Assembly: GCA_032718475.1 (NCBI GenBank) | Contig: JAUCBJ010004744.1 | Span: forward strand, 1 to 58,687 | DNA from: Nemertoderma westbladi | Taxonomy: Eukaryota; Animalia; Xenacoelomorpha | Direction: 5' to 3' | DNA: 58,687 nt | In this document: piece by piece, positions 1-58,687 of the stretch | Numbering within the stretch: position 1 is the stretch's first letter | How the letters are laid out: each line of letters begins with the position of its first letter | Notes under the pieces: model-generated | Database searches by the model: none | What the model was told of the DNA's origin: nothing | What the model saw: the letters and a program-made list of their open reading frames with translations, nothing else | Made by a program: the position numbers and the translations under genes

Positions 1-476
1 TTATCATTTTATATTTATGTATGTATTATTATGTAATTTTATTATAATCGTTTTCTTTAATTTTATTTAGTAGAATGTTATTTTAGCGATTATTTAGTAG
101 ATTAGTGCAATATATATTCGTGTTTATTATTTAATTACTTATATATTATATATTTAGTGCGACGGCGAGAAATAATTCTTTTTCTCTTTCCTTACTGTCC
201 GTATTACATTACAAATACGTAACTACAGTAAGATGAAATATCCGTACTTATTAAAGTACAATAAAGCTCCTACTATATTCAAGTATTATTGGTAAAGTAG
301 AGTATTAGGAATGCAAAATTCAGATCCTCGTGTCTCGGCTAAACCAAGCTCTGGGTAGACCTTGGAAACGACTTGCCTCTTCTCACTGACATTGCTTCGT
401 GCGATATTGCTCTCATACCGTATATTAAATAATACATATAGTAGCGTGATGTCCCTTTAACAGTAGCGTATAACGC

Positions 477-785
477 AAAATAAATCTGTTAAACCCTTTG
501 ACCATCTGCAATTCTAGTCGATTAAGATATCGCGGCACCCACCGATATACTTGAAAGACAAAATTCTAGAATCAGTGGTTAACGTCCCCAGACAAGTTCT
601 GGAATAAACTGGTGCCCATCCTAAATATTAATTATTAATATTTACAAAATCTGTCAAATTTTAGATCCTTTAAAATTCTAGTCTATTAAGATATCGTAGC
701 ACTTACCGATATTCTTAAAAAGACCAATTTCCTAGAATCAAGGATCCTAGTCCCCAGACATGTTCTGGAATAAAATTGTGTCTAT
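477..785 (+). repeat. Two diverged ~164-bp direct repeats, each able to form the same stem-loops
   Basis: TTCTAG..TAAGATATCG..CGATAT..CTT..CTAGAA and CCAGA-n5-TCTGG occur in both units (TTCTAG at 512 and 676); stems are conserved while loops differ. Confidence 0.75.
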
Positions 786-1404
786 TTAATATTAAATAAT
801 AAAATTTACGGGAATAAATTTAAATTCATATTTTAATGAATTTAATAAATTGTCATTTTTATACAATTTATAACATTCCCAAAATTCCTTTAATTAATAG
901 ATCATGGGAGCGGAGATTCACTCTATTAAGTGTATTAGTGTGCGAGAATCTCCAATATATAGTCAATAGCCGATAAAATTCATAAAATCATGTATAGAGA
1001 GGATATTGACCATTAAAGAATTACTATTAAATAGCATCCCAGATCTGTATGCATGAGAATTACCCTAATTCTACCGCTAGCTTTCCATAATGTCACCATG
1101 GCAACAACCACGCTAGAATTAGAAGTGAGTTAAAAGAACAATAGAAAGCTTGCCCCATTGAATAGCATAGGGAATAAATAGCGCACTGCTAGTATCCAAG
1201 GATACATAATAATAAAGTGACATTCTGGAAGGCACTGACTAACGGACAAATGGCCCGAATGTGTACAGTTTGTGACAGTTGTGTTGAATTTGTGCGTTTA
1301 TAGGTGAATGTTACTGCTAAAGTGTGTTTACAGTAGCGAGTCGCAATTGTGAAAGTAGCCCTAACTCTCCAGAAAGAACCTGAAGTACATCTAAGCCTTT
1401 GGGA

Positions 1405-1512
1405 CGGACAGTGGAGTGACTTGTGCCGGTTATCGTTGTCGTTGTGTAGCTACATCGTTGGCGAAAGCACAGCGACGACGGTACATCGGCGCTGAGGATC
1501 TTGCACTGTCCG
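1405..1512 (+). other. Long RNA stem-loop in the leader of the 1430-aa ORF
   Basis: 1405-1413 pairs with 1504-1512, 1423-1429 with 1486-1492, and 1431-1446 with 1468-1483; every non-Watson-Crick position in these stems is G-U on the + strand. Confidence 0.7.
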
Positions 1513-1593
1513 GGGGCAAAGAGGGGTAGGCAGCGACGCCCGCTAGCCTAAAATATAAACTCATTATAATATTGATAAACTCATATAGCAGAT

Positions 1594-4500
1594 ATGACTG
1601 AGTTGATAGAAGATGATCTTGGTATCAGGGAGCGATATACTCTACCTTTACAAGCGTTTGTCGATAGCTTGATACGCGGCGACGCTGGTCCAACTACTAC
1701 GGAGGATGATGGTCGTTATATCGAACCGCCAATGTCCCCGGAGCAACTTACGCGTGAATTGGATTATAGAAAGTTCACCGCTCGCTATACGCATCGTAAT
1801 GGTACGTATATGGACTTCTTAACTACTGGCCATCCTATCGATTTACACGATACGGACGATGTAGACACCGAAAGGGAAATGGTTTTATTTAAATATCATA
1901 CCCAGCGGAGTCGGAACGATAAACCGAGAATAGAACACGAGAATTCTATTCGAAACCGACTCGAAAGAGAAGACGTTGAAGAGCCGGATAAACGCAGCGA
2001 CTTCAACGATTATCTGGAATTCCTGAGAGAGACATATCTCAATATTGCCAGTCAACAAAATCTAGAAACTCGATATCCTCAAGGTATACATCATGATCCT
2101 ATGATAGAACTCAAACGACTCTATTTCACTATGATGTATCTTACCGCCGATCGACCGCTACCTGTCGTCCCAGATAGCTTCGAACAGATGGAGGAATATT
2201 GTAAAACTGGAGAACGATCACCCGCGTTTCCCCTGCAGGACGTGCGTCTTTGGTATTACTGCGACGAATGCCCTAGACCCAATCAGCAAACGGAAAGACA
2301 TAAACATCCGCGGAGACGTTGCGCTAAACACAGTTTTACACGATATACTTATGGGAGTTTCGAGCGAAACCTGTTCGACGTATCACCTACGGTCGCTCGG
2401 CTCAAACGATCCTTGAATAAACCAATGATCAGAGTTCCGGAATACTCGGTCAGACCTCCTCATTCCTCAGTTAGACCTCAGACTCTTGATCCTAATAGTA
2501 TCACGGATCCTCCCGAACTGTACTCACTGTTCAAAGATCTAGTGTTACCCGAACAGTTGATCGGTGGCACTCCGGTAGTGGGCTCACTAGATATTCGCCA
2601 ACCCTACCTAGCCGGATTAGGACGCGGTCATCTAATATCGCCGTTTAACCCGTACAACCGTCCCGGCTTCACCCCGATACAACCCGTTACGGAAGTCGAA
2701 GAGAGCGTCGTACGAAACGCGTTAGACGCTATTCGGCAGAAAATCGGAAAGGGAACTTACGATTGTTTGGAGAAACGTAAATTGCAGCAACAAGTCCAAG
2801 CGGTGAAAGAATTAGCTTTACCCCAGTTCGATAGAGAAATACAAAATCTCGAAGAGGACATCGAACGTGGACGAACCTACTCTTTACAAGAGTTCCTAGA
2901 TGAGCGTTTACAACAACAAGCGGAGGAAAATCAGCTCGAGGAGAGACATATAGAACTAGATGAGAGAGAAGAAGCAGCTTTAGCCCAGCCAGAAGCTCAA
3001 ATCCTTATAACAGATCTCTATTCTAAAACCATTATCCATCCTTCGATGGTTCCTCATTTCGGAGACAAACTCTTCGCCACGGCACAGCCTCAACCGGTTG
3101 ATATCAACCTAAGATCTCGAGATCTTATCGCTGACGCTCCCATGTTGCAACGTCCGCCCATCGAAGCCGCTCGTGTCGATGGTATACTCGTTGAACCTCC
3201 GGACAATAGAGCGGATCTTGTCCGTCGCATGGTACACGATGTTAACATACGCGCTAGACCTTTACCGGACTCGTTTTATGGGATCAAAGATCACCCTTAT
3301 TACGTCAATCTAACACAATATTACATGGTAAAACCGGAAGATCCTACACATAGTCTGAGGTTTCTACCACTAATAAATCCTCTCGATCTTGTCGAACTCG
3401 AACAACTGCAGAAACATCTGGATCAGTTAGTTAAAGTAAACTCATTTCGAAAACCATATAATGTTTCCAGAATAGAGAAAGAAACAATACCTCCGTATAA
3501 TCTTGATGGATTCATCAAAACTCGATTAGTACACTGGAATCTTGACGTGTTATTCGAGGAGGAAAGAATACAACGATATGGAGATGTGGAAACATATACT
3601 ACACAATACTTAAAGTATAGAGATCTACCTAATGCTAGCGAATGCGCTACCTTGTGGCATCCAGTGGGAATGACTCTCGAAAACGCCACTAAAGAGTGGA
3701 ACGAGACTCTTAACGTTATCGAGATGTATGGAGTTGTCACTTACGATAACGAAGGTAGCGTTCCGGTTGGAGAACTGGGAACTACGCGAATGATACACAT
3801 ACGAGGACTCGCTGGTTCTACCCACGTATTTACTCGAGCGTGTTCCGATGTGATTGATTATTCTTTTGAGACTCTTACTGAGACACAAAAGAAACTCCGA
3901 CATGGACAATTCGAACTCGCGCAGCGTTACGTCACCGACACCGAGCGCAAACCGGCCATGGGTATCGATGGATCGATGTTACCCCAGCCCGTGCTCGAGA
4001 TGTTGTTTAACGAAAGAATCCTTAAAATCGGCTCAGCTGTTTATGGAGATCTACAAAACGACTTTCGGAACATGGAGAACATTCCATACCCTTTCGTTGA
4101 TACTCAGCTGATTGCTCCCTGGGCAGAAGGCCGAGGTTTCTTCCGCACTATGTATGCCAATACACCCAGCGGCATTACTAAAGTACAACGAACCTCCATC
4201 GGACATCTTGCCTTTCAAGAATACGGATGGAATTTCAAGGTTGGAAATCCTATCAATTACCAACAAGTATATGGAGATCATTATTCTCGTTTATACTTTG
4301 ATGGACCATTGACCGCACCTGGCGCCATGTATAGCTTTATGAGTGTTCCACTTCGTCCCTCCTTAGCTATATACACGATCTTTGAAAACGCAGCACTTGC
4401 CGGTTGGCTAGCCGATGTGTGCAGTCGTACCATACGCGCCCATCCCTTAATACTTGGAACCAAACTCGCCAAGTTAGATGAACACAATAAATTCATCCGC

Positions 4501-5886
4501 TTCGAATGTTTCAGGCGCTTTCTGACTCCGTTCCGTAACGTTGATAGTCAGTTCAAGGACCGCGCTCTGACCAAACTCAGCCTAAGAGACTCAGCTGCGG
4601 AGAAGCTAAACAGCGCGGGATTTGCCCTTTTCCAGGACGTTTGTATACAGAACTTACATTCATCTGTTATACAAAGACCCCGAATACCCACGGGTTATTC
4701 TGTCGTGGAAGTTCAGACAGTGGGTCCGCTTGCGGAGACAGCCGCACCTACCTCAGCTATGCAATTGGAAGACGAACCAATATGCTTAGAATCTGAGGCG
4801 ATTCAGCCTACAGCGCCCCGGAGCAGCGATAACGACTACGTCTTAGAGTGGTATCAAGGTCCACAATGTCTCACCGCATACGATTATCGACACGCCAACT
4901 ATGTTTCTCGAAAACGTTGTCGATTATGCGCATCGAGAGACCATTTCACCCCTATGGACTCAGACGTACCCTGCTCCTATTTCCACGAACAACCGATGAT
5001 GGAGATCTATTGTGCGTATTGCAGACTTAATAACTCGCACATTTTTGCAGTCTGCCCCCAATTTATGACTCAATGCCACCACTGTCAACTTAAAGGACAT
5101 GCCAGTTATAATTGCCCCTTTAACCGCGATTTAGAAAGCGTAGATGAGATGATTACCCTGCGCTACATCCGAGCTTGGGAAGCGAACGCGGATTTACATT
5201 GTGAGTCCCGCCATCGCTATTACCCTGGACGCTCTTACGAGGGAGTTTACGCGTTCCATCCTTATTTATTCGCGTCTGTTGAACAAAAAACACGCACACC
5301 GAGTTACGAACTAATGAAGCGTGTTGGTGAGTGTATTTCCACCAAATTTGTTCGAAAATATCTCAGGAACGTCAATCCTAACGATATTACTTCATACCAT
5401 TTGATCAATTTCATCCGTCAAGACCCTGAGTATGGCGATTTATTTATCAACTCGCACCCTGAGTTACAGGAAGTATCTCGACGGCCCTACGAATATCGAG
5501 CCCGAGAACGCGAGCTGGAAAGAACCATTAAACCGAGGAAGTTTCTCACCACTCACGGTCCACCTACCGCCATTGTCCAGACGACCCGTCAAGGACCCGT
5601 AGGAGCTGCTGTCCTAAGACGTGCCCTAAAGGCCTTTAGACCTCGCTCCACTGAAGTTGATATCGATCAACCAGGTACTTCGACCGGCGGATACACCGAT
5701 CGTAATCCTAAACCTTCTGATGCAATTGTATTGCACCCTTCACCTTCACCCTTCATATCCTTCGCCCCAAAGAGAAAAGGACTCTTGCTAGCCTCAAAAA
5801 ACTGCGTAAACGCCATCCGCGTAAGAAAGACTAACTGTTTAGAGTATTTTTATATTTTAGAAACTGTGATTTTTTATATTTTATAG
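1594..5886 (+). CDS. 1430-aa intronless protein with a coiled-coil, a DEDDy/WRN-like 3'-5' exonuclease domain and a C-terminal CCHC zinc-knuckle cluster; probably of mobile-element or viral origin
   Basis: ExoI-like VTYDNEG (D at 3745, E at 3751), ExoII-like ILKIGSAVYGDL, FVDTQ, SIGHLA, ExoIII-like PLRPSLAIYTIFEN; CRLC..H..C, CAYC..H..C and CHHCQLKGHASYNC at 4918-5115; more GC-rich than its flanks; the last ~15 codons run into AT-rich DNA. Confidence 0.75.
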   Translation: MTELIEDDLGIRERYTLPLQAFVDSLIRGDAGPTTTEDDGRYIEPPMSPEQLTRELDYRKFTARYTHRNGTYMDFLTTGHPIDLHDTDDVDTEREMVLFKYHTQRSRNDKPRIEHENSIRNRLEREDVEEPDKRSDFNDYLEFLRETYLNIASQQNLETRYPQGIHHDPMIELKRLYFTMMYLTADRPLPVVPDSFEQMEEYCKTGERSPAFPLQDVRLWYYCDECPRPNQQTERHKHPRRRCAKHSFTRYTYGSFERNLFDVSPTVARLKRSLNKPMIRVPEYSVRPPHSSVRPQTLDPNSITDPPELYSLFKDLVLPEQLIGGTPVVGSLDIRQPYLAGLGRGHLISPFNPYNRPGFTPIQPVTEVEESVVRNALDAIRQKIGKGTYDCLEKRKLQQQVQAVKELALPQFDREIQNLEEDIERGRTYSLQEFLDERLQQQAEENQLEERHIELDEREEAALAQPEAQILITDLYSKTIIHPSMVPHFGDKLFATAQPQPVDINLRSRDLIADAPMLQRPPIEAARVDGILVEPPDNRADLVRRMVHDVNIRARPLPDSFYGIKDHPYYVNLTQYYMVKPEDPTHSLRFLPLINPLDLVELEQLQKHLDQLVKVNSFRKPYNVSRIEKETIPPYNLDGFIKTRLVHWNLDVLFEEERIQRYGDVETYTTQYLKYRDLPNASECATLWHPVGMTLENATKEWNETLNVIEMYGVVTYDNEGSVPVGELGTTRMIHIRGLAGSTHVFTRACSDVIDYSFETLTETQKKLRHGQFELAQRYVTDTERKPAMGIDGSMLPQPVLEMLFNERILKIGSAVYGDLQNDFRNMENIPYPFVDTQLIAPWAEGRGFFRTMYANTPSGITKVQRTSIGHLAFQEYGWNFKVGNPINYQQVYGDHYSRLYFDGPLTAPGAMYSFMSVPLRPSLAIYTIFENAALAGWLADVCSRTIRAHPLILGTKLAKLDEHNKFIRFECFRRFLTPFRNVDSQFKDRALTKLSLRDSAAEKLNSAGFALFQDVCIQNLHSSVIQRPRIPTGYSVVEVQTVGPLAETAAPTSAMQLEDEPICLESEAIQPTAPRSSDNDYVLEWYQGPQCLTAYDYRHANYVSRKRCRLCASRDHFTPMDSDVPCSYFHEQPMMEIYCAYCRLNNSHIFAVCPQFMTQCHHCQLKGHASYNCPFNRDLESVDEMITLRYIRAWEANADLHCESRHRYYPGRSYEGVYAFHPYLFASVEQKTRTPSYELMKRVGECISTKFVRKYLRNVNPNDITSYHLINFIRQDPEYGDLFINSHPELQEVSRRPYEYRARERELERTIKPRKFLTTHGPPTAIVQTTRQGPVGAAVLRRALKAFRPRSTEVDIDQPGTSTGGYTDRNPKPSDAIVLHPSPSPFISFAPKRKGLLLASKNCVNAIRVRKTNCLEYFYILETVIFYIL

Positions 5887-7091
5887 ACTAAAATCCCATT
5901 TTCTGGGAGCGGTGTAAAAGCTTTTGCGGAATTAGCCGGTTATTTTCCCCGTAAAGTACTCTGTAGTTGGTTTGACAGGCATAAAAGGCCTTATCCTTAC
6001 TGTACTGGTGTTTTAGTGGACATAAAAAGCCATTTCTTCTGTATGTGTACTTTAGCGGACATATTAGCAATTCTATGACGCAATACGCGAAATCCTCTTG
6101 AAACAGTGTAGTTACTATGACGACAGCTAACAGCTGATCTGTACACGTGTAGCTTTTTCCTTGTTCTCTGGTGTTTCTTTGTTCGGTCAACCAATCAGAG
6201 CGATTCTCCTGCTTTTTGTACAGAAACCTCCGGGAAATCGCGCAATGCATTATGGGTCAATGTTTACATTTTGTCCTGAGCCCAGAAGACCGGCTTTGGA
6301 ATCTCTGTGTTTTCAGTCTTTAGCCCAACATTAGTAGGCTTAATTATAGAACGTATATCTGTTATCATTACTTACTTAACTAATCATACCATAACATATC
6401 ATAACCATTCATACCTTAACATTTGTACTGCTATTTACTGTCGGTTATTCATTATATCAGTTGATGGAATATTATTATATTTGGAATACCGATAAATAAT
6501 TACAAAACCCTCAATCTTCTTGATATACTGAAGGTAAGAGAGACCGGTTACATATAACGATTGCGACTTACATTAAAGTGGTTTTTGAAGTGAATCTAAT
6601 GCTATTTCATAGGCACTACATGTATTGGTTGTTGTTCTCTTTATATGTGACTAAAATTAGTGAAGGTCGGCAGATCGGTGTGCAGCATTGTGCAGTATTG
6701 TGTATGATTGTGACTGATAACAAAGCATCTCCTAAAGAATGCGCCATATACGTCAATCCATAGCCATCCCGTTGTGTCTAGTTTAAGTCATAACTCTGTT
6801 TACATATTTAGAGCGCCACGTCCTAAAGGAACTGTTAATATTTCCCGAAAGTGAATAATATTTGTCAGAGATTATATATTACGATCAGTCGAATAATACA
6901 GTAGGCCTACACCGCAATAAGGTTAGGCTTCCGAATCCAGTCTCCCGGGTATATCCAGCGGGTGAATGGTCGCGCATAGACTGGCTTCGGCTAATGTAGT
7001 GTATCAAATACTCGTTAAAATGGATATTTTTCCCTAGGGCAAAATAACTTTTTTGGCCGTAGCCCAGCATTAGAGATAGTTATCATCCCGC

Positions 7092-7267
7092 TAATAAATG
7101 TGTAACAACTATGCTTATTCCCCAGAAGTTAGTTATTTTCCCAGTTATTTAACCCGCGGGCAGGAAACAACCCGAGGGCGAAGCCCGAGGGTGTTCCTGC
7201 CCAAGGGTTAAATAACTGGGAAAATAACTAACTTCTGGGGAATAAGTAAGTTGTTACACATTTATTA
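7092..7267. repeat. ~175-bp near-perfect palindrome centred on CCCGAGGGCGAAGCCCGAGGG
   Basis: Arms TAATAAATGTGTAACAACT..CTTATTCCCCAGAAGTTAGTTATTTTCCCAGTTATTTAACCC and their reverse complement. Confidence 0.95.
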
Positions 7268-8369
7268 TGGTATGCATTTCGATTATTTTTGTCCCTTAAC
7301 AACTATTTACAGATTCTAAAAGGGCATTGTTTGGGGGAAGAGTTTACAAAATGGGGCTTGGAAAGTTTTGGGGGTGTTTATATTGATTTTGCCCAAGGGC
7401 ATTGGAAAATTTTCGGTGTGTTTCACTTTAATTCATTAATTGCATAGGTGTTATTTTGCCCAAGGGAATAATAACACCCAAGCTCCAAAGGTAAAACATT
7501 AGGCCTACTGTGTCATGTGTGTTGTATAGCTCTATGCTTAATTCATCCAATCGCCGTAAGATTCGATCATCAAAAAAGCACCTGAATTTGTTACTGAAAA
7601 TTGATGTCAAACTTATTTAAATGGTTTACATTCTAAAATTCCCATTTTCTTACATTGGCCGCTAGGAGTAACATTGGATAAACTTCAAATTGGATATATG
7701 TATAACTAAATTGGCTGAATTAATTGAATAGTATTTTTGGTGGACATGTCATGTATCCACTACCCACAGAAGGGTGGTGTATATCGTTCACATTAAATAC
7801 ATTTATTAGTATAAATAATTATTTAGTACTTAGGAAAATGTTAATTAATTTAATGGTTCTGGAATATATGAAGTTTATTAAGAATATATATTATATGTAT
7901 ATGAATATATATTAATATATATATATTACTTACTATTGAGTTTCGGATTTTGCTCAAACTACGTGGATAGCTACAAACATTTTCTATTTCGATGCTCTTT
8001 CAACACATGTAATGAAGTTTAAGAAATTCCACGAAAAATATTTTCACATTTACATTTTTCGCCGGGAGAAGTTCAATGCAATCCTAGGCCTACTGTATGA
8101 TTAACTATTATTCCCTAGGGAAAAAAAGTAGGTACTTCTTTTTCTCCACATTTTGAGCTATATTTGAGCTAACTAAATAGTAACATTATAAGAATAACAT
8201 TAATATTCCCATAGTAACGGGTTGTTATGCCAGTTTTAAAAGAATGATGTCACTTAGAGTCGACCAACACCTATTTCCGCTCCACTATATCAAAGTATGG
8301 TCTAGAAAATGTAGTTTTGGCTAAGAACTGCATAAAAGTAAAGTAAAGTTATATTCAAACGTGTAAGAA

Positions 8370-8595
8370 GAAACACCCGAGGCAACAACCCAAAGGCTCC
8401 ATTCTCTTGGCTATTATCTGTAACGCAGGGAAGGCACCACACTACTCCCAAGGTCGAGTACTCTGGTTATCTAACCTTATTCTTTACTCCTTAACTCATG
8501 TCAGGTTGCCATTGGCCTACAGTACAACTGGAAGCTAGCAACAATTTGGCTGTTCTGGGGCTTGAACACCAGACCTTCCGCTTAGAAGACCGGTT
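8370..8595 (-). mobile_element. Degenerate tRNA-derived SINE
   Basis: B-box-like GTTCAAGCCC on the minus strand near 8557-8567 within a tRNA-like head. Confidence 0.4.
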
Positions 8596-9532
8596 AATAC
8601 TTTTTTTTTACTTTACTTTAATATTAAAACGTTTCAATGTCTGTATTAAAAAGAAAAAGGCAGAAAGGGGCGAACGTATTTAAACGACATTCTTAGATAT
8701 CTTTTTTTAACATTTAGGAGGAAGGAACTGGAGAAACGCCTCACTGCAGTACGAGGTAGTACGGTACCTTACAACCTATATTAATACAGGCCAAACTATA
8801 CCTACCTGCAGGGCTGCAGTCTGCCGACCTGGTACGGTGCGACTCTGGACTGTGACACTATGTAGGCCTACTGTACCGGTACCTCTTAATTTGCCGTGGA
8901 AATTGAAAGTTTAGTCATAGGTCAGTGCCGTCAGTATAAGTCGTCAGTATGAGTATGACAATGAGGTGATTAATGAGACATAAATAGGCCTTGCTGTCTA
9001 GAGGAGCACAGCCCAATAATAATGAAACATGAAATACAAAACGCCCAATAATAATGAAACATGAAGTACAAAACTAGTTGGTGGTCTGAATACCTGATTT
9101 ACACCTGATGTGACACACAACAGACCTAAGACGAGTACAGCAGCATTACCGGTTCCTATGTTTGTATGTCAGTATGTAACACTTCACTACTCTAAGAGGG
9201 AATAACATGGATATTTTTCCCTAGGGCAAAATAACTTTTTTGGCCGTAGCCCAGCATTAGAGATAGTTATCATCCCGCTAATAAATGTGTAACAACTTTT
9301 TATATTTCAAAGGTATTGATTTTATTTTCACTGCTACATATGGGAATCCACCATTAACAAATAAAATATAATAATTCTTAGTCTTATGATACATTTTGTA
9401 TGCATCTCTAGGAAGTAATATGTTAGATTATTACATATTCATCACCAAAACATCACATTTAACTTAAAATAAAACACACTGAGAAACATTTACTAATGAG
9501 ATGTTTATCTAGAGACTTGAATGATGAGACTT

Positions 9533-12500
9533 TTAATTGCTTGATATCTTAGCTGCCAAATATAACAAGCTGTTCTTCTTTTCTATTAGACTTTCTGGTG
9601 TGTCAAATTCCACTATATGTCCTTCACTCATCACTATTATTCTATCGCAGTTTATAATGGTATCTATCCGATGTGCTATTGTCATAACTGTTGCGTTAGG
9701 GAAATTCCTAGAGATGGCAGACTGTATAAGTTCATCGGTAAACTGATCAATAGAAGATGTTGCCTCGTCAATTAGAACAACCCTATATTTTCTTAGCATA
9801 GCTCTCGCTAAACACAGAAGTTGTCTCTCTCCAACACTTAGGTTACTACCACGGCTTTCAACATAAAAAGTTAAGATATCTATTTCCCCTTCTTTGGGAA
9901 TAATTGAACCATATTTATATTTGGACTCAAGTCTCATTTCCAAAAAAGACTTCAATTGAACCCTTTCTAGAGCTTCAATGATCTCAATACTTTCAAACTC
10001 ATTAAAAGGATCTAAGTTATATTGCAGAGTGCCTTCAAACAAAACAGGATCTTGTGGAATAACTGCAATTGACTTCCGTAAATCATGCAAACCAATTTCA
10101 GTTATATCAACATTATCTATAGTGATTAGTCCTTGAGGTTCAACAAGACGAAGTAACACTGTAAATAATGATGATTTTCCGGCTCCGGTGCGCCCAATAA
10201 TTCCGATCTTCTCAGAAGATCTTGTTTTAAAGTTTATTCCATGCAACACCTCATCATCTCCATAGTTAAGCTTCACATTTTTGAAGGTGATAATTCCAGA
10301 ATTTGGCCATTTAGTTGGAATTTGCGTGCCAGAAATGTGGAATTGAGCCTCTTGGTCTAATTTATAGTAATCAAGTACTCGTTCAACAGATGTTAAATTA
10401 ATTTCCAGTAGCGCTGACATTTTTATGAAATATGTGATAAAATTGGTGGTTCCAAACACATATATTACTGCTACAAACAATATCTCCTTAGATACAAAAC
10501 TATCCATATACAAAGAAATTAGTAAAACTGTAAATGCTAAAAATGGCATAAGGAATTGATATACTGATGCTAAGCAACGTAGTAAGATTATGAACCATAA
10601 ACATTGATTCGGTATGATGATCTAAGTGGGAAAAAAAGCGTTTCACGTAAATCGGTTGGACTTCAAATGCTTTTATAATATCACGGCCCTCCATAGTATC
10701 AGAAGCATGTTGAAATATTGGATTTCTCACTGATGCTTCAATAAACTTAACCTGTTTAAGACTTTTCATAATATACAAACGTATCAAGAAAACCATGATC
10801 ATTGTAGGGATAGCCAGCAATAAGGTCCATGGATTAGCTATTCCCGAAAGTAAAACTGCAAGAATGCAACGACTGAATGTATTTACGATTTCAACAATTA
10901 AATCTGGTAATATGTTGTCCATTATTCCAATATCTTTAGAGAATCGGTTGAGTATTCCACCTGCGGGATTCTGTTCAAAGAATTTCATTGGGGCATGAGA
11001 AACTCTTTTGAATATTTCTCCATGTAATTTATCAGATGCACCTAGTATAGCATGATATATTGCAAACATACCTAATGTACTGCACAGTAAGTATGAGAAA
11101 ACCAGATATGCATACCCAAGTACAATATCTCTCCACTGGCTCTCTATTATTAGTTGGTTTATAATATTATTATTGAGTTCAACATAATTTTGTTTTTGTG
11201 AATTATTAAATGATTCTTGAGTAGCCCAACTTACCAACCAATAATCTGACAATGACAGATATATGTATGTTAAAATCCCTGTTGATATTAATACCAGAAA
11301 ACGTGGTGCATTTAATCCAAATTTAATAAAAATGAGAATAATTGAAAACGTTGACTTGACTGATCTATCTTTATTATCGAAATTATTGTCAATATTGGGG
11401 TTGTGATTATCATCTTCGATAATTTTACTTTCATACATTTTAGAATAAACAATTTCTGTACCATTCGATGTCTCTGGCAAATCGCTTCTAATTAGGGTTT
11501 CAGTAACACCTTTGCCATAAAGAGACACTGTTTTTGAATTTGGAGGTATAATTTGTAGGAGGTGGGTGACCATGACGACAACTCCGTTGGACTGACAGTG
11601 CTTTAAACAGTTATCAACCAAGTCTTTGGCCACTCGTCTGTCTACAGCTGAAAGAGGATCATCCATAAGGTATATATTTGCCCTGGAATAAACTGCTCTT
11701 GCTAAGGCTATACGAGCTTTTTGACCACCAGATAATGATATCCCCTTTTCACCAACTAAAGTCATATCACCATCTTTAAACAGTAATAAGTCTGCTGATA
11801 AGCAACTTAGTTTAATAACTTCATCATACCAATCTCCTTCAAATATTTGCCCCAGCAAGATATTTTCCCTTATTGTTCCGGAGAATATGAATGGTGTTTG
11901 AGATACATAGGCCAGCTTTCCATTTTTCTCAATTAATCCACATTCAGGAGGCAATTCACCTAGTATTGCCTGCAATATGCTGGACTTTCCAGAACCTACT
12001 GGACCTATAATGTAAACTATTTCACCAAAAACTGCTTTGAAAGATACATTATGAATGATAGACCCATTCTTGAAAGACCATCTTCCTGTAATGTTTTCTA
12101 CCTTTACAAAAATATCTTTTGGATTTGGCATATTTCTTATTATTCCATTCCTTTGTAAGTCCTCTACATTAAACAATTGGTAATTTAAACCTATAAACGA
12201 ATCAATTCGTTGAAAAACACAATGAAGTTCCCCCAATTCACGTAAAGCAGCACCAAACACTAGTACGCTTGTGATTACATTGATTAATATGATGTTGGAG
12301 CTCATTACTGTGATTATATTTAATGGATACCCAAGTCCAGTATACAGAACATAGACACAAAAGGTGACAACATTAATATAGGCAAACAAAATGGTTGAGT
12401 AAAATGAGTGGCAATACATGATCTTACATATCTCTGATAATTCTTTACTTCGGGCATTCTTTACAGCAGCCTCATATAAATCTTCCCACCCAAACACTTT

Positions 12501-15126
12501 GATTGCTTTCATGCCAACTAATATTTCATGTATCAATGTTATTCTCCGATCAGTGAATGATGCAGCTTTCCGACGTACTAATGAAAATAATTTTGCAAAT
12601 CCTAGACTCAATGGGAAGACTAACATTACGAGTAACATACCAAAAATACCAGACCATTCCAGATTGAAATACATTAAAGGGAACACTAGAAATACCAAAA
12701 TAGGTGTTGAAATTAGACTATTCGCCAGAAATGAAAATTGTTCCACTCTTCCAACATCAGAGGACAACAAGTTAGTAACTTGACCTGTTGTAGTATTATT
12801 GATATTCCATGAATTTAATGTCAATATCTTTCTATATATAAGGGTACTGCATCCAACCTTAATTTTCATCCACAATAGGTTAGAATAAAAAGAAGAATTT
12901 ATGTTAGCAAACACTGATAAAAAAGAAGTTATTCCAATTATTAAGCAATCAAATAATGTTTTTTCTATTGAAAAATTGCTATCCATTTCCAAATAGTGTC
13001 CAATAAATCGTTGTAGAAATAATACTCTAACCAGCAGTGAAACTTCATGAATAGTTCTTAACATAGAACAAATGAGGTATTCTTTCCAATGTATTATTAT
13101 CAGTGTTCTCAGAATATTGAATTCTTCTTGTCTTGTTCCTCCGACTTTCTGAAATATATAAAAAATAAGAATGAGACCCCTTACATCACCTATATAATCG
13201 ACATGCTATATTGTAGTTAATGCAATACTGGCTTATTGACAAAATTGAGCAACTACAACTCCCTATCCCCCATGACTTTAGAGAGATGATCAGTATCTTC
13301 AAGGTTAGTGTCCTTTAAGAGGTGTCTCAAGAAAGTCATGGAATGTTCACCACATTCATTCTATCTATGTTTCTGCTAAAGCACCAGATAGTGCAAAGGT
13401 TGGTCCTCATGGCATAAACAATGTGCAGCAAAACGGAAAGGTGACTCCATTCAAGTGTAAGCTTGGGCTAAAGAAACACCTACAATGCATTATTGGTCTG
13501 GTTGGAGATATGTTTATTAAACTTGACATAATGAACCTGGTGTAACATTCTTGTGTATGAGCCATCCTGAGATTTGTTGTCCTCAGCAGTTAGAGCCCAA
13601 AATTTACTTCCATATAGGAGACCAGTTCTACTGCTGCTCTAAATAATCAACCTTGAGATTACATTTTATTCTGTGACTTCCAACCCGTAGATACACCATT
13701 CAATTTTGCCCATGCCTTTACCTTTATATATGCAGAGGTTGTCACCTGACTTTTATGCATACTTTTATGCTTACTTTACCAATTAGCAGAATCCACATAA
13801 GCAAGCAAACTTGATCCTGGCGTTGGAAGTTATGTTCATAATTCAGACATTTGTTGAGCACTGTTTAAGTAAACTGTCATCATGTTGGTCTTCATGAAGT
13901 TAACAAACAACTAACACTAGAAGCAACCAGCTCCAATGAGCTGAAGGGTCGATGAAAATAAACAAAACTGGTATGTATGCAGTCGGTCAAACGTCTAGAA
14001 ATGAATCTGAAGTTTTGTAAAAAAAATGAGACTGTCTATCAGTCAGTACATGTTAGTTTCAAACTTTTGATATAAACCGAAATAAGTCAGTCAATCATTG
14101 AAGAAATTAAATCAAACTTTGTAATGTATGCAGTACGACAAAAGGTTGGAAATAATCTGAAGCTTGGTCAAAAATGAGACAGTCTGTCAGTCGGTACCTG
14201 TAGTTTCAGACTTTAAAAAAAATCTAAAATAAGGCATCCAATCACAGATGAACTTAAACCAAACTTGTTATGTGTGCGGCTGCGTGCTGCGTGAAGGCCC
14301 CATGAACGTGTCACCAATAATGTGTGTATTTCTGAGTACATATTGTGTTTATAAAGCATTAAATTATTTATCAACGGGCAAAATCATGCCATTGTTTTAG
14401 AGCTTCTCAAAGGGGGACTTCCAACAGCTGATGTGATCAGCTGGAGATCTGCCTTAACCTTGGTGTTTTGTTTCCATTCACTCTCAGGCAGCAGATTTCT
14501 AGATTGCCTGCAACCATCATCGGCAGTGTTGATGGCATCAACCTGCTGATAGCTCCAGTATATGATATCTAAAATTAATATCCTTTTCCTGCAATAATTA
14601 GTTACTAACGACTCTGCAAAAACTATCTTACATACACTTACTGTAGCTTATAATGGCTATCAAAATTAGAAAATACTCAAGCAACACGTGTTCTAGAAGT
14701 TTATTGTTAGTGATTATTTTGCAGCATTCAACGCGATAGGCTACAACAGTTACGAGGATATCACTATAACGCAGAGAAGTTACATAATGTAGAAATATAT
14801 ACTATTTAATTTTAAAGCATAAATTTCGACCAACATGATGTTGGATGTAGTGTCCTACTCCCAGAAACGACTTTTACAACCTCGCCTCAGAGTCATTACT
14901 TTGATGGAGCGACTGCATGTAAATAGAACACAATAACACCCACCTTGCTGTTTAGAGTTTTTAGTAAAATGTAGCTCTGGTAATCAGCTGTTAGACTTTC
15001 AGGAATTGGTCTAATGAAGTCATCACTAGAGATTCTCCTGTGCGACTGGATCCTTAGAAAAGGCAAAATGTATGAATAGAACAAAGGGAAGAAAGGGTTA
15101 ATTTTCAAATGTGCAATCATAATCAT
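9533..15126 (-). CDS. ABCC/MRP4-like ABC transporter (L0-TMD1-NBD1-TMD2-NBD2, no TMD0); at least 2 exons; one frameshift near 10550
   Basis: NBD1 GPVGSGKS, LSGGQ, YLMDD; NBD2 GRTGAGKS, LSVGE, VLIDEA; TMD2 FFEQNPAGGILNRFSKD. Upstream exon ~15126-14944 encodes L0-like NPFFPLFYSYILPFLRIQSHRRISSDD; phase-0 GT-AG intron 14943-13149 joins it in frame to exon 13148-9533. Confidence 0.9.
13965..14275. repeat. Degenerate ~150-bp tandem duplication in the ABCC intron
   Basis: TATGCAGT..AATCTGAAG..AAAATGAGAC..TCAGTC..TAGTTTCA occurs twice. Confidence 0.6.
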
Positions 15127-15879
15127 CAATTTTGGAACAGTAGGTTCAGTATGAAATAGCCAACAACTTATCCCTATGTAAAAAGTCAGTCTGACTGCTT
15201 ATGGTATGATTCTGTATGGTAAAGTATGGTGTGGTATGGCGTTGTACACGGTATGATAGGGCCTAGGCCTATGGTACAATGTAAGTTCAGGACAGCTAAG
15301 GGAGGATTATGGATAAGCTGAAAAAGGTTTTCTTGGCATTCTCGGGTGCTCCAATTCTTCTTTATCTTTCACCTCAAATATGCATTCTGTGTACAGCAAT
15401 AATTCAATCAAAATTCGGGAAATCTGAGTTTTTTTCATTCAATTTAATGCTTCCAGCTGCCACATTTCCAAACTCACCGTCGTCTTGGTGGGTGCAAGAC
15501 AAAACTCATTTTCGTCTCCAAGAAGTCTCAAAGGTCATGACTGCTCTGCCATGAAGAACCCAAGTGTTAATTTAGAATACATTCACTATTAGGATTTCCA
15601 TCAGTGTGAATACAAACCACCCGGGAAGAAATTAATTACTGGGACAGGTACAATGCTGTGAATGCTGTGACCGGTACAGCCAATGACAGTGTCCGCCCTG
15701 TCACTACTGCAGCTTCATGTAGACCAATAAAGCATGTGATTGTGATTGTGTAACTCCTGAACTATTCAAGATCCATGAATTCTTGCAATTACTTTATCCA
15801 ATGCTCAAACATTAAAAAATGCACCACAAGGTCAATTTAGCTACTATTTGTTGACCCATAGAAACGAAACGTTTTTCTT

Positions 15880-16050
15880 TCATATAACAGAAACAGTCTG
15901 ATCTCGTTTACAGCTGAGCTATTCGATAAAATATCATGAACAGGATAAGGGATCCCATGGAAAATCTCCTGCACCACAACCAAAATGGGTTCCATAAAGT
16001 TAGAAGTAACCAGGAATCCATTCTCGCATCATGTAGAATTCTTGGAGGCT
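15880..16050 (+). pseudogene. Decayed non-LTR (RTE-like) reverse transcriptase fragment
   Basis: Translates as NRIRDPMENLLHHNQNGFHKVRS, matching the NR....L...QxGF..RS RT motif. Confidence 0.55.
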
Positions 16051-16457
16051 TTCGACTCCGACTTCCGGCCAACCATGTTAAAGAGCTGTAACTTCAGGTT
16101 ATTATTTACCTAAAGTACACTATTTTACATGCAGTATGTATAGTGTGCGGAACAGTATAATGTGGTACAGTATATATATAGTATGGAATATGGTACGTTA
16201 ACAGAATGCTTCACTAATAAGCAAATCCTACAGTTATTTGTAGTCGCTCCTAATCCTGTAAAAATAATTAACCCCTAATTTCCAACCTTTACACAGCATA
16301 TTCAAACACGAGACACCTATACCCATGCATTAAACAACACTAAACTGTTTCCGAGTTACTGTAGGCCCAATAGTAGGTCTAGATTTAAATTAAAAAACCT
16401 CCAGGCACACACAATCAGTCATCAGCTCATGTTGACTTTTCTAACTTGTGGTAGCAG

Positions 16458-19175
16458 GTATGTAGGTCTCCTGTATGATAATTATACAGTTTGATGTGGT
16501 TCTGTATTCGTATCAGTTGGTACATTATGTACGATGTATGTAGGCCTACTGTATGATAATTATACAGTTTGATGTAGATCTGTATTCGTATCAGTAGGTA
16601 CAGTATGTACTATGTATGTAGGCCTCCTGGATGATAATTATACAGTTCGATGTGAATCTGTATTCGTATCAGTTGGTACAGTATGTACTATGTATGTAGG
16701 CCTATTGTATGCTAATTATACAGTTTGATGTGGATCTGTATTCGTATCAGTTGGTACAATATGTACTATGTATGTAGGCCTCCTGTATGATAATTATACA
16801 GTTTGATGTAGATCTGTATTCTATTCTGTGTATGTACAGTACTATGTATGTAGGCTTTCTATGATAATTATACAGTTTGATGTGGATCTGTATTCGTATC
16901 AGTTGATACAGTATGTACTATGTTTGTAGGCCTCCTGTATGATAATTATGCAGTTTGATGTGGATCTGTATTCGTATCAGTTGATACAGTATGTACTATG
17001 TTTGTAGGCCTCCTGTATGATAATTATGCAGTTTGATGTGGATCTGTATTCGTATCAGTTGATACAGTATGTACTATGTTTGTAGGCCTCCTGTATGATA
17101 ATTATGCAGTTTGATGTGGATCTGTATTCGTATCAGTTGATACAGTATGTACTATGTTTGTAGGCCTCCTGTATGATAATTATGCAGTTTGATGTAGATC
17201 CGTATTCGTATCAGTTGATACAGTATGTACTATGTATGTAGGCCTCCTGTATGAAAATTATGCAGTTTGATGTAGATCTGTATTCGTATCAGTTGGTACA
17301 GTATGTACTATGTATGTAGGCCTCCTATGATAATTATACAGTTTGATGTGGATCTGTATTCGTATCAGTTGGTATAGTATGTACTATGTATGTAAGCCTT
17401 CTGTACGATAATTATACAGTTTGATGTAGATCTGTATTCGTATCAGTTGGTACAGTATGTACTATGAATGTAGGCCTACTGTATGATAATTATACAGTTT
17501 GATGTGGATCTGTATTCATATCAGTTGGTACAGTATGTACTATGTATGTAGGCCTCCTGTATGATAATTATACAGTTTGATGTGGTTCTGTATTCGTATC
17601 AGTTGGTACAGTATGTACTATGTATGTAGGCCTCCTGTATGATAATTATACAGTTTGATGTGGTTCTGTATTCGTATCAGTTGGTACAGTATGTACTATG
17701 TATGTAGGCCTCCTGTATGATAATTATACAGTTTGATGTGGTTCTGTATTTGTATCAGTATGTACGAAGTATGTAGGCCTCCTGTATGATAATTATAAAG
17801 TATGATGTGGATCTGTATTCGTATCAGTAGGTACAGTATGTACTGTGTATGTAGGCCTACTGTATGATAATTATACAGTTTGATGTGGTTCTGTATTTTG
17901 TATCAGTTGGTACAGTATGTACTATGTATGTAGGCCTACTGTATGATAATTATACAGTTTGATGTGGATCTGTATTCGTATCAGTTGGTACAGTATGTAC
18001 TATGTATGTAGGCCTACTGTATGATAATTATACAGTTTGATGTGGATCTGTATTCGTATCAGTTGGTACAGTATGTACTATGTATGTAGGCCTACTGTAT
18101 GATAATTATACAGTTTGATGTGGATCTGTATTCGTATCAGTTGGTACAGTATGTACTATGTATGTAGGCCTACTGTATTATAATTATGCAGTTTGATGTG
18201 GATCTGTATTTGTATCAGTATGTACGAAGTATGTAGGCCTCCTGTATGATAATTATAAAGTTTGATGTGGATCTGTATTCGTATCAGTAGGTACAGTATG
18301 TACTGTGTATGTAGGCCTACTGTATGATAATTATACAGTTTGATGTGGTTCTGTATTTTGTATCAGTTGGTACAGTATGTACTATGTATGTAGGCCTACT
18401 GTATGATAATTATACAGTTTGATGTGGATCTGTATTCGTATCAGTTGGTACAGTATGTACTATGTATGTAAGCCTTCTGTACGATAATTATACAGTTTGA
18501 TGTGGATCTGTATTCGTATCAGTTGGTACAGTATGTACTATGTATGTAGGCCTACTGTATGATAATTATACAGTTTGATGTGGATCTGTATTCGTATCAG
18601 TTGGTACAGTATGTACTATGTATGTAGGCCTACTGTATTATAATTATGCAGTTTGATGTGGATCTGTATACGAATCAGTATGTACTGTACGATGTATGTA
18701 GGCATCCTGTATGATAATTATACAGTTTGATGTGGATCTGTATTCGTATCAGTTGGTAAAGTATGTACTATGTATGTAGGCCTATGCCTCCTGTATGATA
18801 ATTATACAGTTTGATGTGGATCTGTATTCGTATCAGTTGGTACAGTATGTACTATGTATGTATGCCTCCTGTATGATAATTATACAGTTTGATGTGGATC
18901 TGTATTCGTATCAGTTGGTACAGTATGTACTATGTATGTATGCCTCCTGTATGATAATTATGCAGTTTGATGTGGATCTGTATTCGTATCAGTTGGTACA
19001 GTATGTACTATGTATGTATGCCTCCTGTATGATAATTATACAGTTTGATGTGGATCTGTATTCGTATCAGTTGGTACAGTATGTACTATGTATGTAGGCC
19101 TCCTGTATGATAATTATACAGTTTGATGTGGATCTGTATTCGTATCAGTAGCAGACAGTATGTACCATGTATGTA
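16458..19175. repeat. 78-bp satellite array, about 34-35 units
   Basis: Consensus GTATGTAGGCCTCCTGTATGATAATTATACAGTTTGATGTGGATCTGTATTCGTATCAGTTGGTACAGTATGTACTAT. Confidence 0.97.
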
Positions 19176-19919
19176 CTGTAGGGTTGTAGGCCTGGGTACA
19201 ACCTGTGATTTTATGGTTGACTAAACTGTAACCAATTAAATCTAAATCGGTAGTTTTGGTCATATAAACTGCAAACCGGAGATTATAATGAATGCTGATA
19301 TCAGTTTCACCATATGCGAGTTCGAATTGATGTTATTAAGATGCAAATCAGCCGTGATTTATAATTTTGCTTATCATGGTGCATGCTGCCTAATGTAGGC
19401 CTACAAACATGATAAGTAAATCATGAACTGAAATGAAATATATAATGGGAAATTTTCTTGATGCACCTGTTTGAAAATATTGAAATATAAATATATAAAT
19501 ATCTGAAAAGATTGAATAAAATATAAAATATTGACATTATTATTATTAACATGAATTTAACATCTGGTAAAATTCCGTATTTGAGGTTTTACTCAATATT
19601 TCTAGCAAGTAATATGCATATCATCTGCCTTAAACTCTAATGATAGTACTGTAATCCTACGGTTTTCCCTTGTATGTTTTTAAAATGTCATAAACATTTA
19701 GGCGTATGGGGTTAGATTTTCCTATGTTGTTGAATCTCATTCTAGCGCGCTGTATTGCTGTCCGACCTCGTTCAGTATTACGCATTGCTGATCGCTCTTC
19801 CTCATTGGTACATCTTATTTTATTAAATAACTACTGTAAACGTATATTTCATATCTATTAAATTGATATTATAATATAGAAAAATTATTTTGCTTTATAA
19901 ATTGAATGTACAGTAGTAG

Positions 19920-20460
19920 TGCATGTTGCTACATTCCAACCAATGACTCAGAGCCAGAACAAGCAGTCAAGTTTTATGAAGATCTGACTGGACTTATAAA
20001 GGACATTCCGAAACACAATGTTAAAGTCATTGCAGGCGACCTGAATGCGCAAATTGGCCCAGAAGACATCAAGGGTTACACCTAGAACACCAGTTCTAAC
20101 AGAAATGGGTACATACTTTTAGACCTAATGGAAGAATGTGAATTGATACCAACAAACAACACATTCGAAAAGAGTAAGGGGAAGCTATGGACCTTTCAAT
20201 ACCCTAATGGAACCAAAGCACAACTGGATTACATCCTTATTAACAAAAAGTAGATCATGCTGTTATCAACTGCGAAGCATACAGCTCGTTCAACCTAATT
20301 GGTTCGGACCACATAATTGTGACTGCCTCAGTTTGAGAGCCAGCCAACCCAGGACAAGCAAGCAAATCAACTATGACTGGGAGAAACTCAGAACTGACAA
20401 TGCTGTAAAGGATGCTTGCACAGTAGAAGTTAAAAACCGCTTTGAAGCACTTCAATCAAT
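19920..20460 (+). pseudogene. Non-LTR retrotransposon AP-endonuclease fragment (RTE-like), disrupted
   Basis: FYEDL..IPKHNVKVIAGDLNAQIG, NRNG, WTFQYPNG..AQLDYIL and GSDH motifs, with stops and frameshifts. Confidence 0.85.
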
Positions 20461-20911
20461 GGATTCACATAACCAGCACTTTTCCACTGGGTGGTAGCGC
20501 CTCCAGACCATCTTAATTATCGCATTGACTCAATATAAATCACCCCAATCATGATTCCTTTATCTCGCTTCACTTATTATAGATTTTGTGTTGGGGTTCA
20601 TTTTGGTAATAATAACTCCTATACATAAAAAGTATTCTAGAACAAAATTATTTATCAAAATTGATAGCTAACACGTGTTCATAACATTTATAAAAACGTA
20701 GAAAAGACTAGCTAGTATAAAAAATCAATGTCATGGAAATTACTTTGAAATTTAATTCAACATAACTTTTTATGTTAACAACAAAGTGTTATTTTTTGCC
20801 AAACTTGTTAACGACTTTGACAAAAAAAGTGACTTAAGAACAAATTTACTTTATTGAATTCTGGTTGATTATTTGGTTCTCTTAAGATTGAAAGAACTAC
20901 GGTACAATACC

Positions 20912-21670
20912 TACTACTATTACTAAGTCGAGCGATCTCGGACAGTGGAAATGAGATCCTTCCAGGCTTCCCGATTCTCCATAGTTGTCGCAATTTCGTT
21001 TCTCCCAAGTTCAGTATCCCTTTAAAGTTGATCTATATATGTTATGGCCGGTCGTCCACGACTACGCTTTCCATGAGTTGGTTGCCAGAAAAGTAGATCT
21101 TGTATGACCTCGTCTTTACTTCGCCAGCAGTGCCCACTGAATCTTAATCTGCGTTCAAGGAGGGTGGTTGATACAGGTGGTATTGTACCATAAAGCTCGG
21201 CGTTTGTCATGTGTTGTCTCCAGCTGATGTTTAGGGCTGCCCTTAGTAGTCTTGTGTAGCAACCATCAATTCGTTGATCAAGTGATTTAGTCAGTGTCCA
21301 GGTCTCACCCCCGTATAAAAATACATTTTCTACTGTTGCTCGAAAGAACTTAGTCTTCAGGTGCCTGGGGAGATCTGATTTCCAGGTGGTATCCATTTTT
21401 GATAGAGCTGCCTAAGCCTTTGCTTTCCTAACTTCTATGTCCTTTTTGCTACTCTCTATCCATGATCCTAGGTACTGGAAGTCGTCAACCTTCCTTAGTT
21501 GATTATTATCAATGGTTGTCAAGTTTCCATCAACATTAAAGGTCATGAATTCGGTCTTGGTAGCATCTATATGCAATCCAACCTCCTTAGCAGCCCTCTC
21601 CACTTTATTCAGTAGAAGCTGTGCATCTGCTAGCGTATTAGAGAGCAGGGCGATGTCATCCGCGAAGTCG
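20912..21670 (-). mobile_element. 5'-truncated RTE-clade LINE 3' end (RT C-terminus) with (TAG)n tail
   Basis: DFADDIALL, FQYLGS, LYGGETWTL, RRLRFSGHCWR, RGRP; in-frame stops at 21412 and 21022; TAG-repeat tail at 20912-20926. Confidence 0.9.
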
Positions 21671-21671
21671 T

Positions 21672-22098
21672 GGGCGAGGAGGTGCTCAGGTGGGTCCGCG
21701 AAAACCAGGACGAGCACCGCCTGCCGATCATCTTCATGACGATCCGCGACGACGAGAGCGGCATCACCCAGATTCTCAACGCGGGCGCCGACGATTACGT
21801 CGTCAAGCCCGTGTCGGGGCCGGTGCTGCGCGCGCGCATCGACGCGCTGCTGCGGCGCGCGTATCCGGCCAATACCGAAGCCGTGGTGCGCGAATTCGGG
21901 CGCTACAAGTTCGATACCAATCTGAAGCAGGCCTATCTCGACGACAAGCCCGTCAACCTGACGCTCAAGGAATTCGAGCTCGCGCTGCTGCTGTTCCAGC
22001 ATCTCGATCGGCCGCTGTCGCGTGCGCACATCCTCGATCTGGTCTGGAAGCAGGCGACCGATATCCCGTCGCGTACGATGGACACGCACGTGTCGATG
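21672..22098 (+). pseudogene. Fragment of a bacterial OmpR/PhoB-family response regulator (high GC), truncated at both ends
   Basis: LPIIFMT, GADDYVVKP, LRARIDALLRR, LTLKEFEL, LSRAHILDLVW, RTMDTHVS; abrupt GC-rich island with G/C-ending codons. Confidence 0.92.
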
Positions 22099-22381
22099 TA
22101 GCAAACAGTACTACTCATATTATAATTTGATGTGTGTTTGAAATCCTGGGGACTATGTACACCAAAGTTACATCAAGTTTTATTTTTGAAAATATTGAAT
22201 TTTATTAAAAACACGAAATTTAAAATGGCCATAACTTCGGTTCTAATGAACCAAATTTGTTGAAATTTTCAACATAACTTAATAATAGCAATATCGTCAG
22301 ACCCTGTAAATTTGGTAAAGATCGAATCATTTTAAAAAAATGAGTGCCACCGAGATTTGTCGAATTTGAATGGAATCACTC

Positions 22382-22687
22382 GCCCACAAATATCATGTAG
22401 ATAACGATAGAACGCTTCTTCATCCCCATTGAAGTCAATGAAGCGATTAACGAGCTGATAAGCGTATTTAATTCGCTTTGTTCCCAGCCGCTTGGAGAAT
22501 GCTTCACCAATCTCGGGAACCTCTATGACCTTTGTTCCCAGCCGCTTGGAGAATGCTTCACCAATCTCGGGAACCTCTATGACCTTTGTTCCCAGCCGCT
22601 TGGAGAATGCTTCACCAATCTCGGGAACCTCTATGACCTTTGTTCCCAGCCGCTTGGAGAATGCTTCACCAATCTCTTGAACCTCTA
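22382..22687 (-). pseudogene. BAF-like gene copy 1, truncated, with ~4 x 54-bp HhH repeats
   Basis: Same sequence as the copies at 34 kb and 41 kb; ends just after HDICG. Confidence 0.75.
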
Positions 22688-23547
22688 GATCTGGTAGTAA
22701 TAGTCATATACATGTAAACTACCCCTTTATGCTGTGTTGTATATGAATAATTGGCGAATGATTGGAATAATAAAGTGTGACTTACTGGTAGGACATTATA
22801 TGAGGCCTAGTGTAGGGTAAGTACACGTTGCATGCATATTACACATATGGCCATATCGCTGTACATTGTGATTATAAGTTGCTTAGTTGGGGGATAATAT
22901 TTCAGTACCTGGAAGCTTACACACACAGTGTGTTTGAACCAAGACCGTCTGTAAATTAATGCTGCGGTTGGCACTCACCAGATCGAAAAGAGCGTGATGT
23001 GATCTCGTCTCCAGTGTATTCTCAAACAATACATGCAATAATAGTATTTAATGACAATGAAGTATAATATGCAATAGCAATAAAATGACGCTGTGATAAT
23101 GAAATGCCACTGGGATAGTGGTAAATTATCAGACCTCCTGTGATTAAAGGGGGGTCTACATGGAATGAAGAAACTAAGATGTTACATTTAAGAATGCAGC
23201 TACATCATTGCATACTACATATTGGTACAACATTATGCTATGGGTTATGGCCAATAATCAAGAAACCAGCACTAGTAAATACTGCAATTACAGAATTAGC
23301 CAATGTACACGAAAATATTGCTACTGACAATTTGTATGATGTTGCGCTGTATTACAATAATACTGCATTGGGCAATCGCACATTATGACAATATTATATA
23401 CTGGATAATCAAGAAATAATGTTTAAGATTTGGAATAGATGATGGGTCAGATGTGAGGCTAGCCCACTGTTCAACAGTTATAGCATATTTCAGTGAGCGT
23501 AGGAATCACATAATAGCTCTTGTTGCATTCGATGAATGGGAGAATCT

Positions 23548-23785
23548 TTAAGGCTCATTAAGCCAAGGAATGCCTGTTCACCACCATTGGTGATCTTCCA
23601 CAGTACACCCTTCCACTTTGTTTCCCAAGTTGACTTGGTTCCCATTTATCGACCACTGAAGGATGAAAGCCGGGATTGGGCTAGGCTGCAGCATTTAAAG
23701 CACTGTGCCCAAATAGTGATGCCCCATCTAGGGATCGAACCCGGGCTCTGTAATTGGAAGCCCAGGAATGTCACCACTAGACCAA
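23548..23785 (-). mobile_element. tRNA-derived SINE
   Basis: Minus strand carries A box TGGTCTAGTGG and B box GGTTCGATCCC at tRNA-like spacing, followed by a ~180-bp body. Confidence 0.7.
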
Positions 23786-23965
23786 GTTGCTGCTTGGTTT
23801 GCTGCTCGGATTGCATTCGATAAACAAGTGATAAAAGTCTTTCTTATTAGAGATGGTGGTTGAGGTGATTGTTGTAGTGGCAGTAGTACTATCAGTGGTA
23901 GATAACTCAGTACCAGCTGTAGTGTTGGTAGTGATAGTGGATGACTCACTATTAGCTGACTATTG

Positions 23966-24404
23966 GTTAGTTACCAGATTAGTTGGCTCACTATTACTCT
24001 CTGTCTCTCATATCCAACGAATTGTATGATATGCATTCCAGTCTGGGCCAACGATCTGGATCCCACCTGCTTATCTTTTCCTTCCCCATTTTGCCCAAAG
24101 CTAGGCTCACCAGCACATAAATTACACAAAAAACACAAACAGCAATGAACCCCTCCCCCCCCCCCCCCCCCCAATTAACCAGAAACAGGGTCCATGACTT
24201 CTTATATAATATAGTAAGGTCGTTTCCTCCCTGTAGGTGGGCCAGAAGGTACTAGCACTGGTTCCTCCAGGGCTGGGACAAGACAATATCTTCTTCATTG
24301 GGAGCTAAATTCTCCCTGGCTGAATAAAACGATTCAGACGACGTTTTGGTTGACATACTTGATTTATTTGAACAACCGAAATATTTAAAATATAAGTTCT
24401 GATT
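23966..24404. repeat. Segment duplicated at 38144-38584
   Basis: Near-identical sequence including the poly-C tract. Confidence 0.95.
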
Positions 24405-24694
24405 ACTCAGTTATTGGCATATCAGATATGGTAAAGTGGGGTTGGGTTACATTGATCTGTGAGGGGTCTGTGATCTGTCGAACGGGTGTCCGTGCCGCCA
24501 GTGGTGCAAGAGAACTAGCCCTAGTTACGATGGTCTAGCTGCATATAGTATCTATCCCACCATCTCACTTATTGCTGAACCCCTGGCTCACATTGTTAAC
24601 ATCTCACTGTCCACTGGCTCAGACTTATATATTATTAAACTCTAGGAGTGTTGATGGTAGCATTTCGAGATATCTTTAAAAACATGGATTATTT

Positions 24695-24916
24695 TTATAT
24701 ATATAATTTGTACATATAGCAAATATGCAAAGTCGGCCACTTTATATATTGACTGTTTTCATGAGTTTTCATCATTCGCCACTGCGATGCATTCCTTGGC
24801 CAATGTATCATTTGAATTGACTCCTTCTCAACAAGCCAGTAGATGAGCCCCCATTCTAGAGATGGGAGATTATCACCAATGAAGTCAACCACAACATATT
24901 TCTTCATTATTAGCAA
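24695..24916 (-). pseudogene. Possible fragment of a DNA-transposon accessory protein N-terminus
   Basis: YVVVDF..WL..HWP..W pattern resembles the N-termini of transposon-associated DUF4806-type proteins; weak. Confidence 0.25.
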
Positions 24917-25709
24917 TATATGTATTACTATTTAGTTGAATGCAATAATGGTAAGGCAATATAGTCGTTAGGGGTATTAGTGTCGCATACCGTTTTTAAG
25001 GGCAGGCAAGATAATTTAATTAGGGAACACTGAGGGTAATTAATTAATCACTCTCGTTGGAGTGTTTTCATGAAATAGAATAGAGTATCTTTGACTCGAA
25101 ATACACCCACTTTGCTCGAGTTGCAGGGATAATTATAAAAACAACCGACCCACCATGAGAGATGTTTCTGACGTTTAGAAACACTTCTGCAGAGTTTGCC
25201 TGTTTGAGGTATGGTATATTTCTTTTACAATGACTATTTCATTCTTACCTGCATCCCAAAAAATTCAATTATCCAATTATTCATTCAATTATCACCAATT
25301 TTAGTACTAATTAAAAAATTGGAGGATACCAAATCTCTGAATTTCGTTATGAAAGCATTGCAAGAGTCTTCAAAGGCAGTCAACCCCAAATTAGATGATT
25401 TCACACCAAAAATTTTTTTTTGCACAAAATATATTTTTTTGTAGCACCAATTTACATCCCCCAATTTTGAATATTTCTCACCAAAAAGCATTTAATTATT
25501 TTGGTGTTGAATAATTGTTTTTGGTATGACTTTAATTGGTAGCCTATTTTTTATATCTTACAAACGTGGTGTTCTTCAATTTATTATTGCTACTATCAAT
25601 TAATTAAAAAGTACAATAGTGTAAGTACTGTATGTAAATGATTAGTTAAGGTTTTCTATATTTTTTAATTAGCAAATTTTATTATCAATTTGAATATTAA
25701 AATGCCTAC

Positions 25710-26907
25710 CCCTTGTTGAATGTTGATGTCTATTCAGAAACATCGCGGTAAAATACCGCGATGAAAATGGGTGGGACTCCACCTTCTTATTCTCCGCATC
25801 CCAAATCGCTGGCAGGCGGATGTCCCCTTCGATGACCCATGTCTCCTTCAACCCCCTCCGGTAGCAAGGGCAGGCCGCCCCCTTTAAACCTCGGCACAAG
25901 TTGCCCCCACACACCTTCTTCAATATCATCTAAAAAATACAATATTTATAAATGAGATTTATTATTATTCATTATTTATTTTGATTGGTATATTGCTTAT
26001 TGTTTAGGAAAGTCATTATTTTTTTTAATAAAAGCAATTCTGCTTAATTTGGTTATAAAAATATATGTAATAGAAATTGACAATCTTATCTACTATAATA
26101 TTTATTATTATTAATCTTTATTTACAAATACGAAATAATATTAACAACAACACAAACCCCGGATAAAGTCAGTCTTGGGATTTCAAGGCAGAAACCCGCC
26201 AGTTCTGCAGATTTACTTATTTCATTCAACCGAGAGGGACGCTCAGGGTAAATGGGGGCGGCCCTTAGATGTATCGGACTAAGCCGGGATACTACCGCGG
26301 GAAGATGTGTCGTCTCCCCCCCACGGTACCCCGGCTCAAGGATGGCGATGAATGTACCCACGCCGATCCCGTTCTCGAAGACCCTCTCTGAATCGGCGTG
26401 GGTCGGGAATAGCATACTAAACGTCTCATTAGAACACATATCACTAAAAATAATTATTAAAATATCCTATCATGATGTAGTAGTGTAAATTTAACTTTAG
26501 CAGGTAACCATATTTGTATTTTTAATAGGATTTAGATTGAACAACACCAAATTAGTAATATAATGTATTAATATACATAAATTAAATTGATGATTGTTTT
26601 TTAATTCATGTTATTTTTGGTAGTAATGTCACATATTGCGAATATTGAAAAAAATATTATCATTAGTATCAGTAATAGTAATAATTTTTACTTACAGTAG
26701 GAAGGCCAGAGTATGGTACGAAGACGCCCTGGCCTTCTTCGCTGGCGACTGAGAAATTAGTGCCGGTTTATTTTTCTTTGCTGCGCAGGTTACACTCTTA
26801 ATCATTTCCGCCATATGGTGGCCCTCCATGACCGGCGAGTTGTCTATGACGTCAGCAAGTGTCGCCCGCCGAGCGAATCGATCATGTACAATACCGTACT
26901 TCTCCAT
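25710..26907 (-). CDS. Uncharacterised spliced gene, at least 3 exons, with a Cys-rich CxGxLC..CPC motif
   Basis: Exons 26907-26696, 26443-26158 and 25929-25710 join in frame through GT-AG introns (phases 2 and 0); GC-rich exons and AT-rich introns; 3' end not resolved. Confidence 0.7.
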
Positions 26908-26938
26908 CTAAAATGATAAAACATAGTTTATTAGTTAT

Positions 26939-27324
26939 GGGGGCATTCATAAAGTATGTCACGCAAATTTTCCAGTTTTTTGACCTCCCCCCCCCCTCTG
27001 TCACAAAGTGTCAAGCAAGCTCGACCTCCCCCCTCCCCCCTAGACGAATAATATTTTATTTATGTAATTTAATAACAGATAGGTAGCACAATAGTGAAAC
27101 ATTTGGACTGTAGTAGTTCTAACTAAAAGCCTATATATACATACTTTATTTAGCATCTTCAAACTACAGTACTGTACATGCACAAGGCAGACTAGGCAGG
27201 TATTGAGTTTAAAGTCAAGCTAACATTTAAAGCATACCGTAGAACATCGCCGTGACCGTCACAAAAGTCATTCCCCCCCCCCCCCCCCCCCCCCTAGTGC
27301 GTGACAGAATTTATGAACGCCCCC
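26939..27324. mobile_element. MITE, PIF/Harbinger-like
   Basis: TIRs GGGGGCATTCATAAAGTATGTCACGC and GCGTGACAGAATTTATGAACGCCCCC; 3-bp TAT on both flanks; right half also present at ~48958-49067. Confidence 0.75.
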
Positions 27325-27618
27325 TATGTTATTATATTAGTGTAAAAGGATGCCAGGAGAGAGTGGATGAACTATGCTGAATTATTTAATTAATTAATAT
27401 GACCATAGCCAACAATACTCATACCGAATATATATTTATTTGTAATTATTTAATTTATTATTAATTAAGCGCTGGATCAACCCCCAGTGACTTAGAAGAG
27501 GAGAGGCTGGAATGATACGAAAATGAAGAACGAAACTCGTGAATGAAGAAGCGGAATCGGAATGCTAGAAGCGGAATGAGAATGAAAAATCGTAAGAGAA
27601 AAAGGGAGCTTCACTTAA

Positions 27619-27738
27619 TTTATACGAAAATCAGAAAATTTTCGCGAGTTACGCTGGTAGGCTATTGGTTCAAGAAACTGCATAGCTAAAATAAACGAAT
27701 GGGATCGACTTGCAATGGTCAAGATGGGATGTGATTGG
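27619..27738 (-). promoter_or_regulatory. Candidate Pol II promoter for the spliced gene (TATA box, two CCAAT boxes, E2F-like site)
   Basis: Minus-strand TATAAA at 27619-27624, CCAAT at 27664 and 27734, TTTTCGCG at ~27638; retained in the duplicate near 52786-52905. Confidence 0.35.
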
Positions 27739-28559
27739 TTCAAGAGGTATAGGTCCACCATATCACTCAATCCTCCGCTTGCGCTCACACAATGGCCCCC
27801 TACCTAAATCTCAGATACCCTCCCATTCACTGGACCAATTTTTTTCCAATTGGGACCAATTTCACCACCATATATGGTAATATTTTTGGCGTTCTATGGC
27901 AACCCCCGGTATCTATAGTATTATATATATATATCTATATACCCAGAGATTTGAGACTACATGGCATGACATGGCTGAGACAGGTCCTGCAGGTGGGGAT
28001 ATGACTAAAGGACGATATCATACGCTATGGGTATTGATATTGTGCGTCAATATAATGCCGATGTCTATATTGATGCAGATGGAAATGAAAAGCATTTTGA
28101 ACTCACCATGGTTCAATGCCAGGAGTTCATTCAAGATGATTTGCAGGCCGAGATCCCAATGTCCCAATAGTGTCTGTGTCTTGTTACTTCTTCTTCTTCT
28201 ACTACTATGTCAATGAGCAATGTACCTAAGCTTATGCAGCTATGCCAAACTTGCAACCTTCAAAACTTACCCTACCCATCTTGTTCAGACTTAAAATTAA
28301 GAGTTCTGCCTTATAAATGCAAGCTTTATCAAGGTTATTATATTTTTTTATTCTTCATCTTTTTTTGTCTTTTTATTTTAAAATGTTTTTTTACTTTTAT
28401 CTTTTGTCTTTTAACTTTTATCTATTTACTTTCGTCTTTTGACTTTGACTTTTGTGATTTGACTTTTGTCTTTTGATTTTTGTATTTTTTACGTTTTTCT
28501 TTTAAGAAGGCTTGCAAGAAGCAAGTAAGAATCCTTACAAAGTTTGCTTTTATAACTCT

Positions 28560-29020
28560 TGTAATCGAGGCTGGACAGGACACCCCCCCCCCCCCCCTAT
28601 TGAGGCTGGATAACCCACCTAATAGAGTTTAGTTAGTATGTCGCTTTAGAAAGGCAGTCTTTTTCAAGGTTATAATATTTTTTCAATTCTATTTAGGTAG
28701 GAATTTTCCTGCCGTCCCTCTGTAATATCCCGCCTATCAAGACTGGAAATCACGCCCTATTGAGGCTGGATAACCCACCTAATAGAGTTTAGTTAGTATG
28801 TTGCTTTAGAAAGGGAGTCTTTTTCAAGGTTATAATATTTTTTCAATTCTATTCAGGTAGGAATTTTCCCGCCTGGGGAAATTGTTTTATAATATTGTGC
28901 CTTGGCTTAGACTGTACCACTCTATTGCGACTGATAACTACCCTAATGAGGCTGGATAACCCTCCATAATATCCCGCCTATCAAGACTGGAAATCCCGCC
29001 CTATTGAGGCTGGACACTAT
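28560..29020. repeat. Local tandem repeats built on GAGGCTGGATAACCC; fuller ~243-bp units at 53380-53930
   Basis: CTATTGAGGCTGGATAACCCACCTAATAGAG recurs in both duplicated blocks. Confidence 0.85.
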
Positions 29021-29564
29021 CCCGTCAGGAAGAAATTTTATTGTGGTTTTTATGTTGCCTTGTAAAGGCTGTTAATATTTTCCATGTTTGGTTCTCCTTG
29101 ATTGTTGTTTGTTTTTGTTTTTTGTGTTTATTTGCATTTTTGTTCATTTGTCTGTATTATGATTATCACATGCATGATGCTATGATGATAACATCGGAGA
29201 GAAATAGCTTGGCTGGTATGTTTGGAAGTGAATAGATTGCCTTGGTTGTATTTCCTTCAATTCACTGTAACTGCACCATGGTTGGGACACACTCGGTATG
29301 AAGGTAAGGCCTAATTATTGGTCGGAAAATAAATACGATAACTACTGACTTAAGAATTCATATAATTATACATTATATGAAGACAAATGAAATAATTGCT
29401 ACTGTTTGTATTTAAGAAAAGTGATGTTTTTATTCTACAGATGACTATATTGCATAGCCTTTATCAAATCTATTTTTTATTATTCTTATTTGAATTTGTT
29501 TACATAGAATATCGTAATTCTTAGTTTGTTGTTAAGGTAACCTAGACTTAATATAATAAAGTTT

Positions 29565-30469
29565 TTATTGTTGAATGTAGTCATGGAAGGAGTTCAAGCC
29601 CTTTAGATTAGTGAGCAGCATACCAATCCAAAATCGTTCTGATTTTCTTAGTTTCTTTATTGTTTCTACGCAGTTATCCCTTCTTGGTAATTGATCGATC
29701 AAAATAAATTTCAAGTTTTTGGAGGATTTGTTGTGTTTTTCGATGAGATGTACGCCGATATTGCAACTTTTCACACCTTTTTTTATATGAGATTTATAAT
29801 TTCCAAGCCTCTTCTTGAAATTGATTGTTGAGCCAACACCCTGTAAATTGCATTCTATGCAGATAGCTAAATATACTACATTTTCCGAGTAACAGTTTAA
29901 TCGTTTGTTTATTTTAAAAGTCTTGCCTGTAGCTACACATTTGAAATGGTTGGTGTCAATTAAGTAATTTTCACAACAGTCACACTTTTTAGCGCTACAA
30001 TTGTAACAACCAGGATTATCAATGCATGATAATTGTTTATATGGATTGGATGGTGCTAGAAGTTCTTTTAGGTTTGGGTTTCTTTTATATGCAACAATTA
30101 TTTCGTTTTGAGGTAGTATTTTCCTTGCCATTTCGTTTGACTCTAATATACCATAATGTTTATTGATAAGTCTTTTAAAGTTTGGAGCCATTGGGTTATA
30201 CGTTGTTACTAAAACTGTTGGATTTTTAATACTTTTGTTTTTTCCTTTATAATTTCTTGCTTCCAATCTTTGCATGTTCCTAACTTCTTCAAAGACTGTA
30301 TTTACATGATCTGCATTATGTCCACACTTAATTAGGTGGTTCTTGTACACGTTACCTTGAGTCACATAGTCTTTATCTTTTGTGTTAATTCTTTTCAACC
30401 TTAAGGCCACTCCTTTAGGAATTCCGTTGATTTGGCATTTAGGGTGGGCAGATTTACTATTTAAAGTTA
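29565..30469 (-). mobile_element. 5'-truncated Penelope-like element: thumb, Cys-rich linker and GIY-YIG endonuclease
   Basis: SAHP..IPKGVALRL, CYNCSAKKCDCC, NVVYLAIC..CNLQGVGST..RLGNYKS, E.FWI..L.T..GLN; homology to the longer copy ends at ~30469. Confidence 0.9.
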
Positions 30470-32095
30470 GATTACAAGTTTTTTGGAAGATACTATGAAG
30501 TTGGACATACATAATATGAGAGATTGTCGAAAAATATCAAAAGTAATCCTCTTGGGGTATTATTTTACCCCACGTTACCGGGGGAGGGTTAAAAGATAAT
30601 TTCGACCAGTTCTCCAAGCCAAAATAATATATTTTCCTTCTCAGCTAATTTGTTGGAGCCATTTTCGGATAGGAAAGTGACTCAAGGGTCATAAAATCCA
30701 CAAGGTTGACTTTTGGGCAGCAACTAAGAAATTTAAATAACACTTAATTCGAAGATCTGCCAAAATGTTGTTATCAGATTTTGATAAACGATACAAAGCG
30801 AAAGAAAGATAAACTACCAACCTACTACAGGCAGCAGGTAGTTGGGAAAAGAGGAAGGACTGTGCCAGCACTAATTACTAAAGGTATGATTCGTACCATC
30901 AGAATTCGTACCATCTTTATGAGTTCCTTTTGCTCAGCTCGAACTGAGCAATCCATTAGTCCGCTTATAACCTTTGCCGCTTTAGTGGCTCCTGCCTTGT
31001 TAACCGCTGCGACCTGCGTCTTTGCAGTGTCCTTCCCGAGCACGCGCCGCCCCCCCTTCTTTCCGACCGAGTTATTGTTTAGTCTCTTAAGATTGACTTT
31101 CCCTCTATGGGAGCTCAGGGCTTTAAGTTTATAAACAAGACCGAGATTCTTCTGATCTTGTTGATACTAAATAATAATGTTGCATTGTAGATGCAAGCCT
31201 TGCGTGATTTAATACTGAAATGGTTTGTAAGTGGTTTATTCAGTATGTAATAAAATAATTAATGTTTTCTTTTTTTTTATTCTTTAATTATTTTGATATG
31301 TATTTATTAGGGTGTTATATATTTTTTCAATTTGTTATGATATTGCCACTCCTCATATCCCGAATTTTTTAATTTGGCGCCCTTCACAAATCAGTGTCTT
31401 ATGGCACTTGCCTCCACCCCCCTCTGTCAATATTCAACCACGACGCAGTCAGGGCGAGCCTTAGCGCACAATTATAATCAGTAATAGTCGGTAAAAAATT
31501 TAATGTCGGTCTGTAATGAAAAATTCATTCGTAAATAAGTTGATTCAGATAAGTCAGAAGATTAGTCAGTATGTGATGAATACAATACTCCAGGCTACTG
31601 ATGATAAGAGAGATGCCCAAAAGGCTCTTCTTATATCTAAAGAATGGGGTTAATGCCACTCATTGTTCGGTGAAGCAAAGATGTATGTATGCCTCACATG
31701 TCCTTCAAAAAATGGAGGATGATATTGAGTTGAGTTTACATTGTGATTGATACTACTGACCAGCATTTCTTCCATAAGGATTCTTAACTAAAACCACATA
31801 TGGTAGACAATCCTGAATCTGAAATTAAAAGGGCGAATCTTTATATCTATGTAAAGAAGGGATGCTATAACATAACTGAGATCCAGCGTAATAAATTTCT
31901 TGCAAATTTTGCTGATCAAAGTAAAGTGAAGTATGCCAAGCATGTTGTAGTATTCCTCTGTAGAGAAAATCTTAAGGAGGATAATGGAGAATGCTTTATT
32001 CTAATTAAAAAAATATTTTTTTTCGAACATATCCAAGAGTTACAATGCTATTAAAAAAAACTAGTAAAAAAACTATTGTTTTTTTTCAGTTTATA

Positions 32096-33681
32096 CAGTC
32101 GGGGTCTCAAAGTGCATCTGTTCTTTGAGATTTTCTCAAAGTTTTTCTAAAAGTGTCTAAAAGTCATTACATTACTCCCAACGGCCGCTTTGAATTCTTG
32201 TAGACACTTTTAGTTGGGAATCTCAAAGTGATTTCCTGCTTTTAGGCACTTTGAATTCTTTGAGAAATGTCACGTTTAGGTAGTTAGCGGCACTTTGAAT
32301 TCTTTGAGAAAATAAACTCCGAGGTATTCGTGATTGACAGCTCGTGGTAAGTTAACTGAGAGGCAGAGGCATTCTCGGGGAACAATATCATGCCGGCAAC
32401 AAAGTGATACCTGTGGGCTGGCCAGTTATTGCCTAGAAGCTATTCCCATTAATTTATCACATTGAGATTCCTAAGGTGATTATGGGATGGGTTTTCGGTC
32501 GTATGTACAAATTGAATTTACGGCGCCCTTTGACAAGCATTCTACGCCCCTCCCCCCCCCCCCCCACCCACCCTCTCCTCTATTTGGAAATAAAGACCTT
32601 TTATAAAAGTCTTTCTAAAAAACATTCTTAAAAATGAAATAATACATGAAACATAATTAGTGAAACAAGATTAATGCTTGACAAGATTGATTAATTTTAT
32701 AATAACATAATACAATATAATATAAACAATTAATATAAGAGAAACTGCACTGCAGTTTCTCTGTGTATACGCAGTTTCATTATAATGACCTAAAGAAGCC
32801 CTGTTGGGAGAAACCTTGTAATAACTTTTGTTATTCATTTCATTAGTCACCTGAGGTCAACCCGTACTACCTTAACTGTTTAGGCAAAGCAGCACCCAGT
32901 TTAAACTATCAATCACAGATAGCGAGTAGCGTAGCGAGCCACAGGCGGCGACCTTCAAACAAACAGGTGCAGAGCCGGAAAGAACTGTGTCGTAGGCTTT
33001 GCTTTGGCTTGTGGTACCATTTGATTACATTATTTAAACAGTACGATACATTAATATAGATAGGGCAACAGACAAACTGTTTAAGACACAAATACCAACA
33101 CATTACGATAGCCCCCAATTATGGCGACTCTAAAGAGTCAAAATATAAATTAATAAAACCTCTCTGAAACCATAAAAATACCTACAAAAAAATACTGCAG
33201 AAATAAATATTAGTTATTGCAGTAACATATAATAATTACTGCTGTAACAAATATTTATTACTGCAGCAACAAATATTTATTACTGCAGTAATCAATATTA
33301 ATAAATTAATAAATAATTGAATAAGAATTTCTACTGCGGTAACAAATTATTTGTTACTGCAGAAAAATAAAATTTTTTATTACTGCAGTAATAATTAATT
33401 CTTACTTTCACTGACAAATATTTATTACTGCAGTATTTTTAGGTGGCATATTTATTGTTTTATAGAGGTTTTTATTTCTTATATTTTACCCTATAGTCAA
33501 AGTCAATATATACCCCATACCATAGCCAGCTTCAGGCAGGACTGTATGAAATGACTGACAGTACTACTTTGAAATCTTTGAGGACACTTTGTCATTTTCT
33601 TGGACCACTTTTAGAAATTTGAGACACTTTTAGTTCTTTGAGAAAATCTCAAAGAACAGATGCACTTTGAGACCCCGACTG
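32096..33681. mobile_element. Non-autonomous TIR DNA transposon with TA target duplication
   Basis: 46-bp TIR CAGTCGGGGTCTCAAAGTGCATCTGTTCTTTGAGATTTTCTCAAAG at both ends; the empty site at ~40805-40816 has one TA fewer. Confidence 0.95.
33128..33497. mobile_element. Nested degenerate foldback element or MITE with internal TACTGCAG repeats
   Basis: Imperfect inverted arms (AAAATATAA..AAAACCTCT..AAAAATACTGCAG) inside the 32096-33681 element. Confidence 0.6.
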
Positions 33682-33899
33682 TATATATCGAGCAAAATAC
33701 CACAACCAGTGTCCAACTAAAAGTAGTAATAAATTAAAACTATTAAAACTTAAAACAAAATGAATCATTCTACCAGTCGTACCATTGTACAACCAGTCCT
33801 TTCATTATCAGATATTGCAGCTGAGTTTTAGTGAGGAATCGGTTAGTATCTGAAGTGACTGTTAAAATATAATCTAGACATTTCAGTTTCATCTCTAAT

Positions 33900-34606
33900 T
33901 TATCTTCCTTCGGGTTTCCATTCATTTGGGTGTGTACATCGAAAGTTACACAGACAGTTAACCTTTGTGAGCTCTCCTGTTGTTTCACTACTGACCCCGA
34001 CTTCCAGACTATCACTTTCACGTTTCTTTGTTGTCCCGATGTCTCTATGTTCCTTCACCCATTGCAATATTACATGATACCGAGTTCGATGCATTTGGGG
34101 CCCACAAATATCATGTAGATAACGATAGAACCCTTCTTCATCCCCATTGAAGTCAATGAAGCGATTAACGAGCTGATAAGCATATTTAATTCGCTTTGTT
34201 CCCAGCCGCTTGGAGAATGCTTCACCAATCTCGGGAACCTCTATGACCTTTGTTCCCAGCCGCTTGGAGAATGCTTCACCAATCTCGGGAACCTCTATGA
34301 CCTTTGTACCCAGCCGCTTGGAGAATGCTTCACCAATCTCGGGAACCTCTATGACCTTTGTTCCCAGCCGCTTGGAGAATGCTTCACCAATCTCGGGAAC
34401 CTCTATGACCTTTGTTCCCAGCCGCTTGGAGAATGCTTCACCAATCTCGGGAACCTCTATGACCTTTGTTCCCAGCCGCTTGGAGAATGCTTCACCAATC
34501 TCGGGAACCTCTATGACCTTTGTTCCCAGCCACTTGGAGAATGCTTCACCAATCTCGGGAACCTCTATGACCTTTGTTTCCAGCTGCTTGGAGAATGCTT
34601 CACCAA
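33900..34606 (-). pseudogene. BAF-like gene copy 2: open frame through ~7.6 HhH repeats, the BAF core and a C-terminal tail; 5' end replaced by satellite
   Basis: KVIEVPEIGEAFSKRLGTKRIKYAYQLVNRFIDFNGDEEGFYRYLHDICG..LQW aligns without gaps to human BAF I26-G68. Confidence 0.8.
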
Positions 34607-34610
34607 GTTT

Positions 34611-34960
34611 GGAATTAATGTTACCCTTAAATAAGAGTGACTATAATGTTGCTTAGGAATTAATGTCACCCTTAAATAAGAGTGACTATAATGTTGTTTA
34701 GGAATTAATGTCACCCTTAAATAAGAGTGACTATAATGTTGTTTAAAGGAATTAATGTCACCCTTAAATAAGGGTGACGATAATGTTGTTTAGGAATTAA
34801 GAGGTCCCTTAATAAGGATGATCTTATGTTGTGTATGAATTTAGGTCTCTCTTAAAATAATAAGGGAGTCAATAAATTTTGTATAATGAATAATGTGTTC
34901 TTTGTAAGGGTGGCAATAATGTTGTTTAAATTAAAGTCACCCTTAATAAGGGTGAATTTA
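34611..34960. repeat. 45-bp tandem repeat with an internal hairpin
   Basis: Unit GGAATTAATGTCACCCTTAAATAAGAGTGACTATAATGTTGTTTA, decaying rightwards. Confidence 0.9.
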
Positions 34961-35896
34961 ATGTTAAAGAATATTAAAACCAAATGTATGCCATATACTA
35001 TGTAGGCCTACCGGTATTTCTTGTTAAATTTTTTTTAAAATAATTTTTTTTAAACATTTTAGCCTTATTGATATTAGGCCAACATTTAGTAGTTTTGAGA
35101 CACTAACAACACAATTTAGGCCTAGCTGTTTTCAATGATACCAAATTGTGAATTTGTAGAAATGCCCAAACACAATTTGTCAGCTGCACAATAGGCTCTC
35201 CTACCAGTATACTGTCCTACTGGACAGTATACTGGTATATATGGGTACCAAGCTTGCACTGAAAGACGCACACACCAAGTAATTAAATTCATACCAATAA
35301 ATTGATGTAGGCCTACAATAGGCCTACTGTAATGAATAGTGCATTATTTTTTTATAATATTATTATTTCAGTATTTATTAATGTAAGAACCGGTACAGTA
35401 CTGGTAGCCTATATAATTAACTCACAGGCCTACTTAATACATAGGTATTATGTAGGCCTATCTGCCTATACCAACATACAGACAATAATAATAGGCCTAG
35501 TTGAAATAAATGTATAAATTTCCAGCACCAGTATTACAGCACAGCAGCAGGTATAGTGAAATGAAAAAAATACATTTAATATTGAAAAAGAAACAGGAGC
35601 AAAGCCATCAAAATTTTTAATTTGAACAATGCCTAAATGAAAAATTTAACAATGCAAAATGGAAAAGAAATGCAAGCATACCAGTACCAGGTAACAATTT
35701 TTATTGCAAAATATTTGGGTCTGTCTAAACACCAAAATCACAACAAATCACACCAAATCACCAGATAGGGAGGGGGGGGGGGGGGGGGGGGGGCTGGACG
35801 CAATAAAAATCCATCCATCTCTAGACGAAATTGGATGCAAATAACAGATGATTACTTTCAAAAATAAAACTGTAACCTGTTATATTGTGTTTAGTT

Positions 35897-36650
35897 CGCA
35901 ATGTCAGTTCTTGTACTATGGGTTACGGTCTCGTCATCTGTGACTTCACGCCTAACTCTGCCCTCAGACTGAATAAGTTCTGACTTGTCAGTTGCTGAGA
36001 AGGTCATATGCTTATCCACGATATAGTCAGATGGCACTTGGACCAAGCACTAATCCCAATCAGACTCAGCAATCTCGTCGTCAAAGGTGTAGGCACATGA
36101 TCCAACATACTGATCAGCCAGAGGTAGTGTCGCAGCGTAATCCACTGTTCTTAAAGAAGACCTTGAGATCTTTTCCTTTACTCTTCTTGATCTCATGATG
36201 GATCTCTCCTGCTCCGATCGCGGCAAGAGTTTCGCAAGTGATAATGAAATCAGGTTCTCTAATCACTGCGACCCCAACCGCCATGAAGGCAAGAAATCCA
36301 ATAAGAAAGAGAGCGGAACGCCTTCTGGCTACCAACATACCTGTGATGGAATCCCTGATCAAACGCAAGCCTGCATTGGGCAAGCTAACAATAAACTGCA
36401 AGATCCATGTCACGTAGTTGATGCTTTTTCCTTTCTTCTCTTTCTTCTTTTTATTTTTGGAATCAATCCCCTTGCCGGGGGGCTTGTTTCCAAAGGCGCC
36501 CTTTGAAATAGACAATTTTGGCGCTGGAACAGGAATACCTGTTCCTTTAAATGCGCCCTTTCTGGGCGCTGGAACAGGAATACCTGTTCCTTTCTTCTTT
36601 TGTTGTTCTTTTGCACTCGGCATCATCCACGTTCGTTGTCCAAATTCCAT
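35897..36650 (-). pseudogene. Putative flavivirus-like endogenous viral element (capsid-anchor-prM), disrupted
   Basis: Lys-rich N-terminus, then RRR/S, a hydrophobic signal-like stretch and a Cys-containing region; after a frameshift near 36130 and one stop, an RVRR furin-type site at ~35949-35960. Confidence 0.5.
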
Positions 36651-39056
36651 CCGTCCATTTGTTGTGTATGCGTATCTCCTTCTGGCTCTAGGAATTGCTT
36701 TTTACATATAGTGTCACTTAAATTTTGGCTACCAATTAAAGTCATCCCAAAATTGATGAAAATATGGATAGTTCTGTACTCGAATCTGGACCAAACTGAA
36801 TCGAACTTGATTGAAAGAGTGGCGAACTGGACTGAACTGGACCGCCAAATGAATGATAATCTAAAAACAACCATCCATGCAAACAGGTGAAAATTAATAT
36901 TGAATTTCATTTGGTCTTTCATACATTATAAATTTAGTTGCTTATAAGATGTTGCTAAATTAAGATTATTTACTTCACATAAAACACTGCTGTACTGCTT
37001 TTACGAGTAGGCCTACCGGTAGCAGGTATCTGGGTTTATAGATTGCAGTATTTTGCGTACTGGTAGTTGTGTTCAATGCAGCAATGAAAGCAGTAATGTT
37101 TGATTATATTTTCTACACTGGGAACACGGGGTCAGTCGGATCATAATGCGGGCCGCTGCCGAGTTTCTTACTCTGAGCACGGATTGTGGCAGACTTACGT
37201 TGACGTCGACGAGGCATGCGATGCGATCTGGGTTTAGCGGCGGACTGGATCGCCTTGGGGGAGGGCTGAATGGCTGCGTCTGACAGACATGTATCGCACC
37301 AGATAACAGGATTACATTCTCTGCGGCGCGAAAGTGGGAGTCCAATTCCAATTCATTATCGAATTGGGTTGGAAGCTGCGGCCTGCAGGACCGGGAATTC
37401 TACGGGTACAAGGATAATCCATAGTGGTCGGCAATTACGAACAGATAAACCCCCTTTTTTTTTATTCTTTAATTATTTTGATATGTATTTATTAGGGTTT
37501 TATATATTTTTTCAATTTGTTATGATATTGCCACTCCTCATAACCCGAATTTTTTAATTTGGCGCCCTTCACAAATCAGTGTCTTGTGGCACTTGCCTCC
37601 ACCCCCCCTCCCCCCCCCCCCACTAGGATCGGCATGCTGCATTGCAGCTGCATTTTTAAGAATACTGTGCCGGCTGTGCCCCCCCCCCCCCCCAGGTACG
37701 GCTCTGAGAACATACAGTACGGTAGGAATGTCAATATTCAGCCACGACGCAGTCAGGGCGAGCCTTAGCGCACAATTATAATCAGTAATAGTCGGTAAAT
37801 AATTTAATGTCGGTCTGTAATGAAAAATTCATTCGTAAATAAGTTGATTCAGATAAGTCAGAAGATTAGTCAGTATGTGATGAATACAATACTCCAGGCT
37901 ACTGATGATTCAGGCTACTGATGAGGCTCTTCTTATATCTAAAGAATGGGGTTAATGCCACTCACTGTTCGGTGAAGCAAAGATGTATGTATGCCTCACA
38001 CGTCCTTCAAAAAATGGAGGATGATATTGAGTTGAGTTTACATTATGATACTACTGACCAGCATTTCTTCCATAAGGATTCTTAACTAAAACCACATATG
38101 GTAGACAATCCTGAATCTGAAATTAAAAGGGCGAACCGAACCAGTTAGTTACCAGATTAGTTGGCTCACTATTACTCTCTGTCTCTCATATCCAACGAAT
38201 TGTATGATATGCATTCCAGTCTGGGCCAACGATCTGGATCCCACCTGCTTATCTTTTCCTTCCCCATTTTGCCCAAAGTTAGGCTCACCAGCACATAAAT
38301 TACACAAAAAACACAAACAGCAATGAACCCCTGCCCCCCCCCCCCCCCCCCCAATTAACCAGAAACAGGGTCCATGACTTCTTATATAATATAGTAAGGT
38401 CGTTTCCTCCCTGTAGGTGGGCCAGAAGGTACTAGCACTGGTTCCTCCAGGGCTGGGACAAGACAATATCTTCTTCATTGGGAGCTAAATTCTCCCTGGC
38501 TGAATAAAACGATTCAGACGACGTTTTGGTTGACATACTTGATTTATTTGAACAATCAAAATATTTAAAATATAAGTTCTGATTTGCTATTGGGCTATCC
38601 ATTCGTGCTTTGAATGCTCAAGGTTTTTGTTCCCAGACTTGGTCCTGGATTCTGTTTAACTGGGAGTTAGCTGAGATTGCACTTCGGAAATTAGACTCTA
38701 TTATGCAATTGTGTGGACCAATCATGGCCCTGCAACAAAGAAAGTAATTGAGACTTATAATAAGGGTGAAGGAAATTGTTCATTCATGCCTAGCCTGGAA
38801 ACAAAAATGTGCAAAGGGGAGATTCTGAAGATAGGGCGGCCTAACTCGACTAGGCCCGAGGGCTGGTTGCATATGTTTGAGTTAATCTTGTGTCCGTCAT
38901 CTGGTGTCATGATGACACGCAAGCGCTAACTTACAATTTGTCACCAGTATAGGACCTATCTTATATATATACACCCTAGGGCTACTTGGTTATCTTTAAG
39001 GGGAATGTATCATTCCAGGTTCAAAAGATTGAATTTATTTTTTAATTGATTCTAAA

Positions 39057-39900
39057 TCAAAATTCTTCCCTGATTTTGATAATGAAGACTGTTTTGGAAG
39101 TCAACAGCGCCGACTTCCTTTCTATTTTATTCGAATTGATACGTGGGAAATGGCATGATGGGATAGCAATAAAATCCCTTGACACTGTTTGTGACTTTGT
39201 TGCGGACCCCTTTAACGGGGCTGCCCATTTATTTATGAATGGATGATCAGTCAAGACCGCCGCTTGGTTGTTGATTCTTCCAAGATCCAGTTTAGACTTC
39301 ACAGGTAACTCAGCCCGACACCGAAAAGCGCCCCGTTTGAACCCAACAAGATCGCATATAACATTGAGATTATCGGTACATGCGTCAAGCATCCATAACA
39401 ATACGACTTCTTGCTCGCAGAGAGATGGTTCCGTACTCAGATTCATACGCGCTATTACCCGCGATGGTTCTTGTTCTCTGTTAACCTCTATACTCCAATG
39501 AGCTAATGGGACGCAGACCTTGACCTGAGATTTCGGCAGAAACGTAGCAAAAGACTGTAGAATAAACGATAAACCGTTTTTGAAATCGTCATTTTCCATC
39601 TTCGGCATCTCTTGGCCGAAGGTCTTTATGAGTTCCTTTTGCTCAGCTCGAACTGAGCAATCCATTAGTCTGCTTATAACCTTTGCCGCTTTAGTGGCTC
39701 CTGCCTTGTTAACCGCTGCGACCTGCGTCTTTGCAGTGTCCTTCCCGAGCACGCGCCGCCCCCCCCCCCTTCTTTCCGACCGAGTTATTGTTTAGTCTCT
39801 TAAGATTGACTTTCCCTCTATGGGAGCTCAGGGCTTTAAGTTTATAAACAAGACCGAGATTCTTCTGATCTTGTAAATATACTAAATAATAATGTTGCAT
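39057..39900 (-). CDS. Orphan ORF or exon of at least 231 aa with a basic N-terminus; frameshift in a poly-C tract near 39760
   Basis: Long open frame; the truncated duplicate at 30914-31165 reads GKKGGRRVLGKD in frame across the homopolymer. Confidence 0.5.
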
Positions 39901-41027
39901 TGTAGATGCAAGCCTTGCGTGATTTAATACTGAAATGGTTTGTAAGTGGTTTATTCGGTATGTAATAAAATAATTAATGTTTTCTTTTTTTTTATTCTTT
40001 AATTATTTTGATATGTATTTATTAGGGTGTTATATATTTTTTCAATTTGTTATGATATTGCCACTCCTCATATCCCGAATTTTTTAATTTGGCGCCCTTC
40101 ACAAATCAGTGTCTTGTGGCACTTGCCTCCACCCCCCTCTGTCAATATTCAGCCACGACGCAGTCAGGGCGAGCCTTAGCGCACAATCATAATCAGTAAT
40201 AGTCGGTAAAAAATTTAATGTCGGTCTGTAATGAAAAATTCATTCGTAAATAAGTTGATTCAGATAAGTCAGAAGATTAGTCAGTATGTGATGAATACAA
40301 TACTCCAGGCTACTGATGATAAGAGAGATGCCCAAAAGGCTCTTCTTATATCTAAAGAATGGGGTTAATGACACTCATTGTTCGGTGAAGCAAAGATGTA
40401 TGTATGCCTCACATGTCCTTCAAAAAATGGAGGATGATATTGAGTTGAGTTAACATTGTGATTGATACTACTGACCAGCATTTCTTCCATAAGGATTCTT
40501 AACTAAAACCACATATGGTAGACAATCCTGAATCTGAAATTAAAAGGGCGAATCTTTATATCTATGTAAAGAAGGGATGCTATAACATAACTGAGATCCA
40601 GCGTAATAAATTTCTTGCAAATTTTGCTGATCAAAGTAAAGTGAAGTATGCCAAGCATGTTGTAGTATTCCTCTGTAGAGAAAATCTTAAGGAGGATAAT
40701 GGAGAATGCTTTATTCTAATTAAAAAAAATATTTTTTTTCGAACATATCCAAGAGTTACAATGCTATTAAAAAAAACTAGTAAAAAAACTATTGTTTTTT
40801 TTCAGTTTATATATATCGAGCAAAATACCACAACCAGTGTCCAACTAAAAGTAGTAATAAATTAAAACTATTAAAACTTAAAACAAAATGAATCATTCTA
40901 CCAGTCGTACCATTGTACAACCAGTCCTTTCATTATCAGATATTGCAGCTGAGTTTTAGTGAGGAATCGGTTAGTATCTGAAGTGACTGTTAAAATATAA
41001 TCTAGACATTTCAGTTTCATCTCTAAT

Positions 41028-41889
41028 TTATCTTCCTTCGGGTTTCCATTCATTTGGGTGAGTACATCGAAAGTTACACAGACAGTTAACCTTTGTGAGC
41101 TCTCCTGTTGTTTCACTACTGACCCCGACTTCCAGACTATCACTTTCACGTTTCTTTGTTGTCCCGATGTCTCTATGTTCCTTCACCCATTGCAATATTA
41201 CATGATACCGAGTTCGATGCATTTGGGGCCCACAAAATATCATGTAGATAACGATAGAACCCTTCTTCATCCCCATTGAAGTCAATGAAGCGATTAACGA
41301 GCTGATAAGCGTATTTAATTCGCTTTGTTCCCAGCCGCTTGGAGAATGCTTCACCAATCTCGGGAACCTCTATGACCTTTGTTCCCAGCCGCTTGGAGAA
41401 TGCTTCACCAATCTCGGGAACCTCTATGACCTTTGTTCCCAGCCGCTTGGAGAATGCTTCACCAATCTCGGGAACCTCTATGACCTTTGTTCCCAGCCGC
41501 TTGGAGAATGCTTCACCAATCTTGGGAACCTCTATGACCTTTGTTCCCAGCCACTTGGAGAATGCTTCACCAATCTCGGGAACCTCTATGACCTTTGTTC
41601 CCAGCCGCTTGGAGAATGCTTCACCAATCTCGGGAACCTCTATGACCTTTGTTCCCAGCCGCTTGGAGAATGCTTCACCAATCTCGGGAACCTCTATGAC
41701 CTTTGTTCCCAGCCGCTTGGAGAATGCTTCACCAATCTCGGGAACCTCTATGACCTTTGTTCCCAGCCGCTTGGAGAATGCTTCACCAATCTCGGGAACC
41801 TCTATGACCTTTGTTCCCAGCCGCTTGGAGAATGCTTCACCAATCTCGGGAACCTCTATGACCTTTGATGATTTAACTTTCTTGTACAT
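41028..41889 (-). CDS. BAF-like gene copy 3: ATG start, 10 x 18-aa HhH repeats and the BAF core; +1 frameshift at 41234-41237
   Basis: Array 41324-41863 is 10 x 54 bp; AAAA here versus AAA in copies 1 and 2 breaks HDICG; the corrected frame ends at 41028. Confidence 0.8.
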
Positions 41890-42339
41890 TATTAGTTCGT
41901 ATTAGTTCAAAGATGAATAGATAGATCAAATATTACCTATTATTATACAGTATATGTCCGATTTGTAAAAAATTTTTCTCCTAATTGACATAGATTAATG
42001 TGCAGTTCGATTATATATAATATTTTGAATTCCAGAACTTAGTTTTGATTGGTTGATTTGAGCAATACTGTTCTGATTGGCTAAAACAAAATGGTATTTG
42101 TTAGGCGGTTTCGGTGGTAGGTTTACCCGTTAACGGTGTTCATTTTGATTAAACTGTTTGCTTAATGTAGTAGGCCTACTACTGTATACTATAGATCGTA
42201 TATGGTGTACAGTTTGGAACTAAAGCTGCGTTCACATAATGTATGCGTTTGATAATATTACAATGTGGGGCAAGCCACGATTAGTGAGTGATCACACAAT
42301 TATCATTAATATATAGGGCCAAATGTAATGTCCATATGT

Positions 42340-42945
42340 CTCCGCCCGTCCATCTATCTGTCCGTCCGTCTGTCTCTCAGTCCATCTATCAGTCTGTCTG
42401 TCTGTCAGTCCATCCCTTTGTCCGTTTGCCAGTCAGTCCGTCTGTCTGTCCATCTTTAAATCCTTAGTCACACTTAAATAAGAGTGACTATAATGTTGTT
42501 TAGGAATTAATAATGTCACCCTTAAATAGGCGTGATTATAATGTTGTTTAGGATTTAATGTTACCCTTAAATAGGAGTGACTATAATGTTGTTTGGAATT
42601 AATGTTACCCTTAAATAAGAGTGACTATAATGTTGCTTAGGAATTAATGTCACCCTTAAATAAGAGTGACTATAATGTTGTTTAGGAATTAATGTCACCC
42701 TTAAATAAGAGTGACTATAATGTTGTTTAAAGGAATTAATGTCACCCTTAAATAAGGGTGACGATAATGTTGTTTAGGAATTAAGAGGTCCCTTAATAAG
42801 GACGATCTTATGTTGTGTATGAATTGAGGTCTCTCTTAAAATAATAAGGGAGTCAATAAATTTTGTATAATAAATAATGTGTTCTTTGTAAGGGTGGCAA
42901 TAATGTTGTTTAAATTAAAGTCACCCTTAATAAGGGTGAATTTAA
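42340..42945. repeat. GTCY microsatellite followed by a longer 45-bp tandem array (Helentron/DINE-like arrangement)
   Basis: GTCC/GTCT runs at 42345-42452, then about 10 units of the 45-bp repeat. Confidence 0.7.
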
Positions 42946-42984
42946 TGTTAAAGAATATTAAAACCAAATGTATGCCATATACTA

Positions 42985-45304
42985 CAGTCCAGCTCACCAA
43001 CAGAGTGCCATCGGATCCGATCAGATCCAACACACTCCGACAGCTTCAATCAAGCACAATGCTAACCTACGGAGATTTAGTACTGTTTGATTCTGTTGGA
43101 GAAAATATTTCCAACAAGTTTAGTCTGTTGGAGCCCATCTGAATCTGTCTGAAATCCGTCTGAAAGTGTTTGAAATTTCTGTTGGATGTTGTTGGAAGCT
43201 ATCTGAAGTTGTTTGAAGTTGTCTGAAGCTGTTTGAAATTGTCTGAAACTGTTTGAAGTTGTCTGAAGATGTTTGACGCCATCGGAATTTGTTAGAATTT
43301 GCCAATGCCTTACAAAAGCGTAGTTCATTAACAAAATGTCAATCACTTTAACTCTCAATTTGAAGTGATTGTGAGGGTGTGCTTTGTCAATTATAAACTG
43401 AAACAAAGATTTGTTTCATTTAACAATTTTTATTTACATAATTATGTCGTTAATTATATCAATAAAATTAACTAGAATGCATAAACGAAAATTAAATTCC
43501 TATAATATAAATTCCGATAAATGAATATAATAACACCAACACGTTTTTAATTCCTTAATTTAATTAGAAATGTAAATAATGCTATAAATATATTAGTTTC
43601 TTTGACATAGGGCACTAAATACTGCACATAAACAGATATAAACACAAACAGATTAAGCAAACAGTAAATATAATTACAATGAGTGAAAAAAATATTTTTG
43701 GTTAATTTTATTAGTTGTGTTGAAAGAGCATCGAAATGAAAAGGTTTGCACGTAATACTTCTAGCCCAACTATTTTTTCGCGCACCTACCCTATTTGAGT
43801 AAATTACATTCACACACTCAAAAGTTATTGCAACTTTAGTCTCTGCAAGGCGAACTTCGAAACGGAACTCCATATCCAATATTGGTTTGTAGTTAAGCGG
43901 TTCCCTAGTTACGAAATAAATATTCGAGAACAATAAATTATTTAACATTGAGTAAGGCAGCATTTAGGCAGAATTTAGGAACAAACAAGTACCTATTTAA
44001 GAATAAAATTACGTATACATGGGAAAACTTATTTTGAATGTTATCACTACCCTTTAGTAATGATGGGTCGAAAGTCCCCCCTAGCCCTTCACAAGGGAGG
44101 GTGGACGTAGGGACGGGGCCCTACGTTAGATAGAGAATTGGGAATGTAAAGGCCCTTGTTTTCACGAGACTGCCATGCCATATTATGATGTAATGTATAT
44201 CCGCCATCTCTGAACTTGGGAGAAACGAAATTGCTACAACTATGGAGAATCGGGAAGCCTGGAAGGATCTCATTTCCACTGTCCGAGTTCGCTCGACTTA
44301 GTAGTAGTATATCCGCCATTGACGTACTATTGTTATGTAAAAGGTAGACCTAATCACACCAGATACTAATTAAAATAATGTCTTAATAACTAATTATATT
44401 CATTCATACAATAAGCAATGTAGCCAATTAAGGCTGTGATTGACAAATTAACCGCACAATTAATTAATTGACAAAACAAAAATCAAACTAGTAGAGATCA
44501 TATCCAAACCTGTATAAATATAAATAAACGCAACAATATAACTAACACATGTACGTAGACTATATTAACTGAATAGTGGGATACTGTCCCTCCTGCGAAA
44601 AGCAAAATATATTTATCAGTATTTTAATTAATGTAACTTAAAGAAATTGAGCCTTATTCGAAGAAATTCTACATGGGCATTTTGGACCTATACCGCCACT
44701 GCTTGGCTCTTTGGAAGTGTATTTCCGTAAATCTCTATTGTATGGCTCTAGACCAACCCAAAGCAACATTAGTATGTGAACACAGAATTCCATTCCCCAT
44801 TCATTTCAATGGTAGCCAACTTGTCTTTCTTGTATTGGGGGTAGACCACTGGTTAGCTTTCTGCTATTGTGTTATTCAAAGATAGCGGCAGGAATAAAGA
44901 GAAATACCGACCTCACTAATGGGCTGTTCCTTCAGGTCAGCTTAAGTTACAGTGTGAATGTTCAAGGGCGCCGCCAGTGGCCAGTCCACTCTGTCGTTAT
45001 TGTGGCTTTATGAATGGAGTTCCTTTAGTAGTTTCAAACGCTTTCATTCTATCTGCGCGCAAGAAGATGGGAGTTGAGTTGGGGTTGCGGTTGAGTGTGG
45101 GTGGAGTGATTGACAGGTTGTTGGAAGTTGTCTGATTCTGTTTGAAACTGTCTGAATCTGTTTGAAACTGTCTGAATCTGTTTGAAACTGTCTGAATCTG
45201 TTTGAAGTTGTTGGACTGTTGGAGTTTGTCTGAAAGTGTTTGAAGCTGTTGGATCCTATCGGTTCAGATCGGATCCGATGGCACTCTGTTGGTGAGCTGG
45301 ACTG
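42985..45304. mobile_element. Non-autonomous TIR DNA transposon with TA target duplication
   Basis: 38-bp TIR CAGTCCAGCTCACCAACAGAGTGCCATCGGATCCGATC; empty site ACTATGTAGG at ~34997-35006; 10/20-bp TGTYTGAA subterminal repeats near both ends. Confidence 0.95.
44208..44306 (+). mobile_element. ~100-bp 5'-truncated RTE LINE insertion with 13-bp TSD
   Basis: Matches the reverse complement of ~20915-21015; (TAG)n tail; GTATATCCGCCAT at 44195-44207 and 44307-44319. Confidence 0.92.
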
Positions 45305-46011
45305 TATGTAGGCATACCGGTATTTCTTGTTAAATTTTTTTTTAAATAATTTTTTTTTTACATTTTAGCCTTATTGATATTAGGCCAACATTTAGTAGTT
45401 TTGAGACACTAACAACACAATTTAGGCCTAGCTGTTTTCAATGATACTAAATTGTGAATTTGTAGAAATGCCCAAACACAATTTGTCAGCTGCACAATAG
45501 GCTCTCCTACCAGTATACTGTCCTACTGGACAGTATACTGGTATATATGGGTACCAAGCTTGCACTGAAAGACGCACACACCAAGTAATTAAATTCATAC
45601 CAATAAATTGATGTAGGCCTACAATAGGCCTACTGTAATGAATAGTGCATTATTTTTTTATAATATTATTATTTCAGTATTTATTAATGTAAGAACCGGT
45701 ACAGTACTGGTAGCCTATATAATTAACTCACATGCCTACTTAATACATAGATATTATGTAGGCCTATCTGCCTATACCAACATACAGACAACAATAATAG
45801 GCCTAGTTGAAATAAATGTATAAATTTCCAGCACCAGTATTACAGCACAGCAGCAGGTATAGTGAAATGAAAAAAATACATTTAATATTGAAAAAGAAAC
45901 AGGAGCATAGCCATCAAAATTTTTAATTTGAACAATGCCTAAATGAAAAATTTAACAATGCAAAATGGAAAAGAAATGCAAGCATACCAGTACCAGGTAA
46001 CAATTTTTTTG

Positions 46012-46572
46012 CAAAATATTTGCGTCTGTCTAAACACCAAAATCACAACAAATCACCAGATAGGGAGGGGGGGGGGGGGGGGGGGGACTGGACGCAATAA
46101 AAATTCATCCATCTCTAGAGGAAATTGGATGCAAATAACAGATGATTACTCTCAAAAATAAAACTGTAACCTGTTATATTGTGTTTAGTTTATTTTTTTG
46201 GTTAAAATTACGTGCCACTGTAACCTGCTCCTTTACCTAAATTGAGAATTTAACATTGAGGCGGGATATTAATTAACCAAGGCTGGTGGGTTTTGCGTCC
46301 CCATCCAGTTTCTCCCCTGTCTCCAAATCACAAACCAAATCACACTAAATCACAAACCAAATCACAAAAAATAATCCTAAAACCAAATCACACCAAACCA
46401 AATCAAATGATACCAAATCATAAAATAAATTTAAAATTAAAGGAGCAGGTTACAGTGGTAGCCAGAAGGAACCAAAAGAATAAACGATTTGAAAAAAATA
46501 AAAATAATAAATTTTGAAGGTGATTTGGTAAATTTTGTGTGATTTGGGTATTTAGACAGACCGAAATATTTT
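46012..46572. repeat. Inverted pair of probable transposon ends (Kolobok-like TTAA/AGG terminus)
   Basis: CCACTGTAACCTGCTCCTTTA (~46215) and TAAAGGAGCAGGTTACAGTGG (~46438) are perfect inverses; 46012-46058 is also inverted at 46519-46572. Confidence 0.55.
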
Positions 46573-47539
46573 TCTCACTTTGCATGCACTTCACTACTTT
46601 TGATCTTTTGCACTGATTACTGAGCACTTTGACTTTCGGTGTTTTTTTTACACAATTCTGCATAGGTCTACGTTTATTTCAATACCACTCACTTTTACAA
46701 AGCACTATTGACTATTTCAAATCCGTGCATAATGTGTTGTGGTTTTTGCATTCCATTTGCATTTATCTGGTATAGGCCTAGACAATACTACATACCAGTA
46801 GTATACTAAATAAGATATAAGTTAAACCCTAGTAAATTTACATACCCTATGCAGCTATGCTATGCTATAGGTAATATGAATCCCATAACCTTCATCAATA
46901 TATTATGGTATCTGAGAAAAATTGGTATTAAAGCAAACATTGCATGTAGCATTTTATTGCATTAAGTTATTTAAGTACCGGGCTACCAGTAGGCATACCC
47001 AGATAGCAGTATTAAACCTTGGATATCTGAGGCATATCAGGGCATTACATGTATATACTTACTAATTTAAGTTAATGCAATGTCTAGTGATGGTCCAGAT
47101 AATGTTCTTTAGAGTTTTGTAAAAATAATGGAAAGTAAATCGTGACTATAAAAAAAGGGCAAGTCAATCAACAGCTTGTGATAACGGGTAACATATAAAT
47201 ATAAAGTTCATAAAAACGAAGTTGATTATGATGAATGACTGAAACTATTAAACAGCATCTACATCACCTTGGCCAGTTCCAGCGGCTATGGCTACCACCA
47301 GTACGCTGTCACCATCGCCCTGGGCCTGGCCAGCTCTAGCAGCTGGTGGTATGCCGTCGCCCACAACATTACCATGGGCAGCTCCAGCACGCCGAAACCT
47401 CTGACTCGCTGCACCAGTATCACCGGAGCACACACAGCCAACTGAATGTGCTGCTGCTCAATTATGATGTTGTTCGCCATCACCAAAGATATATGTATTA
47501 CCAGCAGTGATGGGTGATGTGAGTTGACAACTGGCACTC

Positions 47540-47860
47540 TGTCTGGGCTTCAGCTAACTGACAACATACCAGCTGCCAGCATCGTTTACTGCCTCAATGG
47601 AATTCGAAACAAATTCATCTAGTTGGTCGACATCAGCGACTGGTAACACTGTCAACATGGTTGACAATGTCTCTTCTGTTATAAACAATGCTTTGAAGAT
47701 GTGGGAGCAAAGGGGCGCCACTGATTAATCAATGAAGCCCGGGCCCTCTAGCTCCAGCTGCATAACCCAAACGCTTGTTTGAAGCACTGGTCATGCAGCA
47801 GCAGGGAGTCGCACAGCAGACCCAGGCAAGAGGCTCCCATAAACCTAAAAGAAACTACCT
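47540..47860 (-). pseudogene. Diverged, disrupted paralogue of the spliced Cys-rich gene
   Basis: SCLGLLCDSL vs VCGGNLCRGL, WVMQLEL vs WVIEGDI, PLCSHIFKALF vs PFSSRYFTAMF, in the same order. Confidence 0.5.
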
Positions 47861-48007
47861 CCAATGTTGTCTATTGCGAAGCTGCTCATTGAACAGTCAA
47901 TATATGTGGACATCAATGTAAATAGCTGGAGGTTGGTGGCACAGACCATCATAGGGACGACGACGTCGAAGGTCTACATAACCGCAAAAATGATAAAGTA
48001 GACCCCA

Positions 48008-48681
48008 CCTCCACCTTCTTATTCTCCGCATCCCAAATCGCTGGCAGGCGGATATCCCCTTTGATGACCCATGTCTCCTTCAACCCCCCCCCCCCCGGTA
48101 GCAAGGGCAGGCCGCCCCCTTTAAACCTCGGCACAAGTTGCCCCCACACACCTTCTTCAATATCATCTAAAAAATACAATATTTATAAATGAGATTTATT
48201 ATTATTCATTATTTATTTTGATTGGTATATTGCTTATTGTTTAGGAAAGTCATTATTTTTTTTAATAAAAGCAATTCTGCTTAATTTGGTTATAAAAATA
48301 TATGTAATAGAAATTGACAATCTTATCTACTATAATATTTATTATTATTAATCTTTATTTACAAATACGAAATAATATTAACAACAACACAAACCCCGGA
48401 TAAAGTCAGTCTTGGGATTTCAAGGCAGAAACCAGCCAGTTCTGCAGATTTACTTATTTCATTCAACCGAGAGGGACGCTCAGGGTAAATGGGGGCCGGC
48501 CCTTAGATGTATCGGACTAAGCCGGGATACTACCGCGGGAAGATGTGTCGTCTCCCCCCCACGGTACCCCGGCTCAAGGATGGCGATGAATGTACCCACG
48601 CCGATCCCGTTCTCGAAGACCCTCTCTGAATCGGCGTGGGTCGGGAATAGCATACTAAACGTCTCATTAGAACACATATCG
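48008..48681 (-). pseudogene. Second, disrupted copy of the spliced Cys-rich gene (two exons)
   Basis: Near-identical to 25779-26443, with frameshifts and loss of the upstream exon. Confidence 0.8.
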
Positions 48682-49149
48682 CTAAAAATAATTATGAAAA
48701 TATCCTATTATGATGTAGTAAGTGTAAATTTAACTTTAGCAGGTAACCATATTTGTATTTTTAATAGGATTTAGATTGAACAACACCAAATTAGTAATAT
48801 AATGTATTAATATACATAAATTAAATTGATGATTGTTTTTTAATTCATGTTATTTTTGGTAGTAATGTCACATATTGCGAATATTGAAAAAAATATTATC
48901 ATTAGGCATCTATATTATCATTATCAACTAGGCAGGTTTGACCTGCCTAATTGACCATGCTAACATTTAAAGCATACCGTAGAACATCGCCGTGACCGTC
49001 ACAAAAGTCAATCCCCCCCCCCCCCCCCCCCCCCTAATAGTGCGTGACATAATTTATGAACGCCCCCTATGTTATTATATTAGTGTAAAAGGATGCCAGG
49101 AGAGAGTGGATGAACTATGCTGAATTATTTAATTAATTAATATGACCAC

Positions 49150-52100
49150 TTGAAATGTGTCACTTAAAATCAAACATTTTAAATTATATGCTCTCACCCC
49201 CTAAAAATGTCATATCTAACATAAAAAGGTACTGGTTAAAATTTCAGCTTAACTAATACATATTTAGAGGTAGTCCAAGCACCTCAAATAATTTGCAGCA
49301 AAGCGACACATGGCGCGACCGTATTATATCTTTGATTATGGTGAATACCAACTTCTTGTAATTGTATTGCACTGTTATTAGGCTTATTCGATCCGCAATG
49401 GTCGAATTAGGGGGGGTAGAGACCTTCACAACAACTTTAGAGCTTATAGTTCTTGAGATATTACACAAAAGACATATGTCGCTCAGCATAGCATTGTCAC
49501 GTCTATATGATATAGGCATCTCACCAAAAATAATACATACAATGATCTCACAAAATCAAGAATAGGCTCATTCAAACCACAATGGTTGATTTAGTGGGTG
49601 TAGAAACCGCAAAAACAAACAACATCCAGCTTAGTTCTTGAAATAATATAGAATTTGTAAACTCAACAATGGTATGTCACTTCTCTGTACAAGATAGTAC
49701 TGTCATTGACTGCTGTCTTGATATTACACTCCCATTCGAATCGAATTTGTTGTATAAGAATGTACAATAATGTGTAAATTCACAAGAGAAGGTTGGGAAG
49801 ATTAGGCTATCCAGATTGTGTAGTTGAATATTACTTATTATATAAATAACTGCTTTAAAGATGTACCAGTAACTTTCTTTTACCTTTATCTGTACCGTAC
49901 CTTGCTCATTTACCTCAAATAAACAATAGGCCTAAGTCAATATTATTAATATTATTTTGAAGACTAATGATTTATGGCATCTACAAGATCGCAGAATGAA
50001 GTTTTTCTCTTGGGTGGGACCATAAATGAATTTACTGTGTCAAAGCTCCCATCTAATCGACAAGTTCTTGGGCGGTTCTTGCAGTTACACCTGAATGAAA
50101 AAAAGACAATACGAGATTCATCTTCACAAACTTCACGAGAGATAATACCAATTTGGGTTAGTCGGGCACGGATTCCAATTAGGGATATTCAACACTGCAT
50201 CACAAAGATTGAATCAATTTTCCAAACGTGGAAAGACCTTAAATGCCTTCGTAATAGAAGTACCAACAGCCAAAAGAAAAAAGAGGCAGATTTTGTTGAT
50301 ATATTGGATGATTTATTCGATATAGCACATTCTAATGCACTATCAATGATAAAAAATCAGGCAGATAAAGACTTTCTGCTGGCACAACGGGAGAAGGGAC
50401 GTCGTGGGACTATGGGGCCAGTTGATGCTATTCTCGCCAGAAAAGATAACCGCCGTATCTTGAAAAGAAAAAGAGAAGAATTGCTGCAATCCAGATCTGA
50501 AGAGCAACAAGTTTGTATGACTGCAGTAGTTTCTTTGGATTCTTCAAGCTGCAGCAGTGCTGATGAAGATCATTCTGCTGTTGCTGGTACTTCCCAGACC
50601 AAAACACCTGTAAAGAAACATAGAGGAAGAACAAATGTAGTTACACCTTCACTTGCTGCTGCGTTGGATCGAACCAGGATGTCTGATCGCAGTGCTACAT
50701 TTGTTCTTACTGAGGCAGCCCTAAGTCTTGGCCACAATCCTGAAGGTTTAAATATAAACCGCATGTCCATCAACCGCCATCGTCAAAAAGCCAGAACTAG
50801 TTTTGTCGAACAGTATATGGCTTCATTTCAGGCTAATGTTCCCCTTACAGTTCACTGGGATGGAAAATTACTCTTAGATCTCACTGGAACTGATCATGTT
50901 GATCGTTTGCCTGTCCTAATTTCTGGGGAAGGAGTCAGCCAACTTCTTGGTGTTCCTAAGTTAGCAGTAGGAACTGGTGAATCACAAGCAACAGCTGTTG
51001 TTGCAGCATTGGAAGAGTGGGGTGTTTCAGAAAATGTGGTTGCCCTTTGCTTTGATACCACATCCTGTAACACTGGGCACCGCACTGGATCATGCATCTT
51101 AATTGAGCAAAAGTTGGGTCGGGACCTAATGCACCTTGCTTGTCGACACCACATAATGGAACTCATTCTTGCAGCTGCATTTTCATCTGCAATGGGAAGC
51201 AGCATAGGCCCTGATGTTGCAATATATAAGCGCTTCAAATCCCAGTGGAGTTTTATTAATCAAGCTGATTTCCAACCTGGTATAAATGATGAAACAATCC
51301 AAACATCAATCACATCTCAACAGATTAATAACCTCATTGCATTTGCTAATGAACAGCTTTCCATTCACCACCCACGTGATGATTATAAGGAGGTGTTAGA
51401 ACTCTCAGTCTTGTTTCTTGGAGGAGTTCCAAAACGTGGCATCCACTTCCAGGCACCAGGTGCCATGCACCATGCGAGGTGGATGTTGAAGGCAATTTAT
51501 AGCCTTAAGATCTGGTTGTTTCGTCACCAATTCAAGCTTACAGTGAAGGAGGAGAGAGGACTGCGAGATCTATGCATTTTTATTGTCCTGCTTTATATTC
51601 CTGCATGGATGAAATCGCCAGGAGCCATTGAGGCACCCTACAATGACTTCCGGTTATTGCAGAGTCTAGTTGCATATAACAAGATAAATAAGGAGATTTC
51701 AAAGGTAACCAGCGAAAAACTAAATAATCATCTGTGGTATCTCTCTGAGGTGTTAGTTGGTTTTGCCTTCTTTGATGAAGAAATCCCAACCCCTACAAAA
51801 ATACTGATGGTGGAAGCATTAGATGGTATGGATAGCGAAGATCATAATACAGTAAAGAAACACCCAAAGCTGGACTTGCAGTTCATTGCTATCAAAGGTA
51901 TAGTTGTTACTCCACGTACTAAGTTGTTCTTCACTAATCTTCGATTACCAGTAGAATTTTTATCAACAAACCCAAGTGAATGGAAGAAACAACAAAGCTA
52001 CAATGTGGCTCGGGAGAAGGTTCGTACAATCAAAGTTGTGAATGACTATGCTGAAAGAGCAGTTGACCTTATCCAGTCATACAACTGTCTACTGACAAAA

Positions 52101-52568
52101 GATGAAGAGCAGTTCCAGTTCCTCCTTCAAGTGGTCACTGAACATCGCGCTAGATTTCCAAAATGTACTAAAAGAGACTTGATTACATAAATTCATCTTA
52201 TGATATCTATTATGTGTTAACTTTTTGTTATTATTCCGAGTTTGTTTTTTGTGTTAGGCCTATGTTTTTCATGTTATTATTATTTAGATCAATTTACAAT
52301 AGCAATTGATAAAAGTGGAATCATTTATGTTTGTATATAAACCTCTTTGTTATAGTATGAACAAGTTATCTATATTGAGATCATACTTATATTTTGTTCG
52401 CATCGATCAATTTTTGAAAACTTTAAGGGTCTTGGACTACCACTAAACATTGTTTATTTTAGAACAAACTTTGCCAGAATCATTTTTACAAATGACATTC
52501 TAAATTTGGAGGGTGAGACCATAAATTATCTCTTTTTTCAAATTTCGCTCACTTTAAGGGACACCCTG
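49150..52568 (+). mobile_element. hAT-superfamily (hATm-like) DNA transposon
   Basis: TSD ATGACCAC/ATGACCAT (49142-49149, 52569-52576) with a single copy at the empty site 27399-27406; right end TTAAGGGACACCCTG; subterminal inverted motifs; altered left terminus. Confidence 0.9.
49974..52190 (+). CDS. 738-aa DDE transposase (hATm-like), intact
   Basis: VHWDGK, FDTTSCNTG, ACRHH (CxxH), HHARW and VVNDYAER motifs. Confidence 0.92.
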   Translation: MASTRSQNEVFLLGGTINEFTVSKLPSNRQVLGRFLQLHLNEKKTIRDSSSQTSREIIPIWVSRARIPIRDIQHCITKIESIFQTWKDLKCLRNRSTNSQKKKEADFVDILDDLFDIAHSNALSMIKNQADKDFLLAQREKGRRGTMGPVDAILARKDNRRILKRKREELLQSRSEEQQVCMTAVVSLDSSSCSSADEDHSAVAGTSQTKTPVKKHRGRTNVVTPSLAAALDRTRMSDRSATFVLTEAALSLGHNPEGLNINRMSINRHRQKARTSFVEQYMASFQANVPLTVHWDGKLLLDLTGTDHVDRLPVLISGEGVSQLLGVPKLAVGTGESQATAVVAALEEWGVSENVVALCFDTTSCNTGHRTGSCILIEQKLGRDLMHLACRHHIMELILAAAFSSAMGSSIGPDVAIYKRFKSQWSFINQADFQPGINDETIQTSITSQQINNLIAFANEQLSIHHPRDDYKEVLELSVLFLGGVPKRGIHFQAPGAMHHARWMLKAIYSLKIWLFRHQFKLTVKEERGLRDLCIFIVLLYIPAWMKSPGAIEAPYNDFRLLQSLVAYNKINKEISKVTSEKLNNHLWYLSEVLVGFAFFDEEIPTPTKILMVEALDGMDSEDHNTVKKHPKLDLQFIAIKGIVVTPRTKLFFTNLRLPVEFLSTNPSEWKKQQSYNVAREKVRTIKVVNDYAERAVDLIQSYNCLLTKDEEQFQFLLQVVTEHRARFPKCTKRDLIT

Positions 52569-54478
52569 ATGACCATAGCCAACAATACTCATACCGAATA
52601 TATATTTATTTGTAATTATTTAATTTATTATTAATTAAGCGCTGGATCAACCCCCAGTGACTTAGAAGAGAGGCTGGAATGATACGAAAATGAAGAACAA
52701 AACTCGTGAATGAAGAAGCGGAATCGGAATGCTAGAAGCGTAATGAGAATAAAAAATCGTAAGAGAAAAAGGGAGCTTCACTTAATTTATACAAAAATCA
52801 GAAAATTTTCGCGAGTTACGCTGGTAGGCTATTGGTTCAAGAAACTGCATAGCTAAAATAAACGAATGGGATCGACTTGCAATGGTCAAGATGGGATGTG
52901 ATTGGTTGAAGAGGTATAGGTCCACCATATCACTCAATCCTTCGCTTGCGCTCACGCAATGGCCCCCCTACCTAAATCTCAGATACCCTCCCATTCACTG
53001 GACCAATTTTTTTCCAATTTGGACCAATTTCACCACCATATATGGTAATATTTTTGGAGTTCTATGGCAACCCCCGGTATCTATAGTATTATATATATAT
53101 ATCTATATACCCAGAGATTTGAGACTACATGGCATGACATGGCCGAGACAGGTCCTGCAGGTGGGGATATGACTAAAGGACGATATCATACGCTATGGGT
53201 ATTGATATTGTGCGTCAATATAATGCCAATGTCTATATTGATGCAGATGGAAATGAAAAGCATTTTGAACTCACCATGGTTCAATGCCAGGAGTTCATTC
53301 AAGATGATTTGCAAGCCGATTTAAGAAGGCTTGCAAGAAGCAAGTAAGAATCCTTACAAAGTTTGCCTTTATAACTCTTGTAATCGAGGCTGGACAGGAC
53401 ACCCCCCCCCCCCCCCCCCCCCCCCTATTGAGGCTGGATAACCCACCTAATAGAGTTTAGTTAGTATGTCGCTTTAGAAAGGCAGTCTTTTTCAAGGTTA
53501 TAATATTTTTTCAATTCTATTTAGGTAGGAATTTTCCTGCCGGGGGGAATTGTTTTATAATATTGTGCTTTGGCTTAGACTGTACCACTCTATTGCGACT
53601 GATAACTACCCTAATGAGGCTGGGTAACCCTCTGTAATATCCCGCCTATCAAGACTGGAAATCCCGCCCTATTGAGGCTGGATAACCCACCTAATAGAGT
53701 TTAGTTAGTATGTCGCTTTAGAAAGGGAGTCTTTTTCAAGGTTATAATATTTTTTCAATTCTATTCAGGTAGGAATTTTCCCGCCTGGGGAAATTGTTTT
53801 ATAATATTGTGCCTTGGCTTAGACTGTACCACTCTATTGCGACTGATAACTATCCTAATGAGGCTGGATAACCCTCCGTAATATCCCGCCTATCAAGATT
53901 GGAAATCCCGCCCTGTATTGAGGCTGGACACTATCCCGTCAGGAAGAAATTTTATTGTGGTTTTTATGTTGCCTTGTAAAGGCTGTTAATATTTTCCATG
54001 TTTGGTTCTCCTTGATTGTTGTTTGTTTTTGTTTTTTGTGTTTATTTGCCTTTTTGTTCATTTGTCCGTATTATGATTATCACATGCATGATGCTATGAT
54101 GATAACATCGGAGAGAAATAGCTTGGCTGGTATGTTTGGAAGTGAATAGATTGCCTTGGTTGTATTTCCTTCAATTCACTGTAACTGCACCATGGTTGGG
54201 ACAAACTCGGTATGAAGGTAAGGCCTAATTATTGGTCGGAAAATAAATACGATAACTACTGACTTAAGAATTCATATAATTATACATTATATGAAGACAA
54301 ATGAAATAAATGCTACTGTTTGTATTTAAGAAAAGTGATGTTTTTATTCTACAGATGACTATATTGCATAGCCTTTATCAAATCTATTTTTGATTATTCT
54401 TATTTGAATTTGTTTACATAGAATATCGTAATTCTTAGTTTGTTGTTAAGGTAACCTAGACTTAATATAATAAAGTTT

Positions 54479-57400
54479 TTATTGTTGAATGTAGTCATGG
54501 AAGGAGTTCAAGCCCTTTAGATTAGTGAGCAGCATACCAATCCAAAATCGTTCTGATTTTCTTAGTTTCTTTATTGTTTCTACGCAGTTATCCCTTCTTG
54601 GTAATTGATCGATCAAAATAAATTTCAAGTTTTTGGAGGATTTGTTGTGTTTTTCGATGAAATGTACGCCGATATTGCAACTTTTCACACCTTTTTTTAT
54701 ATGAGATTTATAATTTCCAAGCCTCTTCTTGAAATTGATTGTTGAGCCAACACCCTGTAAATTGCATTCTATGCAGATAGCTAAATATACTACATTTTCC
54801 GAGTAACAGTTTAATCATTTGTTTATTTTAAAAGTCTTGCCTGTAGCTACACATTTGAAATGGTTGGTTTCAATTAAGTAATTTTCACAACAGTCACACT
54901 TTTTAGCGCTACAATTGTAACAACCAGGATTATCAATGCATGATAATTGTTTATATGGATTGGATGGTGCTAGAAGTTCTTTTAGGTTTGGGTTTCTTTT
55001 ATATGCAACAATTATTTCGTTTTGAGGTAGTATTTTCCTTGCCATTTCGTTTGACTCTAATATACGATAATGTTTATTGATAAGTCTTCTAAAGTTTGGA
55101 GCCATTGGGTTATACGTTGTTACTAAAACTGTTGGATTTTTAATACTTTTGTTTTTTCCTTTATAATTTCTTGCTTCCAATCTTTGCATGTTCCTAACTT
55201 CTTCAAAGACTGTATTTACACGATCTGCATTATGTCCACACTTAATTAGGTGGTGGGGCGAGACACGTAGTCGGCGAGCCTTGGCATACGGTTCATATAG
55301 GGTAAATGGGGCATGTCCGTCTGTCTGTCTGTCCGTCTGTCTGTCTGTCCGTCCGTCTGTCTGGTAAATGTTTGAACGCGAATTTCTCGGCATCGCTGGT
55401 TCGGAATTGAACCAAACTTAGTAGGCAAGTAGTAGAGAGAAAGTTTAGAAAGTTTGTAAAGTTTGGTGAAAAATCATGCAGCCTGACGTCAGCTACGACA
55501 GATTTTGTGGTTTTTAGAAAATGTTAAATTTCTCGGGAAGGCCTCATTTTCCTGAGCTGAAATTTTGGTGGCCTGTAGAGAATCATGAAGTCTATCTTTT
55601 ACGAAATTGAAAAGTTAAGACATTTAATTGGGGATCCGCTAGAGACTCAGAAGTAATGACATAGGCCTACCGGTACGGTACTGCTGTACAGTGCTGCACT
55701 GGTAAGTACAAAATTGCAGAATAACAATTTGACACCACCTAGCGGATTAACATATGATTGTATATCGAATGAATACATTTATAGCATGGGATATGGGGTT
55801 CAAACTAGACATGCCCCATTTGCTCTATATGAACCGTATGCCAAGGCTTGCCGACTACGTGCTGCGCGAAGTCCCCACGAACGTGTTCTTGTACACGTTA
55901 CCTTGAGTCACATAGTCTTTATCTTTTGTGTTAATTCTTTTCAACCTTAAGGCCACTCCTTTAGGAATTCCGTTGATTTGGCATTTAGGGTGGGCAGATT
56001 CACTCCTTTAGGAATTCCGTTGATTTGGCATTTAGGGTGGGCAGATTTACTATTTAAATATATATGTGAATCTGTAGGTTTACTATACACTGATGTTGTT
56101 AACTGATTATTTTCAATTGTTATGTTTAGATCTAAAAAGTGTAACGATTTAGCACCTATATCCAGTGTAAACTTCTGGATCCAATGTATTTAATAGCTTA
56201 AAGAATTCGAATAGACACCTTTTTGAACCACGCCATATGGAGAATATATCGTCTCTGTATCTAAACCAACATCTTAATTCAGGGTATCTTTTTTTCTTGT
56301 TAATTACTTTTATATCAATATCTCCTGCCACTATGTCAGCGTAAGAACAATAATTTTTGGGTCCCATTGCAGTGCCGTCTGTTTGTATCCAAAACTCATT
56401 TTGATACTGTGATACGTTGTTTTTTAGGCAAATTTCCAATGCTTCAATAATGCAGTCAGAAGGTACATCAAACAAGTGTATATTTTCTTTTAATTTATTA
56501 GAAACTATATTGATCCCGTTTTTGTTGTCAATAGAAGGAAACATATTAATAATATCAAAACTAATGAATATATCATTATCTGCAATTTCATGTAAATTTA
56601 ATTTGTCTATTATTTCCAGCATGTGTGAGGTATCTTTTACCCGATGTGGTAATGTGTTAGCTATCTTTTTGCAGTATGTTTCTACAAATTGAGAAAGATT
56701 TTCTGTTGCGCTACCACAACCTGATGTTATTACACGCGCAGGTGCTTGTTCTTTGTGTAGTTTTATTCTTGGATAATTTGTGCCCGGTGTAGGTTTAGAG
56801 TTTAATAAAATATAATTTACCCATTTATTGCTTAGTCCAAGGTCTTTCCATTTTTCAGTCCAGTTTGTAATTTGGTTTAAAATTGTAAAACTCGGGTCTT
56901 TTTCAACTTTCTTAAATGATCCACAATCCATTTGCTCTTTTAGTTTTTTGTTGTCTGTTTCCTTATCAATGAATACAAAAGAATTTCCTTTGTCTTGTAA
57001 TCTCATAATATATCCCTTATCATTTATGTTTGTTTTTCTAAATTTATTTAATGCTTCTCTTTCTTGAGGATCTATGTTGTCTCTTACTTTCTTTAACTTA
57101 GTATCTTTAAAAATATCTTTTTCAATACTGTCAAGAAATACTTCGATTGCTGGAATATTGCATTTTGGTGGATTTCGTGTTGATGCTATGTGTGTTGGAA
57201 ATAATGAATTGTTAACTTTGTCTGCTGATTCTATATTAATTACTTCCCTATTGTCTTTATAAAAAAACGCTTTCCATAGCACTTTTCTTTTAAAATTTTG
57301 CCAATTTCTTTGTATATCATCCCAATTGACACTCATTGGCTGTGGTACAAATGAAGGCCCCAAACTACATAATTTAATAAGTCCGGGATCAATTTTTTGT

Positions 57401-57570
57401 TCTGTTAAATTAAATACTTTTACGTTACTATTTGTTGTTACATTAACATTTCCAATGCTTTCATTTTCCTGTTCTAGAACATTTAAGGATTTCTCCAAAT
57501 TTCCTAGACTTTCTTTATTATTTTTTGACATAATATCATTTACTAATGATCTCATTTTATTTCTAAACAC
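54479..57570 (-). mobile_element. Penelope-like retroelement (RT plus C-terminal GIY-YIG, Neptune-like Cys linker), inactivated
   Basis: RT motifs DKG, KLHK..PARVI, SFDIINMFPSI, GTAMG, RYRDDIF; frameshift near 56175; 47-bp duplication at ~55954-56047; insertion at 55255-55886; premature stop at 54815. Confidence 0.93.
55255..55886. mobile_element. Non-autonomous insertion with long imperfect inverted ends and a GTCY microsatellite (Helentron/DINE-like)
   Basis: Absent from the copy at ~30338-30342; ACGTAGTCGGCGAGCCTTGGCATACGGTTCATATAG is inverted at ~55818-55860; (GTCT/GTCC)n at 55315-55362; no clear TSD. Confidence 0.8.
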
Positions 57571-58687
57571 ATTAATATTGTTGTCATTTACATATGAAAG
57601 GTTGTAAATACCATCACTGTCTATATCATCTGTCTATACACATTTTACCGAACTTACATAAGTACACGCCACATTGATAACTATTAAATTGTACTCTTTT
57701 TATTGGTGGTTCTATTATGTTATTATTATTACAATAGATTGGAAAAGAAATCACTTATTCTTATCGTAATTTTCCTCGTCATTGACATGACATATTTGTA
57801 TGTTGTGTAACTCAGAATTTGAGGAAGTCAACATTACTATATAGTCGATAATTAACGCTTACCTTGAGGCGCAATCCGAATTGAGCATGGAAGTGAAGGA
57901 GGGTCTTATTGAATTTATTGTGTATAATTAATTAATTATTAAATAATTTAAATTTGATTGTTTGTGCTTTAATATACCTTTAAGGCCATTATGCGCAAAT
58001 CTATATTTTCCTTGTTAAATAGAGTAAATAACTCGGGTAATACGCTAATTGGTGCCATTATAACTAATTTTTCAGTGAACTCTGTTCTGATTGATCGGTG
58101 GCACAAGGTGCTTGATCCAAGTTTAACGTAATTATCGTATTCGGAATACATTGTTAAATTTCCTTTATTTTCGTATTTGGTGTAATTCTACTTTAATGTG
58201 CTGTATTTCTCAAATTTAGTTTAATTAGTTCTGCCTTGTATGTACAATGGATCGTTTGTGTCCGAGATTATAAATAAATAATAATAATAATAATAATATT
58301 GTATTGCCTTTGATTGTTACATTTTAATGTTTGTTTTTATTGTATGTTTAATAGTAATGATTCAGGGGATTGCCACCTGTCAATATGTACACGTTCTCTG
58401 AACCCCCCCCCCCCTTCCTAACATGTCCAGAAATTACTTTGTACTCATTCTATTGTCTTAATTTGGAACAAGTCTCCACCACCCACAACCTACGTAGGTA
58501 TGGGAGGCACACTAAATTATTATACTGTACCTACAAATCCTAATCGCATGAAATTTTAATCATAAATAGTTGGGTCCTGATATTTATTAGCATGGTAATA
58601 CTTACTTATATTAGCTTAAACAGGGTGTTATATATATTCACATTATATATATTCTGAAATTTTACGAGCAATACTACAATCTAGGAC

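What the first reader, a model, noticed from the sequence alone, without database searches (positions are those of the whole stretch)
300..1593. ~1.3-kb leader densely packed with stem-loops, including a long G-U-rich hairpin
Seen: a 16-bp stem (1431-1446 with 1468-1483) whose three mismatches are all U-G on the + strand, flanked by two further stems. Other stems occur at 912-919/946-953, 962-968/1004-1010 and 1068-1074/1114-1120. G-U-only mismatches suggest selection on the + strand RNA rather than a DNA palindrome. Inference: an IRES, packaging signal or ribozyme-like element serving the 1430-aa ORF.
Basis: partly seen in the sequence, partly recalled or inferred. Interest (0 to 1): 0.7.

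Follow-up and report, generated by a model that had tools for sequence, protein, structure and literature searches.

The report
Conserved RNA hairpin in mobile element
A 108-base hairpin just ahead of the one long gene seen in a much-copied animal mobile element keeps its base pairs as copies diverge, and likely is an RNA handle that a protein would grip to package or move the RNA of what is probably a retrotransposon.

Summary
The main hairpin is real and longer than reported: 1405-1512, -62 kcal/mol, z -6.6 on the + strand against -2.7 on the minus strand. Its 25-pair core has 6 G-U and no A-C. The region lies in a many-copy repeat. In other copies, 19 of 20 listed changes at paired sites keep or can keep pairing, and four double changes co-occur in single contigs (inferred from depth sums). 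Pairing is therefore under selection in a + single strand, most likely RNA.

'Densely packed' holds only in part: structure clusters at about 420-960 (a 164-bp tandem duplication and AT-rich palindromes) and 1400-1550. The three small stems are insignificant or misplaced.

The 1430-aa ORF is under purifying selection and carries a weak RNase D-like exonuclease signal plus CCHC knuckles. It is followed by a purine tract and an LTR-like end, as in rotifer LTR retrotransposons with an exonuclease ORF3. No reverse transcriptase, integrase or 5' LTR of this element is in view.

Best reading: a shape-recognised packaging or transport signal (0.4). Translation control is the main rival (0.3). A ribozyme is not supported.

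The parts
1405..1512 (+). Main hairpin, 108 nt, 44 predicted pairs; pairing kept across copies
   Evidence: z -6.58; variants
1423..1492 (+). Core helix 1423-1447/1467-1492: 25 pairs (19 Watson-Crick, 6 G-U, 0 A-C), one bulged base at 1484; variable apical part 1448-1466
   Evidence: apical variants
1405..1423 (+). 5' basal strand with no listed variant (0 of 19 positions against 27 of 89 in the rest of the hairpin); includes the 5' side of a predicted 3x3 internal loop 1417-1419/1497-1499
   Evidence: edge effects of the laid stretch cannot be excluded
1527..1550 (+). Small GC-rich hairpin, 9 predicted pairs; conservation not established
1311..1593 (+). ATG-free stretch before the ORF (0 seen, 5.2 expected); likely the mRNA leader of the ORF
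   Evidence: weak acceptor-like AGs at 1268, 1303, 1333, 1588, 1591 and a TATA-like word at 1554
482..645 (+). Tandem unit 1 (164 bp) with a long hairpin and a 5-bp hairpin
   Evidence: (z -2.9)
647..809 (+). Tandem unit 2, 76% identical to unit 1, same fold; 2 of 30 pairs changed on both sides, none broken
   Evidence: (z -3.2 on +, -3.3 on -)
820..845 (.). AT-rich inverted repeat that folds on both strands; no strand preference
1594..5886 (+). Intact 1430-aa ORF (P0001) under purifying selection
   Evidence: 20 of 24 listed coding variants synonymous
3736..4428 (+). Predicted RNase D-like (DEDDy-type) 3'-5' exonuclease domain, aa about 715-945; candidate acidic residues D718, E720, D819, Y927, E931 assigned by eye
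   Evidence: weak, converging; residue positions
4918..5115 (+). Cluster of Cys/His zinc-knuckle motifs, aa 1109-1174
   Evidence: Pfam zf-CCHC_3 E 0.0006, below the curated cut-off; shared with P0002
5905..5912 (+). Short purine-rich tract 19 nt after the stop, followed by TG; candidate polypurine tract
   Evidence: depth peak in 5761-6000 in all four runs
5913..7017 (+). Candidate 3' LTR (CCAAT box at 6191; right end near 7012-7019 against another repeat); no second copy in the window
   Evidence: inferred

Best explanation
The 1405-1512 hairpin keeps its pairing across copies on the + strand only and is likely a cis-acting RNA signal of a many-copy mobile element, probably an LTR-type retroelement, that would be recognised by shape and would recruit the RNA into a protein particle for packaging or transport. 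Shown: the fold, its strand bias, pair-preserving variation, the repeat nature of the region and selection on the ORF. Inferred: that the strand is RNA rather than single-stranded DNA, that the element is an LTR retroelement whose 5' part lies left of the window, and that the ORF is an RNase D-like exonuclease with zinc knuckles. Predicted and untested: the binder, either the element's own knuckle/exonuclease-fold protein or a Gag from the unseen part. The rest of 300-1593 is a spacer with a tandem duplication, not one structured unit.
For: Strand bias: -62.4 against -34.7 kcal/mol; 6 G-U and 0 A-C in the core. Of 20 listed variants at paired sites, 15 keep the pair alone, 4 are matched by a listed partner change and 1 breaks. 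Depth sums place both partners in the same X4 contig for 1432/1482 (record 17), 1434/1480 and 1427/1488 (records 18, 20) and 1446/1468 (record 22). Random placement of the 19 transitions leaves no broken pair in 0.08% of 200,000 trials; a minus-strand model leaves 5 broken. Helix and apical sequence drift while shape is kept, which fits a shape-read helix. In X4 depth rises from 800-2200 (1-1200) to 7000-10500 (1441-1920), peaks again at 5761-6000, and internally deleted forms join 1962 to 4767 and 2955 to 5685: the hairpin-to-ORF-start block and the purine-tract block are what relatives share, as expected of cis signals. Precedents: RNase D-like ORF3 in rotifer LTR retrotransposons (PMC5408684); structured packaging and export signals in retroelement RNA (PMC3362945); a DEDDy domain that binds RNA stem-loops by shape (10.1101/2025.08.03.668247).
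Against: No reverse transcriptase, integrase, protease, primer-binding site, 5' LTR or target-site duplication of this element is in view (no genome held). The LTR call rests on an 8-nt purine tract (2 such hits in 5800-7050), depth steps and one short loose end. Transcription is not shown: all four runs are contigs and none is on record as RNA. The ATG-free 283 nt fit a translated leader better than a pure packaging signal. The variants come from related copies with no tree, so they are not independent events; linkage is inferred from depth sums, not read from sequences (17 of 20 variants tested resolved); the one pair-breaking transversion (1471) was left out of the permutation and sits in the deepest X4 contig listed. 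The exonuclease call is weak (RNase D E 0.024; Atlas 0.88, a lead only; both AlphaFold models had pLDDT about 30). Depth is no copy number. Deleted copies could keep the hairpin passively.
Confidence: 0.4

Rival explanations
1. The hairpin lies in the 5' UTR of the ORF's own (spliced or internally started) mRNA and controls translation, by internal entry, shunting or as an operator bound by the protein.
For: No ATG in 1311-1593 (5.2 expected, P 0.006). The hairpin ends 81 nt before the ATG, followed by an AU-rich stretch. Acceptor-like AGs at 1268, 1303 and 1333. Rotifer ORF3s are described as made from spliced messages (PMC5408684); Drosophila gypsy has two IRES (PMC4276936). A helix of about -60 kcal/mol would block scanning (established knowledge), so a bypass would be needed.
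Against: No Rfam match in 1150-1650 up to E 10. One long helix without pseudoknot or multi-way junction. The last upstream ORF (1308-1352) ends about 50 nt before the helix, farther than the few bases recalled for pararetroviral shunts. A TATA-like word at 1554 and AGs at 1588/1591 could place the mRNA start downstream of the hairpin.
Confidence: 0.3
2. The hairpin works in single-stranded DNA, as an origin or end signal of a DNA-based element (Helitron-like, or a DNA transposon carrying a DEDDy nuclease as some Dada elements do).
For: G-T wobble is also tolerated in single-stranded DNA; DNA-parameter folding still favours + (-24.3 against -17.7 kcal/mol). Internally deleted derivatives are typical of DNA transposons. 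Two Dada families encode a DEDDy domain (PMC3706591).
Against: The hairpin is at least 1.4 kb inside the element, not at an end. No transposase or Rep/helicase signal in the ORF. No terminal repeats found in 1-7000. Dada's nuclease lies inside a DDE transposase and most Dada genes have introns.
Confidence: 0.12
3. The hairpin is a small-RNA precursor (pri-miRNA- or siRNA-like).
For: A long, nearly continuous helix of suitable length with G-U pairs.
Against: Both arms of the core take compensatory and single-sided changes along their length, whereas a mature small RNA would be conserved in sequence. No Rfam miRNA match there.
Confidence: 0.08
4. The region is a self-cleaving ribozyme.
For: A CUGANGA word at 1492-1498 and a short stretch at 1360-1420 recall hammerhead and twister cores (motifs recalled). 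Penelope-type elements carry hammerheads (PMC6431247).
Against: Rfam gives nothing. My scans found no hammerhead core with a closing stem II on either strand of the window, no HDV-like fold in 1-7200 and no twister motif in 1-7200 (descriptors recalled and strict).
Confidence: 0.04
5. The hairpin is chance folding or a decayed DNA inverted repeat.
For: 53 of 88 possible transitions keep a pair anyway, and the small stems elsewhere in the region are at chance level.
Against: z -6.6; 6 G-U against 0 A-C; linked double changes; permutation P about 0.0008.
Confidence: 0.03

Closest known systems
Juno and Vesta LTR retrotransposons of bdelloid rotifers with an RNase D-like DEDDy ORF3 (PMC5408684; passages and part 2 of 5 read)
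   Same: An RNase D-like exonuclease ORF in a mobile element, here also directly ahead of a candidate purine tract and LTR.
   Different: This ORF is 1430 aa with zinc knuckles after the nuclease domain and about 700 unassigned N-terminal residues; its candidate tetrad reads D-E-D-E by eye, against DEED reported there. gag and pol are not seen. No leader hairpin is mentioned in that paper's main text (0 hits for 'hairpin' and 'stem-loop'). Kinship of the proteins was not tested.
Retroelement RNA packaging and export signals (retroviral psi, MusD transport element; PMC3362945, passages)
   Same: Structured cis element in a noncoding part of the element, with function tied to fold.
   Different: One long helix; no kissing loop or pseudoknot found; the 10-nt palindrome at 1445-1454 is not kept in variant copies; no Rfam match; function untested.
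Egalitarian and its stem-loop cargo signals, including that of the I factor (bioRxiv 10.1101/2025.08.03.668247, abstract and passages)
   Same: A DEDDy exonuclease fold that grips an A-form RNA stem-loop largely by shape.
   Different: Egalitarian is a host protein and its signals are 40-65 nt; here hairpin and nuclease-like gene lie in one element. Binding is not shown, and no sequence link to Egalitarian was found.
Terminons / Athena Penelope-like elements (PMC6431247, passages)
   Same: Accessory DEDDy ORFs in retroelements with structured RNA.
   Different: Those carry hammerhead ribozymes and telomeric repeats; no hammerhead was found here.
P0002 (unnamed 648-aa protein, the only hit among 1.84 billion representatives)
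   Same: Exonuclease-like domain (30% identity over 150 aa) followed by a knuckle cluster.
   Different: Lacks the long N-terminal part; its genomic context could not be read.

Membership tests
Structured RNA under selection | Folding better than dinucleotide shuffles on one strand | tested here: met
   z -6.58 on +, -2.74 on -
Structured RNA under selection | Compensatory changes among homologues | tested here: met
   4 double changes placed in single contigs by depth sums, 15 single pair-keeping changes, 1 break; no tree correction
Structured RNA under selection | The + strand is transcribed | not testable with these tools
   only contigs available, none on record as RNA
LTR retrotransposon | Two LTRs (TG...CA) with a target-site duplication | tested here: inconclusive
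   one candidate 5913 to about 7017; no second copy in the window; left end lies outside it
LTR retrotransposon | Polypurine tract before the 3' LTR | tested here: inconclusive
   8-nt tract at 5905-5912; 2 such hits in 5800-7050
LTR retrotransposon | pol (protease, RT, RNase H, integrase) and primer-binding site | not testable with these tools
   absent from 1-7017; the part left of the window could not be fetched
DEDDy 3'-5' exonuclease | Profile or fold match | tested here: inconclusive
   RNase D E 0.024; Atlas features 0.88; P0002 Pfam E 0.2; no PDB match; models unusable
DEDDy 3'-5' exonuclease | Four acidic residues and the motif III tyrosine | tested here: inconclusive
   D718, E720, D819, Y927, E931 by eye; D819, Y927 and E931 align with P0002, while MAFFT put motif I elsewhere
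Hammerhead / HDV-like / twister ribozymes | Conserved catalytic core in the right helical frame | tested here: not met
IRES | Cap-independent initiation | not testable with these tools
   no Rfam match; needs a reporter
SECIS or kink-turn | Tandem G-A core with the right flanking geometry (features recalled) | tested here: not met
   GA/GA words at 1418-1419 and 1494-1498 exist, but no 3-nt bulge on a canonical stem and a 25-pair helix instead of about 11 (by eye); no Rfam match
Dada DNA transposons | DDE transposase and insertion in a small-RNA gene | tested here: inconclusive
   no transposase hit, though Dada transposases are hard to detect; no tRNA gene in the window, no snRNA by Rfam in 1-8000

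The most novel reading that the evidence does not exclude
An invertebrate mobile element encodes its own Egalitarian-like RNA adaptor, a nuclease fold plus zinc knuckles, that binds the hairpin ahead of its own gene: a Rev/RRE-like protein-RNA pair in a retroelement family with almost no known relatives, possibly spreading without a pol gene of its own.
Probability: 0.12. Interest if true: 0.8.

Novelty: new variant of a known kind. Interest (0 to 1): 0.47.

Why it matters
Cis-acting RNA structures of invertebrate retroelements are rarely backed by covariation, and the role of the exonuclease ORFs some of them carry is open (PMC5408684 says their activity is yet to be shown). Here a compact helix with natural compensatory variants sits next to such an ORF, so binding, translation and localisation can each be tested on isolated pieces. 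If the protein binds the hairpin, it would give these accessory nucleases a job. If not, this is an uncatalogued but ordinary transposon signal.

Tried and rejected
Rfam on 1-8000, 1150-1650 and 5800-7050: only chance-level miRNA/snoRNA matches, none in the finding. Own ribozyme scans negative for this region. Protein searches: none for P0001 at near or shorter lengths (longer not searched), only itself for P0002, nothing meaningful in the PDB. Related loci: none in metagenome contigs by protein or by hairpin pattern, none in viral contigs. Two AlphaFold jobs gave pLDDT 29-30, so no fold search was run. No domain-level Atlas search was obtained. No RNA holder listed; this is no evidence on expression. 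A dimer-initiation palindrome (1445-1454) was rejected because common variants at 1447, 1448 and 1454 break it. No long-range partner for 1395-1423 clearly better than its local one (-27.3 at best against -26.0). No repeat links the 5' and 3' noncoding regions, so the leader is not itself an LTR and no split direct repeats are seen. Earlier findings of this scan: none in four look-ups. Literature searches listed no paper that describes this element or a nuclease-plus-knuckle ORF with a leader hairpin; I saw most results only as listings, Repbase-type catalogues and subscription journals are not searchable here, and no supplementary files were read (element tables or alignments there could bear on novelty).

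Full report
Setting. The window looks like animal genomic DNA: satellites and dispersed repeats, a GIY-YIG ORF and an intronless ABC transporter, no tRNA genes. No whole genome is held. The finding lies ahead of an intact 1430-aa ORF at 1594-5886.

Checking the observation. The 16-bp stem is as described, with 13 Watson-Crick and 3 U-G pairs. It is part of a 108-nt hairpin, 1405-1512, with 44 predicted pairs. The stretch 1400-1515 folds at -62.4 kcal/mol, z -6.58, 0 of 200 shuffles as good; its reverse complement at -34.7, z -2.74. The 25-pair core has 6 G-U and no A-C. Of 4 uninterrupted stems of 16 bp or more on the + strand of the whole window, 3 have at least 6 G-C pairs; two are perfect palindromes found on both strands, and this one appears on + only. 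Two of the three small stems pair as stated but are not significant on +; the third does not pair at the given coordinates. In 120-nt windows, 7 of 20 in 300-1593 reach z <= -2 on +, against 8 of 101 controls. They cluster at 420-960 and 1380-1500. The first cluster is a 164-bp tandem duplication (482-645, 647-809; 76% identical) whose units share a fold, with 2 of 30 pairs changed on both sides and none broken, plus AT-rich palindromes. These fold about as well on the minus strand, so they are weaker evidence for RNA.

The region is a repeat. Five of seven listed public runs hold the stretch or part of it; none is on record as RNA. Four were laid on 1-7200. X1 alone gave 56,486 contigs, many at 90-99% identity, and all 30 bins are covered in all four. 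Internally deleted forms join 1962 to 4767 and 2955 to 5685. Depth is not a copy number, but it peaks at 5761-6000 and drops 4- to 33-fold in the next bin in all four runs, and in X4 it climbs from 800-2200 (1-1200) to 7000-10500 (1441-1920). The left end lies outside the window.

Covariation. Laying the same runs on 1390-1565 listed 40 variants (1 more not shown). Twenty-nine fall in 1405-1512 and 20 of these at paired sites: 15 keep the pair alone, 4 need a partner change that is itself listed, and 1 breaks the pair. Depth sums over the 8 listed X4 contigs resolved 17 of 20 variants tested and put both partners in one contig for 1432/1482, 1434/1480, 1427/1488 and 1446/1468. Placing the 19 transitions at random on the 88 paired positions leaves no broken pair in 0.08% of trials (0.04% with base identity kept); a minus-strand model leaves 5 broken. 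Limits: the breaking transversion was not in the permutation, copies are related, the structure came from the window's copy, and linkage is inferred from numbers. The outermost predicted stem (1397-1401/1517-1521) is broken by 4 of 6 variants and is rejected. The apical part varies freely. Positions 1405-1423 show no listed variant (0 of 19 against 27 of 89), with a possible edge effect.

The ORF. Of the 40 best-supported variants listed (1939 more not shown), 24 are coding; 20 are synonymous against 34% expected for transitions, so the protein has been under purifying selection. Pfam gives no real hit on the whole protein. A search with its last 1200 residues found one relative among 1.84 billion representatives, P0002 (E 1e-6), with the same order of domains. 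Three weak lines point to an RNase D-like exonuclease: Atlas features (0.88 to a cluster with DNA_pol_A_exo1 and zf-CCHC, a lead only), RNase D models at E 0.024 and 0.16 on aa 798-843, and DNA_pol_A_exo1 at E 0.2 on P0002. The knuckles score E 0.0006, below Pfam's cut-off. Structure models were unusable.

What kind of element. Nineteen bases after the stop comes an 8-nt purine-rich tract followed by TG at 5913, then a CCAAT box at 6191. The element seems to end near 7012-7019, where a different repeat begins that recurs at 9209; one X5 contig departs there. This reads as ORF, polypurine tract, 3' LTR, the arrangement of rotifer Juno and Vesta elements whose ORF3 is an RNase D-like nuclease (PMC5408684). 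It is an inference at about 0.55: no second LTR, pol or primer-binding site is in view, and scans for other loci found nothing.

How it likely works. A helix whose sequence drifts while pairing is kept, with free G-U exchange, is probably read as a double-stranded RNA shape, with the invariant basal strand and internal loop as a possible specific contact. Its place at the start of the block that relatives and deleted forms share suits a signal needed in cis, hence packaging or transport (0.4). Such signals are known in retroelement RNA (PMC3362945), and a DEDDy domain can act as a stem-loop reader (10.1101/2025.08.03.668247). The main rival is translation control (0.3): 1311-1593 has no ATG where 5.2 are expected, which suggests a translated leader, and gypsy has IRES elements (PMC4276936). 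The two roles need not exclude each other. A single-stranded DNA role (0.12), a small-RNA precursor (0.08), a ribozyme (0.04) and chance (0.03) rank lower.

Papers seen: PMC5408684 passages and part 2 of 5; PMC3706591 part 1 of 4; PMC6431247, PMC6338049, PMC3362945 and PMC4276936 passages; the Egalitarian preprint abstract and passages; all others as search listings only. No supplements were read. Ribozyme, SECIS, kink-turn, shunt, splice and promoter motifs are recalled, not taken from a call.

Verdict. It is a new variant of a known kind, a structured cis signal in a mobile element with an unusual accessory protein. Interest 0.47.

Noticed in passing
window 9533-13064 (-): Intronless ABC transporter (two membrane and two ATPase domains) split over two overlapping ORFs, 10500-13064 and 9533-10549; frameshift, retrocopy or assembly error.
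   Followed up: no
window 56149-57633 (-), 29565-30536 (-), 54815-55417 (-): Pieces of a Penelope-like element: a GIY-YIG ORF (Pfam), a second partial copy, and an ORF that looks like the N-terminal half of a reverse transcriptase by eye (no Pfam hit).
   Followed up: no
window 49974-52190 (+): Intact intronless 738-aa ORF, transposase-like by eye, with no meaningful Pfam or NCBIfam hit.
   Followed up: partly
window 7022-7473; second partial copy at 9209: MITE-like repeat with 24-nt inverted ends and an internal hairpin of 53-nt arms, 7114-7246; abuts the right end of the element studied.
   Followed up: partly
window 6890-7020: Three successive predicted hairpins at the element's right end, z -2.2 on both strands.
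   Followed up: partly
window 160-300: Folding region left of the finding, z -3.5 on + and -2.7 on -, inside the same repeat.
   Followed up: partly
window 16351-19282; 22322, 34094, 41169: 78-bp satellite array, and a 54-bp tandem repeat at three sites that is open in several frames.
   Followed up: no
window 2263-2328 (ORF aa 224-245): A Cys/His cluster in the unassigned N-terminal half of the 1430-aa protein, possibly another zinc site; no Pfam hit.
   Followed up: no

Follow-up and report, generated by a model that had tools for sequence, protein, structure and literature searches.

Near the start of the window, a 58,687-nucleotide stretch of Nemertoderma westbladi DNA (contig JAUCBJ010004744.1), lies a single intronless open reading frame (ORF) of 1430 codons (Table 1). 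The probability of a stop-free run of this length under the base composition of the ORF is about 1e-33, in keeping with the giant 4.3-kb ORF proposed in an earlier sequence-only reading. Eight of the 11 listed ORF variants among copies are synonymous (P = 0.01; three of the eight lie at 5616–5625), and none of the 12 listed indels falls within 1594–5834. Coding changes in the ORF are mostly synonymous, which indicates purifying selection.

Table 1 Features of the ORF and of the high-copy unit that carries it (positions in the window).
Feature	Positions	Strand	Basis or remark
High-copy mobile unit	1..7020	+	5′ end at or before window start; 3′ end ~7017–7021; contig depth
Non-coding, AT-rich, structured spacer upstream of ORF	1..1593	+	No stop-free frame above 86 aa in any of the six frames; high depth
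Tandem 164-bp repeat, two copies, each folding as a long stem-loop	482..809	+	Folding
Long GC-rich hairpin ~100 nt before ATG	1420..1496	+	z −4.9, 0/200 shuffles
Intronless giant ORF, 1430 aa as called	1594..5886	+	Coding signal to at least aa 1348
Cys/His cluster, possible zinc site, aa 223–247	2260..2334	+	C223-x2-C226...H236/H238...C243...H247
Acidic helical-looking stretch, possible coiled coil, aa ~395–465	2776..2988	+	Sequence
Predicted DEDDy-type 3′–5′ exonuclease domain, aa ~695–950	3676..4443	+	ExoI D718-x-E720, ExoII D819, ExoIII Y927-x3-E931
Three Cys/His zinc knuckles, aa 1109–1174	4918..5115	+	Motif patterns, family match
Aromatic tail module after knuckles	5146..5493	+	Common to both relatives; invariant E, A, R, Y/F, P columns (alignment A1)
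Probable frame break in window copy	5720..5750	+	Inferred; Lys/Arg-rich tail in other frame
Candidate polypurine tract: G-rich, immediately followed by TG	5905..5912	+	Sequence
Candidate 3′ LTR, ~1.1 kb	5913..7020	+	Alternative start TGT 5836; depth, motifs, folding

We strongly infer that residues ~695–950 form a divergent exonuclease domain of the RNase D/WRN/EXD (DEDDy) type. The WRN/EXD-like motifs noticed previously could all be placed, as could the Glu that replaces Asp at ExoIII, which recurs in the relative P0005 (see below). Support for this DnaQ-like fold class comes at the sequence level: 25 of 30 ESM Atlas matches fell in a PF01612 set (score 0.92), TIGR01388 (RNase D) matched the ExoII stretch (E = 0.0016), and 23 of the 30 best loci in a search of 301 bacterial whole genomes were RNase D-like. 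An HMM built from 69 RNase D-like sequences scored the same ExoII stretch at 5.7 bits in the ORF and 5.5 bits in P0005, the best of 501 decoys reaching 4.2. Profile–profile alignment brought ExoI, II and III into register (E = 3.8e-5, score 38), with 60 decoys at 19.8 or below. D718 and E720 align with D and E in 69 of 69 references, and D819 with D in all 69 under all 42 MAFFT settings. ExoIII departs from the Y-x3-D pattern, Y927 being kept and E931 occupying the Asp position, and its register to the references depends on the alignment (3 of 24 MAFFT settings in one set, 0 of 18 in another).

An AlphaFold model of the domain (pLDDT 63; core 82–94) matched EXD2, RNase D, Egalitarian and WRN in Foldseek, matches that are partly circular because the alignment underlying the model was rich in RNase D and had been selected for its register (the 3 of 24 MAFFT settings above). 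Prediction from the single sequence gave no usable fold (pLDDT 30.6). Whole-protein sequence searches of Pfam and PDB returned no significant match, and the exonuclease pieces retrieved nothing relevant from PDB with an alignment (A2) in which ExoI was out of register. The domain thus appears to have the same fold class and motif order as WRN, EXD2, Egalitarian and bacterial RNase D, but is only 11–17% identical to them and differs by two long insertions and the ExoIII Glu; no HRDC or helicase domain was detected in the ORF.

On either side of this domain, the previously noticed Cys/His features are present. The N-terminal cluster has no family match, and the acidic stretch gave a non-significant match to NudE (E = 1.8). 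The three knuckles (zf-CCHC_3, E = 7e-4) comprise only one canonical motif, the third (residues 1161–1174, CX2CX4HX4C), preceded by CX2CX4HX9C (1109–1127) and CX2CX5HX4C (1140–1154). In a profile of the ORF and its relatives (A1), they resemble nucleocapsid knuckles in the PDB (E = 5e-4). A helix-hairpin-helix suspected by eye at residues ~995–1015 had no Pfam support.

Among 1.84 billion protein representatives no close homologue was found, only two distant relatives of ~640 residues, P0005 (E = 1e-7) and P0006 (E = 5e-4; in BLASTP, E = 2e-11 over ORF residues 1043–1223). The ORF, P0005 and P0006 have in common the exonuclease, the triple knuckle and the aromatic tail module, and both relatives are stand-alone exonuclease and knuckle proteins that lack the N-terminal 680 residues of the ORF. 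P0005 retains D, E, D and Y-x3-E, so that the Tyr and the four acidic residues of the site are conserved at an identity between the two proteins of only 24–30%; since it occurs in this relative too, the ExoIII Glu is a trait of the family. P0006 has lost the ExoI E and the ExoIII segment and keeps two knuckle modules, and exonuclease activity is therefore not obligatory in the family. No relative was found among the viral contigs scanned or the prokaryotic genome contigs, and tblastn against phages and plasmids gave nothing significant (the weakest row, an RNase D at E = 9, was used solely to find reference sequences). Homologous-protein searches were also empty, a weak negative as one of them missed alignment members known to be in the collection.

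The ORF is carried by a unit that spans 7 kb or more, from the window start to ~7020, that exists in very many divergent copies with internal deletions. We surveyed copies by aligning assembled contigs of four sequencing runs (X1–X4) to positions 1–7800 only, and obtained 55,855, 33,415, 16,237 and 612 aligned contigs, respectively. At the 3′ end of the unit the summed contig depth in X1, which does not equal copy number, drops from 1.26e6 (6761–7020) to 5.7e3 (7021–7280); this cliff is repeated in X2 and X3, with a smaller fall in X4. About half of the aligned contigs are below 95% or at 95–99% identity to the window copy. Depth along the unit is high at both ends and low in the middle of the ORF, and the five listed long deletion joints skip 2.5–2.8 kb, four of them rejoining at 5498–5706. 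The CpG observed/expected ratio is 1.29, vs 0.5–0.64 in the DNA past 7020. As had been stated, no ORF for a reverse transcriptase (RT), integrase or recombinase follows: within 5888–9533 the only stop-free frame of at least 100 residues is one of 122 on the minus strand. The unit runs off the 5′ end of the window, and neither pol nor a 5′ LTR nor a target-site duplication was seen. Elsewhere in the window, 15–50 kb from the ORF and on the opposite strand, there are RT and GIY-YIG fragments.

The sequence-only reading had the ORF truncated at its 3′ end near 5840. This is probably wrong, as the high-copy unit continues past this point to ~7020 and all but one of the five joints rejoin upstream of it. 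Instead, the window copy is probably frame-broken near 5720–5750: the alternative frame encodes a Lys/Arg-rich tail with a stop at 5832–5834, four X4 contigs diverge past 5744, and a one-base indel is frequent at 5870 across the copies. Read-through into non-coding DNA probably accounts for the last ~45 codons as called. After the ORF come, in order, its stop, a T-rich stretch, the G-rich tract, TG, 1.1 kb of non-coding DNA and the depth cliff.

This 3′ side recurs in the contig encoding P0006 (L001), which reads ORF, GAGGAGGAG, TGT, 1.09 kb of non-coding DNA, CA-GT-TGG and a new ORF; the layout is the same (G-rich tract, TG, ~1.1 kb non-coding). The TGG site was matched to no tRNA, and the new ORF had no gag match. 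The G-rich tract in the window is a candidate polypurine tract of the LTR-element kind, and the segment after it (5913–7020), the candidate LTR, contains a TATA-like motif at 6873, TCAGTC at 6885, AATAAG at 6916 and a hairpin at 6992–7017. Its end reads ...CTCGTTAAAA with no clean CA, no exact TG...CA pair occurs at the boundary, its inverted ends match at chance level (686 of 2000 shuffles), and no second copy is present in the window. An LTR common to all copies is expected to exceed the internal region in depth; X1 depth mid-segment (5981–6500, 1.5–1.7e5) is no higher than in the ORF (1.2–3.3e5). A terminal inverted repeat between 5836 and 7020 was likewise at chance level, and two weak miRNA-type Rfam matches at 5840–5925 were rejected, the stretch folding near shuffle level (z −1.3).

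Upstream of the ORF, the stem-loops of the tandem duplication have folding z scores of −3.7 and −3.6 (0 of 200 shuffles as good) and share 30 pairs, none broken and two changed on both sides, in a comparison of two sequences only. The hairpin before the ATG has no Rfam match, and a hammerhead suspected by eye at 1420–1500 found no support there.

We put at about even the chances that the ORF is an accessory ‘ORF3’ that immediately precedes the 3′ LTR of a large retrotransposon and encodes a DEDDy exonuclease that acts on RNA 3′ ends. The pol gene would then lie upstream of the window, with the 5′ end of the unit also outside it. DEDDy ORF3s are present in the bdelloid rotifer LTR elements Juno and Vesta, and DEDDy ORFs also in Athena/Terminon retroelements, with a proposed role in RNA 3′-end processing or silencing (PMC5408684); of the precedents claimed for such cargo, the rotifer one stands, while a nematode one was not found among the literature matches listed. 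By published description, the ORF is like those of Juno, Vesta and Athena in being an additional, free-standing gene of a mobile element that encodes an RNase D-like exonuclease with an altered acidic tetrad. It differs in its D-E-D-E motif (DEED in rotifers), its three knuckles (not reported in the rotifer ORFs, which also lack a coiled coil), its length, with a 680-residue N-terminal half of no known family, and its ~1.1-kb candidate LTR (159–551 bp in rotifers). The ORF is a further lineage of DEDDy cargo, with an ExoIII Glu, TbRND-like knuckles, a shared tail and relatives on two unrelated contigs. The literature searched, mostly open access and without Repbase, yielded no account of a DEDDy domain and triple CCHC motifs combined in one transposon ORF.

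In the accessory-ORF3 reading, the knuckles would grip single-stranded RNA while the exonuclease trims RNA 3′ ends. That the substrate is RNA is suggested by analogy with trypanosome TbRND, a DEDD exonuclease followed by several CCHC knuckles that bind RNA and raise cleavage (PMC7797062). In TbRND, a host enzyme of the mitochondrion, the linker has 28 residues and there are four knuckles, whereas the ORF lies on a repeat and has a ~160-residue linker, three knuckles and the aromatic tail; the match of its knuckle region to TbRND is weak (7c45, E = 0.37). The likeliest substrates would be the ends of the element’s own transcripts or host small RNAs aimed at it. As a counter-silencing enzyme, the protein might trim those small RNAs, or it might protect or route the element’s own structured RNA, and the many genomic copies that have lost the exonuclease and knuckle part would have been moved in trans. 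Tentatively, and we think improbably, the D-E-D-E exonuclease, triple knuckle and aromatic tail may define an undescribed, widespread invertebrate family of retroelement accessory proteins, counter-silencing or RNA-handling enzymes that helped the element to multiply to very high copy number. Little is known of the enzymes that animal retrotransposons encode as accessory genes; in the literature searched, DEDDy cargo is described, without demonstrated activity, for Dada transposons and for retroelements of rotifers, and the ORF offers a compact domain in which to ask whether nucleases that trim RNA or counter silencing are carried by transposons themselves.

Whatever the class of element, the domain could possibly, if doubtfully, be a pseudo-nuclease with weak or no catalysis that binds structured RNA and helps to package or transport element RNA through the stem-loops. 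The ExoIII Glu, the inactive-looking P0006 with its retained knuckle modules and the conserved long stem-loops upstream are consistent with such a role. Egalitarian, among the partly circular Foldseek matches, binds structured RNA through its exonuclease-homology domain and does not use its catalytic residues to bind I-factor RNA (PMC13186709). The conservation of the acidic positions and Tyr at such low identity argues against it, as do the active D-E-D-E sites of RNase HIII and PhoExo I in the wider RNase H fold (PMC4538837), and the site in the ORF may well be catalytic.

That the unit is instead a DNA transposon or other non-LTR unit, its two ends kept in internally deleted, non-autonomous copies and its exonuclease processing transposition DNA or RNA ends in the way proposed for Dada transposases, seems unlikely to us. 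High depth at the ends with a low middle is the usual pattern of deletion derivatives, and the joints skipping 2.5–2.8 kb agree with it; a weak 25-nt inverted match around the ORF in L001 (68–92/2837–2860, E = 0.04) could mark a DNA-element layout. Dada transposases, too, are very large transposon proteins with an inserted DEDDy domain and CCCC and CCHC fingers (PMC3706591). However, the ORF shows no DDE transposase signal, neither it nor its pieces match a transposase family (no Dada profile was included), and the 640-residue relatives leave no room for a DDE domain. The ORF is also intronless, most Dada elements having introns (PMC3706591), no small-RNA-gene target was seen, and the 7020 end has no terminal-inverted-repeat partner in 1–6990 beyond chance (63 of 500 shuffles).

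Cargo of a giant Penelope-like retroelement of the Terminon/Athena type is distinctly unlikely. In Terminons, DEDDy and coiled-coil proteins are encoded by separate ORFs (PMC5408684, PMC6431247), and the window does contain RT and GIY-YIG fragments, but these are distant and on the other strand, no hammerhead or other Rfam ribozyme occurs in 1–7500 (E ≤ 5) and no telomeric repeat is present at the 7020 end.

Very unlikely, in our view, is a Gag-position ORF1, as the ORF had originally been described, that lost its downstream pol through insertion of a separate 1.2-kb repeat at ~5836. Tandem CCHC knuckles are indeed Gag-like, the segment 5836–7020 has its own depth profile, and the N-terminal 680 residues, outside the exonuclease region covered by structure prediction, may hide a very divergent capsid. 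Against this, the N-terminal pieces gave no capsid-family match in Pfam or PDB (E ≤ 10), the exonuclease precedes the knuckles, two of which are non-canonical, and no pol follows. The relatives lack the N-terminal half, P0006 being followed by 1.3 kb of non-coding DNA rather than pol. Deletion joints retain 130–340 nt before 5836, and no 4–6-bp duplication was visible by eye around 5836–7020.

Finally, a host gene of the Mut-7, EXD1, EXD2, Egalitarian or TbRND kind, or a domesticated single copy, would fit the domain class common to those proteins but is almost certainly not what lies here, because the unit occurs in very many divergent copies with internal deletions and mostly synonymous changes; the tens of thousands of variant contigs, their identity spread, the CpG ratio and the lack of a close homologue all argue for the mobile-element origin first proposed, the sequence being highly multi-copy unless the contigs come from another organism in the samples.

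The ORF at 1594-5886 (+) is genuine and represents a variant of the already published DEDDy cargo kind; its domain order, conserved acidic tetrad, selection and mobility are established. It runs for 1430 codons without a stop, a length with a chance of ~1e-33 given its own base composition, and has a GC of 0.457 and a CpG o/e of 1.29 (0.34-0.37 and 0.5-0.64 in the DNA beyond 7020). The Cys/His cluster, exonuclease motifs and three knuckles (CX2CX4HX9C, CX2CX5HX4C and CX2CX4HX4C) lie where the sequence-only reading had placed them; the coiled-coil of that reading appears here as an acidic, helical-looking stretch. The N-terminal 680 amino acids gave zero family or structure matches, and whole-protein Pfam and PDB sequence searches gave no match. 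No second copy was found within the window by tblastn, and a 122-aa minus-strand frame is the only long frame between 5888 and 9533.

Features of the ORF, the high-copy unit and the window. X1 is one of the aligned sequencing runs; summed depth is distinct from copy number and serves for the cliff and rough shape alone.
Feature	Position	Strand	Detail
Cys/His cluster	aa 223-247
Acidic stretch, helical-looking	aa ~395-465
Exonuclease residues	D718, E720, D819, Y927, E931		hhalign register
X1 summed depth	1-2080		0.7-1.6e6
X1 summed depth	2601-5720		1.2-3.3e5
X1 summed depth	5721-5980		1.06e6
X1 summed depth	5981-6500		1.5-1.7e5
X1 summed depth	6761-7020		1.26e6
X1 summed depth	after 7021		5.7e3
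Listed joints	1962-4767; 2944-5693; 2951-5498; 2955-5685; 2955-5706		skip 2.5-2.8 kb
T-rich stretch	after ORF stop
GGGAGCGG	5905-5912
TGTAA	5913
Non-coding segment	5913 to cliff (~7020)		1.1 kb
TATA-like box	6873
TCAGTC	6885
AATAAG	6916
Hairpin	6992-7017
Retroelement pieces	56149-57633; 29565-30536; 21412-22110	-

Five sequence-level lines agree in predicting an RNase D/WRN-like exonuclease domain, as the sequence-only reading had proposed. In the ESM Atlas, 25 of 30 matches to aa 680-1010 fell in one set, half of whose members (50%) carry PF01612 DNA_pol_A_exo1, with best scores of 0.92-0.93, on a scale where 4-10 of 100 shuffled proteins also attain 0.9. RNase D TIGR01388 matched aa 798-842 at E 0.0016, far under the family cut-off. 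When aa 691-949 were compared with 301 whole bacterial genomes, matches at E<=1 came from 61 of them, and the 30 best loci included 23 that are RNase D-like, the individual E-values being weak (best 0.002). A reference set of 70 RNase D-like sequences was collected through a PF01612 search and reduced to 69 by leaving out L180, which was in the wrong frame; the resulting HMM scored the ORF at 5.7 bits and its relative P0005 at 5.5 bits over the same stretch (top score among 501 decoys, 4.2). Finally, hhalign of the three-member family against the RNase D alignment gave a probability of 71, E 3.8e-5 and a score of 38, with ExoI, ExoII and ExoIII all in register. A profile of two members scored higher (42.7; maximum of 60 column-shuffled decoys of this profile, 19.8), yet left ExoI and ExoIII out of register.

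Single-sequence structure prediction of the exonuclease gave no usable fold. In an alignment-based AlphaFold model the alpha/beta core is confident, with blocks reaching pLDDT 82-94 (mean 63, pTM 0.63). Its structural matches include EXD2, RNase D, Egalitarian and WRN (E 2e-4 to 2e-3; TM 0.28-0.45 by query length), as well as giant-virus DnaQ-like exonucleases. This model is partly circular, because 69 of its 72 input rows are RNase D and the alignment was picked for register: all five residues aligned in 3 of 24 MAFFT settings, and in 0 of 18 in a second series.

Searching aa 640-1240 against 1.84 billion representative proteins returned two matches, the unnamed singletons P0005 (648 aa, E 1.3e-7) and P0006 (633 aa, E 4.6e-4). 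Both lack the N-terminal 680 amino acids of the window protein and share the order exonuclease domain, linker, triple knuckle and aromatic tail module, the knuckle and tail module being doubled in P0006. P0005 retains D-x-E, D and Y-x3-E-N; the ExoIII Glu noticed from the sequence, E931, is thus a family trait and not decay. In P0006, Lys replaces the ExoI Glu and the ExoIII segment is missing, so that dead family members exist. The ORF product resembles an RNase D/TbRND enzyme but misses the strict ExoIII Asp, and we therefore call it a predicted DEDDy-type variant. Catalytic activity with a D-E-D-E set is described for RNase HIII and PhoExo I (PMC4538837); our literature search turned up no DEDDy-class enzyme with such an active set.

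TbRND, in which a DEDD exonuclease precedes CCHC knuckles that bind single-stranded RNA and stimulate cleavage (PMC7797062), suggests a similar working for the ORF protein. By this analogy, the knuckles would hold RNA and the exonuclease would trim its 3' ends, and the element might benefit through maturation of its own RNA or removal of host small RNAs; rotifer ORF3s have likewise been proposed to play either of these roles (PMC5408684). A rival is that the protein binds RNA without cutting, as does the exonuclease-homology domain of Egalitarian, which recognises stem-loops of I-factor RNA independently of its catalytic residues (PMC13186709); the acidic tetrad kept by P0005 fits the trimming activity that we propose. 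DEDDy cargo is published for Juno/Vesta, Terminons and Dada (PMC5408684, PMC6431247, PMC3706591, PMC5718144, PMC6338049), and the available text on Troyka (PMC12440569) describes that element without a DEDDy domain. Within the literature covered, which excludes Repbase and most subscription papers, no transposon ORF turned up that combines DEDDy with a triple knuckle. We do not class the ORF as Gag, contrary to the initial "Gag-like ORF1".

Rather than being cut near 5840, as first supposed, the window copy has probably suffered a frame break near 5720-5750 and continues beyond it into non-coding DNA, since synonymous variants in the main frame are still seen at 5616-5625, a common one-base indel falls at 5870 in the ORF tail as called, an alternative frame gives a Lys/Arg-rich tail with a stop at 5832-5834, and four contigs of run X4 diverge from the window copy behind 5744. 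P0005 likewise terminates in a basic tail. The layout after the ORF is one that we take to resemble a PPT and 3' LTR. This reading is weakened by the lack of a clean CA terminus at ~7020, by an inverted-end match at chance level (686 of 2000 shuffles as good) and by depth that is not raised mid-segment (5981-6500).

The sole relative with DNA context is P0006, on contig L001, where the P0006 ORF is followed by GAGGAGGAG, TGTTTTGAG, 1.09 kb of non-coding DNA, CA-GT-TGG and, 230 nt later, a new acidic ORF that runs off the contig. This would give the order ORF3-PPT-LTR-primer site-gag expected of a collapsed LTR, with primer site and gag putative; a weak inverted match in L001 allows an alternative reading of the layout. 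P0006 itself (L001 127-2025) carries an exonuclease that is apparently dead, together with an internally duplicated knuckle and tail module.

Five sequencing runs, four from one organism, contain the ORF or part of it. Aligning four runs (at most 3 samples) to 1-7800 at 85% likeness yielded 55,855, 33,415, 16,237 and 612 contigs, in keeping with the mobile origin proposed earlier; a single-copy host gene is refuted by these very many variant contigs. Among 40 variant places listed of 1479, 11 fall within 1594-5834; 9 of the 11 sit at third codon positions (p 0.001), and 8 are synonymous, against 33.8% expected if transitions were random (p 0.01); among 12 indels listed of 138, none lies there and one is at 5870, both listings being biased toward well-covered places. 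Thirteen of 15 joints listed of 75 are inside the ORF, most with short sides (22-34 nt) that are unreliable at 85% likeness; the five long ones all delete the exonuclease, and four the knuckles too. We read these data as an element family on which purifying selection acts, accompanied by numerous deleted derivatives.

Upstream, 1-1593 is high-copy and non-coding (longest frame 86 aa). A 164-bp duplication there forms two stem-loops; in the comparison of just these two sequences, 30/30 predicted pairs are kept, and in two of the pairs both partners have changed. A further long hairpin lies at 1420-1496 (z -4.9), and none of these structures matched an Rfam family. The element runs off the window at position 1, so pol and the 5' terminus lie outside view.

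A lower-copy palindromic repeat (7016-7480; arms 7114-7166/7194-7246, 96% complementary) directly abuts the 3' end of the high-copy unit, and its first 95 bp recur at 9203-9298. An ABCC/MRP-type transporter occupies one ~3.7 kb intronless stretch at 9533-13205 (-); its two frames, 10500-13205 and 9533-10621, overlap, so that the frame is broken, or the sequence contains an error, near 10500-10620. A satellite of ~35 units (78/156-bp) spans 16458-19175. Three arrays of a 54-bp tandem unit (22476-22687, 34194-34606 and 41323-41867; 3.9, 7.6 and 10.1 copies), whose minus-strand frames match the BAF (barrier-to-autointegration factor) family at E 4e-9, read as a repeat element in which a BAF-like helix-hairpin-helix piece has been amplified. 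An intronless, intact-looking 739-aa ORF at 49971-52190 (+), with no Pfam match, is by eye presumably a hAT-related DNA transposase. The minus-strand retroelement pieces are, in the order of the table, a putative Penelope-type RT by motif (no Pfam match), a GIY-YIG domain with E 7e-5 and, at E 9e-9, an RVT_1 fragment. A small element at 55264-55861 is bounded by inverted ends of 54 bp and contains a GTCY microsatellite, similar to one at 42348-42455.

Follow-up and report, generated by a model that had tools for sequence, protein, structure and literature searches.

A putative endogenous viral element resembling the 5′ end of a divergent flavi-like virus genome in Nemertoderma westbladi

On contig JAUCBJ010004744.1 of the Nemertoderma westbladi assembly GCA_032718475.1, a copy of a MITE-like repeat is interrupted by a short segment that reads like the beginning of a flavivirus polyprotein, raising the question whether this locus stems from a virus and, if so, from which kind. 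From the 58,687 nucleotides analyzed (positions 1 to 58,687, hereafter the window), we deduce that the minus-strand segment 35897..36724 probably stems from a divergent flavi-like RNA virus, whose genomic 5′ end (capsid, anchor/signal, pr, furin site and the start of M) was integrated into the germline as DNA and is now broken, a reading to which we assign a probability of roughly 70%. The order of capsid, dibasic site, signal, Cys domain and furin site as well as the integrated and broken state were confirmed. The element is not a classical orthoflavivirus, nor does it represent a new kind of system.

Structure and genomic setting of the element

On the minus strand, a stop-to-stop frame of 195 codons (36701–36114) is followed by an 80-codon continuation in the next frame (Table 1). 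An ATG lies immediately ahead of the stop bounding the first frame, and this stop may represent a third break in the coding sequence. The basic capsid-like region, the duplicated KGTGIPVPAP (identical 29-nt copies 45 nt apart), the RRR/S motif (36326–36315) and the 19-residue hydrophobic stretch were all found on this strand where the original prediction had placed them. The hydrophobic moment of the capsid-like region reaches up to 1.86 in residues 91–121, and the hydrophobic stretch shows a mean Kyte-Doolittle value of 2.57 over 19 residues, a hydropathy suggestive of a signal-peptide role. Directly behind the Cys codon at 36134, the coding sequence shifts into the next frame, where two further Cys, the DW pair, a stop, RVRR and a short tail with acidic and polar residues follow. 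GSC, DWD-stop-C and GRVRR/EV of the original prediction are present in this second frame, while its continuous reading "C..LPLADQY" runs across the frame shift just after the Cys codon. A Cys-containing domain, as postulated for pr, does lie between signal and furin site, albeit with four Cys instead of the six of classical pr. Moreover, the element is depleted in TpA, with an observed/expected ratio of 0.58 versus a window mean of 0.93 and an equally low value in only 1 of 136 window tiles; this depletion resembles the ratios of 0.48–0.77 found in seven viral genomes.

Table 1. Coordinates of the putative element, its parts and its flanks within the window.
Feature	Position	Strand	Basis or remark
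Putative endogenous viral element in full, corresponding to the 5′ end of a flavi-like polyprotein gene and cut off early in M	35897..36724	-	GC 0.45, TpA-poor
Basic, Pro/Gly-rich capsid-like region, 128 residues, with amphipathic segments and RRR at its end	36318..36701	-	31 K/R, 5 D/E
In-frame 45-nt tandem duplication, KGTGIPVPAP twice	36520..36593	-	two 29-nt copies, 100% identical
RRR/S dibasic site, then 19-residue hydrophobic anchor/signal with small residues at its end	36261..36326	-	hydropathy
pr-like domain, about 105 codons	35948..36263	-	Cys codons 36236, 36134, 36097, 36049; DW 36061–36056
Break 1, frame shift inside this interval	36110..36133	-	reading frames
Break 2, in-frame stop codon	36050..36052	-	reading frames
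Furin-type site RVRR	35948..35959	-	sequence motif
Polar M-like start, ending before any membrane helix	35897..35947	-	translation
Left flank, left third of MITE-like high-copy host element	35708..35896	.	inverted repeats; very high contig depth
Right flank, multi-copy host repeat common to the element versions	36725..37119	.	depth in thousands versus about 60–180 on the element

Between 20000 and 55300, the window is pieced together from tiles that adjoin one another and recur within it at 95–99% identity, mostly in the same orientation. The element is one of these tiles; the patchwork region as such looks like a shuffled repeat cluster. The 898-nt left neighbour at 34999–35896 recurs at 45305–46190 (97% identity), there continuing into the rest of the MITE-like element, and this similarity stops exactly at the left edge of the viral segment, as had been proposed from the duplicate. 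A whole copy of the MITE-like element with inverted ends is present at 46013–46572, and its usual continuation is visible as loose contig ends at 35896, where the segment interrupts the copy. Of the limits originally given as 35897..36712, the left one stands, whereas the right one has to be moved to about 36724, since low-copy contigs branch there into the high-copy repeat. A search for a target-site duplication at the two ends was negative, the longest common word being 6 nt. The window is of animal type, bearing an ABCC4-type transporter gene, an RT fragment and a GIY-YIG ORF. Virus-like coding sequence between host flanks, truncation and coding decay are found together in host DNA, as is characteristic of non-retroviral endogenous viral elements (EVEs).

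The element is present in three DNA-type sequencing runs from two studies (94–96% of sampled words) and absent from three of the six listed runs, among which no RNA-type run carries it. Four runs were compared with the locus in detail. Contigs run 30 nt from the element into each flank, one nt below the 31-nt bridging rule applied. Depth on 36186–36754 is about 2–3 times that on 35867–36215, and the runs X1, X2 and X3 each contain a version departing from the element at 36186. In X3, a further version with a different flank at 35894 was observed, as well as a variant contig differing at 4 of 110 positions, and X1 and X3 share a form whose lysine run lacks 9 nt. The KGTGIPVPAP duplication is also found in contigs from X1, X2 and X3. 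In run X5, representing a third sample under the same species label, the element is uncovered; as the neighbouring low-copy flanks are likewise without coverage, we do not claim a presence/absence polymorphism.

Database searches and the link to flavi-like viruses

The element including its capsid-like region did not give any match in Pfam, NCBIfam, PDB or Rfam. Among 1.84 billion protein representatives, only two matches were obtained, both rejected as repeat artefacts (a polyprotein-sized, 3,264-aa bacterial-type DUF5649 repeat protein and a Chlamydomonas repeat protein), so that no true homologue was found in this collection, and neither was one in longer proteins, IMG/VR and metagenome contigs. 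Pieces of E, NS3 or NS5 were not detected elsewhere in the 58,687-nt window (87 queries, best E 0.24). Classical flavivirus profiles missed the element, with the best frameshift-aware match falling in the wrong part of it, and pairwise frameshift-aware scans against 80 polyproteins resulted in noise-level scores. In the family, structure and representative searches, a credible match to a retroelement env or a cellular protein, the kind of best match that the original prediction itself held against a viral origin, was not obtained either.

For calibrating these results, natural flavivirus genomes were gathered by NS5 motifs and NS5 alignment, of which 80 whole polyproteins were used; the orthoflavivirus comparison set comprises 63 classical and 15 insect-specific genomes. 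The metagenomic genomes L104 (IMGVR_UViG_3300036163_000972) and L114 show strong NS5 and NS3 matches but none to capsid, propeptide or M. For L125 (Ga0157535_103795), which carries NS5/NS3 Pfam matches as L104 does, the structural ORF of 1,396 residues lacks any Pfam match. Although L104 and L125 are 48% identical in the NS5 core, comparing their regions at the prM position results in an E value of 2.2. Accordingly, a blank search is to be expected for a divergent prM, given that these three genomes likewise lack matches there and that L104 and L125 hardly recognize each other. Genuine divergent members (L104, L114 and several insect-specific viruses) likewise receive low scores, or none, from classical profiles and pairwise scans. 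With regard to spacing, the element has about 105 codons and 4 Cys between signal end and furin site, compared to 68–107 residues and 4–6 Cys in the 71 polyproteins, out of 80, where a site could be located. In pr of 24 classical sequences, six Cys are invariant, against four in the element, which also lacks DxDCxC and Pfam matches to capsid, propeptide and M.

By eye, the L104 domain between signal and membrane helices resembles the element, whose two frames match it at E values of 0.03 and 0.2. L125 was obtained on NS5 similarity alone and then showed the same Cys/DW pattern. When running a joint L104 and L125 profile against DNA with frame shifts allowed, the element scored 23.2 bits with an alignment ending at 36035 in the pr region, a value that neither any of the 138 window tiles nor any of 234 viral non-structural decoys reached, while a single one of 150 codon shuffles and 1 of 78 true classical 5′ ends did. 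Under four penalty settings, the score of the element was matched by 0, 9, 0 and 7 of the 234 decoys and by 1, 13, 1 and 11 of the 78 classical 5′ ends, respectively; when breaks are penalized more heavily or frame shifts are disallowed, it falls to 18.3–18.8 bits, which 7–9 of the 234 decoys reach. With L104 alone, the element scored 20.0 bits, a value attained by 3 of 138 tiles, while L125 alone (14.0 bits, 51 of 138 tiles as high), L114 alone and L135 alone (18.0 bits at the wrong place) did not produce a signal. The pattern CD…DWxxC, taken from the identities between L104 and L125, occurs a single time on both strands of the window, at 36134, at an expectation of 0.03 per window. Its span in the element is within one base of that in both viruses, and a one-base difference is what the frame shift predicts; the third Cys of the element is two residues off the L104/L125 spacing. 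By hhalign, the same L104/L125 segment is placed on the Cys-rich core of classical pr, "GYMCDD…DIDCWC" (P 0.026, probability 1.9%). Fold prediction for the corresponding domain of the relative L125 by itself resulted in an all-beta model of insufficient quality for use (pLDDT 44) with uninformative structure searches, and a second model was set aside as a mixed alignment had misplaced L125. As the likeness to L104 was first noticed by eye, these tests are partly post hoc. Overall, the sequence link between the element and the prM-position domain of L104/L125 appears real, modest and dependent on penalties, that is, weak but specific. The predicted identity as an endogenous flavi-like capsid-prM element is thus supported in part, by layout, decay and this modest link, while significant matches in standard searches are missing.

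In an NS5 tree of 23 rows (7 of 28 loci tried were dropped for lacking a usable core), L104, L125, L126 and Candiflavili virus group together at 100/100. Candiflavili virus originates from the triclad Bdelloura candida and has been assigned to a proposed "Flavilivirus" (PMC9241645), and fluviflavili virus represents lineage Ii, described as "platyhelminth and environmental" (PMC11760431, 10.1101/2025.01.17.632993); we take the L104/L125/Candiflavili clade to be probably the same as lineage Ii. Judging from sequence resemblance, the nearest relatives of the element might belong to this clade of flatworm Candiflavili virus, a tentative placement for which we consider the odds slightly below even. 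Like the element, L104 and L125 possess a post-signal domain in which an early Cys, L-x-C-D, a third Cys and DWxxC follow one another with equal overall spacing, and a basic cleavage site lies about 105 residues downstream of the signal. Ahead of the signal, the element has its 128-residue basic capsid-like region and RRR/S, whereas in L104 an in-frame stop is located 14 codons upstream of the first Met, and L125 shows about 30 non-basic residues after its first Met. Identity between the element and L104 and L125, whose prM regions represent the clade in this comparison, is far below BLAST significance. Both contigs (L124/L104 1–420 and L125 1–420) are near-complete at 9.7 and 11.8 kb, respectively, and encode NS3/NS5 and a fusion-loop-like motif, with no basic capsid before the first signal; the L104/L125 clade is possibly capsid-less or differently organized.

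Alternative origins and comparison with known elements

Compared to orthoflavivirus C-prM, for which the motif rules were used as given in PMC10770923, the element shares the basic capsid, RR/S, anchor-signal, Cys domain, R-X-R/K-R and polar M start at a spacing within range. It deviates in having four instead of six Cys, no DxDCxC, no score with classical profiles and a longer disordered capsid N-terminus. As this layout and a low TpA are generic for enveloped RNA viruses encoding a capsid, a signal and a furin-cleaved glycoprotein, an endogenous fragment of another such virus (toga-like, or a flavivirid outside clade I) has to be considered, all the more since the link to L104/L125 amounts to only about 23 bits. 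However, no match to a capsid protease or another viral family was found, just 128 residues precede the signal, and, among the flavivirus sequences compared, CD…DWxxC specifically points to the domain at the prM position. Hence, we regard this origin as unlikely.

A decayed piece of a host gene for a type II membrane protein, retrocopied into the repeat patchwork, would also fit the topology, i.e., a basic cytosolic N-terminus, one helix, a Cys-bearing luminal domain and a furin site. Cellular coding DNA is typically low in TpA as well, and a nearly intronless ABCC4-like host gene lies in the same window. On the other hand, a cellular homologue was not found in the 1.84 billion representatives, Pfam or PDB, and repeats flank every version seen, making such a host gene quite improbable as the source. 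Env proteins possess a signal and a furin site, too, and the element is multi-copy and located among transposon debris (RT fragment, GIY-YIG ORF), as might be expected for a retroelement env or third-ORF fragment. Nevertheless, RVRR is followed by acidic and polar residues and not by a fusion peptide, LTR, gag or pol do not adjoin the element, depth points to only 2–3 times the single version, and no env family was matched, so that this possibility is very doubtful. Finally, non-coding low-complexity DNA displaying common motifs by chance might be considered, as every motif is short and standard searches are blank, but this is highly unlikely: a 195-codon frame with an 80-codon continuation, five features in the right order and spacing, a TpA ratio shared by 1 of 136 tiles and the single CD…DWxxC match are hardly compatible with it.

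Among known endogenous elements, the flavivirid-derived EVEs compiled by Bamford et al. (PMC9752770), amounting to 374 loci from 36 out of 1075 species, are described as fragmentary, often multi-copy and rearranged DNA copies among repeats, thus resembling the proposed flavi-like element. Table 2 of that study does not contain a flatworm-clade group, and the element, consisting of the structural 5′ end only, would be invisible to similarity screens. CFAV-EVE1 of Aedes (PMC7522710) is likewise a non-retroviral flavivirus EVE able to template small RNAs, a role which might apply to the element by analogy. In Aedes, piRNA production and an antiviral effect have been demonstrated, as reported in PMC7522710, whereas for the element a small-RNA template function is only possible and no cognate virus is known.

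Proposed history, significance and neighbouring features

Non-retroviral EVEs arise through reverse transcription by a host retroelement and recombination into repeats. Under the flavi-like reading, the reverse transcriptase of a host retroelement would have copied the viral RNA, and the cDNA would have been joined into repeats by template switching or recombination, a route suggested by the lack of a target-site duplication. The right-hand junction is apparently common to all versions, which fits a single integration with subsequent duplication and truncation, in which the insert would have been copied along with the right-hand repeat and cut at differing points. In the virus, RRR/S would have been the target of the viral protease and RVRR that of furin, signal peptidase would have acted behind the hydrophobic stretch, and pr would have shielded the fusion loop of E. 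Due to the frame shift and stop, whole prM cannot be produced from this copy in the host. Most likely, the element is now an inert fossil; possibly, by analogy with other EVEs, it serves as a small-RNA template. Beyond 20 kb, 6 of 7 ATG-initiated ORFs of at least 190 residues, some of which are duplicates, lie on the minus strand as the element does, and this shared orientation points weakly to a small-RNA role.

If the flavi-like origin holds true, the element records a germline infection by an unsampled, deep-branching virus and ties to a host a clade that has so far been recorded mainly in environmental contigs. In addition, CD…DWxxC would then tie the prM-position domain of this clade to classical pr and could be used for screening other genomes. 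Flavivirid EVEs are uncommon, having been recorded in 36 of 1075 animal genomes (PMC9752770). A report of an EVE from the L104/L125/Candiflavili clade, or of the element itself, was not found in the literature, the incomplete coverage of which makes this weak evidence of novelty. A more far-reaching scenario, which we consider rather unlikely, would make the element the first fossil that the flatworm/environmental flavi-like clade has left in a germline, and the sole trace of an unsampled member of this clade with the full flavivirus-style capsid and protease site that sequenced relatives appear to lack; the patchwork locus might then act as a piRNA cluster, and EVEs consisting of capsid-prM only would be invisible to current screens.

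Several other features were observed in the window and among the viruses retrieved. An uninterrupted ORF of 1,430 residues at 1594–5886 (plus strand, GC about 0.45) shows Cys/His knuckle-like motifs near residues 1120–1180, matched Pfam families only weakly (zf-CCHC_3, E 0.19), had no identical counterpart in the protein collection, and is possibly an uncharacterized mobile element or viral gene. At 9533–13205 (minus strand), two long frames that overlap and are nearly free of introns encode an ABCC4/MRP4-like transporter, representing either a retrocopy or the gene of an intron-poor host. Arrays of a 54-nt unit with 98–99% identity and long open frames on both strands are located at 22476–22687, 34194–34606 and 41323–41867, and a satellite with a 78-nt unit, repeated about 35 times, at 16458–19175; it displays higher-order structure and is strongly skewed between the strands. 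The minus strand also carries two copies of a GIY-YIG ORF, the first with a Pfam match, and an upstream ORF that looks RT-like (29565–30512, 54815–55393 and 56149–57555); these ORFs may be Penelope-like, with the RT part not matching Pfam. An intact ORF of 738 residues at 49974–52190 (plus strand), not assignable to a Pfam or NCBIfam family, resembles a DNA transposase. Searching for further relatives of the L104/L125 structural region did not reveal any beyond their own clusters. Among the viruses, L140/L114 (IMGVR_UViG_3300021859_000083) is a metagenomic polyprotein of 3,301 residues with E, NS1, NS3 and NS5 matches that branches apart from classical and insect-specific flaviviruses.
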